Source: Naegleria gruberi
Taxonomy: Eukaryota
Strand: one strand, 5' to 3'
Assembly (NCBI GenBank): GCA_000004985.1
Contig: GG738879.1
DNA: 64,000 bases
Shown here: positions 1-64,000 of the stretch, one piece after another
How positions within the stretch are numbered: the stretch's first letter is position 1
Layout: the number at the start of each line of letters is the position of its first letter
The notes under the pieces: model-generated
Databases searched by the model: none
Told to the model about the DNA's origin: nothing
What the model saw: only the letters and a program-made list of their open reading frames with translations
Program-made: the position numbers and the translations under genes

Positions 1-416
1 ACCCAAACCCAAACCCAAACCCAAACCCGAACCCAAACCCAAACCCAAACCCAAACCCAAACCCAAACCCAAACCCAAACCCAAACCCAAACCCAAACCC
101 AAACCCAAACCCAAACCCAAACCCAAACCCAAACCCAAACCCAAACCCAAACCCAAACCCAAACCCAAACCCAAACCCAAACCCAAACCCAAACCCAAAC
201 CCAAACCCAAACCCAAACCCAAACCCAAACCCAAACCCAAACCCAAACCCAAACCCAAACCCAAACCCAAACCCAAACCCAAACCCAAACCCAAACCCAA
301 ACCCAAACCCAAACCCAAACCCAAACCCAAACCCAAACCCAAACCCAAACCCAAACCCAAACCCAAACCCAAACCCAAACCCAAACCCAAACCCAAACCC
401 AAACCCAAACCCAACC
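1..416. repeat. Terminal telomeric repeat tract (CCCAAA)n; G-strand TTTGGG
   Basis: About 69 perfect tandem hexamers starting at base 1, with the C-rich strand 5'->3' as expected for a left chromosome end. One variant unit CCCGAA lies near position 27. The tract ends at ...cccaaccccac before unique sequence. Confidence 0.9.
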
Positions 417-441
417 CCACAGTTCTCAAATTACTCAATCT

Positions 442-1036
442 ATGCTCCAAGAAGATGGTTTTGATATATCAGATGAAAGTTATGATATTACCTGGAATAA
501 CATTCCTATAATTACTGACCTATCTTTAGATAATATCTTTCTTAATTACTCTGCCACAGAATTACATATTCCAATGATTAGATGTCCAAAATGGATATCA
601 GCTTGGGTTAAAATTAATTCACCAAAACAAAAAGCAATACTTTTAGAAGCAATGAAAGGAAAAGATAATAGTAATACTATATTTTCTTCAGAATTAACTA
701 AATGGGTTAATTCATATTTTCCAGAAAACCAATTAGAAGAGATTAAACAGAGTTCATTATATGATAATGCTACTACTAGAAAAGAAATTAATAAGGTTAC
801 TAAATATTTGAAAAAACAATATTGTTTTAATAAGATGACAGAAACAATTGTTGACGAAGAATTAGCAAGAATGAATATTCAATTAATTAAGAAAGGCAAT
901 GCTTGGACATGGGAACAAATTTTACAAGAAGATGAAGAAGAAGATTATCAACCTCAAACAAAGAAGAAAAAGACTGTTGACGATTATTCCTCTATTAATT
1001 GGCAAGAATTACATCCTCAATTTATTAAAATTGAAG
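442..1036 (+). CDS. Subtelomeric ORF, 5' portion, truncated by an assembly gap (hypothetical protein)
   Basis: ATG at 442, open for 198 codons until the N run begins at 1037. Bases 421-753 recur identically at 3361-3693. Confidence 0.5.
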
Positions 1037-2896
1037 NNNNNNNNNNNNNNNNNNNNNNNNNNNNNNNNNNNNNNNNNNNNNNNNNNNNNNNNNNNNNNNN
1101 NNNNNNNNNNNNNNNNNNNNNNNNNNNNNNNNNNNNNNNNNNNNNNNNNNNNNNNNNNNNNNNNNNNNNNNNNNNNNNNNNNNNNNNNNNNNNNNNNNNN
1201 NNNNNNNNNNNNNNNNNNNNNNNNNNNNNNNNNNNNNNNNNNNNNNNNNNNNNNNNNNNNNNNNNNNNNNNNNNNNNNNNNNNNNNNNNNNNNNNNNNNN
1301 NNNNNNNNNNNNNNNNNNNNNNNNNNNNNNNNNNNNNNNNNNNNNNNNNNNNNNNNNNNNNNNNNNNNNNNNNNNNNNNNNNNNNNNNNNNNNNNNNNNN
1401 NNNNNNNNNNNNNNNNNNNNNNNNNNNNNNNNNNNNNNNNNNNNNNNNNNNNNNNNNNNNNNNNNNNNNNNNNNNNNNNNNNNNNNNNNNNNNNNNNNNN
1501 NNNNNNNNNNNNNNNNNNNNNNNNNNNNNNNNNNNNNNNNNNNNNNNNNNNNNNNNNNNNNNNNNNNNNNNNNNNNNNNNNNNNNNNNNNNNNNNNNNNN
1601 NNNNNNNNNNNNNNNNNNNNNNNNNNNNNNNNNNNNNNNNNNNNNNNNNNNNNNNNNNNNNNNNNNNNNNNNNNNNNNNNNNNNNNNNNNNNNNNNNNNN
1701 NNNNNNNNNNNNNNNNNNNNNNNNNNNNNNNNNNNNNNNNNNNNNNNNNNNNNNNNNNNNNNNNNNNNNNNNNNNNNNNNNNNNNNNNNNNNNNNNNNNN
1801 NNNNNNNNNNNNNNNNNNNNNNNNNNNNNNNNNNNNNNNNNNNNNNNNNNNNNNNNNNNNNNNNNNNNNNNNNNNNNNNNNNNNNNNNNNNNNNNNNNNN
1901 NNNNNNNNNNNNNNNNNNNNNNNNNNNNNNNNNNNNNNNNNNNNNNNNNNNNNNNNNNNNNNNNNNNNNNNNNNNNNNNNNNNNNNNNNNNNNNNNNNNN
2001 NNNNNNNNNNNNNNNNNNNNNNNNNNNNNNNNNNNNNNNNNNNNNNNNNNNNNNNNNNNNNNNNNNNNNNNNNNNNNNNNNNNNNNNNNNNNNNNNNNNN
2101 NNNNNNNNNNNNNNNNNNNNNNNNNNNNNNNNNNNNNNNNNNNNNNNNNNNNNNNNNNNNNNNNNNNNNNNNNNNNNNNNNNNNNNNNNNNNNNNNNNNN
2201 NNNNNNNNNNNNNNNNNNNNNNNNNNNNNNNNNNNNNNNNNNNNNNNNNNNNNNNNNNNNNNNNNNNNNNNNNNNNNNNNNNNNNNNNNNNNNNNNNNNN
2301 NNNNNNNNNNNNNNNNNNNNNNNNNNNNNNNNNNNNNNNNNNNNNNNNNNNNNNNNNNNNNNNNNNNNNNNNNNNNNNNNNNNNNNNNNNNNNNNNNNNN
2401 NNNNNNNNNNNNNNNNNNNNNNNNNNNNNNNNNNNNNNNNNNNNNNNNNNNNNNNNNNNNNNNNNNNNNNNNNNNNNNNNNNNNNNNNNNNNNNNNNNNN
2501 NNNNNNNNNNNNNNNNNNNNNNNNNNNNNNNNNNNNNNNNNNNNNNNNNNNNNNNNNNNNNNNNNNNNNNNNNNNNNNNNNNNNNNNNNNNNNNNNNNNN
2601 NNNNNNNNNNNNNNNNNNNNNNNNNNNNNNNNNNNNNNNNNNNNNNNNNNNNNNNNNNNNNNNNNNNNNNNNNNNNNNNNNNNNNNNNNNNNNNNNNNNN
2701 NNNNNNNNNNNNNNNNNNNNNNNNNNNNNNNNNNNNNNNNNNNNNNNNNNNNNNNNNNNNNNNNNNNNNNNNNNNNNNNNNNNNNNNNNNNNNNNNNNNN
2801 NNNNNNNNNNNNNNNNNNNNNNNNNNNNNNNNNNNNNNNNNNNNNNNNNNNNNNNNNNNNNNNNNNNNNNNNNNNNNNNNNNNNNNNNNNNNNNNN
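1037..2896. other. Assembly gap (run of N, 1860 nt)
   Basis: Continuous n characters. The track ORFs translated across it (X runs) are artefacts. Confidence 0.99.
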
Positions 2897-3296
2897 ACCA
2901 AACCCAAACCCAAACCCAAACCCAAACCCAAACCCAAACCCAAACCCAAACCCAAACCCAAACCCAAACCCAAACCCAAACCCGAACCCAAACCCAAACC
3001 CAAACCCAAACCCAAACCCAAACCCAAACCCAAACCCAAACCCAAACCCAAACCCAAACCCAAACCCAAACCCAAACCCAAACCCAAACCCAAACCCAAA
3101 CCCAAACCCAAACCCAAACCCAAACCCAAACCCAAACCCAAACCCAAACCCAAACCCAAACCCAAACCCAAACCCAAACCCAAACCCAAACCCAAACCCA
3201 AACCCAAACCCAAACCCAAACCCAAACCCAAACCCAAACCCAAACCCAAACCCAAACCCAAACCCAAACCCAAACCCAAACCCAAACCCAAACCCA
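2897..3296. repeat. Second (internal) telomeric (CCCAAA)n tract in the same orientation as the terminal one
   Basis: About 66 hexamer units, one CCCGAA variant, immediately after the N gap. It is followed by 64 bp of unique sequence and then the same subtelomeric block as at 421. Confidence 0.9.
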
Positions 3297-3381
3297 TAGA
3301 GATTTATCAGAAGGTTATTCTTTCATTTCTTCATTAGCTGAACCTGGAGGATGGAGTTATAGTTCTCAAATTACTCAATCT

Positions 3382-3693
3382 ATGCTCCAAGAAGATGGTT
3401 TTGATATATCAGATGAAAGTTATGATATTACCTGGAATAACATTCCTATAATTACTGACCTATCTTTAGATAATATCTTTCTTAATTACTCTGCCACAGA
3501 ATTACATATTCCAATGATTAGATGTCCAAAATGGATATCAGCTTGGGTTAAAATTAATTCACCAAAACAAAAAGCAATACTTTTAGAAGCAATGAAAGGA
3601 AAAGATAATAGTAATACTATATTTTCTTCAGAATTAACTAAATGGGTTAATTCATATTTTCCAGAAAACCAATTAGAAGAGATTAAACAGAGT
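3382..3693 (+). CDS. Second copy of the subtelomeric ORF, 5' portion, truncated by a 50-N gap
   Basis: Identical to 442-753 (offset 2940). ATG at 3382. Confidence 0.5.
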
Positions 3694-3743
3694 NNNNNNN
3701 NNNNNNNNNNNNNNNNNNNNNNNNNNNNNNNNNNNNNNNNNNN
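3694..3743. other. Assembly gap (50 N)
   Basis: n run. Confidence 0.99.
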
Positions 3744-4514
3744 TGCGCGCTTAAATGGTCCTATCAAGGTTCTCAAGAATGATAAAATCAAAATTGACCT
3801 CAGTGGTCACAAAACTGATTTCTTCCTTATTGAAAAGCCAATTACTATTGATAAGAATACAAAGAATCCAAGTCTTTGCCCAATAACCCTAATAAAAGAA
3901 AAAACCTAATTGGAGCCATCACAGAAGGACTTAGAAAAGGTGTTTCTACTTCAGATCTCATGGTTGGTGCAAGACATAAGAAAACCAACAGTTTATTTCC
4001 TTATCTACGATCTGAGGGTCTTGCTAGCAAGAATTTCACAGACACCTTATTTTCTCTGGACGAACCCATTGGTTTATCAACGATTGTTTTATTGTTTCTT
4101 TTGGAGAAATATGTAGAGTTGCGAGGAAGAATTAAAATAGAGAACTTTAATGGATTGGAGTTTTTACCGATTTTTTCCTGCAATGCAGGTTTTTTATAGG
4201 GGAGTTGTTCTACTTCAATCTCGATTTTGTAAACAACTATATTAACTCGGGACAATGCTAAATAAAGTACAATGACCCAAAAAGCAGCATTTCTGAGCAA
4301 CATACCATTTGGATGAAGAATATGTTGAGTGAGCTTTTACCTCAACTTATATTTTATTAAGTTTACAATGAAAACAAGTCCATTCTTCACTTCGATCAGA
4401 ATTAGACACAATTTTGGGCCAATATTGAGAGAACAGTTTTTCCAATTTCATGGTCTTATGACAAGATTAAAAGAGGAATTACTATTATTTGGTCCTTGAA
4501 TTGATAGAAAAGCT

Positions 4515-5160
4515 TTGAAATGTGACCCAATTTTCTATCATCATATTGAAGGTTTTATTCAAAGAAAAGATCATTATGATCCTTTCATTTTCAAACTCAC
4601 CAGTGCCATGTTAGTCATTGGTTTCAGACTTTTCGCTAGACCAGGTGAATTAGCTAGACTCAAGTGGGTTATGTTACTAAGCTTAGAAATGGTAACATCA
4701 AATTATCTCAGTGGTCGCCAAACAGATTTATGGAAAAGCCGACAAGAAATTAAACCTTCAAATTTACATCATTAATAGATCATAAAAATACAATCAATGA
4801 TAATCAATCTTCACTAAGTAATATCTTAAATAACCCAAATAAGTCAACTCGAATTCCAAACCAAACCTTTTGAGGTGTTCATTTATACTAATTTCAATCG
4901 TTGCCTTCCCCACCGCTAATTTCTTGACAATTTAAAAAGGTTCAAACATCTGGGCCCACCAAACAAACCATGGAGATTCCAAAAATCAAGTCATTTTTGA
5001 AAAATTCATTTAAATTACAGATTTATTTTTACAGAGCTCGACAGTTGACTATACAAAGTTCCAATTTAGAAACACTTTCTGTGAACGATACCTGGACCGG
5101 CATCCTCATATTCTTCCTTTGTGATCCACATCTGTTGAAAGGTAGAAAGGCTCGCTAAGA
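4515..5160 (+). pseudogene. Decayed tyrosine-recombinase (phage-integrase family; Crypton/DIRS-like) gene remnant, frameshifted
   Basis: Frame 1 (4594-4669) reads LTSAMLVIGFRLFARPGELARLKW, matching the XerD/Int box I motif (AML..L.Y.TG.R.SEL..L.W). About 95 codons downstream, in another frame, LPHR is followed by a stop near 4895-4910. About 38 codons further, in a third frame, LQIYFY sits near 5020. Spacing and order fit R...HxxR...Y, but the three blocks are in different frames with stops. Confidence 0.45.
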
Positions 5161-6199
5161 TGGAACCACCAATCCAGACAGAGTACTTTCTTTCTGGTGG
5201 AGCAACAACCTTAATCTTCATTGAGGCAGGAGCCATAGCAGTCAATTCCTTGGTCATTCTTTCAGCAATACCTTCGAACATGGTAGTACCACCAGACAAG
5301 ACAACGTTACCATACAAATCCTTTCTGATATCAATATCACATTTACCAATAGAGTTGAAAGTAGTTTCATGAACACCAGCAGCTTCCATACCAATGAAAT
5401 TAGGTTGGAACAAAACTTCTGGACATCTGAATCTTTCGTTACCAACAGTAATGACATTACCATCTGGCAATTCGTATGACTTTTCAACTGAGGATGATTC
5501 AGCAGCAACCTTCATTTCAGCTTCAAAGTCCAAAGCAATATAACAGAGCTTTTCCTTAATATCTCTGACAATTTCTCTTTCAGCAGTAGTATTGAATGAA
5601 TAACCTCTTTCCATCAAAATCTTCATCAAATAATCAGTCAAGTCACGACCAGCCAAATCCAATCTCAAAATGGCGTGTGGCAAAGCATAACCTTCATAAA
5701 TTGGAACAGTGTGAGAAACACCATCACCAGAGTCCAAAACAATACCAGTAGTTCTACCAGAAGCATACAAGGACAAGACAGCTTGAATAGCAACATACAT
5801 AGCTGGAACTGAGAAGGTTTCAAACATAATTTGAGTCATCTTTTCTCTATTGGCCTTTGGATTCAAAGGAGCTTCAGTCAACAAGACTGGATGTTCTTCT
5901 GGAGCAACTCTCAATTCATTGTAGAAAGTGTGATGCCAAATCTTTTCCATATCATCCCAATTGGTAACAATACCGTGTTCAATTGGATACTTCAAAGTCA
6001 AGATACCTCTCTTTGATTGAGCTTCATCACCAACATAGGCATCCTTATTACCCATACCAACCATGATGGACTTTTGCTTTGGTCTACCAATAATTGAAGG
6101 GAAGACAGCTCTTGGAGCATCATCACCAGCAAAACCAGCTTTACACATACCAGAACCGTTGTCAACAACGAGGGCTTGAACGTCTTCACAGAAGGACAT
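5066..6199 (-). CDS. Actin (377 aa, single exon)
   Basis: [40 protein letters not shown]... is full-length conventional actin. The true ATG is at 6199..6197 (the track ORF extends upstream through non-ATG codons). Codon usage is strongly biased (GGT, AGA, TTG, GCT, CCA). Confidence 0.97.
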
Positions 6200-6897
6200 G
6201 TTGAGAGTTTGTTTTTTTTGTTTGTGAATAATGTCATTATCGGGATGTGATTTAAATAAGAAATGTGTGATGACAGGATAAATGATTTGTTCAAGTAGAG
6301 TTGATGGGTGAATGACTTGTTTACAAAATATGAAGGTCAACAAGCAACTTGACTTCAAAAACCTTTTTAGAGATATGGTAACTTCAATTGTAAAATGAAT
6401 TGTAAAAGATTGTCAACACATTTACCTCACTGAAATCTAATCACCTTTACGCTATCCAAAATAATAATTTTCCTAATACCAACTTCTAGAAAGATCCAAA
6501 GTGTTTTCCGCAATACTTAAACAACCTCTTTCTAATTCTTCATATCATCCATTGAATCAAAAATTATTGCCTGTTGTGGAATTTATAAATTATCTGAAAG
6601 AAAATGAGAATTGAGAAAAATGTATTGAGAGGAATATAGAGGAAAGGGATAGATGGTTATTGGAAAGCCATACAAAAAGCTAAGGAAATGAATTATAAAC
6701 AAATGGAATGGGAAGCTTCTTGTGTGTTAGTGGAGGCACTTGCATTTGGATTTTCAAGAGCGGGTGATTGCACATTTATGTTCAAGAGGTTGATAGGAGT
6801 TTCTTAAAAATGGTTTTATATTCTGTTGTGTCATAATTAATAAGGAATATATTTAGGAACCATAATGGCTTCCCTTAATAATTGCAATAAGGGAGAA

Positions 6898-6978
6898 GCG
6901 GTCTTGACCGAGTGGTTAAGGTGATTGACTAGAAATCAATTGGGGTGACCCGCACAGGTTCGAATCCTGTAGACCGCG
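6898..6978 (+). tRNA. tRNA-Ser (anticodon AGA), class II with long variable arm
   Basis: Acceptor GCGGTCT/AGACCGC pairs perfectly. Anticodon stem ATTGA/TCAAT with loop CTAGAAA. Variable arm TGGGGTGACCCGCA. T arm CAGGTTCGAATCCTG. Discriminator G. Confidence 0.85.
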
Positions 6979-7177
6979 AAATTTTTGATATTATAAATAC
7001 TTTGCTTTGATATATTGAAATCACAACAACTTCATATGAGGCTTTGGACCAACTCCAATATTAGAATCCTAAACGAAATATAATGTAAGAGCAGCTAGAA
7101 ATGAAGAACATCCTTCTTTAGCTCAAAATGTGTCGTCTACTGAAAAAGAAAGAATATTAAATAGTTTTTTTTGAATT

Positions 7178-8239
7178 TTAATTAGCCACTGCATTCGAAT
7201 TCGAATGATACACAACTGAATCAGAATTTGGAGGTATAATATAATTTAGTGTTGGTTCCAAGGCAACAGATGTATGCTGGTTCTCATCAACATGTGGTTT
7301 TTGATGATAATACTGAGCTTGGATTGGCATGTTGTAAACTATTTGTGGTGGAGAAGCCTGCTGTCCCACTACAATAACTGTCTGATACTTCTCTGCAGGA
7401 TTAGTAGCAATCCCTCTCATTGTTATTCTTCTTACTTTAACAATACAACAACAACCTATTCCACAACATGCACAACAAAGACAAAGTCCCAATAGCACCA
7501 ATATTATTGCAACTATCCCCGTGCCAGAGTTAGAATAGTCTGTATTAAAACCAAGCCTTACATTACATGGATTGTGAGAGGCACATTTCATATGAATAAA
7601 TACAGGAGCTTTACCTTCCCAAATAGCTGATGAAGGAATACTAAGAGAATACGGAAAGATGGTTGACTCTGAAATGAGAAGAGCTGTATAGGTTGGCTTT
7701 TCAGTTTCATCCCATGTGAAGGCAATATTCAATGTAAAATCCTCATCATTTGTTGAAATATAGATAGTGTTCTGTGACAGTTTCGGATCCAATAAATCTT
7801 CAGTGTAAAACCTAGCAAATCCATTCGGGTCAATAGTTTCATCCCAAATCTTGTTTGTAAGAATAAGATCATAGAATGCAGGCTGAATGGCCCAGGCAAT
7901 CGTGAATGGACTTGTTCCTATAAAAGTGAAATAGTCACCATCAGAATAACCCGAAGAACTTTTTACATCAAATAAGAAATTGCTCACACCTTTTCCATAG
8001 TTAATTAATTTAAAATTAGATGAGGTATTATACTTGGTATTGGGCACTGATGAATAACCAAACGAAACAGGCACAGAACAATTAAATGTAATTCTATAGG
8101 GTCCTATGAAACATCTTGGAGTTACCGGAGAGAAGTAATATTGAGCATTAATCAATTCCGTATAATATATTAATAATGTCATGAAGGATCCTATCAGCAG
8201 AATCACAGCCGAGTTATTACTGTTGCTAATCTTCATCAT
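7178..8239 (-). CDS. Type I single-pass membrane protein with Cys-rich transmembrane/juxtamembrane segment (hypothetical)
   Basis: Probable start is MMKISNSNNSAVILLIGSFMTLLIYY (signal-like); the track ORF extends to 8350 from a TTG. C-terminal TM GIVAIILVLLGLCLCCACCGIGCCC. Cytoplasmic tail contains PPQIVY. Start choice is uncertain. Confidence 0.5.
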   Translation of the reverse strand: MMKISNSNNSAVILLIGSFMTLLIYYTELINAQYYFSPVTPRCFIGPYRITFNCSVPVSFGYSSVPNTKYNTSSNFKLINYGKGVSNFLFDVKSSSGYSDGDYFTFIGTSPFTIAWAIQPAFYDLILTNKIWDETIDPNGFARFYTEDLLDPKLSQNTIYISTNDEDFTLNIAFTWDETEKPTYTALLISESTIFPYSLSIPSSAIWEGKAPVFIHMKCASHNPCNVRLGFNTDYSNSGTGIVAIILVLLGLCLCCACCGIGCCCIVKVRRITMRGIATNPAEKYQTVIVVGQQASPPQIVYNMPIQAQYYHQKPHVDENQHTSVALEPTLNYIIPPNSDSVVYHSNSNAVAN

Positions 8240-8704
8240 TTTGAACAAATTCCCAAAGCAATACATGTTATTAAGGATATAGCTGGCCATTAAGGGCTGC
8301 ATTTTTTTAAAGTTGTTGTAGGTGATGAACATGAAATACTGGAAAACCAAACTTCCAAAGATGAACCTTTCATTACCTTGTTGAGGATCATGGGAAGATA
8401 TACACTCTGTCTAACAGAGGTTAAAATTTTTCAACCTGCAATTATTTCTTCTCTTTCATTTTGGAATATTAATATTCATTGTTAGATGCATCAAATTTTC
8501 CAAATGTTACAAAAGTAACAATCAATTTTCAATTGTTACCAGTTTTAAATCTAATTTTTTTAATAATCCCTTCATCTTTAAGTGATTTATTTACCACATA
8601 CCTTACTACGAGCAAAGAAAATAATCTCCGACTAGATTCTAGCTTCACAGTAATTGGCAGCGCTTAATACGGTGCAAATTAAATAGCAACAATCATTGAA
8701 AAAA

Positions 8705-9406
8705 ATGATGCGACCAGTTGTTGTGCTATTGTTTGTCCTTTGTTTGAACAGCATCTTTGGTTTGGTGGTTTGTAAGGAGGAGGACGTTAAGTTTGGAGGA
8801 AACTCGTTGAATACAAGGATCAATGATCAAATTCAAGCAATTAGTAAGAAATGCTTGATTAATTTGAGAGGAGTGGAATGTCCTGATAATAGAAGATACA
8901 TGTCGGATAATCTTATTGTTGCTGGATTGGGATATGATCGTTTCACTCATGATATCAAACCTCAAATTCTCAACTCTAATGCTTTTCAAAGCTTTGATAA
9001 TCCTAGAGTGGAATCATTGTTTGCAAGCATGAATTCAGCAAGAGAGTTCTATTCCATGATTTATCCTGCTAATCCTAATAATGTATTCTATAATGGGCTG
9101 TATTCTCATAATGGAAATGCTGATCAAATGTTTACTAGATTCTTCTCTGGAAATTTCAATGTTGCAAACGCTCAAAAACAATATATTACTCACAGTGTTC
9201 GTGCCCAGTCTACTAGTGCACTCACTGAAGAATTCTCAAGAATTATTGACATGATTCCAGAATACTATGATGATGCCATTTATAATATGATTATTACTTT
9301 TTTTGGAGACTCTGTTTTGACCTATGTTGAATATGGAGGTGTTGTTGATTCAACAGTTTCAATTCGCTCTTGCTTTTCAGATGGAAAAATGGCTAAATAT
9401 GTTTAA
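8705..9406 (+). CDS. Secreted protein (cleavable signal peptide), hypothetical
   Basis: True ATG at 8705 (MMRPVVVLLFVLCLNSIFGLVVC); the track start at 8696 is TTG. ORF open to 9406. Confidence 0.55.
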   Translation: MMRPVVVLLFVLCLNSIFGLVVCKEEDVKFGGNSLNTRINDQIQAISKKCLINLRGVECPDNRRYMSDNLIVAGLGYDRFTHDIKPQILNSNAFQSFDNPRVESLFASMNSAREFYSMIYPANPNNVFYNGLYSHNGNADQMFTRFFSGNFNVANAQKQYITHSVRAQSTSALTEEFSRIIDMIPEYYDDAIYNMIITFFGDSVLTYVEYGGVVDSTVSIRSCFSDGKMAKYV

Positions 9407-9795
9407 ATTAATCTTGTATGATAAATAAATTCCAAAGCTTTGTATCATTCCACATATTGAGATATGAGTTTCCTCCAAACCCTAAGTGAGCTTTCACATA
9501 TGTCTGTGGCATCATTAACTGTTGTAGGCCGGCAATATGCCCATGAAACACTTTCCTAAGGTCTCTTAAACATTCACTTAGAATTACAATATTAGCAGTT
9601 CATTTGAAAAGCTTGAAGAAGAGGAAGAAACATAATTCGTCTTGAATTTTATTTAAAACTCTTGGAAATTCAAGTAATAATAATAATTAATTTCTCTTAT
9701 TTGGTTTAATTTTCATTGATTTAAAATATTGTACAACTTGAGAAGGTATTTCTCTTTTAATTGTATGTTTAAATATAGGCTCAAAGAGAGAAAAT

Positions 9796-10356
9796 ATGAA
9801 AACTGCCTATTATAATTATGTCAATTCAAAAAATAATATGGTTAATGACATGATTAATAGATTGAATTATCTCAGAGATTTGGAAGCTTTCATACCAACA
9901 CCATTTGTTGGCTATTACAAGAAGAAGGCTTTTCACACTGAAATTGCCAGAGGACAAGTTGCAGGTGATAATCAAGCAGATGTTTCAGTTCTCAAATATT
10001 CTTACCTTGGTAAAAAATTTGCCTCAGTTCAAGGAAGAGCCATGTTAAGAATTTTCAGACACAGAGACGATTCATTCCACATTCAATTGGATACTCGTTG
10101 TGATGCAACCAATAACTTCCCTGGATTTGAACCAGTTATTATTAATTCACCTGTTGTAAAGAATGCTTGTGCGACTATCGATGCACCACAAACACAAGCT
10201 AAAAAGATTGATGGTGAAATTGTTCTAGGTTATTCGTTCGATTTCAATCAACTGGTCGTTTGCCATGGATGTAATGCTGAATTGAAGATTGCAGGATTGG
10301 TTTTGGAATGTCCTGTTCCTGCTGCCAAGACATGTCCAATTGTTAAACAAGTTTAA
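9796..10356 (+). CDS. Hypothetical protein with Cys-rich C-terminus
   Basis: ATG at 9796, 186 codons. No recognisable family. Confidence 0.45.
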   Translation: MKTAYYNYVNSKNNMVNDMINRLNYLRDLEAFIPTPFVGYYKKKAFHTEIARGQVAGDNQADVSVLKYSYLGKKFASVQGRAMLRIFRHRDDSFHIQLDTRCDATNNFPGFEPVIINSPVVKNACATIDAPQTQAKKIDGEIVLGYSFDFNQLVVCHGCNAELKIAGLVLECPVPAAKTCPIVKQV

Positions 10357-10390
10357 TAAATAGGTGTTTGACAACAAGGAATTGCACAAT

Positions 10391-11818
10391 TTACTTGACT
10401 TTAACTCTCATAGCTTCCTTTCTTGCTTGTTTTTCAAATACCATTGTTTGTTTGAATCTGTGATGAGTATCTAGCATGAGAATGCAAATTTCAGCCCCAA
10501 CATCATCAAAGAGTGAGTCGATCAAATGTTCATTTTGACCTGTTGCAAATAAATCCAAATGATTCTTAACCTTGTCGGACATGTGTTTGCTAAGGTTAAC
10601 TGATTTGTCGCCTCTTACATCGAGATAATCAGTGTAAATTTCAAAAGCAATTTCATACTTTTTCTTTTCAATATCGTACAAGTCCTTTTCATGGTATTTC
10701 TTCTTCTTCTTTTTATCATTGTCACTGTTTTCACTTGATTCACTATCCAATAAATATTCTTGAATTTCAAAACTCTTCTCACATAACAATTTGTAATCGG
10801 AAATCTTTTCAAGAATTTGGAAATTTTCAAGACTCATTTCGGTTTTACAAAACTTTCTAAAGAGTTCTCTTAGGTTTGGATTGTCCATGGTATCCATCAA
10901 CAAAAATGCTCTTACTTGATTCAACTTTCTAGTGTTAGAAGCATCCTTCTTCACTGAGGCAATAAAGGAAGATATAATAACTGGAATAACCATAAAGAGT
11001 GACATACAGATAACAGCAAGAGAAATGGACAAGACAATTGTTGATACATTTTGACTATTCTTCTTCATAGCAGCAACATAGTCAACCATTATTTGAAATT
11101 CTGTCCCATAAGAGTCCAAGTAAAGATGATATTGATCTGAATTGAGTAATTCCATTGCTTGAGAATAGTTTCCTTGTTTTGAAAGTGCGATAGCCGTTTG
11201 CTCGTAAGTAATTGCTTTTGTTGTATCCAATTGAGCTGATGTCTTTCCATGGAGGGCAGCTTCTCTGACAGATTCTGGAACCAGTGCCTTGAATCTGGCT
11301 GAACTATTACTGAATTTGAGTAAATAATCCACATAGAGAGTTCCATACTCTTTAGTTAAGGTCAAATTGTTACCAGAAAAAACTGCTGCACGTGCTGATG
11401 AAATGCTATATTGTCTATAGACTGTGGTGTCAGTGTCTAGATTGTCCCACAACTCGTTAAACTCTGTCTGAAGAACAAATGAAGCAATAATAAGAGATGC
11501 CAAAATCATGAAGGCACTCAAATTGATGACCAAAGAAGCAACGCTGAATAATCTGATCTTGGAAATGTGTAAAGTACCAATACATGTATCAATTTTAAAA
11601 AGAATGTCAGACTCTTTGCTTTTAACAGATGATGAATGTGGGGTCTTGATAGAGGTAGTTACTGATTTGCTTGTATTTGCATCATCCAACTTGTATTGCA
11701 CAGTGGTTGACATTCGTGGAGAGAGGGGAGGGCTTGTGGTACTGCTTCCAACATTCTCTAAATTGATTTCGTGATGTGAAGAACTGCTTGGTGAGTGAAT
11801 GGTTGTCGATATGTGCAT
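10391..11818 (-). CDS. Receptor-like RGS protein
   Basis: C-terminus LRELFRKFCKTEMSLENFQILEKISDYKLLCEKSFEIQEYL...YEIAFEIYTDYLDVRGDKSVNL is an RGS domain. Topology is Ser/Thr-rich N-terminus, TM (SVASLVINLSAFMILASLIIASFVL), about 150 aa extracellular helical region, second TM (VSTIVLSISLAVICMSLFMVIPVII), then RGS. First in-frame ATG is at 11818; the track ORF starts at a TTG at 11899. Confidence 0.8.
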   Translation of the reverse strand: MHISTTIHSPSSSSHHEINLENVGSSTTSPPLSPRMSTTVQYKLDDANTSKSVTTSIKTPHSSSVKSKESDILFKIDTCIGTLHISKIRLFSVASLVINLSAFMILASLIIASFVLQTEFNELWDNLDTDTTVYRQYSISSARAAVFSGNNLTLTKEYGTLYVDYLLKFSNSSARFKALVPESVREAALHGKTSAQLDTTKAITYEQTAIALSKQGNYSQAMELLNSDQYHLYLDSYGTEFQIMVDYVAAMKKNSQNVSTIVLSISLAVICMSLFMVIPVIISSFIASVKKDASNTRKLNQVRAFLLMDTMDNPNLRELFRKFCKTEMSLENFQILEKISDYKLLCEKSFEIQEYLLDSESSENSDNDKKKKKKYHEKDLYDIEKKKYEIAFEIYTDYLDVRGDKSVNLSKHMSDKVKNHLDLFATGQNEHLIDSLFDDVGAEICILMLDTHHRFKQTMVFEKQARKEAMRVKVK

Positions 11819-12142
11819 ATCGTCTGAATTGTTTTTTTTTGATGGTTTGAATTGTCCACTCTCATTTGCTCTTTTAAATTGATGTGCTGACCTGGACAAC
11901 CCTTTTAAAGGAAAGTTATAAAGAAAAGCTCCTCTAATTTGTAATTTAAAATGAGAATAGGAAGGAGGATCCTCCTATTGTACATCCTTTTTAATGTCGT
12001 TTCTGGATGTAAAATATTGCAAATAGCAACTGGTGATAGAAAAAAGTTAGCACTTTCATGTAAAACTTCAAAGCTCGATTGACTCTTTGAGAAATGTGTT
12101 AGCAGCAAGTGCTCATATGTCTAGTGTTTTGTAATCAAATCG

Positions 12143-14272
12143 TTATTTACCAGCACGTTTACAACAACATTTAAATACTCTCCTAATAAACCTTCTTGGA
12201 CTCTTCTTACCAATAATAAATCTCAATCCAAAATAAGCAAATATTCTACAGAGAAACATTATTACAATTAAGCACGAAACATAAATCCACAATACACTAT
12301 AAGATCCCTCAATACCGTAAACACTCTCTAAAAAGTATGAACCATTGGTAAAATGGTTAGCAGGAATAGTTCCAGTCTGGTTGGAATAATAAACCTCTGC
12401 AAATTCATTAATCATCATACATCTGAATCCATAGAAAACATAGGACAAATAACTAATCCATTGAGTGTAAGGTGTTTCGAATATTCTATTCTTTCCAAAG
12501 GATCCACTCGCAAATATTGTGAACATGTTCAATACAGAACTCATAAAGGCAAGTATATATGGTATAGGAAAGAAGCAAACCAAGAATTCAGCAAAGCTCT
12601 GACAAGTCAAATGATAAACCACAAAGATAAACATGAAGGTGAAAATACGTCCTACAGATAAATATAATCCAACCATGAAATAGACAACAAGACCAAATAT
12701 GAGAGGAAATATAGAGTATGTAATAGTATTCACCACCGTTCTGGCAATATAGTACGCAGACATTGGGTAAAAAGTTGATTTTCTCTCCTGTTGCATACCA
12801 GGTAATTGACTAATAAATGTTTTCAAGGTTAAACCAAAGGTTAAGGAAATGCTAAAATTCAAAAATGAAAATACTCTAGATCTGTAGTACATATCAGTTG
12901 GCTCTAGTTGAAAGTATATCAATCCAATTCCAAAACCAATCAGTAAATTTTCCAAAAATGGTGACAATACATCTTGTCGCCAATTCCTCTTCTTCAATCT
13001 AAATGCTCTCTCAATCAGTATCAAGATTGTATAAAAGTAATTGGAGTGATACTTTTCTGTTTGAATATTATCAACCTTATTGTGTGAATAGGTGGACAAA
13101 ATTTCATTAGCTTGAGGTTTGTAAAAAGTATCCAATCTTAACTTGAATTCTTCTGCAAGATTATCCTTCTTGAGAGATATTTGTTCACTATCGTGGGGAA
13201 TAAACTCGGAGAATAGTTGCAACTCTTTCTCATTTCCATTCTTTAATATTTTGTGAAAGAGCAACAATTCTAGAATATTGCTGACAATGTTTTGTGTTTG
13301 CACGGTTAGAGGAATTTCCAAAATATTAGAAAAGTAATGACTTAACAAGTCAATTTTTCCAAAATAAATTTGTTGTCCCTTATCAAGTAAACAAACATAA
13401 TCAAATAGTGAAATTTCTCTAATAGAAGGTTTATGGACAGTCATGACAATACTCACACCAAAACAAGCAACTCTTTTCAAAGATTGTACAAGAAGAAACG
13501 ACTCTGCAAACTCCAAATCATCAGTAGGTTCCTCCAATAAAACAACTCGATGATAGAACACATTTTGAATAGCAATGGTCAATCTCCTCTTTTCCCCTCC
13601 AGATAGTGATGGATAGAATTTGTTCTGCACTTCCTTCAATCGATAACAATCCAACAATAGTTCTAATCTCTCTTGCCTATTTGTCCAAACCTTATGTTTC
13701 GGATGCATTGGAAGTCTCAAATTGATGGCATATTGAAGAATTTCATTCACAGTTAATGAATTAAAGTAGGGAGCATAATATTCCTTTGATACATGAGATA
13801 CCAATGCTCTGTACTTGTTTGTTGTTGATTTGTATAGCTGCTTTTCACTATTCATCACCACTTCTCCATTCAACAGAATATCACCATCAAAATTATTGGA
13901 CAAGGCAGCTTCTCTCATGGCCAAAACTCTCAACAATAAACTCTTCCCAGAAGATGATGGACCACATATTGCTGTAATAGAACCTGGTTTAGCAAATCCG
14001 TAAATATTCTGAAGAAATGGTTTTTTGGAGGGGAAGGAAATGTTTCTCCACTCTATGCAACATTGTTGTTCAAAGAGAAGAGTTGCTTGTTTGTCTTCTG
14101 GTGGTTGATTGATAGTAGGGGTGTTTGATAGTACTTCACTTGTTGTTGTTGTTGTTATTGATTGTGATGATGAAGAATGACCAGTGGAGGGAATTTCATC
14201 TTGTTGATGATGTTGTTCTGATGGTAGAAGATGATCATTCTTGATATTAATTATTACAGTTTCATCCACCAT
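12143..14272 (-). CDS. ABCG-type half transporter (NBD followed by TMD)
   Basis: Walker A GPSSSGKS, ABC signature LSGGEKRRL, degenerate Walker B VVLLEEPTDD, followed by about 6 predicted TM helices. ATG at 14272. Confidence 0.85.
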   Translation of the reverse strand: MVDETVIINIKNDHLLPSEQHHQQDEIPSTGHSSSSQSITTTTTSEVLSNTPTINQPPEDKQATLLFEQQCCIEWRNISFPSKKPFLQNIYGFAKPGSITAICGPSSSGKSLLLRVLAMREAALSNNFDGDILLNGEVVMNSEKQLYKSTTNKYRALVSHVSKEYYAPYFNSLTVNEILQYAINLRLPMHPKHKVWTNRQERLELLLDCYRLKEVQNKFYPSLSGGEKRRLTIAIQNVFYHRVVLLEEPTDDLEFAESFLLVQSLKRVACFGVSIVMTVHKPSIREISLFDYVCLLDKGQQIYFGKIDLLSHYFSNILEIPLTVQTQNIVSNILELLLFHKILKNGNEKELQLFSEFIPHDSEQISLKKDNLAEEFKLRLDTFYKPQANEILSTYSHNKVDNIQTEKYHSNYFYTILILIERAFRLKKRNWRQDVLSPFLENLLIGFGIGLIYFQLEPTDMYYRSRVFSFLNFSISLTFGLTLKTFISQLPGMQQERKSTFYPMSAYYIARTVVNTITYSIFPLIFGLVVYFMVGLYLSVGRIFTFMFIFVVYHLTCQSFAEFLVCFFPIPYILAFMSSVLNMFTIFASGSFGKNRIFETPYTQWISYLSYVFYGFRCMMINEFAEVYYSNQTGTIPANHFTNGSYFLESVYGIEGSYSVLWIYVSCLIVIMFLCRIFAYFGLRFIIGKKSPRRFIRRVFKCCCKRAGK

Positions 14273-14527
14273 TGCTGTTGTTGTTTTTAAATACTTTTAG
14301 AAAATGTATTAATTAATACATGGTATTAAAATAATAATTATTCTTACGCAAGCAAGTTGAATAACATGTTAATGATAATTTCAATACGGTTTGGCTAATT
14401 ATGCCTGAACACAACTCATGTCGGTTACATGTTAAAGAGAGATAATTTTTTATGTTAGAAATAAATATATTTTACAGGTATTTTCAATATTGTTGCTGTG
14501 TGATGGCAAAGTTATATTGAAAAGTAA

Positions 14528-15757
14528 TTATTTAGAAAAGTAGGAAAGGAATTCGCTGTCTTCCAAATTATCGGCAACTCTAGTGATTGGTACTTGTGGT
14601 AAATACCCTCTAGTGCTAACATATTTCATGGCGATTGGCATGGCCTTTGACTTCTCTTCCTTTGAACTATCTTCACCAACCCAAATGTAAACATGATTAC
14701 CAACATCCAAGATGTAAACATCTTCACCCTTTAACAAGTCAGTCTTGATGGCATCTCCTTCAGAAACAAGAGTACACAACAATTCACCAGAACTATCACT
14801 AACTTTGAACAATCTCTTCTGACGACAATCTTGTGGAATTGATGAAGTAATATCTGGTACTTCTTCTTGAATATCACTTGGAGAACCTTGCAATAAAGAG
14901 AAGAATTCTTCTTCAGCCTTTAAATCTCTCTCTTCTCTAGAGCCTTCTCCTACCTTGAAAACTTGAGCAGAGTCAGAACGATCATCTTGCATTGATGTAA
15001 CAATGGCAGCACATTTAAACTTTTCTTGAATGGAGGCTTTTGGACCAACCCAAACGAAAATCTTGGTAATAGCATCAAGAATGAAGGCATCTCCCTTGTT
15101 GAGTGAACCACAAGTTGGTTTAACTTCATAGACACGAACATTGGATCTTCCCTTTACGTGCCACAATCTTGTTGTATCAGAGGCTGTTCTTCTACCCTTC
15201 TCAAGTGATTGATCAACATGGTTAAAACCAGTTTGAACACCACCATGTAAGACACGAATACCATTACTCTTCTTAAAGTATGAGAGGAAGAGATTTGATT
15301 CAACACCTTGAACTTCGCGATGTTGTTTTGGCAAAGTTCCCAAAAAGTCATCCAATTCAACAGTCTTATAAGCAGCAACACCTTGTTCATCAATACTGGT
15401 GCATTTGCCCAACCAAAAGTGAATATCATAACTCTTGATAGCTTCTCCTCTGTCATTCTTTGCTTCAATGGTACGGAGAACAATGTAACTATCACCATCA
15501 AAGAATACACCATAATCATTCAATGGTACTGGTTTAATTTTGAATTGTTCAACACGCCAAATTTGAATACCATCAGTTTTACCAGCTTGCTTCCATTCAT
15601 CTTCGGTACGAGCAGCTTTAACACGAGATTCAAGATCGAGTGATGTTCCAATCAAGGCACAGTTAGAATCAGCTAATTTAACTTGGTATGGCATGATGAT
15701 TAATTTTTTTAGTTTTTGATCTTGTTGTTGATGACAACCTGATATGTTGCTTGACAT
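14528..15757 (-). CDS. Gelsolin-family actin-severing protein with three gelsolin repeats (severin/fragmin-like)
   Basis: Repeated gelsolin segments (FFDGDSYIVL, HFWLGKCTSIDEQG, GDAFILD..KIFVWVGPKAS, EDVYILD..HVYIWVG). 409 aa, no villin headpiece. ATG at 15757. Confidence 0.85.
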   Translation of the reverse strand: MSSNISGCHQQQDQKLKKLIIMPYQVKLADSNCALIGTSLDLESRVKAARTEDEWKQAGKTDGIQIWRVEQFKIKPVPLNDYGVFFDGDSYIVLRTIEAKNDRGEAIKSYDIHFWLGKCTSIDEQGVAAYKTVELDDFLGTLPKQHREVQGVESNLFLSYFKKSNGIRVLHGGVQTGFNHVDQSLEKGRRTASDTTRLWHVKGRSNVRVYEVKPTCGSLNKGDAFILDAITKIFVWVGPKASIQEKFKCAAIVTSMQDDRSDSAQVFKVGEGSREERDLKAEEEFFSLLQGSPSDIQEEVPDITSSIPQDCRQKRLFKVSDSSGELLCTLVSEGDAIKTDLLKGEDVYILDVGNHVYIWVGEDSSKEEKSKAMPIAMKYVSTRGYLPQVPITRVADNLEDSEFLSYFSK

Positions 15758-16252
15758 TGATTATCTATCGCCCATTGTTAACAGTTGTGGGCAGGTGAAC
15801 ATTTCATTCTTCTTTTGGCATATTTTTTATTTATAATTTAAAATATTTTAAAAAATTCTTCCACAACAATTGAATACAATTGCCTTCGTAAAGAACACTG
15901 AAGGAAATACAGCAAATGAATTAGAAGGAATATCTTCTTCATGTTTTGAACTGATTGCTCCATAACCATTATTGCCAAACTCCTAAATGGCAGACAAGAA
16001 ATTTTCTTCTTCCCCTCTCAAATAGAACTGGAAATGACCATCCAATTATCTTCCATTTTCTTTCCCAACAAGCAAATCTTCTAATACACAGCAAAGACTT
16101 GACATAATCTCTTTAAAAAAATTATCATCACCAAAGAAATCTGCCTTCTCCGTAGCAAGAGTGAAAATTAAATTCTTAAATTACCTCTCCACCCTTCAAT
16201 AGTAGATCAACTAATTTAATTTTAATAATACTAATTGATATAATTTCTAGAG

Positions 16253-19204
16253 ATGGGATATTTTGCTAAATTTCCAAAGCAAATTCTTGCCTTGAGTTTC
16301 AAGGAAGTCTTCTATTGGAAGACGAGATGGCCAGAGTTGCTGATCCGATTGATTGCACCATGTCTGATGGTGCTTTTAATATTGATTGTTCAGAGAACCT
16401 ATTTACAACAAGTAACCAGTGGTGGAGATGTTTTATATGAATCTGATTTCAGTGCTGAAATTCCTACGAATTTGATTAAACCAAAGGATGGAGAAAAGTA
16501 TGTCTATTTCGTGGATTCGGATAGACAAAGTAATACTGAAGCAGAGACCCTTTTAGGTATTGAAGTAATCAGGACAATGGCACGTATTAATGATCCTCCA
16601 TTGACTGTGAGTCAAAACACAAGTCAATTTGGTTCATGGAATTGTTCTGAGGATATTTGTTTGATTAGTGGTACAGATGGATCTTTCACACAAGATGATT
16701 ATAAGAAAATTGTAGATTCTACCAAATTATTGGGTGGTTGGAATTTATTCTTGAACACATACAGTAGTAGAACTTCAATTGGTGTCTATATCCTTCCAAA
16801 GTATGCTATTTTGAGTGGTAACGCATTTCTTCCAACAGGCTCTGGAGCCACTAAACCAAGTGATGAATCCAACAGATACATGCTTCTTCAAGCCATATAT
16901 AGAGCTCTTTCTCTGATGCAGGCCAATGTGAAAAATGATATTGAATTTACAATTAATCACAAAAAGTCTGCTGGTCCTTCTGCCTCTCTGGGAAGAACTG
17001 ATGCTTACAATGCATCTCAGTATTTCATTGCATCAATAATTCCATTCCTATTATCAATTCCATTATTCTTATCAGCATCATTTGTGAATGCATTTGTGGA
17101 TAGAGATAGACTTTTGCGTGTTGGAATGAAAATGTATGGACTCTACAATAGTGCATACTGGTTCTTTGTTTTTATTTTCCAAGCAACTATGTTGGCAATA
17201 GTATGCGCCCTAATTGTTATATTAGGATATATTTGTCAATTGGACTTTTTCATTCTCACAAAGGATCCACTTACAATATTTATTATTTTATGGAGCACAG
17301 CTTTCTACTATTGTTGCCTTTTGACTGCTATGGGTACATTTATCAGATCCAAGGTTGGATCCAATTTAATGCTCTTCCTCATTTTCATTTGTAATACTTT
17401 CTTTACATTGGTTACATTTGATTACACCTATGTTCTCACACCAACTGCACAACCTTTGATCTTACCGTATGGAGTTGCCATGACTGGTTCTGGTTTACTT
17501 TTCTTCCCTACATTTGGCTATTCATCTGCTATGACTCATATTGCTTTTGGTACAACTTTCTACAAGACCAAGACTGGAAATGTTGATGCTCCTGGATTTA
17601 CAGATGCTGACTTTTGGGATAGTACCATTCAAAAGTATTATAACACTCAGAGGAATTATGATCAAATTGAAATAGCACCTCCAGCTTTGTGTATTGCTGT
17701 CGTTCTTGCCCAAGCTTTATTGTTCCTTCTTATAACAATGTATTTGGATAATGTAGTTCCACCTGCATTTGATGGTATTAGACAATCTATTTTCTATCCA
17801 TTCTCCCTAAAGTATTGGGGATTTGGTTGGGGTAGAAAAGTTGGAAAAGATGATCTTGCTATTGATTTTGAAACCAAATCAACTGCTTTTGAAGTTATGG
17901 AAGATATTGATCCAGATTTGACAAGAGAATATAAGGAAACAATTAACTCATTTGACCACGATAATGTTGCCATCTCTGTCATTCAACTTAGCAAAACCTT
18001 TACCTCCATTCTCAAGAGAAATACCAATAATAAGAATGCTCTTAATAGTGTATCTTTCAACGTTAAAAAGAATCAAATCACAGCAATTCTTGGTCACTCG
18101 GCTGCAGGTAAATCTACCTTGTGTAAGATCCTCACTGGTTTAATGGCAACATCTTCTGGTGATGCTTTGATTAATAAGGTATCTGTTGCTAAACATTTCC
18201 AACATGTACAAGAAAATATTGGTGTATGTATGCAGGAAGATTTTATCATTGATGATTTGACAGGTAAACATCACTTGTACTTCTTTGCTCTTTTGAGAGG
18301 CATGCCATTCAAGAAATTGAAAGAGGAAGCATTCGCCAAACTTAATAGAGTTTTCCTCTCTGATAGTGCCAACAAGGTTACCAAGACATACTCAGGAGGT
18401 ATGAAGAGAAGATTGAGTTTAGCAACCAGTATGATTGGAGACCCTGACATTCTCTTCTTGGATGAACCTACAACAGCTACTGATATTGTCATTAAGAGAA
18501 AGATTTGGAACATGCTTGTTGATTATAAGAATACTGGTAAGACCATCGTTTTGACTACTCACTCTATGGAAGAAGCTGAAAATATTGGTGATAAAGTTGT
18601 GGTGATGGCTCTGGGTAAAATGCGTGCTTGTGGTAATATCCACCATTTGAAGAAACGTTGGGCAGCAGGTTATAGACTTGAACTCTTCTTTAATGAGAGG
18701 GAATCTCCAAACTCTATTGAAAATGTCAAGAATGTTATTGGACTCAAGTATAATGCCAAGAAGATTGCTCTTGCTAAGGAGAATAGGAATATCAATTCAC
18801 TAACCTATAGAATGAATATGAAATCAACTGAGATTTATCAAATCTTGGAATATTTGAATACTAAATTTGTGTCGGAGACCAATACTACATTGAAAGACTT
18901 TGCTCTCTCATTTACCTCTTTGAAAGATGTCTTCTTGAGAGTGACCCATGGTGGATCTCAAGATTTTGAGGAATCTGAGGTTGTAGATAACAAATACAAG
19001 AGACAAGTCATTGAAGAAGAAGAAGATGAGCAATCTGATGAAGATATTGATGATACTCCAAAGATCAATAAGAGATTATTTAATTTGCTATCACAAGTTC
19101 AATCTGAGAAGGTTAAACTCATTATGGATAAGAATTATTCTTTCAACGAATTACTCAAGATGGATAATTTGGAATTTGAAATTGTTGTCAAATCTAAACA
19201 ATAA
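16253..19204 (+). CDS. ABCA-like half transporter (TMD with large first extracellular loop, then NBD)
   Basis: First TM, then about 230 aa loop, then TMs, then Walker A GHSAAGKST, signature YSGGMKRRLS, Walker B ILFLDEPTTATD. 983 aa. Confidence 0.85.
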   Translation: MGYFAKFPKQILALSFKEVFYWKTRWPELLIRLIAPCLMVLLILIVQRTYLQQVTSGGDVLYESDFSAEIPTNLIKPKDGEKYVYFVDSDRQSNTEAETLLGIEVIRTMARINDPPLTVSQNTSQFGSWNCSEDICLISGTDGSFTQDDYKKIVDSTKLLGGWNLFLNTYSSRTSIGVYILPKYAILSGNAFLPTGSGATKPSDESNRYMLLQAIYRALSLMQANVKNDIEFTINHKKSAGPSASLGRTDAYNASQYFIASIIPFLLSIPLFLSASFVNAFVDRDRLLRVGMKMYGLYNSAYWFFVFIFQATMLAIVCALIVILGYICQLDFFILTKDPLTIFIILWSTAFYYCCLLTAMGTFIRSKVGSNLMLFLIFICNTFFTLVTFDYTYVLTPTAQPLILPYGVAMTGSGLLFFPTFGYSSAMTHIAFGTTFYKTKTGNVDAPGFTDADFWDSTIQKYYNTQRNYDQIEIAPPALCIAVVLAQALLFLLITMYLDNVVPPAFDGIRQSIFYPFSLKYWGFGWGRKVGKDDLAIDFETKSTAFEVMEDIDPDLTREYKETINSFDHDNVAISVIQLSKTFTSILKRNTNNKNALNSVSFNVKKNQITAILGHSAAGKSTLCKILTGLMATSSGDALINKVSVAKHFQHVQENIGVCMQEDFIIDDLTGKHHLYFFALLRGMPFKKLKEEAFAKLNRVFLSDSANKVTKTYSGGMKRRLSLATSMIGDPDILFLDEPTTATDIVIKRKIWNMLVDYKNTGKTIVLTTHSMEEAENIGDKVVVMALGKMRACGNIHHLKKRWAAGYRLELFFNERESPNSIENVKNVIGLKYNAKKIALAKENRNINSLTYRMNMKSTEIYQILEYLNTKFVSETNTTLKDFALSFTSLKDVFLRVTHGGSQDFEESEVVDNKYKRQVIEEEEDEQSDEDIDDTPKINKRLFNLLSQVQSEKVKLIMDKNYSFNELLKMDNLEFEIVVKSKQ

Positions 19205-19212
19205 ACCAATAT

Positions 19213-21759
19213 TTATTTTTTCTTCTTTTGTTGTTTGAAAGTAACTTTTGGTGTTCGTTTCTTGGTTTGATCTTTAGGAACAAAATCTTCCTCCTCATCG
19301 TCATCACTCAGTGGAATGGCATCATCAAAAGAGCTACCTAGTTTCATGTTAGTGAGGTTGATTCGTTTTGGTTGTTGCTTGGCTTCCATTTTCGTTACTT
19401 TTAAAGCAGAGCTGGTACTAACAGCTTGGGCAGTACTGGTAGATTCAGCCTTTGTCACTTTCTTTTCCTTACTTCTTTCCACTTCGAATTTAAGCGATTT
19501 ATTCCACTCAGTAGGAAAAGTTTCTGTCAAAGCTGAAAGAGGACGACGATAAACATTCTTGTTTCCCCTCAAATGAGAAATAAATCTTGATACTGATACG
19601 TTTGAATTTTCTCCTCCTCTTAATCGAGATTCTGCATGAGTCAAACATAGACCCGATTGGGCTCTAGTGCAAGCTACAAAGAGTAATCTTCTTTCTTCCT
19701 CAATTTCTGCAGGTTTTTCTGCCTTGTAGAAAGGCAATGTACCTTCTTCAACACCACAAACAAATACAATTCCAAATTCCAATCCTTTAGAGGAGTGAAT
19801 GGTTGCAATAGTTGCCTTGTCATTCGAATCGGTTTCTCCTTCATTAAAGTTGTCTGGAACTAATGAAATATTGTGAAGGAACTCTGTCAAGGTACCTTCA
19901 GGATTTTTAACTTCATACTCTGCACAAATGTTGAGCAATTCCATAACGTTTTCATATCTTGTTTCTGCTGATGATTTCTCATAAGATTCTAGATAGGAAT
20001 AGTATTGAATCTTTTCAGTAATGGCAAGAAATATTTCTCTTGGTGATGAATCTAGCTTTTTAATTCCCTCAATGATTCCAATAAATTCTTTAAATCCCTT
20101 CTTGGCTTGAATACCTTTTATCTTTTTCTTATCCTGAATGACTTGTCTAATTATCTCATAACAGGAAACATTATTAGCAAGGGCTTCTTTCTTGATTGTT
20201 TTGATAGTTTGTTCTCCAATTGATCTCTTTGGAATGTTGATGCATCTTTCAAAGGCAAGATTATCATTGACATTATCAACCATACGGGCGTAGGCAATAA
20301 TATCCTTAACTTCCATACGATCGTAGAATTTGAAACATCCCAACACTTTATAATCAATACCGTGTACACCAAATGAGGTTTCAAAGGATCTTGAAGCAGC
20401 ATTGGTTCTTATCAAGACTGCAAAATCTTTAAAGCTTAACTTTCCTTCACTCTTTGAAATCAAGGAGAGTATTTCTTTGCTAACAAATTCTGCCTCCATT
20501 TCAGAAGATTCTAATTCCATAATACTAATTGGTAGTCCAGTATTGTTCGCTGTTGTTAATTTTTGATTTCTCAATCTAGATGTATTGCTTTCAATGATTT
20601 CATCACTTATAGATAAAATATTCTTTGTAGATCTATAATTTTGGTGTAAAAGTACATGTTTCATATTTTGGAAATCGTCTGATATTTTTCTCATGAGAGA
20701 ACAATCACTATATCTCCAAGAATAAATATTTTGATCAACATCTCCAACTACATAAATATTCTTGTGTTTGGATGATAGGAATTTTGCAATCTTGTACTGT
20801 AACTTGTTGGTGTCTTGGAATTCATCGACCAATAGGGCTTTGCATTGATCTCCATAGATTGTCAAAACATCTGAATTTCTTTCAAACAATTGAACTACTG
20901 AAAGGAGCAAGTCATCAAAATCTAGTGCATTATTTTCATGTAAATGTCTTTCATATTCAATGAACACTTGAGCTATGGCTTCTTTAATCTTTTTAGGATC
21001 TGCTATATTATTTCTGTATGAGCTTACATAATTTTTCGTGATTGGATTCTTTCTGAGTTCCTCCCTGACTTCATCTTCATGTTGTGAAGCATTCAATTCT
21101 CTATTCTTTGCTCCACTAATAACATGCATTACTTGAAGTGGTGCCAACACCTTGGTAATATTTGTCTTTCCAGATCTAAATTCAGTAATAATTGAATTAT
21201 TAGAATTCTTTAAAATATTTGTAATAACCTCTTGTTGATCATTGGCATCCAGAATTGTAAAACTATTGGTCAAATTAGATCTCACTCGATTTGCATATTT
21301 CCTCAAAATCTTGGCACAAATCGAATGAAAAGTTCCCAAATAACAATAATCCTTCTCTTCAAACTTTTTAGTTTGTGGATATCCTTTCACAAGTGCATCC
21401 ACTCTACTTTTCATTTCATTTGCAGCCTTGTTTGTAAAGGTCATTGCATAAATATTAAACGGTTGAATATTTGCCATAATTGTTAAATAGGCTATTCTAT
21501 ATGTAATTGTCTATTAAAATAGAAAATAATAAAAAACAAATTATTAAATTATTGGGTCATCATGAATCCTAATAATTTTACTTACCTTTGTCTTTCCACT
21601 TCCGGGACCAGAATAAACACAAACAGGATGCAAATGACTAGCTGTAACAGCCTCAAATTGTTCCGGATTTAAAAGTGTTTTAATATTCTCCACAAAATCA
21701 ACCGAAGAGTTTGATAAGGTTGAAAATTGTGAAGATTCCCCCTTTGGATGTTGAAGCAT
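19213..21759 (-). CDS. UvrD/PcrA/Srs2-family DNA helicase, 2 exons
   Basis: Exon 1 is 21586..21759, ending ...NPEQFEAVT..SGPGSGKTK. A 75-nt intron spans 21511..21585 (GTAAGT...TTTTAATAG). Exon 2 is 19213..21510, beginning TITYRIAYLTIMANIQPFNIYAMTFTNKAANEM, which is colinear with UvrD GSGKT-RVLVHRIAWLM...AVTFTNKAA. A K-rich C-terminal tail follows. Confidence 0.85.
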
Positions 21760-22224
21760 TTTTTTTAATTGAGTTTTTACTTGAAGAGTTTCAGGTTCGA
21801 ATGTTTACTAGAACTGCAAAGATTTGAGAACTAAAAAGAAATATTACTATTTAGAGTCAAGTATTAATTAATTATCGATCAATTTTGAACGAATATTCCA
21901 ACTTTTGGATTTAAGAATTGATTATTGTAAAATGTTCTAAAACGTGACCTAATGTTGATTATGGATGGAATTGGTTTGAGTCTAAGGAAAAGTTTTTTTA
22001 TTTAATTAAGGAACTTAACAACAGTCAATAAGAAGTAGTTTCTAATAAAAGTGTGCTTTAAAATTCACATTTTATGACAAAAAGATTAAATAAATGCAGG
22101 GTTGACCAGTTTATTGTAAAGAAAACTAAACGTGATTTTCAATTTCACGTTTAGTTTCGCGCTTTAAACATTTTAACCGTACAAAACTAATCTCCAACTA
22201 AATATCAAAAAAAACTAAACAAAC

Positions 22225-22758
22225 ATGTCCACAAGCAAATCTATTCGTATTTGGCAATCCAATTTCAATTCTCTCGAAACTGAAGAACATACCACAATCT
22301 TTCAAATTAATCCTTCCATGACAGTTGACCAATTTAAAACTGACTATTTCAATGGTGTTTCTGATGTTGTAATTTTCAATAATTCAACACAATTGAAAGA
22401 CACTGATCTGATTGCCAAACATCAAAATTTAGAAATTGCTCCCAAAAGCACATGTTTCAAACTCTTAATTGACAGATTTGGTCAATCAGAAACTTCATTC
22501 TTCTTGTATCGTTCCTATTCTGGCATTAAGAAAAGCCACATATGCCAAATAATTGATTCGTATAATATGCAAATTGATGGACAATACTATTCATTAGATG
22601 ATGTACTCGCTTTCACCTATGAAGAAGAAAATGGAAAATTGTTTCATATTTTCAATCAAGATGAAAATTGGAAGGTTGTGAAAAGGGAATTGGCAGAATT
22701 GACCAATGAATATATTGAAATTAAAACACTGTTGGGAATGGAAAATACACAGCATTGA
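22225..22758 (+). CDS. Hypothetical protein (177 aa)
   Basis: ATG at 22225, clean ORF. An overlapping +1-frame ORF at 22755..22958 could indicate a frameshift or a C-terminal extension. Confidence 0.4.
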   Translation: MSTSKSIRIWQSNFNSLETEEHTTIFQINPSMTVDQFKTDYFNGVSDVVIFNNSTQLKDTDLIAKHQNLEIAPKSTCFKLLIDRFGQSETSFFLYRSYSGIKKSHICQIIDSYNMQIDGQYYSLDDVLAFTYEEENGKLFHIFNQDENWKVVKRELAELTNEYIEIKTLLGMENTQH

Positions 22759-23014
22759 TGGAAGGTTTTATGGATGGGAATGTAATTCTCATTTCAAATG
22801 TTGAGAAACATGGAGTTAATGGAGAGATTACAAATTTAGAGTTGATGGACATGATGTTTATTTATCTAATTTTGGAAATTCAACCAATCCAAAGAAAAAC
22901 TGAGAATGATAATAGTCTTCATAATGTGGTATTAAATAGAGGGAAAGAGAATATCTAATTTCTACTCGAAAATCATTTTGAAATTATTGAAATTATTGAA
23001 CTTATTGTAAACAT

Positions 23015-24583
23015 TTACAAATCATCATATTGCTGTTGTCTATTACTGCTCAAATTTTGTAAAGATTTGTTCCTCTTGATAACACACGACACAATTATCG
23101 AAGCCATCACTGTAAATAAAAAGAACATGAATAAAAAGCATGGTAAAATAATAAATGTCCAATCATCTGAATATTCATCTTGTACATTGAATGTTATCTG
23201 AGCGAATGGTGAAGAGTAGGCCCTCACTGAAATGTAAACAATTCGCTCATAGCTTGCATAGTTGTAATACAGAGTTTGATATGGTCCACTTCCATCAGAG
23301 CTCAATAATAATCGAGAGGAATAGTAATCTGAATTGGTTGGCAACTGTTCGGATTGAATTTTGATTTGAACGTCCATATCTTCATCTCCTTGAGTTTTCA
23401 ACATAATTTCTTTGAATATAACTGAATGATAGGGTTCAATTCGATACTTGTAATATTTAATAGTTCCTAATGTAATCTTACCAGTATCCACTTCAGATCC
23501 ATCAAATAATTCAGTAATTCCATTCGTGCTATTCACCATCTTTTTAGCAAATATTACAATTACATAACAAGAGTATGGCAGTTTAAAGATTGATTGTGAA
23601 TTATTCGTATGAGTGACTGATGACATGATATAAACTGAACTAGCAGAATATCTCGAACATCCACATGTAATACTCATTGGATCAATATCTACACTAACTC
23701 CTAAATAATCAGTATATTTTCCATTAAGATTTCTGAAATACCAAGTCAACCCTAATTCATTTGGTCTTTCAGAAAATTCTTGATAGGAAAATGCCTTTAG
23801 TGCAATATAATCTTTTGGGAAATAACTGGTAGTCAAATATGAAACCGAATAGAGAGAGTATCCTGTCTTTGATGAGAGTGTTGGATAAATATTAGGATAA
23901 TAAACAAGCAATTCATTATTCGAATCTATGGAATATTTCAATAAAGAAGGTCCATACAATCGATTCAAATTTCCAAGATAAGAAGTTGAAGGTACCATTC
24001 CACTAGCTAAGCATATTACCATTCTAGGAATATCAGATTCATCATTGGAATGCTCAGTAAAATTATACGAAAACGAAACTCTATCAGCAATCGAAACTTG
24101 TGCATTCGTAGAATGAAATACACTCTGATTTAAATTCGATTGCACAAATATATCCATCTTTCTTGGATCTGCATTCAAAATTCCCCTAGACGTTATAAAA
24201 TACATATTCAATTCAGCATTATTCCTATTCGAAAGTTCTCCAAATTCAAATTCATAAATTCCAAATATTTTGTAAGAAGTTTTGAATGGTGGAAGTTGAA
24301 ATTCGGAAAATTGAGAAATTGGTAAAGATTTCACTTGGAACGAAAATGGTAATTCTGAATCAAAGCCAAAAATAACGTAAGTTTGATATTCGTTTAGGTT
24401 TCGAATAGTGAAGACATCATACGATGGTGTTACATTGTAGAAGGTATTAAATTGGGCATTGATGGTCGATTCGGAAGATTGTGTGGAAATTTCTTGTTGC
24501 TGCGAGTTGATACTATTTATCGTCATCATTAGAAACCAGACGAAAGTTGTTAAATAAAAAAATCTGCTTATTGATGCTTGCAT
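23015..24583 (-). CDS. Type I membrane glycoprotein-like protein (signal peptide, C-terminal TM), hypothetical
   Basis: N-terminal hydrophobic segment FYLTTFVWFLMMTINSINS, many NxS/T sites, C-terminal TM FIILPCFLFMFFLFTVMASIIVSCVI. ATG at 24583. Confidence 0.55.
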   Translation of the reverse strand: MQASISRFFYLTTFVWFLMMTINSINSQQQEISTQSSESTINAQFNTFYNVTPSYDVFTIRNLNEYQTYVIFGFDSELPFSFQVKSLPISQFSEFQLPPFKTSYKIFGIYEFEFGELSNRNNAELNMYFITSRGILNADPRKMDIFVQSNLNQSVFHSTNAQVSIADRVSFSYNFTEHSNDESDIPRMVICLASGMVPSTSYLGNLNRLYGPSLLKYSIDSNNELLVYYPNIYPTLSSKTGYSLYSVSYLTTSYFPKDYIALKAFSYQEFSERPNELGLTWYFRNLNGKYTDYLGVSVDIDPMSITCGCSRYSASSVYIMSSVTHTNNSQSIFKLPYSCYVIVIFAKKMVNSTNGITELFDGSEVDTGKITLGTIKYYKYRIEPYHSVIFKEIMLKTQGDEDMDVQIKIQSEQLPTNSDYYSSRLLLSSDGSGPYQTLYYNYASYERIVYISVRAYSSPFAQITFNVQDEYSDDWTFIILPCFLFMFFLFTVMASIIVSCVIKRNKSLQNLSSNRQQQYDDL

Positions 24584-24739
24584 TTTTTTCTGTTACAGTT
24601 TCCAATTCACTTCTTCTAACAATCATCTAACCATCTTCCAAAATATTACATCTTCTTTCGTATTGTCTTCATTCTTCATTAAACTAAACCTTTCGTACAA
24701 ATTACAAAGAATCATTTATTTAAAAACTAATCAAAAAAA

Positions 24740-25507
24740 ATGATACTCTTCATACCCTCCTTTTCCAGAATCCTGAAAAGCCCTCGTTACTACATGCTTG
24801 GCCTCGGTTTGACATTTGTCATTTTGGCCATTGGTTTCACAGTTTTATTTTCTAATGAATATTCTGCACTTCAACCTAGACCTGCAGTTTGTAGTTTGTT
24901 TGGAGGAAATATAGTGAGAAGAACGTGTAGTGATACTGACTGTCAGTTGTCAGATAAATTTAATGTCAAAAATTATAAATTGCCAACTGAAGCTCGAATT
25001 CATTATTTATTGCAAATTAATGATTTGAAGGATGACAGAAAGAGTGTTGGTGAGATGCAGGAAAAATGTCAGAGTGGAGTTTCTATTTGTTATGAACCAG
25101 GTTGGTCGGTCAATTCGAATATAAATCAACAAGTTAGAAGAATTTCAAGTGGAATGGTGACAGTCAATCAGGAACTATCTCTGTATTTAACACAAGAATT
25201 GACCAATTCGACAGATGACACATTTTGGAATTGTTTTGAAAGATTTAATGTGGTCAATTGGTATTTTGATGATTTTTCAGTTTTGGTGCCAAAAACTTAT
25301 TTAATTTTGTTTTGTGTTTTTTATCCAATTGGATTGACATTGATTTTGGCAGCTGTCATTTGGTGGTCAATTATTGGATATAGATATTTGAAGAATAGAA
25401 AGAAGAATGGTTCATCTAGTGCTGCTGCTGATTCTTCTGAAAGTAAGAAGAATGAGAGACAGCCATTGGTAATTAATGGTCAACCATCAAATGGAAGCTC
25501 TGTATAA
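24740..25507 (+). CDS. Two-TM membrane protein, hypothetical
   Basis: TM near the N-terminus (LGLGLTFVILAIGFTVLF) and near the C-terminus (LILFCVFYPIGLTLILAAVIWWSII). ATG at 24740. Confidence 0.5.
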   Translation: MILFIPSFSRILKSPRYYMLGLGLTFVILAIGFTVLFSNEYSALQPRPAVCSLFGGNIVRRTCSDTDCQLSDKFNVKNYKLPTEARIHYLLQINDLKDDRKSVGEMQEKCQSGVSICYEPGWSVNSNINQQVRRISSGMVTVNQELSLYLTQELTNSTDDTFWNCFERFNVVNWYFDDFSVLVPKTYLILFCVFYPIGLTLILAAVIWWSIIGYRYLKNRKKNGSSSAAADSSESKKNERQPLVINGQPSNGSSV

Positions 25508-25619
25508 AGTTCTTCATGTAATATATTTCATCATAAAGAGATCTTTTTGAGTCATTAAGATCAACCCCACTAAGGCGTATACCAAAAATTCCCTGAACCC
25601 CTTAATACTATTCTTCAAT

Positions 25620-25800
25620 ATTTTGATTTTCCGTTAATGCTTCCAAGGACTGAATTGATATTGATTTGTGTTTTTATCCTATTGGTTTATTGTTATTGAC
25701 TGCAACTGTTATTTGGTTTCTTGTGATAGGAATTAGATTTTGAAAAAGGAGGAAGAACAATTGCTAATAATTCTGGAAATTCTAAAGCCAAGAAAAAGTC
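25620..25800 (+). pseudogene. Decayed partial tandem duplicate of the 3' end of the 24740-25507 gene
   Basis: 25650-25760 aligns at roughly 75% identity to 25300-25410 (ttgttttgtgttttttatccaattggattgacattgatttt... vs ttgatttgtgtttttatcctattggtttattgttattgac...). It has an in-frame stop. Confidence 0.5.
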
Positions 25801-25842
25801 TCAACAAAAAGCAGCAACTCAATGGCTTAATATTAATCCAAT

Positions 25843-27736
25843 TTATTCATTATAAAAATTCCAAACCGAAATTGATGCATCCACAGAACATGTAATTATT
25901 TGTCTTTCATCTGGTGACCAAGAACATCTTGAAACACCAGCAGTACAGGAACCTGTACCAATAACTCTCTTTCTATTCATGTCCCAAATCTTAATCAACC
26001 CATCACTGCCACATGATGCTAAATATTTACCGCTCGAACTCATACTGACACAGCTTAATTGATTGTTTGGATCGTCAAACATCATGACTTGATCTGGGAA
26101 ATCAATATCCCAGAAACGAATCTTTCCGTCCAAACCACAAGTAATCACTTCAAGTTCATTATCAAATCGTTGAGATATTCCTGAAAAACCTGGGCACGAT
26201 CTATCAGCAATAGAGTGGAAGATCTTCTTCTTATTCTTTTGGAGGTCATATGTATAGACAAACTTATCCAAACTTGTAGTGTGTAACAGTGTTGATTGAC
26301 CAACATCAATCTTGACACCAGTAACTGCCTTAGTGTGATCTGCAAATTGCCCAAAGTTTTCTTGATTTCTCATTGACCAAATTCTAACAATACCATCTTG
26401 TCCACCACTAACCAGAATCTTTCCGTCCGTATCCAAACTAGTAACACCTCCTTTGTGAGTATTTACAATTTGCCATTCTTGTTGATTTGTTTTAATGTTG
26501 AAACATCTGATAAATCCATCAGACCAACCTGTGACAATCTTGTCTCCATTGAACAGAATACAGTTTGGTTTTGAACTTTGCGTATTGATAACGAAATTAT
26601 TGAGAGAAAAGTAATTTTCCAAATCCCACACCTTTACAGAACCATCAGAAGAGCAAGAGCAGAATAATTCATTTCTATCGTTGGAGAAGGCAACATCTGT
26701 TACTTCCTTAATGTGACTTTCCTCCAACAATTCACTTTGGAGATTGTCAGCATTAATCTTGAAAATCTTACCGGCATCAGTACCAGCAACCATCACTCTG
26801 TCATTAGAATGTAAAGTGAGAGAGGTAATCTTGCCGTTCAGTCTTGTTTCCTTCATTAATTTCCAAGTTGTATCTTGTCCTTTCAAAACTTTGAGTGAAC
26901 CATCACTGCATCCACAATAGAGAATATCCTTCTCGTTACACAACGACATGACACTAGATCCCACTGGGATGACATTTCTATAAATTGCATTCTTAATATT
27001 GAAAATCATTATTTCTCCTGATTTAGTACCAGCATAACAAAATTCGCCACTTTCATCAATACAGGCTTCCAGATATTCTCTTTGAGAACCAGCGGTTCTT
27101 CCAGGAAGTTGGCATGGTTTGAGTGAGAGAGTGAATTGCATTGATTTTGTATCGTATTGCCAAGAACAAACTTGAATGGAATTGTCTGTGGCAACAACGA
27201 AACAATAGACTGGTCTTCTTGGATTGAAATCTGGAGTCAATCCCGAATAAGCTACAAAGAATGCAGGTCTATCCAATTTGGTTCCTCCCGATAATCCACC
27301 AGTTTGAGTATCCCACACAGAGACCTTACCAGAACCATCTTGATGTGTTATTTTGGAATTAAAACATTTTAAACCTACCTGATACAGTAAGGAATTTGTC
27401 ATCGTGAGAGAAGGACAAGGACATTACTCGGTTAATGTGATTTTCAATCTTGAAAAGAATCTTCTTCTTTGCAATTTCCCAAACAATTACTGTAGCAATT
27501 TGTCCCTTACGTTTTGTGGTTCCGATTTGAGCAGTAGCCAACAATTTACCACTTGGAGCCATCGCAACGCATGTAATTTCCTCATCATGTTCAGTAAGGA
27601 ATTGTTGATTGTGAGCATCGGTCATATCTCCAACTACTAGAACACCACCAATCGGATACAAGATATATTTACTATTCTTTGGGTGTATCGATATTGTATG
27701 TCCATATTTGCCAGTATATCCAATAACATGCTCCAA
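25843..27736 (-). CDS. CFAP52: CFAP52/WDR16 (cilia- and flagella-associated WD-repeat protein), 2 exons; 5' start unresolved
   Basis: Exon 1 is 27379..27736 (..HVIGYTGKYGH..PSGKLLATAQ..FLTVS). A 40-nt intron spans 27339..27378 (GTAGGT...CATCAAG). Exon 2 is 25843..27338 (DGSGKVSVWD...). The protein is colinear with human CFAP52 (DAVIGFNGHVPTGLKCHPDQEHMIYPLGC.., LVSLGGPDDGSVVVWS..) with WD repeats throughout. There is no in-frame ATG upstream of EHVIGY. Confidence 0.85.
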
Positions 27737-27791
27737 TTCAATACAATTCTCTGTGGTTGTTGATTCATTTTTTTATTTTATGATGTTGAGA

Positions 27792-27803
27792 TTTGGCGCC
27801 AAA
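27792..27803. promoter_or_regulatory. Perfect 12-bp palindrome TTTGGCGCCAAA (E2F-like TTTSGCGC core) 56 bp upstream of CFAP52
   Basis: A GC-rich palindrome in AT-rich intergenic DNA between the divergent CFAP52 gene and the 28030 gene. The same 12-mer recurs at 37472. Confidence 0.45.
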
Positions 27804-27844
27804 GTGAGTTACGATTTTTTGGCAGCTTAAAACCTCAATCTAAT

Positions 27845-27853
27845 TTTGGCGCC
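27845..27853. promoter_or_regulatory. Second TTTGGCGCC half-site in the same intergenic region
   Basis: ttttggcgccttt, 53 bp from the first site. Confidence 0.35.
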
Positions 27854-28029
27854 TTTATTTAAACAAAAAAAATAGAAGAACGAGTCAGAGTGCCATCATC
27901 ATCATTTGTAAATTATAGTTAACCATCATCGTATCATTTCGGAGTTTGATATTATTTGATATTCTAAAAAATAGCAACAACACCTTCGTCAAAAGTATTG
28001 GTAATTTATTAATTTATTAAAAAACAAGA

Positions 28030-28505
28030 ATGAGCACTAGTAATGATTATCGTTCCAATGTATCACCTCAAGATTATGGAATTGGAGGATCAGATTCTGA
28101 TAATCAAGTCCATGAAATGCCAAAACCTTCCAAGTTTGCTCCCGAAATTGCCATACAGACAGAAACACATCCAGTGGAATCATACATTGATCCTAAATAT
28201 CAATTCTCTCAGTGGCAGTTGAGAAAGAATGTTGTGAGAGCAGCCGATTTGAGAGATAAGAAGGACTCTAAAACGCAAACCATTCAATCACACTTTAGAA
28301 GAGAAAATGAAACACAAGTTTATCCTAAAAAGTAAGTTCACAATATCACCTAGCATTTGATAACTATTATTATAGAGAAAAAGATACACAGACAAGAAAA
28401 GACAGTGGTACAAATCCAGTTAAACACACTAGATACATCAAAGGGTTAAGAGGAAATAAGGAAGCTAAAATGTCAGTTGTAGAGCTGAAGTTTGACCAAA
28501 ATTAA
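28030..28505 (+). CDS. Hypothetical small protein, probably 2 exons
   Basis: Exon 1 is 28030..28331 (ends ..YPKK). A 44-nt GTAAGT...TTATAG intron spans 28332..28375. Exon 2 is 28376..28505 (EKDTQTRKDSGTNPVKHTRYIKGLRGNKEAKMSVVELKFDQN, stop at 28503-28505). The splice is inferred from consensus sites and frame continuity only. Confidence 0.4.
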
Positions 28506-28599
28506 TGTAAATAATAATTAAAACAATTTCAAAAAGAATAATTTCAAGGATTTAATTATTTTCAATTATTAATTTGCTTTATTTAGTAATCGATCCAAA

Positions 28600-29970
28600 T
28601 TAAACTACTTTAAAATTATTGGAGTCATCAGTTGGTGGATTGAAAATAATTCTCGAATAGTAAAAGTTATTGTGAGCATTGCAAACAACCTGAAAGACTG
28701 TTTCATTATTACATGATGGATAATTAGAAATACATTGCATTGAAAAGTTGAAATAATCAGTATTGAACATTGCTTCACCATCTGGCATTTTGGTTTTTTC
28801 CAAAAATTCATTCAATTGTTCATGAGTTGTCTTTTCGTGTAAATTCAATTTTGAGAAATCCTTTACATTTTGTGAGAGGTATGTTCTGGCTGCACATCTT
28901 CGTTCGACAGAATTTTGTAATAATTCATCATCGAGTGCCCATTTTGGATCTACCTTATCAACCCAATGATCAATATTTGTTTGAATGAGGAATTTACGTT
29001 GAGAAATAGTTGGTTGATCGTTGAGATGTTGTCTGTTGAGATCTGATCTTCTAGTTTTGCTTAGAAGGACAGCATTCGATTCTCCACAAATGAGTAAATA
29101 GCAAGGAGCCATAAGTGGATATTCATCGATCCATTTTAGAGCAGTTTCCATTGAATCTGCATCTTCCAATAACTTTCTAATCATATATTCTGCTGGATAA
29201 TAATTCAGAAAACCTGCCAAAATATTTGTCACAAATCCAACTAATTCAAATGATGTTTCAGGATCCTTTCTGTAATTGAGAGAAATACTAAATGGCTTGG
29301 CTTCTCTATTCTTTTCATTTTCAGGTTGTCTAAATCTCAATCCAGTCATAGTTCCATTGAATCCAACCCATGTAGTACATCTGTAAATTAATCTTTCTCC
29401 TCTCACCCAATTAACATCAACTGTCAAGTCTCTAAACGGATCAGCAATTGACTTGTCCCAATCCAAATTCCTCAAATGTGTAACTCCTCCCAATGAATCA
29501 TCTCCTTCCTCCTTCACTGCAATCGATGAACACATGGCCAAGAAATTATATCCCAAATTCAAATTCAACAAATCACTAAAAGTCAATCCAAAGGCCTCTT
29601 CAGTCAATTCTGCAATTCCTTCCAATTCTTCTACAACCTCATCACTGATTGTGGTTAATAATTGTTTAGCTCCCCATCCAGAGAGTTTCATTCCTAATTT
29701 TCCAAACCATCCAGCTTGTTCATCAGCCATCTTGTCGATATACCCTTTCAGAGGCTTCATCTTTTCCAGATATTCAGCAACGATTGGTTTCCATCGTTGT
29801 CGTGGTGGAGTATTCAGATCGATGGTAAAAACAGGAGAGGGTTTAATATTGAATCGTGATGGTGATGAATTGTTGACGACGGAAGGAGACGAAGAATTGG
29901 CTGTTTCGTGATGATCAGAAACTGCCGTTGCTGGCTGAGAATCGTTGAAAGTGTTTGATTGTTGTTGCAT
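28600..29970 (-). CDS. Acid ceramidase / N-acylethanolamine acid amidase (NAAA) family Ntn-hydrolase
   Basis: CSSIAV (nucleophile Cys; ASAH1 has CTSI), LRNLDW (GRNMDF), PLMAPCYLLICGE (LAPAYFILGG), LIQTNIDHW (VVQTNYDRW), plus the N-terminal alpha-subunit region. ATG at 29970. Confidence 0.8.
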   Translation of the reverse strand: MQQQSNTFNDSQPATAVSDHHETANSSSPSVVNNSSPSRFNIKPSPVFTIDLNTPPRQRWKPIVAEYLEKMKPLKGYIDKMADEQAGWFGKLGMKLSGWGAKQLLTTISDEVVEELEGIAELTEEAFGLTFSDLLNLNLGYNFLAMCSSIAVKEEGDDSLGGVTHLRNLDWDKSIADPFRDLTVDVNWVRGERLIYRCTTWVGFNGTMTGLRFRQPENEKNREAKPFSISLNYRKDPETSFELVGFVTNILAGFLNYYPAEYMIRKLLEDADSMETALKWIDEYPLMAPCYLLICGESNAVLLSKTRRSDLNRQHLNDQPTISQRKFLIQTNIDHWVDKVDPKWALDDELLQNSVERRCAARTYLSQNVKDFSKLNLHEKTTHEQLNEFLEKTKMPDGEAMFNTDYFNFSMQCISNYPSCNNETVFQVVCNAHNNFYYSRIIFNPPTDDSNNFKVV

Positions 29971-30064
29971 TTTTTTATCTAGTTGGATATTGTAAATGGA
30001 TGAAAGAAGACAGGCAGAAAACTACTTTAAATATTTATTGAAAATTTTAGATAACATTATGTAA

Positions 30065-30135
30065 TCGGGTGTGGTATAGTGGTAGCATTCCAGACTGTCA
30101 CTCTGGCGACCCGGGTTCAATTCCCGGCACTCGAG
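30065..30135 (+). tRNA. tRNA-Asp (anticodon GTC)
   Basis: Acceptor TCGGGTG/CACTCGA (one G-U pair). D arm GTATAGTGGTAGCAT. Anticodon stem CCAGA/TCTGG with loop CTGTCAC. T arm CCGGGTTCAATTCCCGG. Discriminator G. Confidence 0.85.
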
Positions 30136-30371
30136 TAAAGTTTTGCTATTATTTTTACTATCTTTGCTTTCCAGAGACTCAGAGTACTTATATTTCCATT
30201 TTTAGAAGCCTCAGCCTATTTTTTTATTGAACGAGAAACATTTTTAAAAAATTCTTTCAAATCCAATAAACTCAGCACAAATATCAAAATAGTTCTTCTC
30301 AGTTCCAATATTCGAAAGCATTCTAGAACTGAACAAAATCTAAATTACAATAAAAAAAATTAAAAAAAAAA

Positions 30372-31304
30372 ATGATCAAACATCAACAACAACATGCTTC
30401 TCGCCTCTCACTTCCACCTTCGATGCACCATCTTCCCAAACGAAGATTCCAACTCGATCATCACTCGGAATATTACAAACAAGATCGTCAAGAGATGAAA
30501 CAGTGTCAAATGGTGCAATTCCGAGAATGGTATTCGAATTATTCAAATATTATTATATTTGATATGGATAGAGTGAGAGGATCAATGCTTATGGAATTGA
30601 GACGTGAAATTCGATTTTTAGAAATGGGAGAATTATTGGTTGCAAAGAATACGGTCATTATTCGAATTATTAAAGAAATGAAAGCACAAAGTTTGAATGA
30701 AACGGAATGCCAAGCACTTGAAGAATTGAGTAAACACATGCATGGTTCAATTTGTTTACTTTTCACGAATGGAAATTGTTTGGAAGTGAAACGATTTGTC
30801 GAATCGAAAGTGACATTTGAGAGACCGAAACCAGGAGACAAGATTTTGGAGGATTATTATATTGAACCTTATTTAACTCACTTGGATCCAACAAGAACGT
30901 CATTCTTTGCTGCTTTGAATGTTGCAACAAAGATTTCAAAAGGAAGTATTGAAATAATCAATCGACCATTACTTTTGAGAAAGGGCGAATTAGTTGGACA
31001 TTCAGAATATGCCTTGCTTGTCAAATTGGAATTGAAACCATTCAAGATTGGATTGAAGGCATTGTATGTGTTTGATAGAGAGAATTATTGCATTTATGAT
31101 GAAAAGATGTTGGATTACAATTTGAATCATTCTGTTTATGAAGCAATGTATAATGTTGGAGCAATTACAATGGAGTGCAATCTTGAGAATCAAATTTCTG
31201 TACTAATTGCTCTCAAGAAGGGAATTCATGATTTATTGGCTCTGGAAAGTGAAATTGAGAATTGTGAAAAGAAGAGAACTATTGAAAATGATGATGTAGA
31301 TTGA
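30372..31304 (+). CDS. uL10-family protein, Mrt4-like (ribosome assembly / mRNA turnover protein 4) or P0-like
   Basis: ..NIIIFDMDRVRGSMLMELRREIRFLEMGELLVAKNTV.. and GSICLLFTNGNCLEVKRFV match Mrt4 (GEVGLLFTNRTKEEVNEWF). Acidic C-terminus. Confidence 0.65.
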   Translation: MIKHQQQHASRLSLPPSMHHLPKRRFQLDHHSEYYKQDRQEMKQCQMVQFREWYSNYSNIIIFDMDRVRGSMLMELRREIRFLEMGELLVAKNTVIIRIIKEMKAQSLNETECQALEELSKHMHGSICLLFTNGNCLEVKRFVESKVTFERPKPGDKILEDYYIEPYLTHLDPTRTSFFAALNVATKISKGSIEIINRPLLLRKGELVGHSEYALLVKLELKPFKIGLKALYVFDRENYCIYDEKMLDYNLNHSVYEAMYNVGAITMECNLENQISVLIALKKGIHDLLALESEIENCEKKRTIENDDVD

Positions 31305-31455
31305 ATATTCATCATTAAAATAAGTGTTATTATTCTTATCATTGTATTCGAAACTATTGTAAACAACATTCCACGAGTTGTAAACATTGTTACTTGATTA
31401 TAATCGAAGAGAGATAACGAAGTTTCACAACACTCCTGGTAGAGAATCATAAAAA

Positions 31456-33912
31456 ATGCAGCAAGATCGTTATTCGAAACCCTTCGTTCTGATCTTGTTC
31501 ATTCTGCTTGCAAGTTGCATGTTTGCGAATTGCGACAGTAGCAGCAACGTTTTAACTGTCACTTTTGGAAACAATGTCAAACCGATCATTCAGCAAAATG
31601 TCAAACAATGGATTGACACTCTTCCACTAGATCGATTGACTGGTAAATCTGTTAAACTGTTGATTGGAAATGCAGCTAAATCTTGCATTGATTCAAGTGA
31701 ACTTTCTTCTCTTGGGGAAGATTCGTATATTTTACGAGTGAATAATTCAGAAAGTTTGGTCATTTGCACAGATGGTACTCTTCCGAATGGAGTTTCTTAT
31801 GGAGCTTATGCTATTTTACAAGAAATATTTGGATTTGGATTTCTACATCCTTTCAAAGTTCACACATCTCCTTTAATTGACTTGGCAAAGAATGGTCAAT
31901 TGAATTTGGAAGAAACTTTGAGAAAGTATGGAAGATTGGATGGTATTCCAGCAGTTCATTCACCATTCTTATCAAGAAGAGGAATACACATTCATTCAGA
32001 GCATCCTCTCGAGTTGACCAATTTTCTGAATGGATTTGCAACAAGTGGAGGTTTAAATTACAAAGACAAGAATGAATGGAAGAAGGGATTGACTGAATGG
32101 CAACAATTTTGTGAGTGGATGATTGCTAATAAGCAAACAAGTGTTGAATGGGTTTTACTGTATGCAGATGAATGGATGGAATTTGCAGATTCAATTGAAA
32201 GATTGGAAAGATTGACAGAAATTGTAAATTTGTCTCATTTGTGGGGAATTGAAGTTGGTTTGGATGTTCCAATTGCTATGGAACAGCAACATGCATGGAG
32301 ATTGATTAGAAAATATGGAAATGTCAAGGAGGAAATTCAAGATTTACATCAACACATTGATTATGTCATGAAGGCAGGTTTTGATTTCATTGCCACTGAA
32401 TTGGGATTCTCAGAATTCACACACGGAGATCCCAACAAGATGGTCCTCTGGCTTAATGAAACTGCCATCTATATGGATGAAAAATATGGAAAGACAGTCT
32501 ATGCCAAGGTCCATGTTTCCAAAGGTCAAACTGTGAATAGTTATATTGATCCATTGACTGGAAAACCTGGATGTAATTTCAATTTTTTATCTTACTATGC
32601 TGATTCTAGATTGGGAATAATGCCACATACAGTTCAAATGTTTTCAATGGAGGATCCTGCATACACTTATGGAAATGTCAATTTTACTGACATTAGAGAT
32701 TTTATGTATTTGGAATTGGGAAAGAGAAAGATTATTTTCCATCCAGAAACTGCTTATTGGGTAACTTTTGATATTAATGTTCCATTGTTTTTACCAGTTT
32801 ATGCTCATAGAAGATTTTCTGATATTAGAAATATTGCAAAGCATACTTCCAAGTATGGAATTCCAATTGATGGACAAATGATTTTCAGTTCTGGTTGGGA
32901 ATATGGTTATTGGCTTTCTGATGTATTGACTGCTCGTATGGCATGGAATCCACACTTGGATATTCCAGACGAAACTCTTGCATTACAAACACTCATTGAT
33001 CAAATCACCAAAACTTTTATATTCGACAAGAATGCTCGTTCATCATTCAATCAACTCCTACTCAACCAAATGCAAGAACAAAAAGCATACCTAGTCGATG
33101 GATTAATCTCAGGTAAACCACCTTCCACTCAATTATTAAGGGCGGGAATTGATTACTTAGCTGGATGGGATACTTGGAGTGATTTGAATGATTTTGTAGA
33201 GTCGGTGGCTAATGTTCAAACTGAAACTCAACCAAAGAAAATTCAATTCTATCAGGTTAGTTCAAAAGGAGATCATGGATTGTATGAGAATTCGGTTAGA
33301 CCACTAATTTTTGAAATGACAAATCAATTTAATTTGACACATTTAAAGTATAGGAATTTCCAGAGTCAATATTCATCTGTTTTATTCAAAGGAGAATTGG
33401 AATTGGTAAATGAACTTGCGGATTGCACTCTATTGATTGCTTTGAGATCGAAACTAGTTCTAAGACTATTCGAATATTCTCTATTGAAGAGTAAAATATT
33501 GCCATTCGAACCAGAAACTCCTGCCATGATCTATCAAAGAAGTGATGCGCTATTTGCCATATATCAAGCTCAAAACGTTATCGATGCAAGAATTCTCAAC
33601 TTTCGTCTAGATTCTAATAGAAGTATGTCTTGGGGAGCAAATCCAACTGCCTATTCTTACGGATATTTATGGCACACGAAGAAATTATTCTTTTGGTGGA
33701 GAGATTATGCAAAGGCAATTCTCAATTATCATAATCCATGTTTCATGAATGAGGATAATCCAGCAGATATTGCTTTCGGCGATGGTTTCCCACAAATTGT
33801 TGCAGAAATATTGAAAGATATTTTGGAGAAGGTGAAATATCTTGATTGGGTTGAGGAATGTTTTGCTGTGAATGTTAAAAAGGAACCAACTGTACCTCCC
33901 TTCACTCCTTAA
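31456..33912 (+). CDS. Large secreted protein (signal peptide), possible TIM-barrel hydrolase, family not recognised
   Basis: N-terminus MQQDRYSKPFVLILFILLASCMFANC is signal-like. 818 aa, continuous ORF. Confidence 0.5.
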   Translation: MQQDRYSKPFVLILFILLASCMFANCDSSSNVLTVTFGNNVKPIIQQNVKQWIDTLPLDRLTGKSVKLLIGNAAKSCIDSSELSSLGEDSYILRVNNSESLVICTDGTLPNGVSYGAYAILQEIFGFGFLHPFKVHTSPLIDLAKNGQLNLEETLRKYGRLDGIPAVHSPFLSRRGIHIHSEHPLELTNFLNGFATSGGLNYKDKNEWKKGLTEWQQFCEWMIANKQTSVEWVLLYADEWMEFADSIERLERLTEIVNLSHLWGIEVGLDVPIAMEQQHAWRLIRKYGNVKEEIQDLHQHIDYVMKAGFDFIATELGFSEFTHGDPNKMVLWLNETAIYMDEKYGKTVYAKVHVSKGQTVNSYIDPLTGKPGCNFNFLSYYADSRLGIMPHTVQMFSMEDPAYTYGNVNFTDIRDFMYLELGKRKIIFHPETAYWVTFDINVPLFLPVYAHRRFSDIRNIAKHTSKYGIPIDGQMIFSSGWEYGYWLSDVLTARMAWNPHLDIPDETLALQTLIDQITKTFIFDKNARSSFNQLLLNQMQEQKAYLVDGLISGKPPSTQLLRAGIDYLAGWDTWSDLNDFVESVANVQTETQPKKIQFYQVSSKGDHGLYENSVRPLIFEMTNQFNLTHLKYRNFQSQYSSVLFKGELELVNELADCTLLIALRSKLVLRLFEYSLLKSKILPFEPETPAMIYQRSDALFAIYQAQNVIDARILNFRLDSNRSMSWGANPTAYSYGYLWHTKKLFFWWRDYAKAILNYHNPCFMNEDNPADIAFGDGFPQIVAEILKDILEKVKYLDWVEECFAVNVKKEPTVPPFTP

Positions 33913-33952
33913 TCACCCAATCGACCAATTATTTTCCCTTTTTCCAATAAAA

Positions 33953-35158
33953 CTATTCGAAACTTTTATTTAATTTTACCAATTTAATTTTCAATGCAAG
34001 TAAAAAGCCAATGATCATGATAATGACTAAACAACCTAACGCAGCAATAGCCAATCCATGTGAAATCCTAAACTCGACTATTGGAGCATGAAGATCTTCT
34101 TCAGAGAGGAAACTAACAACTTTCCATTCTCCATTCGAAACAACATTCACATAGAAAGTTTCGCCACTTTCCAGTTCAACCTTTTCCTTATCCAATTGTT
34201 CAAAATATGCACCCTTAAAACGGACAAGTTTCATAATTTCGGCAACTTTAGGTTCGGCACTTTCTTCCAAGGTCTTTCTTTCAGCTCCATATTCTAAAGT
34301 TGAGTTATAATCAAATGAAATATCAAGTTTAGAAGATGATGCAATAATATATCCATCTTTCTCTGTAATGACATAAACAAAAGAGTTGCTTTCAACTTCT
34401 AATTGAAGGAAATCATTCAAATCTGCCAAATCTACATTTCCACATTCAGTAAATGCCTTGAATTTGTAATCCTGAAAGAGAGGACTCACAAGAGAGAGGT
34501 AATAGGCACCAGAAATGTCATAAACTGGTCCGACCCATGTTTCTTCTGATGATTTGTAGGCAATTTTCCATTGTAAAGCTTCATTAGCATTTGCTAGATC
34601 AATTGCATTGAAATCCAAATTCTTCTCATCTCCATTAATATACTCAGTGTTTGATCTTCCATTAATGATATATCCCAAATAGAATTGATCATCACTTGGA
34701 CAGACAGAAAAATAGGAATTCTCTTCCAAAAGCCATGCATAGTCTATTCCTCCATGAATTACTGAAACTCTTAACAGCCATTACCAATTCTTGAACAATT
34801 GCATTGTAATTAGCTTGTCCAGTTCCGTTCACTTTATAGCCAATCTCAAGTTTAAATTCTTGATTGCCAATTTTGGAGCATCAACATAATATTGAAATAC
34901 TTTACCAGATATATCGTTATCTGGAGATATCAAGTTATCAGGAGGAGTGTACAATACACTCGAGGCAATAAGGAATACAAAACCAATCAAGGCAAAGAAC
35001 ATCATGAGGAATAACAAGAAGAAGAGGCATGTTTTCGGGTGGTGGGTTTTCTCACCACTCTGAGCCATCTTTTCCATCATCATGTTAGTGGTAGTGATGG
35101 TATTGATGGTAATTTCATCTTCATTGATTGGAGATGTTGTTGTTGTTGTGTTATCCAT
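33953..35158 (-). CDS. Two-TM protein with about 230-aa extracellular domain and minimal cytoplasmic tails; probably two exons
   Basis: The upstream ORF 34829..35158 (true ATG at 35158; N-terminal TM LFFLLFLMMFFALIGFVFLIASSVL) and the downstream ORF 33953..34729 (C-terminal TM LAIAALGCLVIIMIIGFLLAL) are same-strand and adjacent. The downstream ORF has no ATG (track M is TTG). A candidate intron about 145 nt (GTAAAG...TTTCAG) would join ..PDNDIS to VIHGGIDYAWLLEENSYF... The join is inferred. Confidence 0.35.
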
Positions 35159-35547
35159 CAAAATCTTGTTTGTTTTTTCTCTTTGTGAAATTAAGCATAC
35201 GATTTAACAATACAGTAATAAGCTAATTAGATAAGGCCAATTGGAAGTGAACTTGATACATAAAAATTAACCTTTTCCTTTATGTCCGTAAGAGTTTTTG
35301 CTTTTTTACAATATTATTCAATAATGCATCTCAAAATCGATCATGTTGTGTTTCCTTTCATTCGAATTTAATCCAAATAATATTCAAAACTTTGGAAATG
35401 AAAAATTTATTTGTGTTAATTATTATAAAAATAAACTATATTATGTGTGTGGTGGTATATTTGAATTCAAAAAGGAAATTTAGAGTTCTCTACTAGTAGA
35501 TAAAGAGTTTGTGTGAATGTGAATTATACATGTTGATGAAAAGCAAA

Positions 35548-37257
35548 TTATTTTTGTTGCTTCTTCTTTGCCAATACTTTTGAAACTGAATCAACAAATT
35601 GTTGTCCAAGAACTTTGGTATCCACTGCACAGGTATATTCAACATGAATACTTCTATCAGAATTGTGATTCTTCTCAAGGAATTTGTTCTTTATGAATTC
35701 CTTGGCACTATCATAATCATTACCTCCTGTATATTCTGGTTGATATTTGGAAAGATCTTTAAGAGTTTCAATCTTTTCTCTAAACACATCAGTCTTATTC
35801 AAAAAGAGAATAATATCAGTATCTATATTGATTGAATGAATTTGATGAATTTGATGATTAAATAAATTGAATAGAGATTAGAGGACTAGACAGTAAATAG
35901 TAAACAAACCTTTGAACCAACGGTTATTACAAACATCTTCAAACAAGTACAAGCTTTCGTTTAAACGTTGTGTCGATTCATCTTCATAACACAATTGATT
36001 ATATTCTGATAAACTGCTCACATATAATAAAGCATCAACACCTTCAAAACCTGTCAATTTGTCAAATCACACATTATATTGATTGAATAAATTTGTTAAC
36101 ATTCTAAACTTACAGTGAATCCACTTTTTACGTTCATTTCTCTGACCACCAACATCAATAACCTTTACAGTTTTTTGAATTTCATTCAATTGGAATTCCA
36201 TCTCTGCAATACCAGTTGTCTTCAATCGGGATCTCAAAATATCATCAACAGTTGGAACGTACGATTGTGGATCTTTAATTCTATCCAATGCATTGAAATA
36301 ATAAGCAGCAGAATCAGTAATTTGAATCAAATTTCTTCTCTTGTATGCTTCCTGAATTGCTGGCTCATTCCACAATGATTGAATATCGACAGCAAGAGTT
36401 TCATTCCAATGTTTTTCAATATTGAGAAGAGCATCATCATCCATTCGATTCATCAAATCGGTGGCAATTTTCTGACTGGCCTCCTTCTCAATATTAATAT
36501 TGAATTGTTGAGTGGCTTCTATCAGTGCCTTGATATTCCTCACAATGTTACCATAGATAATTTCTTTAAAGGTGGCACGTTCTTCATCGGTGAATGGTTC
36601 CTTGTGTATAATTCTCATTTGCTTGAAAATTGTACCTATATATTATATTAATATTGATGATAATTATATATATTTAAAAAAGAAGATCATCGTGATGTAG
36701 TATTTTGTTATTATTATTGTTGTTAATTATATGATGATGATATTATTATTAATATAACATGATGATGAAGAGATGAAGATGATGATGATTTGAAGATAGT
36801 CATCATAAACCGTTTGTTATTGTTGTTGTTGTTATTTTGTTATCCCAATCAAAATATCCACACAGCAGCGCACAAGGAAGGTTGAAAACACACAATGAAC
36901 GTTAAATATATCACAGAGTTTCATCATCATTGCAATTGATACCGTCGACAACAAGACAGATAACGATGATGATCGGTGATGAAGATGATGTAGAGGATAA
37001 TTATTTTTCCAAACGTGGTGTGCAAATATCATATCATCACGAATAAATTTAAATAAAAATAATAAAATAATTATCGGGTGATGATTGGAAATTGTTGTTG
37101 TGGTTCGAAAACTTCATATATAGTTTAGCTACATACTTTTACCTGATTCACCGGCACCAATTAACAAGACACTGAGTTTGTTTGGGTCTTTTTTAGACGC
37201 TGGTGCTTGATTGGCTGGTGGTTTAGGTTTACTTTCTTCAGCTCCAAAACATGGCAT
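35548..37257 (-). CDS. Heterotrimeric G-protein alpha subunit, 4 exons, 352 aa
   Basis: Exons are 37137..37257 (MPCFGAEE..KLSVLLIGAGESGK), 36114..36635 (S-TIFKQMRIIHKEPFTDEE...DVGGQRNERKKWIH), 35910..36050 (CFEGVDALLYVSSLSEY..NNRWFK) and 35548..35822 (DTDIILFLNKTDVFREK...TCAVDTK..). Introns are 36636..37136 (501 nt, GTATGT..TATATAG), 36051..36113 (63 nt, GTAAGT..GACAG) and 35823..35909 (87 nt, GTTTGT..ATATAG). Every junction restores a canonical G-alpha motif (GAGESGKST, KKWIHCFEGV, WFxDTxIILFLNK). Confidence 0.9.
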
Positions 37258-37471
37258 TTTCTTCTCACTTTAATTTACTTTCGAATAATAAAAATGTTGA
37301 TGTTTTCAAAACAATTCACAGCAATGTTGTTGATGTTTCTCTCTAGTTGTTTAAAAAAAACAAAAAATCGTCGATTGATGTGAGGGCTGTAACGTTTTTT
37401 TTCTAATGACATTTGACCGGTTGAGGGGAGAATGGTATTTCCCTTCACCACCACAAACAATAAGAAAAACA

Positions 37472-37483
37472 TTTGGCGCCAAA
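37472..37483. promoter_or_regulatory. TTTGGCGCCAAA palindrome about 215 bp upstream of the G-alpha start codon
   Basis: Identical 12-mer to 27792-27803. Confidence 0.4.
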
Positions 37484-38158
37484 CAAGAAATGGATTACAC
37501 AATTGGAGACTTTTTCCAAGTCACCTGTAAAGAGAAAATTCATGAAGAAATTGGTGTGTGAACTGAAGGCAACCAAGTCATGACTTGAAATGTAAATTGT
37601 GTCAAGATCTTTGTGTTGTGTTGAAGAGAGACTTGATTGCATAATGGTTTCTAATAAAGTTCGATAATAGACGAAAGTTGTCGTTTGAGAAATTGTAAAA
37701 GTGACACTTTTTTAGTGCTTCAGTTCACTAACTACTGCATCAATTCTAAACTACAGTTTTTTCCTCATATTCTCATTCCCAAAACTTCAAACCTCAATGT
37801 AACCATCTGACATATTCAAACCATTCACGATTCTCGATTATCACATATGAAAGAGAGGACAGTTCGCACCAATTCATGTGAGCACTATCTCTTAATTTGC
37901 GACTCTAACATACACCTTAAAATTCATATCCAACAGTTCATCAGCAACAACAATATCAGTACGACATCAAGGTGAAAATTTGTGCGTGCGCATCTTTTGG
38001 CTCTAATTGCGATAATGAATCAATTTATTAACTGTATTGTTTGGAGCCGATGATGAAGGATTGAAAAACAATTAGAAAAAAATTGAAACAACAAGAATCA
38101 TTAACTTGCAGAATTACATCAAATTTAATATTTAATAATTTTAAATAATTTCGGAAAA

Positions 38159-39712
38159 ATGTTATCAAATGCATCATCTTCATCATGGAAAGAAATTCTA
38201 TTGAACGGTCATAAGAATAATCAAATCAGCTCATCTCCAGAATTACTCGAAGCACTGAAATGCATGTTGCGAGAATTATACAAAATTCTTCCATTACTTC
38301 ATCAGAAAAAGGGATTTTTCAGTAAGAATATTCAATCGGCAATTAGTGGACAAATTCTGAGTGAGTGCATAGGGAAAGTGATGGGGTCGAGTGGTGAATT
38401 GATTGATTATATTGGAAAGTTGATGATTAAAGAGAAAATGATTGAATTGGATGGAGATTCGGATAGTTTACTTTCAGAAAAGAAGAATGTTAAATTCTTG
38501 CATCCTTATTTACCTAGATTAGTCATTGTTGGAGGTGGACATGCTGGATTGACTAGTGCCATTCAATTACATGAATATTTCTCAATTGTTTTGATTGATA
38601 AGAATGATCACATTTCATTGAAACCTGGTTTTCCAATAATTTTTGATAATGTTGAGAATGCTAACAAGATTTCAGTGAAATATTCTGATTGTATGCCATC
38701 TAGTGTTTCATTTGTTCGTGGATTGACCAAGGTAGTGAGAGAAGACGGTGTATTTATTGAGCTAATTGACAAAGATTCTCAAACTAATCTCTTTAGTGTA
38801 AATACAGAACAAGCTAATGATGAGCTGAAGAATTGTAAATATTTAACATTTGATTATTTGGTCATTTCTACTGGTTGTAATTCATGGAGAAATCTTCCAA
38901 GCTACGATGGCAGAGGAGGTGACAATTCGATTTTCTATGCTGACAGCTATGACATGAACATGCTCAAAGTTGCAGTGAATACCATTTCCCAAAGTGATGA
39001 TTCCAAGGCAGTTGTCTTGATTGGTGGTGGAATTGTTGGTTCTGAATTTTTTGGAGCTCTAGCTCTTGGTTTTCCAAAGAAGAAAATTTACATGATTCAA
39101 AGATCTGAATTATTGATGAAACCTAATCAAGATGCTCACAATATTGCAATGGAAACTTTTGGTAAAATGAAGAATGGAACCATTCTGTTGAATAGTCAAG
39201 TGGATCGTCAATCAGATTCTGAAACTCTGGTTGTAAAATCATTGGAAAGTGGAGAAGAAACATCAATCAAATGCAGTGTTTGCATTTTGGCTTCTGGAAC
39301 TGCTCCAAACTCAACCCTGATGAAAGATTACTTTGCATCTAGCTTGGATGAATATGGATATATCAAAGTTAATTCTTCCTTCCAACTTTTCAAATCAAAT
39401 TCAGAATTTTATAGAAATATCTTTGTTTTGGGAGATGTCAGTAATTTGGATTCTTTGAAATTAATGCAAAATGCAAATTTTCAAGCTGAGAAATTTATTG
39501 AGATTGCCAAGTTGATTCTTCAAAAACAGGAAAAGGATTTACCAACCTATCAATCCAACGATGCTAGAGTTATGGCCGTCTCACTTGGTCCTAAATATGG
39601 ATTTGTAATGAAGGAAGATAAGGTAATGTTCAAATCAGGAATTGTTATCAAATTGAAAGGTTTCATCCAATCCTCTACTGTTAAAGGTTACAGCAAACAA
39701 GCCAAAAAATAA
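38159..39712 (+). CDS. FAD/NAD(P)-binding pyridine nucleotide-disulfide oxidoreductase (AIF/FSP1/NDH-2-like)
   Basis: Two Rossmann dinucleotide motifs: LVIVGGGHAGLTSA and AVVLIGGGIVGSEF. 517 aa. ATG at 38159. Confidence 0.7.
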   Translation: MLSNASSSSWKEILLNGHKNNQISSSPELLEALKCMLRELYKILPLLHQKKGFFSKNIQSAISGQILSECIGKVMGSSGELIDYIGKLMIKEKMIELDGDSDSLLSEKKNVKFLHPYLPRLVIVGGGHAGLTSAIQLHEYFSIVLIDKNDHISLKPGFPIIFDNVENANKISVKYSDCMPSSVSFVRGLTKVVREDGVFIELIDKDSQTNLFSVNTEQANDELKNCKYLTFDYLVISTGCNSWRNLPSYDGRGGDNSIFYADSYDMNMLKVAVNTISQSDDSKAVVLIGGGIVGSEFFGALALGFPKKKIYMIQRSELLMKPNQDAHNIAMETFGKMKNGTILLNSQVDRQSDSETLVVKSLESGEETSIKCSVCILASGTAPNSTLMKDYFASSLDEYGYIKVNSSFQLFKSNSEFYRNIFVLGDVSNLDSLKLMQNANFQAEKFIEIAKLILQKQEKDLPTYQSNDARVMAVSLGPKYGFVMKEDKVMFKSGIVIKLKGFIQSSTVKGYSKQAKK

Positions 39713-39826
39713 ACATTTTCACACACGCTGATAACATTTCAATACTTTTACAAAACTGTTGATGAATCCCATTTAAAAAAACTTTAAAAGGAAAGCATAT
39801 TCCCTAAAGTTTCAAAAAATTAAAAA

Positions 39827-40862
39827 ATGCTTTCTTTTTTACGCAAGGCTTTGACACACAACAATAACAAGAATAATAATAACAATAATAATAATAATAA
39901 TAATACTGATAATAATTATTTTCTTCCCACTGATAGTTTAATAATAATATTTCAATTTCTCAATCAACAAGATTTTATTAAAATTTCATCTGTTTGTAGA
40001 TATTGGAGATTTGTTGTTCAACAACCATTCCGAAAGGAATTTACCAATTATATATTTTACTCTTCTTATTCAATAATTTATGGTAGATGTATTATCAATG
40101 CATTTGAATTTTTTAATTTCTTTTCTTCCATAACATTAGATTTGCATAATACTGTACCTGAATCAACATTTAAAACTCTACTTTCTTCAATGAAATTACA
40201 AAGTTTATTTATAGATTCATGTGTTGTTAAAAATAATATACCATTCAATTCTGTGAAACAATCTAATATTACTGAATTAGGATTAAATTGTTTAATGAAA
40301 AAGAAAGATTTACGTGCTTTATTTACTGTACTTCCAAATTTGAAATATTTAAGTTTAGGAATGAATGTTACAGAATCTTTAATTAGTACAGAATCATTTC
40401 TGAGTACATATTGTCATAAATTAGAAACACTCCATTTACAATTATTACCTGAAAATCAAAAAAAAATTGCAAAATTATTAAATGGAATATTTAATCCATC
40501 AACAACAACAATATCCAATCTCATTGATATTAGAATATTTGTAACAGATAATAATCCAACAAGTAATAGAAAATTAAATAATTTTACATTTGATTTTAAT
40601 TCATTTCCATATTTAAAATATTTATTTCTTGATATTACCTATATTTATACATTGGAATCAATTAGTAATGTATTAAATTCAAATAATATTTCAAAATTAC
40701 AAGAATTTGGATTTGGAACTATTAGAAAATCTATTGAAAAATTACAATTTAATTCTAGTGAAAATTTTAAAAATTTAAAAAAATTATTTTTAAATAGAAC
40801 CGANATGATGACAAATATAGATAATCTTCCTTCATTAGAATTATTATATATAGATGAATATG
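39827..40862 (+). CDS. F-box / leucine-rich-repeat protein with poly-Asn tract; 3' end lost in a 50-N gap
   Basis: NKNNNNNNNNNNNT tract. F-box LPTDSLIIIFQFLNQQDFIKISSVCRYWRFVV. LRR-like L..L..L repeats. Single N at 40803 and gap at 40863-40912. Confidence 0.6.
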
Positions 40863-40912
40863 NNNNNNNNNNNNNNNNNNNNNNNNNNNNNNNNNNNNNN
40901 NNNNNNNNNNNN
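40863..40912. other. Assembly gap (50 N) inside a duplicated LRR gene
   Basis: n run. Confidence 0.99.
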
Positions 40913-41066
40913 ATTGGTTGGTAAAATACTGTGTGTAAAGATTTCTTGCAAGAATCACAGCGTCTTTCAAAATAGATACCTTGTTCCTTGTTATTTTGTA
41001 AAGACATTTTTTTTCGTCTAAAAACTGGCTTTCGACTGAAAATTCGAATCAAAAAAAACACAATAA

Positions 41067-42004
41067 ATGCCAGGTAAGTACTTCCACATCAACCTTGTAA
41101 CTTTTCCATCAACTGCCAATTTTACATCATTTCAGCATCATCACCATCAGTAAAAGTAAGTAGTTTAGCACCATTTATTCAACATAAATTATTCTAATAA
41201 CAAAGAAGAAGACTAAATTAACCATAACATGTTTACCAGAAGCCACATATGAAAAGTTGGCTGACTGTTATCCCAAGGCTGCAGTGGGATGGAAGGATAC
41301 TCAACGAGCGTAAGTAAGCAAATTGTTAGTTATTTATTTGATTTTATATAGACTAAAAAGAGAAGTTATGCAATGTATTCGAATTTACTGTAAGCGAAAA
41401 GGGATTCCCCAAAATGATACTGCCATGAGTTCATGTAAAGATTGTCTGCAATTAACTTTTGGTGAAACATTGTTCAGAAAACATGTTAATGGATTGTCAA
41501 CGGATACATATAAATACGTGCAAAGTATTGTAAGTGAAGTTTATCCTTAAATTATTTATTAATTATTTTCCAACAATTAATTAGAGCTATTGTTATGTCA
41601 GTAAGATATTCAGCAATCTGTGGAGTTCTTTTAAAAGAAAGAGTCTAATAGAATTAAAGAAAAAAGAGAAGCCAAAAAGAAAGAAGAATTCCAATGTAGA
41701 AGTTTCTAATATAGAAGGGGTTCCATCCTCAATTCAAGCAACAGCTATTCAACCTTCTACCTCTTCACCAACAAGAGAACATGTCAGAGCCAACAATGGT
41801 CAATTCTCTTCATTGCAGAACTATGTTGCAGAAGATGAACAAGTTGTTTTTTTAACACTTGTTAAAGATTGGATCAAAAAACCTGACACAAGAGCAACAC
41901 AACCTTCAGCAGACGCAATTAATTTGCTTGATATGGAATCAGATGGTGCAGATCTTTATTCAGATAATGGTCAATCAGACGCAGAAGAAGCACAACAATT
42001 GTAA
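41067..42004 (+). CDS. Intron-rich small gene (5 exons, about 242 aa) encoding a hypothetical basic/acidic protein with possible Cys4 zinc ribbon
   Basis: Exons are 41067..41073 (ATGCCAG), 41136..41155, 41206..41309, 41352..41529 and 41585..42004. The four introns (62, 50, 42, 55 nt) all begin GTAAGT and end YAG, and all phases are consistent. Product is MPASSPSVKKKTKLTITCLPEATYEKLADCYPKAAVGWKDTQRALKREVMQCIRIYCKRKGIPQNDTAMSSCKDCLQLTFG...DMESDGADLYSDNGQSDAEEAQQL. The two track ORFs (41323.., 41813..) are exons 4 and 5. Confidence 0.5.
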
Positions 42005-42436
42005 ATAAATAAATCAGTTTTACTCAAATTATGAAAATTGTAATGGTCAACAGAGTAAATTAAGGGAAACTTTCAGTCAAATACCAACACACTAAAAGCC
42101 GCATAGAAACAGAATGTTCACCGAATAGTCACTGAATGTTTACCATATAATAACTGAATGGTTACTGAATATTTATTGAATAGTTACCCACCAATTTCAT
42201 TCCTTTACCCAACAATCAACCGACTACCAACCAACTAACACTGAACTAAAACGGTCAGGAGAGTATGGGCTGATATTCGATTAATTTCTGGAAAATCGTT
42301 CAGTTGTTTTCGGAAACAAGTTGGGGAAAATTAGGGTTGTAGTCGGTGATAGTAGGGTTGTGGATGGGGTTTAGACGGAACATAGCCAACTAAAAACCAA
42401 CTATAACACTGTCTATTACCCAAGTACTCCACTCTT

Positions 42437-43007
42437 AGGTTAATGAAAAAGAAAGATTTACGTGCTTTATTTACTGTACTTCCAAATTTGAAATATTTAA
42501 GTTTAGGAATGAATGTTACAGAATCTTTAATTAGTACAGAATCATTTCTGAGTACATATTGTCATAAATTAGAAACACTCCATTTACAATTATTACCTGA
42601 AAATCAAAAAAAAATTGCAAAATTATTAAATGGAATATTTAATCCATCAACAACAACAATATCCAATCTCATTGATATTAGAATATTTGTAACGGATAAT
42701 AATCCAACAAGTAATAGAAAATTAAATAATTTTACATTTGATTTTAATTCATTTCCATATTTAAAATATTTATTTCTTGATATTACCTATATTTATACAT
42801 TGGAATCAATTAGTAATGTATTAAATTCAAATAATATTTCAAAATTACAAGAATTTGGATTTGGAACTAATAGAAAATTTATTGAAAAATTACAATTTAA
42901 TTCTAGTGAAAATTTAAAAAATTTAAAAAAATTATTTTTAAATAGAACCGAAATGATGACAAATATAGATAATCTTCCTTCATTAGAATTATTATATATA
43001 GATGAAT
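42437..43007 (+). repeat. About 570-bp segmental duplicate of 40292-40862
   Basis: Aligned by eye with only a handful of substitutions. Copy 1 is interrupted by an N gap at exactly the point where copy 2 continues. Confidence 0.8.
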
Positions 43008-43738
43008 ATGAAAAAAAGTTTTATTCCACTGCAAACTATTCAAAACCATGGAATTTAGCATCTAATGTGAAAATGCCATCTCTAAAATATTTACATTTAA
43101 GTCTTATAAATGAAACTCATTTACCTGATAGATTAAATGTGGAATCATTTAAAAATATTAAATATTTTTATTTTGAATCTCAATATAATATTGATTTATC
43201 AGAATTGAGTAAATTAAATTTAGAAATATTAATTCTTAAAATTTCTTTAAAATATAACAAGAATATATTTCATCACATTTCTAAAATTTCAACCTTGAGA
43301 GATTTAACATTTCGTAAGCCTATTTGGGATATTGATTTGAAATTACTTTGTAAATTACCAAATTTAGAATATCTTAATATTAGATTGGAATTTAAAAGTG
43401 AAATATCTTTTACTTTTAATTCACTAACTACACTCTCAATTTATTCAGATAATTTGAAAGGATTAAACTTTTTTCAAATATCAAATTTACCAAAATTGAA
43501 AACTTTAATAATTCGTAATGATTTGGATAATAACCATACGTGGTGGTTGCAACCATTATTTCCAAATTTACAAATAATTAAAGCAAGTTATAACAGTTTT
43601 GGAATATTTTTAGCATCTCAATATAATGATGGTATGAATTTTGGTGAGTATGAGGTTTCACAAAGAACAGCAACTCATTTACAAAATGAATATGTATGGC
43701 TCTTTCCAAAAAAATTTATTTTTGGCAATGCTCAATAA
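42443..43738 (+). CDS. LRR protein, paralogue / second copy of the 39827 gene (C-terminal LRR portion complete)
   Basis: 42437-43007 is near-identical (few mismatches) to 40292-40862. It continues with further LRR-like repeats to a stop at 43738. The true 5' end is uncertain because the ATG at 42443 is internal in copy 1. Confidence 0.55.
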   Translation: MKKKDLRALFTVLPNLKYLSLGMNVTESLISTESFLSTYCHKLETLHLQLLPENQKKIAKLLNGIFNPSTTTISNLIDIRIFVTDNNPTSNRKLNNFTFDFNSFPYLKYLFLDITYIYTLESISNVLNSNNISKLQEFGFGTNRKFIEKLQFNSSENLKNLKKLFLNRTEMMTNIDNLPSLELLYIDEYEKKFYSTANYSKPWNLASNVKMPSLKYLHLSLINETHLPDRLNVESFKNIKYFYFESQYNIDLSELSKLNLEILILKISLKYNKNIFHHISKISTLRDLTFRKPIWDIDLKLLCKLPNLEYLNIRLEFKSEISFTFNSLTTLSIYSDNLKGLNFFQISNLPKLKTLIIRNDLDNNHTWWLQPLFPNLQIIKASYNSFGIFLASQYNDGMNFGEYEVSQRTATHLQNEYVWLFPKKFIFGNAQ

Positions 43739-44352
43739 TGTTTGTAAACATTTCATATTATGGAATGCTAAGGAGAATAGAACTTGGGAAAGTTGTCAAT
43801 TTTTCAAAGATCAAAACACATGGATTTGACAACAAGTGAGCCAACACATGAGTGGAACAACAGAAGAGGATTTATATTGGCAACAAGTTTAATTTATTTA
43901 CTGCTGTTAAAGCTAATCCAGGATCAAGTGTTAAAATTCTTGATTTAGTTGAAATTCAAACAATTAACAGTTATGGAGATATTTGGGATAGTTTGCCAAA
44001 ACTGACTTTTCCAAAATGACTCCAAAAGAAATCATGACCTTTTATTTGAGAACTAATGGTCATTACTCTGCTCTCTTCAATAATGATTATCAAACTTAAT
44101 CAAACTGATGGTGGTCTTGTTCGATCGAGACAACCAATAGAATGTAAAACCAATCAATAAAAAGAGTGTAATCAATATGGAAAGTTGGAAATAAATTACT
44201 GTGAAATATCTATATAGAAGGTATGCTCATGTTCACAGTGAATAATACTCTAAAAATAACATGAACATATAAATGGCAAATCTTTAAACAAGTTTCTTAA
44301 ATGAACCTTAAAAAACTTTAAAAAATTAGCACAAACATCAACCAACCAACAT

Positions 44353-44841
44353 ATGAAGAAGATTCTAAACAAGAGAACAACAGCTAACAAGACAACGGTT
44401 GATAATGCTGCTGCACCGAATAAGAAGGAAGGAAGTAGCATAACTTTGCAAGAAGCTTATTCCGAAGCCTTGTTAAGTAATGAATCAGGAAGAAGACAAC
44501 AACAGACAACAAGCTTATTTAAAGAAGAAGAAGAAGAAATATATGAAGGCTATTTTGTATTTTCATCATCATTAATTAATAATCACCAGTTTGATGATGA
44601 TCAAAATGATGAGAAAATTGAACAATTAATTATAAAAGGAAAACAAAGAGATGAGAACAATTTGATAATGAAGAAGGGAGTAGTTAAGGAAATTCATCCA
44701 TTCTATGGAGAAGTCTCATTGAATAGAGGTTCGTTTGAGGGAATGGAAGTTTCTTCAGGAAAGATTAGTTTCATTGTAAAGAAAGGTAAACAATTTAGAA
44801 GAATTTGTTTTGCTGCCTGTAAGGGAGATGTTACAGAATGA
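44353..44841 (+). CDS. Hypothetical acidic/basic protein (162 aa)
   Basis: ATG at 44353. Overlaps the next ORF by 14 nt in a different frame. Confidence 0.4.
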   Translation: MKKILNKRTTANKTTVDNAAAPNKKEGSSITLQEAYSEALLSNESGRRQQQTTSLFKEEEEEIYEGYFVFSSSLINNHQFDDDQNDEKIEQLIIKGKQRDENNLIMKKGVVKEIHPFYGEVSLNRGSFEGMEVSSGKISFIVKKGKQFRRICFAACKGDVTE

Positions 44842-45724
44842 ACAGCTTTTCAAATTGGAATGGAAAATACATCAAGATATTGAACATGGAGGATGGAATT
44901 TTGTTGAAATTGATGGACGATTGGAATTTTCACATTTGGGAAAAGATGAAGAGTGGATGAATGAGAAACTTACGAATGAATATATTGAAGATGTGGAGCC
45001 AATTGTTGAAAAGTTTATCAGTTCGAAACTTGAAATGATTTCTGTATTGGGAGCTTACAATTGGCAAAATATCTTGTCCTATCTCCATGTGAAAGATTTG
45101 AATACTTGCTATCAAACTTGTAAGATAATGAGAGAGTTGATTTCCTCGAGAGATTTTCTTATCAAGCTCATTGAATCTCAGTGTATAACATTACCAGAAA
45201 TGTACTATCAGGAATCTCAAAGAAATTTAAAACATTGTAAGAAAATTGACTTGTTGAAGCTGTACTATGACAGAAGAGATAAGCTTAGTTGGGGAAGAAA
45301 GTTGAATGGAAGTTATATCATTTGGTTGAATGAAAATTATTGGAAAACCAAAAAGTCATCAAGCAGTGTATTTGGAAAGATTATCAAACTGAGTTCTGTT
45401 TGGTGGTTTGACTTTGGAGCAACCTTAACTCTGAGAAGAGGTCGTTACAAGGTTTCACTCCGTTACAAAACCACTTCTAATGCTTGTGGATTGGCTGATA
45501 GCACTTTTAATGTCATTTCAACAAGTCCACCAAACTCTCACGTTGATACAACCTCCATGAATACTTTGTGTAAATTTAGTAGTGATCAGTGGACATTGTT
45601 ACCACTTGGAGAAGTTCGAGTTGAGGCAGATACAGGATCATTAACCATTCAGATTTTTGATCATAATAATACATACAAGGCAGGATTGAAAATTGATTAT
45701 TTGCTATTTGAAAAATACAATTAA
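44828..45724 (+). CDS. F-box protein with C-terminal beta-rich (PP2/FBA lectin-like?) domain
   Basis: True ATG at 44828 (the track start at 44810 is TTG). F-box-like ISVLGAYNWQNILSYLHVKDLNTCYQTCKIMRELI. C-terminus has W/G-rich beta pattern ..VWWFDFGATLTLRRGRYKVSLRYK..WTLLPLGEVRV... Confidence 0.5.
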   Translation: MLQNEQLFKLEWKIHQDIEHGGWNFVEIDGRLEFSHLGKDEEWMNEKLTNEYIEDVEPIVEKFISSKLEMISVLGAYNWQNILSYLHVKDLNTCYQTCKIMRELISSRDFLIKLIESQCITLPEMYYQESQRNLKHCKKIDLLKLYYDRRDKLSWGRKLNGSYIIWLNENYWKTKKSSSSVFGKIIKLSSVWWFDFGATLTLRRGRYKVSLRYKTTSNACGLADSTFNVISTSPPNSHVDTTSMNTLCKFSSDQWTLLPLGEVRVEADTGSLTIQIFDHNNTYKAGLKIDYLLFEKYN

Positions 45725-45935
45725 ATATTATTGTATTCTAATGTGAATAATCTTAATTTGCAACAATACTTATGAAATATTGGTATCTCTATATGAACTT
45801 TTGGGTAATCGTATGTATATATTTATGGAAATTACTCAAATTTGGAATTGTTATAAATACTGAGAAAATTGCCAACCAAGATTTTGTTTAATATTCTACA
45901 ACGCATCGGCTTTTAATTTTCAAAACTTATAAAAC

Positions 45936-47561
45936 ATGCCCGTTACACCTCTTCAATCCAACAAGGAATCTGAACGCAATAACAACCGAACCCCAAAGAA
46001 GAGAAAATCAAAATTTTCATTTCTCTCTTCACAATTCTTTCCGTCAACAGTCAATTCATTAGAAGATGATGCAAATGTTGAATTTGAATTACCAGCCACT
46101 CCTAAAGAATTCAAACCAGCCGAAAGTAAATTAAAGAAAGTAGTAGAAAGGAAAATTACCACCACTACTTTCAATTTCATTGATGAATCAATTGGAGATC
46201 CCTTCATCTTTTATCAAATTCTATCTTATCTTCCAGTCAGTTCTCATCTTGCAACAAGTCTTGATATGGGTAAAATCTTCTCATTCGATTATTGTGTACA
46301 GTATACAAGAAGAGAACTTTACAAAAAAATGGAACATTCTCTATTAAATTGCATGTTGGTTCATTCTCGATGGTATGAATTAATTGATAGGGACATCTTT
46401 TTCAAGATTATTGTAAATTCACAGTTTACAAAATATTTTCAATTTTATTACAATGAACGAGTTTACAATAACGCCATTACAAATGAAATGGATAGATTTT
46501 GGAGGAATACTCTACGAGATATTGTGGAAAACTTTCGGTGGAGTCCTTTCATTTCAAGAGAAAAGGAATATTTCTATAATTATTGGAATTCGAAAGATCA
46601 TGGATTGTTAAGTTTCTTATCTGATTGTTTCCAAGAAGATTTGGTTAGTGAATCGAGTAGTGGAGCTGATACCACCTCTAATTGCGAAAAATCAGTATTT
46701 GCAATGATACGAGACGAAAGTGAGAAGGTTTATATTTGTAGAGGTGGAAGAATTCAAAGTAATGGAAAGGTAATTCAAGCACCAGTTGAGAAGATTCCCA
46801 GATTGAAGTGTACTTATCAATTATTCAGAACTGATAAGCCAATTCTATGTGATATGATTGTAGACTTTCAAGTTTGTAATTTACCTATTAGAAAGTCAGA
46901 AGAAACTATTCCACCTTCTCATGAAATGCTCAACATTCACCAAGATAACTTTATTCTACTTGGAATTATCGATAGTGATCTGTTAAACTCAAGAGGCGAC
47001 TATCTGTCATGTCCAGAACAAACATCACTAGTGACAGATGTCATGACAGAATCAAGTAGTGCCAAATTCAACTATCTTGGGGAGTACAATCTCCAAAGTA
47101 GATTTAGAGGAAGACAACGTGAAATTAATCTCAATCTTGGTTATGCTTCAAATGGTTTCATTTCGTATTCCACAATTATAGATGGAAAGTTCACAGAAAG
47201 ATGGCGAATTGGTGACATTATTAGTTTCGAAATTCGTGGCATTAATTCATTCCTCGACAAGACAGCTACCAGTAGAAAGAAGGAGTATGCCTCTATTACC
47301 ATTATTCGAAACGGAAGATTCGTCTGCCATGTTGAAGACTTTATGATATTGAATCGAACAGTTTCCATCAGAGAAAATTCACCAAATCCATTTCCTAAAC
47401 TGTATTATTTCGCGTGCAACTTTTACTATGGTTCAGTTGCCTCATCACTTAATCAAAATCCTCAAGTCTCGTCGAACCTGTCACAAAATTCGAATTCCTT
47501 GACAGCCAATCAAAATAATTATGTTCCCGCCATTAGAATTAATAGAGTAACTTATTTGTAA
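45936..47561 (+). CDS. F-box-like protein (541 aa), hypothetical
   Basis: DPFIFYQILSYLPVSSHLATSL...LLNCMLVHSRWYELI resembles an F-box. Remainder unrecognised. Confidence 0.45.
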   Translation: MPVTPLQSNKESERNNNRTPKKRKSKFSFLSSQFFPSTVNSLEDDANVEFELPATPKEFKPAESKLKKVVERKITTTTFNFIDESIGDPFIFYQILSYLPVSSHLATSLDMGKIFSFDYCVQYTRRELYKKMEHSLLNCMLVHSRWYELIDRDIFFKIIVNSQFTKYFQFYYNERVYNNAITNEMDRFWRNTLRDIVENFRWSPFISREKEYFYNYWNSKDHGLLSFLSDCFQEDLVSESSSGADTTSNCEKSVFAMIRDESEKVYICRGGRIQSNGKVIQAPVEKIPRLKCTYQLFRTDKPILCDMIVDFQVCNLPIRKSEETIPPSHEMLNIHQDNFILLGIIDSDLLNSRGDYLSCPEQTSLVTDVMTESSSAKFNYLGEYNLQSRFRGRQREINLNLGYASNGFISYSTIIDGKFTERWRIGDIISFEIRGINSFLDKTATSRKKEYASITIIRNGRFVCHVEDFMILNRTVSIRENSPNPFPKLYYFACNFYYGSVASSLNQNPQVSSNLSQNSNSLTANQNNYVPAIRINRVTYL

Positions 47562-47797
47562 TGCAACTAGTGTTGCTAATTCTGTAGTAAAAAGCGAGAA
47601 AAATCACCTTAATTAGTTTTCAATATTGGGCAATACGAAGTAGTTATTCAATACCTTGAAGGTAAGACTTAAACTGGATTTAGAATACTGACTAAATTGG
47701 AAAATGAACATTCTAAACTTTCCAAAAACATAGCATGTCCAATTTTTGTTATGAACATGGCTAAAGATTTTTCATAATAATTCTGAAAAACAAGAAA

Positions 47798-49992
47798 ATG
47801 GAACGAAATGCTCCCACCCACTTGACCAAAATAAATGATCTTGATGAACGTACTTTGAGAAAATTGTTGGTTAAAGCCACAAAGATTAAATCCAATCCAT
47901 CAATCTATTCTCACAGAATGGAAGATAAGGTTTGTCATCTTTCTTAATCAAAATTTTAACCAATAATCCACAGTCACTGTTAATGTTATTTGAAAAACCG
48001 TCACTTCGTACACGTCTTTCATTCGAAACAGCAATGACATCATTTGGTGGAAATGCCATCTATTATAGTGCCGATGAAGGACCGTTCGGAAAGAAGGAAA
48101 ATGTAAAGGATACTGCCATGTGTGCAGCTCAATATGTTGATGCATTTGTGTTGAGATTAAAGTCTAGAGAAAGTTTGTTGGAATTTGTAAAATATTCAAA
48201 AGTTCCTGTTATAAATGCCTTAGATGATTGGGCTCATCCTTGTCAAATATTGGCTGACCTGTTTACCATTGCAGAATTGAAATTAAATCCAAAACCACTC
48301 CACGAAAATCATCTCAACTTTGATAGACTGAAAATGGCTTACTATGGTGATTGTAGAAATAATGTCACTTATGATTTGATGAGAGCTGCTGCCATGATGA
48401 ATTTCAAACTCGTTCTCTCTTGCCCTGATAATGATGACTATAAACCAGTCCAAGAAGTTTGGGATGAAATCAAGAGAATCAATGAGAAGAGTGTAGAATG
48501 GATTGAAAATCCACTTGAAGCTTCTAAGGGATGTGATGTCATCTATACAGATTCATGGATGTCCTACCACATTCCTGAAAGTATGCTTCAAACCAGAGAA
48601 CAAGCATTGAAAAACTATCAAGTTAACATGCCAATATTGAAAAATGCAAAGAGTGATGTTATTTTCATGCATTGCCTTCCTGCAAAACGTTCTGAAGAAG
48701 TTACAGATGAAGTGATGGACTCTGTACATTCAGTTATCTATCATCAAGCATGGAATAGACAATGGGCTCAACAAGCACTCCTCCTCTATGTCATCTATGG
48801 ACCCAGTATCTTTTCAGAACACGAATATGAATCCGAGCTCTTATCAGAGGAAAAGTACTTTGCTATGGCTCCAAAACATCTTGGAACGATGCACTCCATT
48901 AGTAAGAAGAAGCACGAGTCTGTAAATAAGGGTGAAAAGAAATATCTGAAACATGGAAACAAGGAGAGAATACTTATAAGCTTTGGAGGAAATGCTCTTC
49001 AAAGTGATTCCACAAAGGAGGTAACCTATGAAGATTTACATTCCAACATTGATAAGAATTGTTCTGCACTTGCCAAATTTCTCCAAAATTGCAAGCAATC
49101 CAACATTTGCATTACACATGGAAATGGTCCTCAAGTTGGTTTCATTCACAAGGAATTGAATCATGAATCCCAAATGCCACTCGATGTTTGCGGAGCCATG
49201 TCTCAATCATTCATTGGTTATCAATTCCAACAATCCCTGATGAATAATATGCACCAACAAGACACGAAAGGAAATGTCCATGTTCGTTCTGTTACCACAC
49301 TCATCACACAAACTCTGGTGGATCAAAATGACAAGGCTTTCCAACATCCTAACAAGCCTGTTGGTAAATTCCTCTCTCCTGAAGAGTATGAATCATCAAA
49401 GAAGGACAAACAAATGATGACTTTCCACAAGTTTGATGAAGGCTACAGAAGAGTTGTTCCTTCTCCAACACCTATTGATATCATTGAATTGGACACTATC
49501 AAAACACTCTTCAATGAAGGACACTTGGTTATTTGTAATGGAGGTGGAGGTATCCCTGTTGTTAAAAGCCGAGATGAAGTTGGTGGTGATGAGAAAGCAA
49601 TGATTGGTAAAAAGCAAGCACAAAGAAAGAACCACCTGATGGGCATAGAAGCAGTCATTGACAAGGATAGATCCAGTTCCCTGCTAGCACAAAAGCTTAC
49701 TGTCGATTACTTTATCATTCTCACCAAAGTGGATCATGTCTACTTGAATTACTCTTCAAAAAAGGAGGAGAAGAAGCCTATTACTTCAATGGATGTTGAA
49801 ACTGCTCGACAATACATTACGGAAGGATGCTTTGAAGAAGGTACCATGCTACCAAAGATTGAATCAGCCACTGAATTTGTTACCAAGACTGGAAAACCTG
49901 CTCTCATCACAAGCTTGGACAATTTCATCAGAGAAACTTCCAACAATGAAATCAAACTACGTCATATTGAAGGTACTTGGATTGTTCCATAA
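47798..49992 (+). CDS. Bifunctional ornithine carbamoyltransferase - carbamate kinase fusion protein, 2 exons, about 716 aa
   Basis: Exon 1 is 47798..47929 (MERNAPTHLTKINDLDERTLRKLLVKATKIKSNPSIYSHRMEDK). A 44-nt intron spans 47930..47973 (GTTTGT..CCACAG). Exon 2 is 47974..49992. OTC motifs: SLRTR, HPCQ, DSWMS, HCLP. About 50-aa linker. Carbamate-kinase motifs: ILISFGGNAL, HGNGPQVG, GGGGIPV, VIDKDRSSSLLA. One uninterrupted reading frame. Confidence 0.85.
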
Positions 49993-50787
49993 ATCTAAAA
50001 ATTCTATCATCCAACAACATTCACAACATTAATAAACAATAGTGGTGATTATTCGTGATATTTAAATCAAAACAAGAAAAAAATTCCCTTCATGTTGATT
50101 GAACTTGGTGTTGCTTTTATTTTTTAAAAAATTAAAAAAAATTAAAAATGCAAAATCTGAAGATGAGAGATCAAACACATTAATATTGAAACGAGACAAC
50201 CGTTGTTTAGTATTAATAGTAGGATGAAATATTGTTGTGCTTTGCTTTTTTGAAAAGGATCTCCATTACCTGAAATTTCATCAATATTTGCTTACTATGT
50301 ATCATACACACCAAAAAAATTGAAGGCTTGGTGTCCTTGATATTTCCATCACACTTTCAGTAAATATTGGAGGTAGATATTATTGTTTATCGGATCAGTA
50401 ATTCAAGGGTTTGAATTGGTCATTAAGATAATACAATTCATACAAGACAGGAGAAATTCTTGCAAAAAGCTTACCGAATCAAAGCTTCCGTATGTTATTC
50501 AATGATCAAAAGGCTTTTCAGCACAGCACATTTTCCACCAAACCTTCCTCTTTTCAAAAGTTTCATGAAACCTTGTAATAGTTGATACAAAACTATAGTA
50601 ATTTGTCCAAGATGGTCAAGTAATTACAGAAAGGGCAGGTAGTATCCTGAACGATTTAACCAAATTTTGGATGGTTGTTGACTTGTATGTACAGCCGTTG
50701 AGGGTATTTGATGGATACATTATTTTACTGCAATTACCGAGGGTTGATTGTTACAGGCAAAACACATCACAAAAAAACATCAACACA

Positions 50788-52069
50788 ATGGCAACTGACA
50801 CATTGCTCAACAAACAGAGCTATTTCGAAAGTTTGCTGACATTATCAGAATCTAACTCAACTATAACAACAACAAACACTACTCATGCCTCTATTGCCGC
50901 CCTTTTCCCTCAATTCGATGAAAATGTTGGATCCATAGTGGTTTCATGTGTCTTTCTTACATCATACGCCATTGTTCTCTCAGCTATTGCTGTACTATTA
51001 ATACGATATAGACAGGAAATGAAAAAGAACCAAGTGATTGTGTTTCTTTTAGTGTCTTGGTGTATGATACAGCAATCTATCGCCTTGGCATTCAGACTTG
51101 GATACAATGGGAAAGCTCTCTCGTTGAATTTAAACTATTCAGACTATACCACGATTGAGAACTTGAGCTCTCACTTCTTGCCAATCTACATTTGTTCTGC
51201 AATTGAAAATATGGCAGTATACTTGCAGGGAGTTGTGATTGTGGTGATCACTTGTTTCATCTTGAATATGTTGTAAGTTGTCACAACGTTTTTATTTTCA
51301 AATAACTGATATTCTAAATAGTTTGGATACTGCTCGCATTGCACATGCCATGTCAGCTAAGGCTTACAAAATCTTCAAGTACATGTTCAATATTATCATT
51401 GCAATCTTTGCTATTAGCATCCTTCTGTTGGTATTTGTTCATGTGGGTGTTATTTTGGCGTCAAAGGTTGCTCCAAATTTCAATGTGAACGTTTTCCCAA
51501 TTTTGATTGTCATCTTTTTGGCTTTTACTATAATGATTTCAATTGAATCATTGATGTTTATATTTGTTGGAGTTAAATTGATAATATTTGTGAGGAAAAA
51601 TTCTCTTAAACTTGGAGCTCAGGCCAATGCAAATTTCCTTCAAAGACCAGAAACTAAAATTGCAGGATTAATTATTGGAATGTTGATTAGTGCCTACTTC
51701 CAATTATTGGCTGCTATTGTTGGTATCATGACAACAACTTTCAATTCTACTTTCCACTTTCTCGATTATTCCTTTCAAGCTGGAGGAATTTTACTCTTCT
51801 CAATCTTTGTCTTACTGGTTTATAATCCTCTGGTTTCATTCACTGCAAAGGACGGCAACCCATCCACAGAAAGTCTCAAATCAGAGAATAACAAATCAGA
51901 GAATCACAAATCAGAGAAGATAGTTTCAGAGAAATCACTTGCTTCTCAAAGAAAGAGTCAAACCTATCCAAACTCTCCTATTCGTGAATTGGATTGTGTG
52001 TCACCAACAACTACAACATCAGGTGGTGGGCCAACAGAAGAATCCCCTCCTGAAATTGCCAAAATATAA
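50788..52069 (+). CDS. Seven-transmembrane receptor-like protein (putative GPCR), 2 exons
   Basis: Exon 1 is 50788..51272. A 49-nt intron spans 51273..51321 (GTAAGT..TAAATAG, phase 2). Exon 2 is 51322..52069. Seven predicted TM helices. The Ser/Thr-rich C-terminal tail (KSENNKSENHKSEKIVSEKSLASQRKSQT...) is typical of GPCR tails. Confidence 0.65.
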
Positions 52070-52260
52070 AAAACATTGTACCATAAACTTTGATATGTTT
52101 ATTTAAAAAGGAAATAGCAAAATATAGGAAAACTGTTACTAGTGAGCTTGAATACCCTCAAAAATCTTCTAATTTTGGATGGCCACTACTTAAACCATAA
52201 TGTTTACCATCTCTGTCATGAACAATTCTTGCAAAGAATTAAAATCCAAAATAAACATAT

Positions 52261-53106
52261 TTACAGTAACTTTTGCATGTCCATTAAAACAAATTCCGTA
52301 GAGGTGTGCACACCCTCAATGATTAATTGTTCATCCTGAAGTAAATTCTTTGAATCAAAGTGAATAAAACATCCATCTCCTTCGCTTAATTCAATAATTC
52401 TGCTTGAACTATTACTTGTCACCTTGATGACAATTGGCACTTCAATATCGTCATCTTTCTTTCTTCCTTGAGATGACTTTCCACTCGTATCTTCCTTCTT
52501 TTGATTAAACAATGGAATGTGAATATAAATTTGTCTATCTGGATGGAGTGAATGTGTCACTTGTTTTCCTTCTTCCAAAACACATGACAGGGCATAGAAA
52601 TCTTGATCGATAGCAATAAGATTTTCACTCTCAGGGTCATTTACAACTTCTTTAGGGGCAATCATCATGCAAAGTTGATTCAATTTCTGAGCTTTCGAAT
52701 AATTTCTTAGTTGATAATTTGGTTTGGAATTCAAAGTTCTAGGTTTCACCCAAATTTGCAACAAATGACAAATATCCCTCTTATTTCTATTAAACTCACT
52801 ATGTTCAATTCCACTTCCAGCAGAAGTAAACTGAACTGAACCTTTCGTACAAACTTCCACATTTCCCATCGAATCAGAATGTGTCAATTGACCACTCAAC
52901 ACATACGTAAATATTTCATAATTTCTATGAGGATGCCTTCCAAATCCATTCGAAACTCCAACAAAATCCTCATTCAACACTCTCAATGGTCCAAATTGAG
53001 TAAATTTTCCATTCGAATATTTTGCAAAATTAAAGGTATGATAAGAATCCAACCAATCTTCTAGGAAATGACCTCGTTGATGAGAGGAGAGAATTTCAAA
53101 TTTCAT
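52261..53106 (-). CDS. Pirin-family cupin protein
   Basis: ..NGFGRHPHRNYEIFTYVLSGQLTHSDSMGN.. is the pirin metal-binding motif. ATG at 53106 (MKFEILSSHQRGHF); the track ORF extends further from a non-ATG start. Confidence 0.75.
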   Translation of the reverse strand: MKFEILSSHQRGHFLEDWLDSYHTFNFAKYSNGKFTQFGPLRVLNEDFVGVSNGFGRHPHRNYEIFTYVLSGQLTHSDSMGNVEVCTKGSVQFTSAGSGIEHSEFNRNKRDICHLLQIWVKPRTLNSKPNYQLRNYSKAQKLNQLCMMIAPKEVVNDPESENLIAIDQDFYALSCVLEEGKQVTHSLHPDRQIYIHIPLFNQKKEDTSGKSSQGRKKDDDIEVPIVIKVTSNSSSRIIELSEGDGCFIHFDSKNLLQDEQLIIEGVHTSTEFVLMDMQKLL

Positions 53107-53386
53107 TTTTGTGATTTTTTTTGATTTTGTTTTTTGAAAATTTTTTGATTCTAAATAAAGTTTTTTGCGTATTGGGAAGCGCATTAATTGATGAGTTAGT
53201 GCGCACTCAATTTCTGAAAGAAAAAATGCTGTAAAAAATGGGGTCAATCCTGTGGTTATTTTCTCGATCAATATAGTGGATTAGGAAACGATATTTGAAG
53301 GAAAGATAGATTTACATGTCTAGTTTATGTGGTTAAAATTTTAAAGTTTAACTCCTACTAGGAAGGGCAAAAATTGACATTTCAGA

Positions 53387-53457
53387 TGCGTCGACCGGGA
53401 ATTGAACCCGGGTCACGGCGATGGCAACGCCGTATTCTACCACTAAACCATCGACGC
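53387..53457 (-). tRNA. tRNA-Gly (anticodon GCC)
   Basis: Reverse complement GCGTCGATGGTTTAGTGGTAGAATACGGCGTTGCCATCGCCGTGACCCGGGTTCAATTCCCGGTCGACGCA. Acceptor GCGTCGA/TCGACGC pairs perfectly. Anticodon loop TTGCCAT. Confidence 0.9.
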
Positions 53458-53562
53458 TTCTTGCAAATATTTTGTTAATATCGTCATGGAACCAAAAACA
53501 AAAGTGCCGGCTAGCTTTGTCCACTCAGAAACAATTCGTTCCTTTTGAAAATCATCCTGAAA

Positions 53563-54834
53563 TTAATTTCCTTTACTTTCCCATTGAGATAGAATTTCTT
53601 TGGCTTGAGCATTCTCAGGTTCCACTTCAATAACTCTTCTTAAAAAGCTTAATGCTTGTTCATCTTGTTTGAGGAGTTTGAACATGATTGCGGCAGTGAA
53701 GAGGGCTCTACTATTGTTTGGATTCAATTGTACACCCTTCAAACAACTTTCCAAAGAAGTGTCGAGGTTTTTCATTTCAAAGAGAAGATCTGCCTTGGTA
53801 AGATATAAATTGGATAGCAATTCAGTGTTGGATGGGTCAATCTTTTCAATAATTCCAATTACTGTATCGGTATCTTGAATGCAGCGTTCAAAATCACCAG
53901 CTCTCAAATAACATTCAGCTCTAGTATAGTAGGCATTGAATCGAATATCATTGCTGCTCATTGCACTGCTTGTTTGAGAAGTATCCTGCTTTTCAAAATC
54001 GTTAATAATAATTGTCAAATCATTGATTGCTTGTTCAAATTCTCCCAAATTCACATGACAAAGTGCCTTAAAATAGTAACAAGCACTTGCATCAAGAGTT
54101 GAAATTTGACTAGCAGTCATGACAAGCTTTTCATTATCAACCTTTTGTTCACTCAAAACCTTAATCATTTCAGTAAAATCAGCAATTGCTTCTCTAAACT
54201 TTTGCAAGTGGAAATAACAAGAAGCTCTATTATAAAATCCAAGAGTATGTGATCCATGATCCTTAAATTCCAAAACCTTACTATAATGTTGAATAGCATC
54301 TTCATATTTCTCCATAGATTTCACACAATTTCCAGCTCCGAGCCATGCCTTAACAATCACATCTCCATAATACCCACGATGCTCATCAGTCAATGCACTT
54401 TCATAAATCTCAATAAATCTACAATATTCATCAAAACCATCTTGAAATTTCCCCATAAATTCCAAAGTATTGGCAATCTGGAAAACTATGGATGGATTAT
54501 TTGGTTCCAACTCTTCGGCATGAACAAAATGTTCCAAAGCCTTTGGAAAATTCCTTTGTGAATATTCTTCCATTCCCGAATTAAAAAGTACTTCGGCAGG
54601 ATTTGTTGTTGTATAATTATTGTTATTGCTATTGCTATTAGTATCATGATGATCTTCTCGGATCATGGATGTTAATGAAAAATGTCTTTTTTGGCAATTG
54701 TTAATACTATTAGTATTGCCAAGCTTTCTGAAATTAATTAAATTGAAAGAAGACCTCTTGATTCTCTGAATGATGGTGGTTCGGTTGAACAATAATTTTT
54801 GAGAACAAGTTTTGCCAAGCTTGGAGAGCAACAT
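53563..54834 (-). CDS. Tetratricopeptide-repeat (TPR) protein
   Basis: Multiple 34-aa TPR-like units (..ALEHFVHAEELEPNNPSIVFQIANTLEFMGKF.., ..AWLGAGNCVKSMEKYEDAIQHYSKVLE..). Basic N-terminal region. ATG at 54834. Confidence 0.7.
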   Translation of the reverse strand: MLLSKLGKTCSQKLLFNRTTIIQRIKRSSFNLINFRKLGNTNSINNCQKRHFSLTSMIREDHHDTNSNSNNNNYTTTNPAEVLFNSGMEEYSQRNFPKALEHFVHAEELEPNNPSIVFQIANTLEFMGKFQDGFDEYCRFIEIYESALTDEHRGYYGDVIVKAWLGAGNCVKSMEKYEDAIQHYSKVLEFKDHGSHTLGFYNRASCYFHLQKFREAIADFTEMIKVLSEQKVDNEKLVMTASQISTLDASACYYFKALCHVNLGEFEQAINDLTIIINDFEKQDTSQTSSAMSSNDIRFNAYYTRAECYLRAGDFERCIQDTDTVIGIIEKIDPSNTELLSNLYLTKADLLFEMKNLDTSLESCLKGVQLNPNNSRALFTAAIMFKLLKQDEQALSFLRRVIEVEPENAQAKEILSQWESKGN

Positions 54835-55215
54835 TTTTTTAATCTTGTTTTCAATCAGTTTTGTGTGTTCAGGCCTTTCGTTTACTGGTCTTTGTAATAA
54901 TCATATTTTGGAGTCTAGGTATTCGAAATATTGCTGGAGATTTAGTAGTTGTTGGAAAATGAAAAGAACAAACGATTATTTGGATCAGCAGATCTTGAAT
55001 GATGATGGAAGGTCAATCAAGGTCACATCTCCAACAAGGAATTGAGAAATGAAAAATCGAAATCACTCTTCAGAATGAAACACTTTGATAGAAGGGATAA
55101 ATTGTCAAGATCTACCAACAACAATCATATTACAATACATGCTGCATTCATCACTTAAAAAAAAACGCCAACAAGAAACGTGTGTTGATTTTCAATCACT
55201 CCACAGTCACACAGT

Positions 55216-57114
55216 ATGGTTTTATCCGTTAGCAACAAGGTTATTCTCGACAATTTCGAAAGAACCTCTCCACTATCTTGGACATTTAGTAATGGAGCAG
55301 AGTTTCCTGGTGCTGTGGGATCTCTTTCTTTGGCTCCTAATCAAGGATATGATGGCTCAACAGGTCTTAAATTATCATTCAATTTGACAGCTGGTAATTA
55401 TGTTGCTGCAAGTTATCACTTGCCACAGACACAAACTTTCACAATTTTGGGGTTCAAAGCGTTGGCACCTGTCAATAATTTGTTCAGTGTGAGAATTTCT
55501 GATCAGACTGGACAAGTTTTTCAATACAGAGCATTGAGGTTATTTGAACAATATGAAAGAGAATGGGCAGATATCATGGTAAATATCAATACATCACCAA
55601 CTTCCTCATGGGGAGGTGCTGCTGATAGAGTTATTCATTTCCCAATTAAGGCAATTAGTATCTTGACTGAAATTGCTGAGAAGGGAACTAGTCAAGATGT
55701 TGGTTACGTTATCATTGATGATGTTTTTGTTTCTAATCAATCAGTTATTGATTTGGATGTGACAAATTTTGTCAAAAGTCCATTCGTAGGTCAAAATGAA
55801 GATGGAATTGACATGCTATCAAGAATGGGTGTCAATATTCACTTTACAAGTGATGACAAAGGATTAGATGCTGTCAAAGAAGGTGGTTTCTCGTGGATTA
55901 GAATGGATTTGTTCTGGTCAACAGTTGAAACAACCAAGCAAGTTTACAATTTCTCTTCTTATGACACCTTATTGACTGCGTTGAAATTGAGAGGATTGAA
56001 AGCATTATTCATTCTGACCTATTCCAATACTCTCTACACTGGAAGTTCCTCTACTCCACCAACTACAGATATAGCCATCGAAGCTTTTGCTAATTATAGT
56101 AGAGCAGCTGCTATACATTACGCTAATGAGAATGTTATTTTCGAGGTTTACAATGAGGCAGATCGTCATGGATTCACTCCAACTACTTATGCTGCATTAT
56201 CAAAAGCTGCACTAGCTGCCATTAGAGAGGGAAATCCGAATGCTCAAGTTTCTACAACTGGTGTTGCTGGTTTTTCGTATGGTTTTGTGAGAGGTTTCAC
56301 ATCTGAAGGTGGTGCTGCCTCAAAGAATGGTTCTCAATTGTTTTCTGGAATAGGATTGCATCCTTATGGAGTTGGTGGTCCTAAATCACCTTTTGGAAGA
56401 TTCCCTGGTTTGACTAGAAAGTTCAGATCAATTATTAATGATAATATCAATGCCACTCTTCAAGGACACGCATCTACATTGAAAAGTGCTCAAACATCTT
56501 TGATTTCTACTGTGCCACCTGTTTGGGATACCGAATGGGGTCTCTCAGCAACTGATTTCGACTCCAATTCGAATGGATTGGACGAAACCGCATTGAGACT
56601 TCATGCTAATAATGTAGTAGGAAGATTACTCTCCTCATGCGCAGTTGGTTTCCCAATTTTCATTTATTACGATTTGAGAAATGATGGAGTTATACCAACA
56701 AATAGAGAACACAATTTCGGTTTGCTTTTCAATAATTATACTGACAAGCCAGCCATGAAAGCTGTCAAGCAATTGAGTTCAATGGTAAGAAATAGATTAT
56801 TTGATGGATTTATTCAAATTGAACACCCTTCTGTAACTGCCATGAGGTTTAAAAGTTCAAACGATTCAGTTGTTATCTTGTTGCCAACTGAAAGTGGAGC
56901 TTCAGTTATTGTTAAGGCAAATAATGCCAGTTCAGTAGTGGATATTTTTGGCAGAAATGTAACTGTTTCAAAAGATAATACGTTTATGGTGAAGGAAACT
57001 GAAGGATTGGTCTATGTAACTTTTGTGACGCCTAAAGAAACACCAACCGTATGTCAACCAACAGTTCAAACATCAAACAGCACAAATATTTCATCACCTG
57101 AGAAGGTAATTTGA
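55216..57114 (+). CDS. Glycoside hydrolase family 5-like enzyme with N-terminal beta-rich domain
   Basis: ..IHYANENVIFEVYNEADRHG.. contains the NE acid/base motif. ..VWDTEWGLS.. contains the TEWG nucleophile motif. No obvious signal peptide at the annotated ATG (55216). Confidence 0.6.
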   Translation: MVLSVSNKVILDNFERTSPLSWTFSNGAEFPGAVGSLSLAPNQGYDGSTGLKLSFNLTAGNYVAASYHLPQTQTFTILGFKALAPVNNLFSVRISDQTGQVFQYRALRLFEQYEREWADIMVNINTSPTSSWGGAADRVIHFPIKAISILTEIAEKGTSQDVGYVIIDDVFVSNQSVIDLDVTNFVKSPFVGQNEDGIDMLSRMGVNIHFTSDDKGLDAVKEGGFSWIRMDLFWSTVETTKQVYNFSSYDTLLTALKLRGLKALFILTYSNTLYTGSSSTPPTTDIAIEAFANYSRAAAIHYANENVIFEVYNEADRHGFTPTTYAALSKAALAAIREGNPNAQVSTTGVAGFSYGFVRGFTSEGGAASKNGSQLFSGIGLHPYGVGGPKSPFGRFPGLTRKFRSIINDNINATLQGHASTLKSAQTSLISTVPPVWDTEWGLSATDFDSNSNGLDETALRLHANNVVGRLLSSCAVGFPIFIYYDLRNDGVIPTNREHNFGLLFNNYTDKPAMKAVKQLSSMVRNRLFDGFIQIEHPSVTAMRFKSSNDSVVILLPTESGASVIVKANNASSVVDIFGRNVTVSKDNTFMVKETEGLVYVTFVTPKETPTVCQPTVQTSNSTNISSPEKVI

Positions 57115-57200
57115 AATTCCTGCTTCTTTATCAATGATCAAAAATAAAGAAAACTGCAAAAGGAAACATAATTTTATTAAGGATTTTTGATACCATGCCA

Positions 57201-57274
57201 GCCTTCCTAGCTCAGTTGGCAGTAGCGCTGTCCTAGTAAGACAGAGGTCTTGGGTTCGATTCCCAAGGGAGGCA
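57201..57274 (+). tRNA. tRNA-Thr (anticodon AGT)
   Basis: Acceptor GCCTTCC/GGGAGGC (one G-U pair). Anticodon stem CTGTC/GACAG with loop CTAGTAA. T arm CTTGGGTTCGATTCCCAAG. Discriminator A. Confidence 0.8.
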
Positions 57275-57313
57275 TCTTTTAGCTGGATTAAGGTTTCATT
57301 CTGCCTTTATTTA

Positions 57314-60069
57314 CTATTTAGTGTCCAATCGATCTTCAAAAGCCCATGAGCTTCGCATACTAACATCGTCCACCATTTCTCTGAGTTTTTCCAATCTCAT
57401 ATTCGCCACGAAATCAGTCGGATCTCTGCTCACAACCTTTCCAAATAACTCAATCGCCTTCACCACATCTTCACTTTTAAGATTATTCATAGTTGAGCTC
57501 ATGTTCATGGAATCCACCACCCCAAAAGTGTGTTTCTGTCCATCAATTGTAAGCTTATCTGGAACGCATTCACCATGAGAGTAACTTCCAAACATTATCT
57601 CGATTGCATCTTCAAAGTTGGTCTTGTTTTTGGCTTTCAATTCGTGCGAGTTATTCGAAACTGTTGAAGGTGTTCTTGTGAGAATTTCAAATACCCAACT
57701 TGCTTGTTGTCTTCCAACAACTGCTAAGCGGCCTATTTTTCTTTGATTCCTCTTTGGAAGAAGTGGAGATGTTTCAATTACTTCCTTCGTAACGAGAATG
57801 TCAACTCTGTAATGTTTAGTCAAAGATTCCAAACGAGCTGCCAAATTGACAGTATCTCCAATAATGGTTGGATCAACTCTTTGATCTTCACCAATCAATC
57901 CAACTGCACATTTACCTCTTGCAATTCCAATTCCAACTCTAACTGTTGGATATTTCTTACTCTTATTGAATTCTAATAATCTTCTTTGTATTTCCATTGC
58001 TGCCAAAACAGATTGACCAGGAGTTAAAAACAATGCCAAAATACCATCACCCAAATACTTGTCAATATATCCACCATGTTCTCTCACAACTGGTCCAACC
58101 AATGACAGATAATTATTCAAAAATTCAAAAGTCTCATCTGGTGTCATCTTTTCACAAATACTTGTATAACCTCTAATGTCAGCAAACAACACATCCAATT
58201 CCATTTCAAAGTAATCTCCGTGCGTAAGGTCCATTACACTCTCCTTCTGAACAATCGACATGAATTCCTTTGGAACAAATTTGTGAACTGTCTCATTGTG
58301 CAATCTTAACAAGTCCTGAATGGTCCTCGAAAAGATTAACGACATAATTGATGAAAGGAAAATTCCCATAATTCCACCCACTGTATATCCTATCAATTCC
58401 TTAATAGCAAGCCCCTCTGATTCATTCTGATCCAACAAAATATCATCCCTAATCATATTCTCAATAGTTTTCAATTCATCGATTTTTTGTGTAATATTCC
58501 AGAACCAATTTTGAGCTGTAAAAATTGTCTTGGCATAGGTCAAATTGAAAGGAGAGGCCAATATGTATGATTCCATCATGTTTGTAACGGTCGCATTATT
58601 CACACTCAATGAAAGTTGCTCAAAATATTTGAAAGATCCAACATTTCTAGATTTGGCATCAATGATTGTGAACATGGTATCAAATCTTGATCTCAAATAC
58701 AAGTAACTGACATAGAAATCATTGGTAAAGGCACCAGCAGCTAATCCATTACTCACAGTAGCTCTCTTCTGACCCAAACTTTCCTTCATGACCATTAGGA
58801 GTGAATAAATATTCGATTTGATAAGAAAATCTGGATCTCTACCTAAACTTGTCGCCACATTTACAATATCAATCATATTCTTAATGATGGTAGTATAGAA
58901 ATCGAGAGCTACCTTCGCCACTGGAAATTTCAATGTTGAAATATTGTAACGATGAGCAGAGAGTATATGAAACGATGCATCAATCATATCGAGAGTTGGT
59001 TCAACTTTTTGTTTGGCAATTGTTTCGTCTTTTGCATAGGTAAAATAATCAATAATCCCCTTTTTTGTCGCATTCCAATTCAGTAATTGTAAATCTGTTG
59101 CATTTCGTTGTAAATCAAGCTCAGTAGTAAATGAGGTACCTTTCGAACCTAAATATAAAGAAGAAGAACCTCTTTCTTTTTGAATTTCATGAATAATATC
59201 CGAAATACCAGTTGTGAATATGGTAAGAAGAGTGTTGGCATCAGATTCTTTCACTCTCTTTCATCAAATTCAGTTTCGAATAATTACAATAAGAAACTTA
59301 CCAAAACTGAATAATTAATTAAAATTCCTTCAAATACTATCATACAAGCTAAAGAAAAGATAAAAATCAGAAGTAATTTGATAGAAAGTGGAATCTTTGC
59401 CAATATTTTTGATAAAGTCCACTTTCTTGCTTCCTTTTTCGAGACAACACTATACGAAATGTTAGAAGAAATACTGGAAGAAACTCCCATCATATTCTTT
59501 TCATATGAAGACCTAGACCCTGTATCCATTGTTCCTTCCTCAAGTGTTGTCAAATAATCTCCCTTCATATCATTTTCCTCAGCTTGTTTCGAATAAGTAC
59601 TTAGTGAACTAACTGATTTCTCCTTTTGCAATAAACTAATTTCCTTAGAACTTCTCAATGAATTCATTGTTGAACCTTGTTTTAGAAGAAAGTTGGTGTT
59701 GAGTGTTTTTTGAGTTCGAACCGAAACTAAACTTGGTTTACTCGCACTAGAACTCATGGCACCTAGATTAAGAGGAGTAATTTGATTTCGTTTAGGAGGA
59801 TTACTTTCAGGTCGAGAAACATGATGCTGATGAAGAAATAAATCTTCTGACTTGTTAGAAACTTTAGACGAATCGCCTACTATTGTATTCCTATCGTGCT
59901 GTTCTTCGTTCATTATTGAGGAAAGTCTTTGATGTTGTATGGATGATGTTTCGTCTATTGAATTCGAAAGTAATTCATCAGTTGTAGCACGGTGATGGTG
60001 TTCATGCGGAGAAGATGAATTACTACTACTACCGGAAGAAGATGTATGTTGCTTATACTTGTCAGACAT
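57314..60069 (-). CDS. Receptor-type class III nucleotidyl cyclase (Lys/Asp specificity residues suggest adenylyl), 2 exons, about 903 aa
   Basis: Exon 1 is 59302..60069 (Ser/His-rich N-terminus then TM LLLIFIFSLACMIVFEGILI). A 44-nt intron spans 59258..59301 (GTAAGT..GAAAG). Exon 2 is 57314..59257: about 270-aa helical sensor region, second TM, then a cyclase homology domain (DVLFADIRGYTSICEKM..YIDKYLGDGILALF..RVDPTIIGDTVNLAARLES). The track ORF 57314..59254 starts at a GTG, not ATG. Confidence 0.85.
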
Positions 60070-60422
60070 GCTATAGTCAATTTTTCAAAGAACTCATGCA
60101 CAGCTGTTTCGAATGAAATGTTTTTTTAAGAGATACTTAAAGTATAGTTCTCTAAGATTCGGTTAATTGTTGGTGAAAACGTAAAAGAACTGAATCATAT
60201 TCTTAATGTTTTATGAGAGAGAAACTTCAACGAATCAACCCTTGGATAGAATAATCGAAACAGATATCTCCTTCGCTTCCTATACATAATAAAGGAAAGA
60301 ATTGTAATTTTTAGTAGTGACTACTACCGCTCTGCTCATCTTACGAATATTCAATCTAGAATTTCCCTCCAAAAAACATCACCCTCTCAAAACAAACCAC
60401 ACCAATTGACCATTCCAATCAT

Positions 60423-63026
60423 TTATTTAAAATCAAGTCGATCTTCAAATGACCACATTGTATTGGCACTCAAAATTTCTTCCAATTTTGTTATTCTCAT
60501 TTGAACTAAATAATCCTGCGAGTCAACTTCTTGAATTTGTTTCAGATAATCAAGTGCTTGAATTGGATTAAACAAATCCTTTTCATACATCATGGCAATG
60601 GATGCTTCGAATTTATCCTTATGTTTCTTCTTACTGTCAACTGAACCAAAAGATGGAGATTCTGTCAAAATTTCAAATATGGTGCATGATTGTTGTCTTC
60701 CAACAACTGCAATCTTTCCAATATTTCTGTATTTGGCATTGGATAAAAGTGGTGATGAATCAATTACATCTCTTGTTACCATAATGTCAACTCTGTAATG
60801 TTTAGTCAAAGATTCCAAACGAGCTGCCAAATTGACAGTATCTCCAATTATGGTTGGATCAACTCTTTGATCTTCACCAATCAATCCAACTGCACATTTT
60901 CCTCTTGCAATTCCAATTCCAACTCTAACTGTTGGATATTTCTTACTCTTATTGAATTCTAATAATCTTCTTTGTAATTCCATTGCTGCTAAAACAGATT
61001 GACCAGGAGTTAAAAACAATGCCAAAATACCATCACCCAAATACTTGTCAATATATCCACCATGTTCTCTCACAACTGGTCCAACCAATGACAAATAATT
61101 ATTCAAAAACTCAAACGTCTCATCTGGTGTCATCTTTTCACAAATACTCGTATAACCTCTAATGTCAGCAAACAACACATCCAATTCCATTTCAAAGTAA
61201 TCACCATGATTCAAATCCATGACGCTATCCTTTTGAACAATCGACATGAATTCCTTTGGAACAAACTTGTGAACTGTCTCATTGTGCAACCTTAACAAAT
61301 CTTGAATAGTCCTTGAAAAGATTACAGCCAAAATGATAGAAGCAATTACAACACTGAAACCACCAACACAATAACCCATAAGAGAATCTTTGGCCGATGA
61401 TTCAATACTTTGCGAGTTATTAAATATGCCATCTCTAATGTTATCTTCCACTACTTTTAATTCATCAATCTTGGTAGTCACATTCCAAAACCAATTCTCT
61501 GCAGAAAACACCGATTGGGCTTTTGTTAAATTGAATGGTGAAGACAACATGTATGATTCCATCATATCAACAACAGCGTTACTCTTTACATATCCAGTTA
61601 ATTGTTGATAGTATCCAAGACTATCCCTGTTCCTCGATTTGGCATCAATGACCATGTACATGGTATCATATCTTGACTTTAAATATAAAAAGTTTACATA
61701 GAGATCATTGGTGAAAGCACCAGCAGCCACAGCATTACTACCAACAGCTCTTCTCTGACCTAAACTTTCCTTCATGACCATCAAGAGTGTATAGATGTTG
61801 GTCACGACGAGGAATTTACGATCTTCAGCCAAAGCAGCCAATACAGACACCACATCAATCATATTCTTAATGCAATTTGTGAAAAAATCCAATGCAGGTT
61901 TGGCCACTGGAAATTGTAAATTTGAAATCTTTTCTCTGTGAGAAGGCAGGACATTCAAATAGATATTCTCAATAATTTGAATAACTGTATACGTCTGATT
62001 CCTTGTAATTTCATCTTGTTCTATCAGTAAATCGAAAAATTCTGCAATAGAAGCCCTAGTTTCATTCCATTTAGAGAGGGCAAGGTTTGTGGCATTCCTC
62101 TGTGTAGCCAATTCAACCACAAACTTTTTACCTTTACCACCAAGAAAGAGTGATGAAGATCCACGTTCCTTTTGCAGTTCGTGGATGATTTGGGCAATAT
62201 TGGTGGAGAAGGTCGTTAATTTCTGAATACTCTGTGCTTCAAGAACTCGCTATATAGAGTAAGGGCCAACACCATGTTATTGTTATTGTGGAAAATCAGA
62301 GTTGTAATGAAACATCAATAAGAAAAATTGACAAATACCCAATTAAGGGATGAAACATACCTTTGCAGAATCATTCACTAATATGGCTCCAAAAACCACA
62401 AGCGAAATGATTGATAAAATCACAATAAAGAAAAGTTTCACAGGAAGAGGAATCATGGCAACGAGTTTTGAAAAGCTTACTCTCTTCTTTCGTTGCTGGT
62501 TTCTACTGACGATAGAGTAAGAGACTACTGATGAGGATATCGATTTCTGCGTGATTGACGTTCTCATCTTTTCCATGTCATCAAATGGATCTGTCTTGGC
62601 AAGATTTTGAAGGTTATTATCAAAGTTTTTAGAACTGGTGATACTGGATAGGAGTGAGCTCTGCGTTTTAACTGCAACTGTCTTGGATTCCTTCTTTTGA
62701 GTAGAGTTGTTTTTATAGTGATGATTCGGTTTGGATGAATTCATGGGAGAAACCTTTGCCTTAGAAGAGAAGAATATTGAGGTACTTAAGGTATTTGTTG
62801 TATTCCTTGTTGATTCTTCTTGTTGTTGCTCTTCATCTTGTTGTTGTTCTTCTTCAATGGTTGTACTCTTTTGATACGAAGGAGCATTTCCTTCCTCACT
62901 ATATGGTTTCTGAACGGGTGAGGGATCCTCTTCCAGAGTAGTAGTCCCACTCACAGTGTATCTATTCTCTCTATGTGAGAGATCCTGATGATGTTCCTCA
63001 TGATGTTGATGCTGATGATTTGTCAT
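60423..63026 (-). CDS. Tandem paralogue of the receptor-type class III cyclase, 2 exons, about 830 aa
   Basis: Exon 1 is 62361..63026 (true ATG at 63026; the track start at 63059 is TTG), ending ..FGAILVNDSAK. A 111-nt intron spans 62250..62360 (GTATGT..TATATAG). Exon 2 is 60423..62249, beginning RVLEAQSIQKLTTFSTNIAQIIHELQKERGSSSLF. The intron position and phase are identical to the paralogue (both second exons begin RV..). The catalytic domain is about 90% identical to gene 1. Confidence 0.85.
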
Positions 63027-64000
63027 TTGGTGTGAATTTGTTTTTTTCTGTTGTACCAAGAGATAGATGCAAACACAGCAAAACGCTCATTCACACTCCT
63101 TGTGACTTGGAAATATAGTAAAATTCGCAATGAAGCTGTTGCACACTGTAAGAGAATATTCAAATCCGTTTTTTCTGCTTCCCAACCCTTAATAAGATAT
63201 TAAGATATAATTTTAGGTAGAAAACTCTAAAGGCCAATAATATAACCACCGAAATTTATAGTAATAACCTGATAGTGAACAATAAACGCGATAATTCTTC
63301 AAGTATTAATAGCTGTAATTGAATAGAGAGCTTTCATTAATTTGTTAAGTTGGTTCGTGGATTGGAAAAGGTAGTTTTTAAATTATCTGACCACAACCTC
63401 CGATAGTTTAGTTAAAACTTGGTAGATACCACATTGTATTCCCATTCATCCAGTTTGATGTTGTATCAAATGGCGATTCATGCAAGAATCGCTTTTTAAT
63501 TTTGAACTACTTCTCCCTGAATCAATAAAGCAGTTTTACAAAAGAATCCCATGTCTATTTCTATCTTGGTGACATTGTTCGATTTGCATCTCGGTAACAT
63601 TACCTTTCTAGTTGTGGCTATCTCTGATTCTATTAACAAACTTTCCAAGTCCATTACCTTAATGTAGATAGCATATTACTGACTATATTTGAAGTTTATC
63701 CGTCCTTCTTAATTATATTTCTAAGATTCTTTACTGTATTGAAAATGTACAATGAACCAGTTGATGATGCATTTGAATCAGTTCATTGACAAAATTGATT
63801 CGAATTGCATTGGGGAAATGTTGAACGTAAACTGTTAACCTTGTGAGTTGTTGCTTTCTGTTTGCACATTGTAAACAACAAACCAAAACCAGTTTTATCT
63901 GGAAAATGGAATTTTAAAAATCATAAAAAAAATGCCCCGAATTACCACAAGTGACAAAAAGCGACGATTGAACAACAAGCGATATGATGAGTTTAGTAAG

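What the first reader, a model, noticed from the sequence alone, without database searches (positions are those of the whole stretch)
57314..63026. Tandem pair of receptor-type class III cyclases with an uncharacterised two-TM extracellular sensor and a conserved intron
Two adjacent minus-strand paralogues share the architecture cytoplasmic low-complexity N-terminus, TM, about 270-aa all-helical sensor, TM, cyclase domain. Each is split by a single phase-0 intron (44 nt and 111 nt) at exactly the same position just after TM1; both second exons start RV. The substrate-specifying positions read K (YIDKYLGDG) and D (RVDPTIIGD), which suggests adenylyl and not guanylyl specificity. The sensor region is not one I can place in a named family (NIT/4HB-like at best). 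The ORF track alone would miscall both genes as two ORFs each, with false GTG/TTG starts.
Basis: partly seen in the sequence, partly recalled or inferred. Interest (0 to 1): 0.7.

Follow-up and report, generated by a model that had tools for sequence, protein, structure and literature searches.

The report
Naegleria tandem NIT-sensor adenylyl cyclase genes
These are two neighbouring, already annotated Naegleria gruberi genes for membrane receptors that join a well-known nitrate/nitrite-type (NIT) sensor outside the cell to a cAMP-making enzyme inside, so the "unknown sensor" is an ordinary named domain and the find is largely routine.

Summary
There are two minus-strand tandem paralogues, each with one phase-0 GT-AG intron (44 nt and 111 nt) at the same codon boundary just after TM1. 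Each has the layout Ser-rich N-terminus, TM1, about 270-aa helical ectodomain, TM2, class III cyclase.

The spliced products (903 and 830 aa) are identical to RefSeq XP_002675238.1 ("adenylate/guanylate cyclase") and XP_002675239.1 of Naegleria gruberi NEG-M. The gene models are therefore already public.

The "unplaceable" sensor is a textbook NIT domain:
- Pfam PF08376 matches at E about 1e-39.
- The AlphaFold model matches only NasR (4AKK), with TM-score 0.81-0.83.
- Both putative ligand-binding arginines are kept.

NIT-TM-cyclase receptors are known in animals as guanylyl cyclases, and NIT domains have been reported in eukaryotes.

The catalytic domain carries all six canonical residues. 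That gives the class IIIb Lys/Thr adenylyl cyclase signature.

New details found here:
- A gene-conversion tract keeps the linker and cyclase core about 97-100% identical between the tandem copies in N. gruberi, N. fowleri and N. lovaniensis, while the NIT sensors diverge to 43-56%.
- Intron positions are lineage-specific.

The ligand (nitrate, nitrite or an NO derivative) remains an inference. Interest is low.

The parts
57314..60069 (-). Gene A, NIT-domain receptor adenylyl cyclase, 903 aa (= XP_002675238.1 / EFC42494.1 / UniProt D2VL74)
59302..60069 (-). Gene A exon 1: Ser/His-rich cytosolic N-terminus plus TM1 (256 codons)
59320..59394 (-). Gene A TM1 (aa 226-250, IPLSIKLLLIFIFSLACMIVFEGIL). 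The IPLxxKL motif is conserved across the family.
59258..59301 (-). Gene A intron, 44 nt, phase 0, GTAAGT...AG
57314..59257 (-). Gene A exon 2 (647 codons plus stop)
58439..59200 (-). Gene A NIT sensor domain (aa 276-529). Arg285 lies in IQKERG and Arg421 in GQKRA.
58313..58396 (-). Gene A TM2 (about aa 544-571). In the model it is part of one continuous helix running from the last NIT helix into the cytosolic linker.
57656..58195 (-). Gene A class III (IIIb-type) cyclase catalytic domain (about aa 611-790). Key residues: D616, K656, D660, T720, N727, R731.
57317..57655 (-). Gene A C-terminal helical tail (aa 791-903), conserved in the family. It includes an insertion specific to gene A that is modelled with low confidence.
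60423..63026 (-). Gene B, paralogous NIT-domain receptor adenylyl cyclase, 830 aa (= XP_002675239.1 / EFC42495.1 / UniProt D2VL75)
62361..63026 (-). Gene B exon 1 (222 codons): low-complexity N-terminus plus TM1
62379..62453 (-). Gene B TM1 (aa 192-216)
62250..62360 (-). Gene B intron, 111 nt, phase 0, GTATGT...AG
60423..62249 (-). Gene B exon 2 (608 codons plus stop)
61428..62189 (-). Gene B NIT sensor domain (aa 243-496). Arg251 lies in LQKERG and Arg389 in GQRRA.
61299..61382 (-). Gene B TM2 (about aa 512-539)
60642..61181 (-). Gene B cyclase catalytic domain (about aa 579-758). Key residues: D584, K624, D628, T688, N695, R699.
57794..58333 (-). Gene-conversion tract, copy in gene A (linker plus cyclase core). 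It has 28 mismatches in 540 nt against gene B, and 10 in the 420-nt core. Flanking sequence shows about 40-50% mismatch.
60780..61319 (-). Gene-conversion tract, copy in gene B

Best explanation
The region holds two tandemly duplicated, already annotated Naegleria gruberi genes. Each encodes a two-pass membrane receptor made of these parts, in order:
- a disordered Ser-rich cytosolic N-terminus;
- TM1;
- an extracellular NIT domain (two four-helix bundles, NasR-like);
- TM2;
- a short helical linker with a cyclase-transducer-like FVPKEF segment;
- a class IIIb-type cyclase domain;
- a short helical tail.

Shown here: the gene structures, the domain identities, the NasR-like fold, the retention of all six catalytic residues on one chain, and the Lys/Thr specificity pair.

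Inferred:
- The proteins act as dimers, as class III cyclases must. These would be homodimers and possibly A/B heterodimers.
- A small nitrogen oxyanion (nitrate, nitrite or an NO-derived species) binds between the two NIT bundles at the conserved arginines.
- The change is relayed through the continuous helix formed by the last NIT helix, TM2 and the linker to the catalytic dimer, altering cAMP synthesis.

Gene conversion keeps the linker and catalytic module nearly identical between the two copies while the sensors diverge.
For: Identity to RefSeq models XP_002675238.1 and XP_002675239.1.

Pfam: NIT at E=1.4e-39 and 2.6e-40, full length; Guanylate_cyc at E=3e-15 and 8e-17.

NIT-only AF2 model: pLDDT 92.6, pTM 0.90. 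Its only significant PDB matches are NasR 4AKK chains, TMq 0.81-0.83, E about 1e-7. Sequence match to NasR: E=1e-4.

The arginines equivalent to NasR R50 and R176 (proposed nitrate pocket, PMC7496416) are kept in both copies. H, Q, E and R of the HxxQxER motif and the KE motif are invariant in the family alignment.

Cyclase fold hits: OaPAC, bPAC, CyaB and CyaC. In residue-level alignments the query Lys aligns with the Lys of CyaB and OaPAC (Glu in the guanylyl cyclase Cya2). The query Thr aligns with the Thr of CyaB and OaPAC (Gly in Cya2). The metal Asp pair, Asn and Arg are all present.

The model shows one continuous helix across the last NIT helix, TM2 and the linker.

N-glycosylation sequons are somewhat denser in the ectodomain, and four of them are shared by both copies.

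Full-length collinear homologues occur in N. fowleri, N. lovaniensis, Willaertia magna and uncultured eukaryote contigs.

Bacterial NIT domains PscN and Dd15070 bind nitrate and nitrite at micromolar Kd (table in PMC12358799). Platynereis NIT-GC1 needs its NIT domain to respond to an NO donor (bioRxiv 10.1101/2023.08.02.551600).
Against: No ligand or enzyme activity was, or could be, measured here.

The NIT domain of P. aeruginosa PA4520 binds neither nitrate nor nitrite, and NIT may be a superfamily with several ligands (PMC6381276).

The residue equivalent to NasR E175 is Lys (gene A) or Arg (gene B) rather than Glu.

Identity to NasR is only about 19%.

Nucleotide specificity is predicted from two residues only.

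Confidence: 0.8

Rival explanations
1. The architecture is as described, but the NIT ectodomain senses something other than nitrate or nitrite. Candidates are another small anion, a prey-derived metabolite, or NO itself. Alternatively it acts mainly as a dimerisation scaffold.
For: The PA4520 NIT domain binds neither nitrate nor nitrite, and its authors propose ligand-diverse subfamilies (PMC6381276). Animal NIT-GC1 responds to an NO donor and the true ligand is unresolved. The pocket residue equivalent to NasR E175 is replaced by Lys or Arg. The sensors of the two copies are only 56% identical, which is compatible with different ligands.
Against: Both arginines of the proposed nitrate pocket and the HxxQxER and KE motifs are conserved. 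Every NIT domain with a demonstrated ligand binds nitrate and/or nitrite (NasR; PscN and Dd15070 in PMC12358799).
Confidence: 0.35
2. The enzymes are guanylyl (or dual-specificity) cyclases, like the animal NIT-GCs.
For: All functionally described eukaryotic NIT-cyclases are GCs (PMC7400543). RefSeq leaves the name open as "adenylate/guanylate cyclase". The best sequence hit in the PDB is Cya2, a guanylyl cyclase.
Against: At the two specificity positions the query has Lys and Thr, as in the adenylyl cyclases CyaB, OaPAC and CyaC, whereas Cya2 has Glu and Gly. The closest folds are adenylyl cyclases.
Confidence: 0.1
3. One reading: the ectodomain is a new, unnamed sensor family, which makes this a novel receptor class.
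For: None after testing. Identity to the solved NIT structure is low (19%).
Against: Pfam NIT at E about 1e-39 covers positions 1-238 of the 239-position model. The NasR fold match has TM-score 0.81-0.83. The databases already carry PF08376 for the homologues.
Confidence: 0.02
4. One of the two copies is a decaying duplicate without function.
For: The N- and C-termini have diverged strongly (22-27% identity). The N. lovaniensis second copy shows an apparent frameshift in its NIT region.
Against: Both N. gruberi reading frames are intact over 830-903 codons in a 34% GC genome. All catalytic and NIT motif residues are kept in both. The NIT domains keep 56% identity, and a third, closer relative of gene B exists in an ENA contig.
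Confidence: 0.05

Closest known systems
Animal NIT-domain guanylyl cyclases (NIT-GCs; insects and sea urchin in Anantharaman et al. 2006, PMC1592074; Placozoa and others in Moroz et al. 2020, PMC7400543; Platynereis NIT-GC1 and NIT-GC2, bioRxiv 10.1101/2023.08.02.551600)
   Same: Same layout: an extracellular NIT domain between two TM helices, a helical linker and a single class III cyclase domain. The conserved arginine pair is present in the NIT domain. These genes often occur as expanded families.
   Different: The animal enzymes are guanylyl cyclases and are reported to belong to the receptor-GC (ANPR) group. The Naegleria catalytic domain has the Lys/Thr class IIIb adenylyl cyclase signature, and its nearest relatives are bacterial-type cyclases. 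The fusion is therefore probably independent. The Naegleria proteins also have a long low-complexity N-terminus and a helical C-terminal tail.
NasR of Klebsiella oxytoca (PDB 4AKK), the structural prototype of the NIT domain
   Same: Same fold of two four-helix bundles (TMq 0.81-0.83). The LQxERG and KExxGxxRA motifs carry the arginines equivalent to R50 and R176.
   Different: NasR is a soluble cytoplasmic NIT-ANTAR RNA-binding antiterminator. Here the NIT domain is extracytoplasmic and is coupled through a TM helix to a cyclase. Sequence identity is about 19%.
Bacterial NIT-domain chemoreceptors (PscN of Pectobacterium atrosepticum, Dd15070 of Dickeya dadantii) and other bacterial NIT transducers
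   Same: TM-NIT-TM topology with an extracytoplasmic sensor. The nearest non-eukaryotic sequence hits to the sensor are NIT-HAMP-MCP proteins (24-29% identity). PscN and Dd15070 have demonstrated nitrate and nitrite binding (PMC12358799).
   Different: Their output is a methyl-accepting chemotaxis domain reached through a HAMP domain, not a cyclase. PA4520 shows that not every NIT domain binds nitrate or nitrite (PMC6381276).
Class IIIb adenylyl cyclases (CyaC of Spirulina, CyaB of P. aeruginosa, bPAC/OaPAC, mammalian soluble AC)
   Same: Homodimer-type catalytic domain with both metal Asp residues, Lys and Thr specificity residues, and Asn and Arg transition-state residues on one chain. Best fold matches.
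   Different: The N-terminal sensors differ (GAF/PAS, MASE2, BLUF). None of the solved examples carries a NIT ectodomain.
Two-TM receptor adenylyl cyclases of other protists (Dictyostelium ACG with a CHASE sensor; trypanosome receptor ACs). This comparison is from general knowledge, prompted by a mention in PMC9928731.
   Same: Single-chain receptor cyclases with an extracellular sensor and one catalytic domain that must dimerise.
   Different: The sensor families differ (CHASE or periplasmic-binding-protein-like versus NIT). No CHASE or Cache match was found here.

Membership tests
NIT domain (Pfam PF08376) | Match to the family profile above the curated threshold, over the full domain length | tested here: met
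   137.3 and 139.7 bits against a cut-off of 24.9; profile positions 1-238 and 2-237 of 239
NIT domain (Pfam PF08376) | All-helical fold of two four-helix bundles, as in NasR (4AKK) | tested here: met
   AF2 model with pLDDT 92.6 and pTM 0.90. In Foldseek, 4AKK chains A and B are the only hits with E<0.001, with TMq 0.81-0.83 over 287-290 columns.
NIT domain (Pfam PF08376) | Conserved arginines of the proposed ligand pocket (NasR R50 in LQxERG; R176 in GQERA) | tested here: met
   Gene A has R285 and R421; gene B has R251 and R389. H, Q, E and R of the first motif are invariant in alignment A2. The position equivalent to NasR E175 is Lys or Arg here.
NIT domain (Pfam PF08376) | Binding of nitrate and/or nitrite | not testable with these tools
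   Needs ITC or thermal shift on the recombinant ectodomain. Precedents point both ways (PMC12358799 versus PMC6381276).
Class III nucleotidyl cyclase (PF00211) | Profile match and cyclase-homology-domain fold | tested here: met
   56.7 and 61.8 bits against a cut-off of 21.9. Foldseek hits to OaPAC, CyaB, CyaC and bPAC at E 1e-10 to 1e-12.
Class III nucleotidyl cyclase (PF00211) | Six canonical catalytic residues on one chain (two metal Asp, two specificity residues, Asn, Arg), as needed for an active homodimer | tested here: met
   Gene A: D616, D660, K656, T720, N727, R731. Gene B: D584, D628, K624, T688, N695, R699. Assigned from alignments to CyaB, OaPAC and Cya2.
Class IIIb adenylyl cyclases | Lys plus Thr (instead of Asp) at the substrate-specifying positions | tested here: met
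   The query Thr in RVDP-T-IIGD aligns with the Thr of CyaB (RMDYTIIG) and OaPAC (KRDYTILG), and with Gly of the guanylyl cyclase Cya2. The subclass definition is from established literature (Linder & Schultz classification) and is recalled, not read here.
Class IIIb adenylyl cyclases | ATP preference, and bicarbonate/CO2 responsiveness in many members | not testable with these tools
   An enzymatic assay is required.
Animal NIT-GC receptor family | TM-NIT-TM-helical linker-cyclase architecture | tested here: met
   The architecture is described in PMC1592074 and PMC7400543.
Animal NIT-GC receptor family | Guanylyl-cyclase-type catalytic domain belonging to the receptor-GC (ANPR) group | tested here: not met
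   The specificity pair is Lys/Thr. The nearest catalytic-domain relatives are bacterial-type class III cyclases (7TMR-DISM, HAMP and response-regulator cyclases), and the best folds are adenylyl cyclases. No formal phylogeny with animal sequences was run.
   Only NIT and Guanylate_cyc were reported at E<=0.1, plus a sub-threshold PIG-F hit in TM1 of gene B.
Spliceosomal intron | GT...AG borders, restoration of the reading frame, and continuity with homologues | tested here: met
   The spliced products are identical to the RefSeq proteins.
Spliceosomal intron | Removal seen in transcripts | not testable with these tools

The most novel reading that the evidence does not exclude
The two tandem receptors may work as a heterodimer, or a mix of homo- and heterodimers. 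Their TM2, linker and catalytic module would be kept interchangeable by recurrent gene conversion, while the two NIT sensors diverge to read different nitrogen oxyanions or NO-derived species. The conversion is seen independently in N. gruberi, N. fowleri and N. lovaniensis, with the same tract boundaries in N. fowleri and N. lovaniensis. This would be the first adenylyl-cyclase-type eukaryotic NIT receptor. It would link environmental nitrate or nitrite to cAMP in a free-living amoeboflagellate, for instance in the choice between feeding, encystment and flagellate transformation.
Probability: 0.15. Interest if true: 0.5.

Novelty: already known. Interest (0 to 1): 0.2.

Why it matters
The main value is as a correction. 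The sensor is not new, and the gene models, including both introns, have long been in RefSeq and UniProt, one of them already named as a cyclase.

Some modest value remains:
- No paper found in the searchable library discusses NIT-cyclases in Heterolobosea.
- These are adenylyl-type (class IIIb) rather than guanylyl-type enzymes as in animals. This suggests that NIT and cyclase modules were joined more than once.
- The conversion tract shared by three Naegleria species is a tidy example of concerted evolution limited to the output half of a receptor.

If nitrate or nitrite sensing were shown, it would give a handle on how a soil and freshwater amoeba, and its pathogenic relative N. fowleri, read nitrogen chemistry.

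Tried and rejected
1. A full-length protein search was swamped by the low-complexity N-terminus. It gave only 6 weak hits and was repeated with exon 2 only.

2. A NIT-only search with gene B returned nothing at E<=1e-8, although P0007 is 57% identical in that region. This is unexplained and probably a candidate-selection failure. The relation of the sensor to animal versus bacterial NIT domains could therefore not be resolved.

3. Foldseek with the whole exon-2 model listed only cyclase hits in the top 50. The NIT domain was re-modelled alone.

4. I first took the JGI "class 3 adenylate cyclase" hits (P0015-17, P0020) to be bacterial full-length homologues. The one contig inspected, that of P0017, carries Spt6, an SF3B3/CPSF_A-type protein, Rbx1 and Arf genes, so it is eukaryotic. 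No bacterial protein with full-length collinearity was found.

5. Orthology and synteny with the N. fowleri and N. lovaniensis tandem pairs was considered and rejected:
- The neighbours differ: a GH5-like gene here, versus Cactin and a HAD hydrolase there.
- NJ trees put gene A and gene B together, apart from the (Nfow1, Nlov1) and (Nfow2, Nlov2) groups.
- Intron positions differ.

6. [quoted passage not shown] I could not check whether these genes are named there.

7. Exact look-up of eight other window ORFs found none in the collection, presumably because the public models differ in start or splicing.

Full report
**What is in the sequence**

The window is eukaryotic. It opens with about 415 nt of (CCCAAA)n telomeric repeat, is about 34% GC and is packed with long ORFs.

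At 57314-63059 the minus strand carries four ORFs that pair up into two genes.

- Gene A: the 261-codon ORF 59284..60069 runs into GTAAGT at 59301. The downstream 646-codon ORF is preceded by AG at 59259-59258 and by an in-frame TGA two codons further up. Removing 59258-59301 (44 nt) joins the frames.
- Gene B: removing 62250-62360 (111 nt, GTATGT...AG) does the same.

The spliced products are 903 and 830 aa. Both introns are phase 0 and sit in the same alignment column, four to six residues after TM1 (SVL|RV and SAK|RV).

An exact-sequence look-up shows both spliced proteins are identical to RefSeq XP_002675238.1 ("adenylate/guanylate cyclase", EFC42494.1, UniProt D2VL74) and XP_002675239.1 ("predicted protein", NAEGRDRAFT_50382, D2VL75) of Naegleria gruberi NEG-M, on a 384-kb scaffold.

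A 261-aa ENA entry, the same length as the read-through exon-1 ORF, sits in the same 90% cluster as the 903-aa protein.

**What the sensor is**

Pfam places the region between the two TM helices in NIT (PF08376) at E=1.4e-39 (gene A, aa 276-529) and 2.6e-40 (gene B, aa 243-496), covering the whole 239-position model. The only other family is Guanylate_cyc.

- phmmer against PDB sequences finds NasR (4AKK) at E=1e-4.
- An AlphaFold2 model of the ectodomain alone is confident (pLDDT 92.6, pTM 0.90).
- In Foldseek against the PDB, the only significant hits are the two NasR chains, with TMq 0.81-0.83 over the full 290 residues.

The NasR residues proposed to form the nitrate pocket are R50 in LQxERG and E175/R176 in GQERA. 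The numbering follows PMC7496416; the crystallised chain is offset by 27. These correspond to:

- gene A: R285 in IQKERG and K420/R421 in GQKRA;
- gene B: R251 and R388/R389.

In the family alignment H, Q, E and R of the first motif and the KE of the second are invariant or nearly so. The sensor is thus an ordinary NIT domain, not an unplaced family.

**The catalytic half**

The full exon-2 model (pLDDT 83.6) shows one continuous helix from the last NIT helix through TM2 to ...NETVHKF. Then come a break at Pro, a short helix (PKEFMS) and a canonical cyclase fold. Its best structural matches are the adenylyl cyclases OaPAC, CyaB, bPAC and CyaC.

Residue-level alignments show:

- both metal aspartates (A: D616, D660);
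- the Asn and Arg pair (N727, R731);
- Lys656 aligned with the Lys of CyaB and OaPAC, and with Glu of the guanylyl cyclase Cya2.

The second specificity position is Thr720 in RVDP-T-IIGD. It aligns with Thr of CyaB and OaPAC and with Gly of Cya2.

Lys/Thr is the class IIIb adenylyl cyclase signature (established classification, recalled). The AC prediction therefore stands, on corrected grounds. All six residues lie on one chain in both copies, so homodimers with two active sites are possible.

**Topology**

Each protein has two hydrophobic segments. Basic residues precede TM1. N-glycosylation sequons are somewhat denser in the ectodomain, and four are shared by both copies. This fits an extracellular NIT domain and a cytosolic cyclase, but it is an inference.

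**Relatives**

An exhaustive profile-free search with exon 2 and a word-indexed search find full-length collinear homologues at 35-59% identity:

- N. lovaniensis C9374_011351 and C9374_011352;
- N. fowleri FDP41_005831 and its neighbour;
- Willaertia magna ABK040_006932;
- an ENA fragment (P0007);
- several JGI metagenome proteins.

The one JGI contig inspected, that of P0017, is eukaryotic (Spt6, an SF3B3/CPSF_A-type protein, Arf), and there the gene has no intron. Some uncultured relatives add an RGS domain (P0020, P0163, P0182).

The closest non-eukaryotic hits to the sensor are bacterial NIT-HAMP-MCP proteins at 24-29% identity. The closest to the cyclase domain are bacterial class III cyclases at about 40%.

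**Evolution of the pair**

Within N. gruberi, identity between the two copies varies sharply by region:

| Region | Identity |
|---|---|
| N-terminus | 22% |
| NIT domain | 56% |
| TM2 and linker | 68% |
| Cyclase domain | 88% |
| C-terminal tail | 27% |

Third-codon-position identity is 0.9-1.0 across aa 610-745, against 0.2-0.5 in most of the rest of the gene (up to 0.67 in the best-conserved NIT window). At DNA level there are 28 mismatches in 540 nt (10 in the 420-nt core), flanked by about 40-50% mismatch. This is a gene-conversion tract, not just purifying selection.

N. fowleri and N. lovaniensis also carry a head-to-tail pair. In each species the two copies share a stretch of about 130 codons, identical at the amino-acid level and at all but one third position. 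It runs from the start of TM2 to AIEIQ in the cyclase domain. The tract has the same boundaries in both species, but the species differ from each other inside it. Conversion has therefore recurred after speciation.

NJ trees of the NIT domain, the cyclase core and the tail all group gene A with gene B (plus P0007). They also group the N. fowleri and N. lovaniensis copies as (1,1) and (2,2).

Intron positions agree with this grouping. Both N. fowleri/N. lovaniensis paralogues have introns at LQ|xERG and KExxG|IKRA, and none after TM1. The N. gruberi genes have only the post-TM1 intron. The flanking genes also differ.

The duplications are thus either independent or have been fully homogenised within lineages. 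The "conserved intron" is conserved only between the two N. gruberi copies.

**Comparison with what is known**

- NIT was defined in bacteria (Shu et al. 2003, cited in several papers read here).
- NIT-TM-S-helix-cyclase receptors were reported in insects and sea urchins in 2006 (PMC1592074).
- They were later reported across many animal phyla as NIT-GCs (PMC7400543).
- Platynereis NIT-GC1 makes cGMP in response to an NO donor only if its NIT domain is present (bioRxiv 10.1101/2023.08.02.551600).
- NIT proteins are noted in picoalgae (PMC9481584).
- Bacterial NIT chemoreceptor domains PscN and Dd15070 bind nitrate and nitrite at 2-47 µM, but the PA4520 NIT domain binds neither (PMC6381276).

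I found no paper in the searchable library that discusses NIT-cyclases in Naegleria. The pangenome paper only counts at least 81 cyclases.

**Verdict**

These are already annotated genes belonging to a known kind of receptor (NIT-domain receptor cyclase), here with a class IIIb adenylyl-type catalytic domain.

The most likely mechanism is an inference: a nitrogen oxyanion binds at the arginine pocket of a dimeric extracellular NIT domain, and the signal passes along the continuous TM2 and linker helix to regulate cAMP synthesis. The architecture is shown. The specificity is predicted from two residues. The ligand is the weakest step.

The conversion tract and the lineage-specific introns are small additions. 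Interest is low.

Noticed in passing
window 1-415: The window starts with about 69 copies of CCCAAA (TTTGGG on the other strand), which looks like a telomere. The cyclase pair therefore lies only about 57-63 kb from a chromosome end.
   Followed up: partly
window 442-3909 (N run from 1037): Just inside the telomere there is a very AT-rich stretch (19-20% GC) with strong base skew. It contains a long ORF interrupted by an assembly gap of Ns. The first 198 aa have no Pfam match.
   Followed up: partly
window 10391-11899 (-): A 502-aa ORF with two hydrophobic segments flanking a predicted extracellular region of about 150 aa, followed by an RGS domain (E=2e-9). It is a receptor-like RGS protein. 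Uncultured relatives of the NIT-cyclases carry RGS domains too (P0020, P0163, P0182).
   Followed up: partly
window 33953-34729 (-): An ORF with a weak dCache_1-like match (E=6e-5, below Pfam's cut-off) followed by a TM segment. It may be part of another receptor gene.
   Followed up: no
window 47932-49992 (+): A single ORF that joins an ornithine/aspartate carbamoyltransferase (OTCace_N plus OTCace) to an amino-acid-kinase-family domain. This looks like a carbamoyltransferase-carbamate kinase fusion.
   Followed up: no
window 19213-21477 (-): A UvrD/REP-type helicase ORF (UvrD-helicase plus UvrD_C, E down to 2e-66).
   Followed up: no
L001 13780-14180 vs 11290-11690; L002 13810-14210 vs 11285-11685 (approximate): In N. 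lovaniensis and N. fowleri the two tandem NIT-cyclase genes share a tract of about 400 nt (TM2 to mid-cyclase) that is identical at the amino-acid level and at all but one third-codon position, with the same boundaries in both species. The species differ from each other inside the tract, so gene conversion has recurred.
   Followed up: yes
L001 12937-13506: The public N. lovaniensis model C9374_011352 (558 aa) skips most of the NIT domain with a 570-nt "intron". The skipped DNA encodes NIT sequence, but with an apparent frameshift near 13085. The cause could be an assembly error or a decaying copy.
   Followed up: partly
L002 11858-11985: The public N. fowleri model FDP41_005831 uses a distant acceptor. 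This deletes VNLSARLESLTKQYNAQILVTKQIID, including the catalytic Asn and Arg. An acceptor about 60 nt after the donor restores the conserved sequence, as in N. lovaniensis.
   Followed up: yes
window 55216-57114 (+): The convergent neighbour of gene A is a 632-aa ORF with a weak GH5 cellulase-like match. It does not correspond to the neighbours of the N. fowleri and N. lovaniensis pairs.
   Followed up: partly
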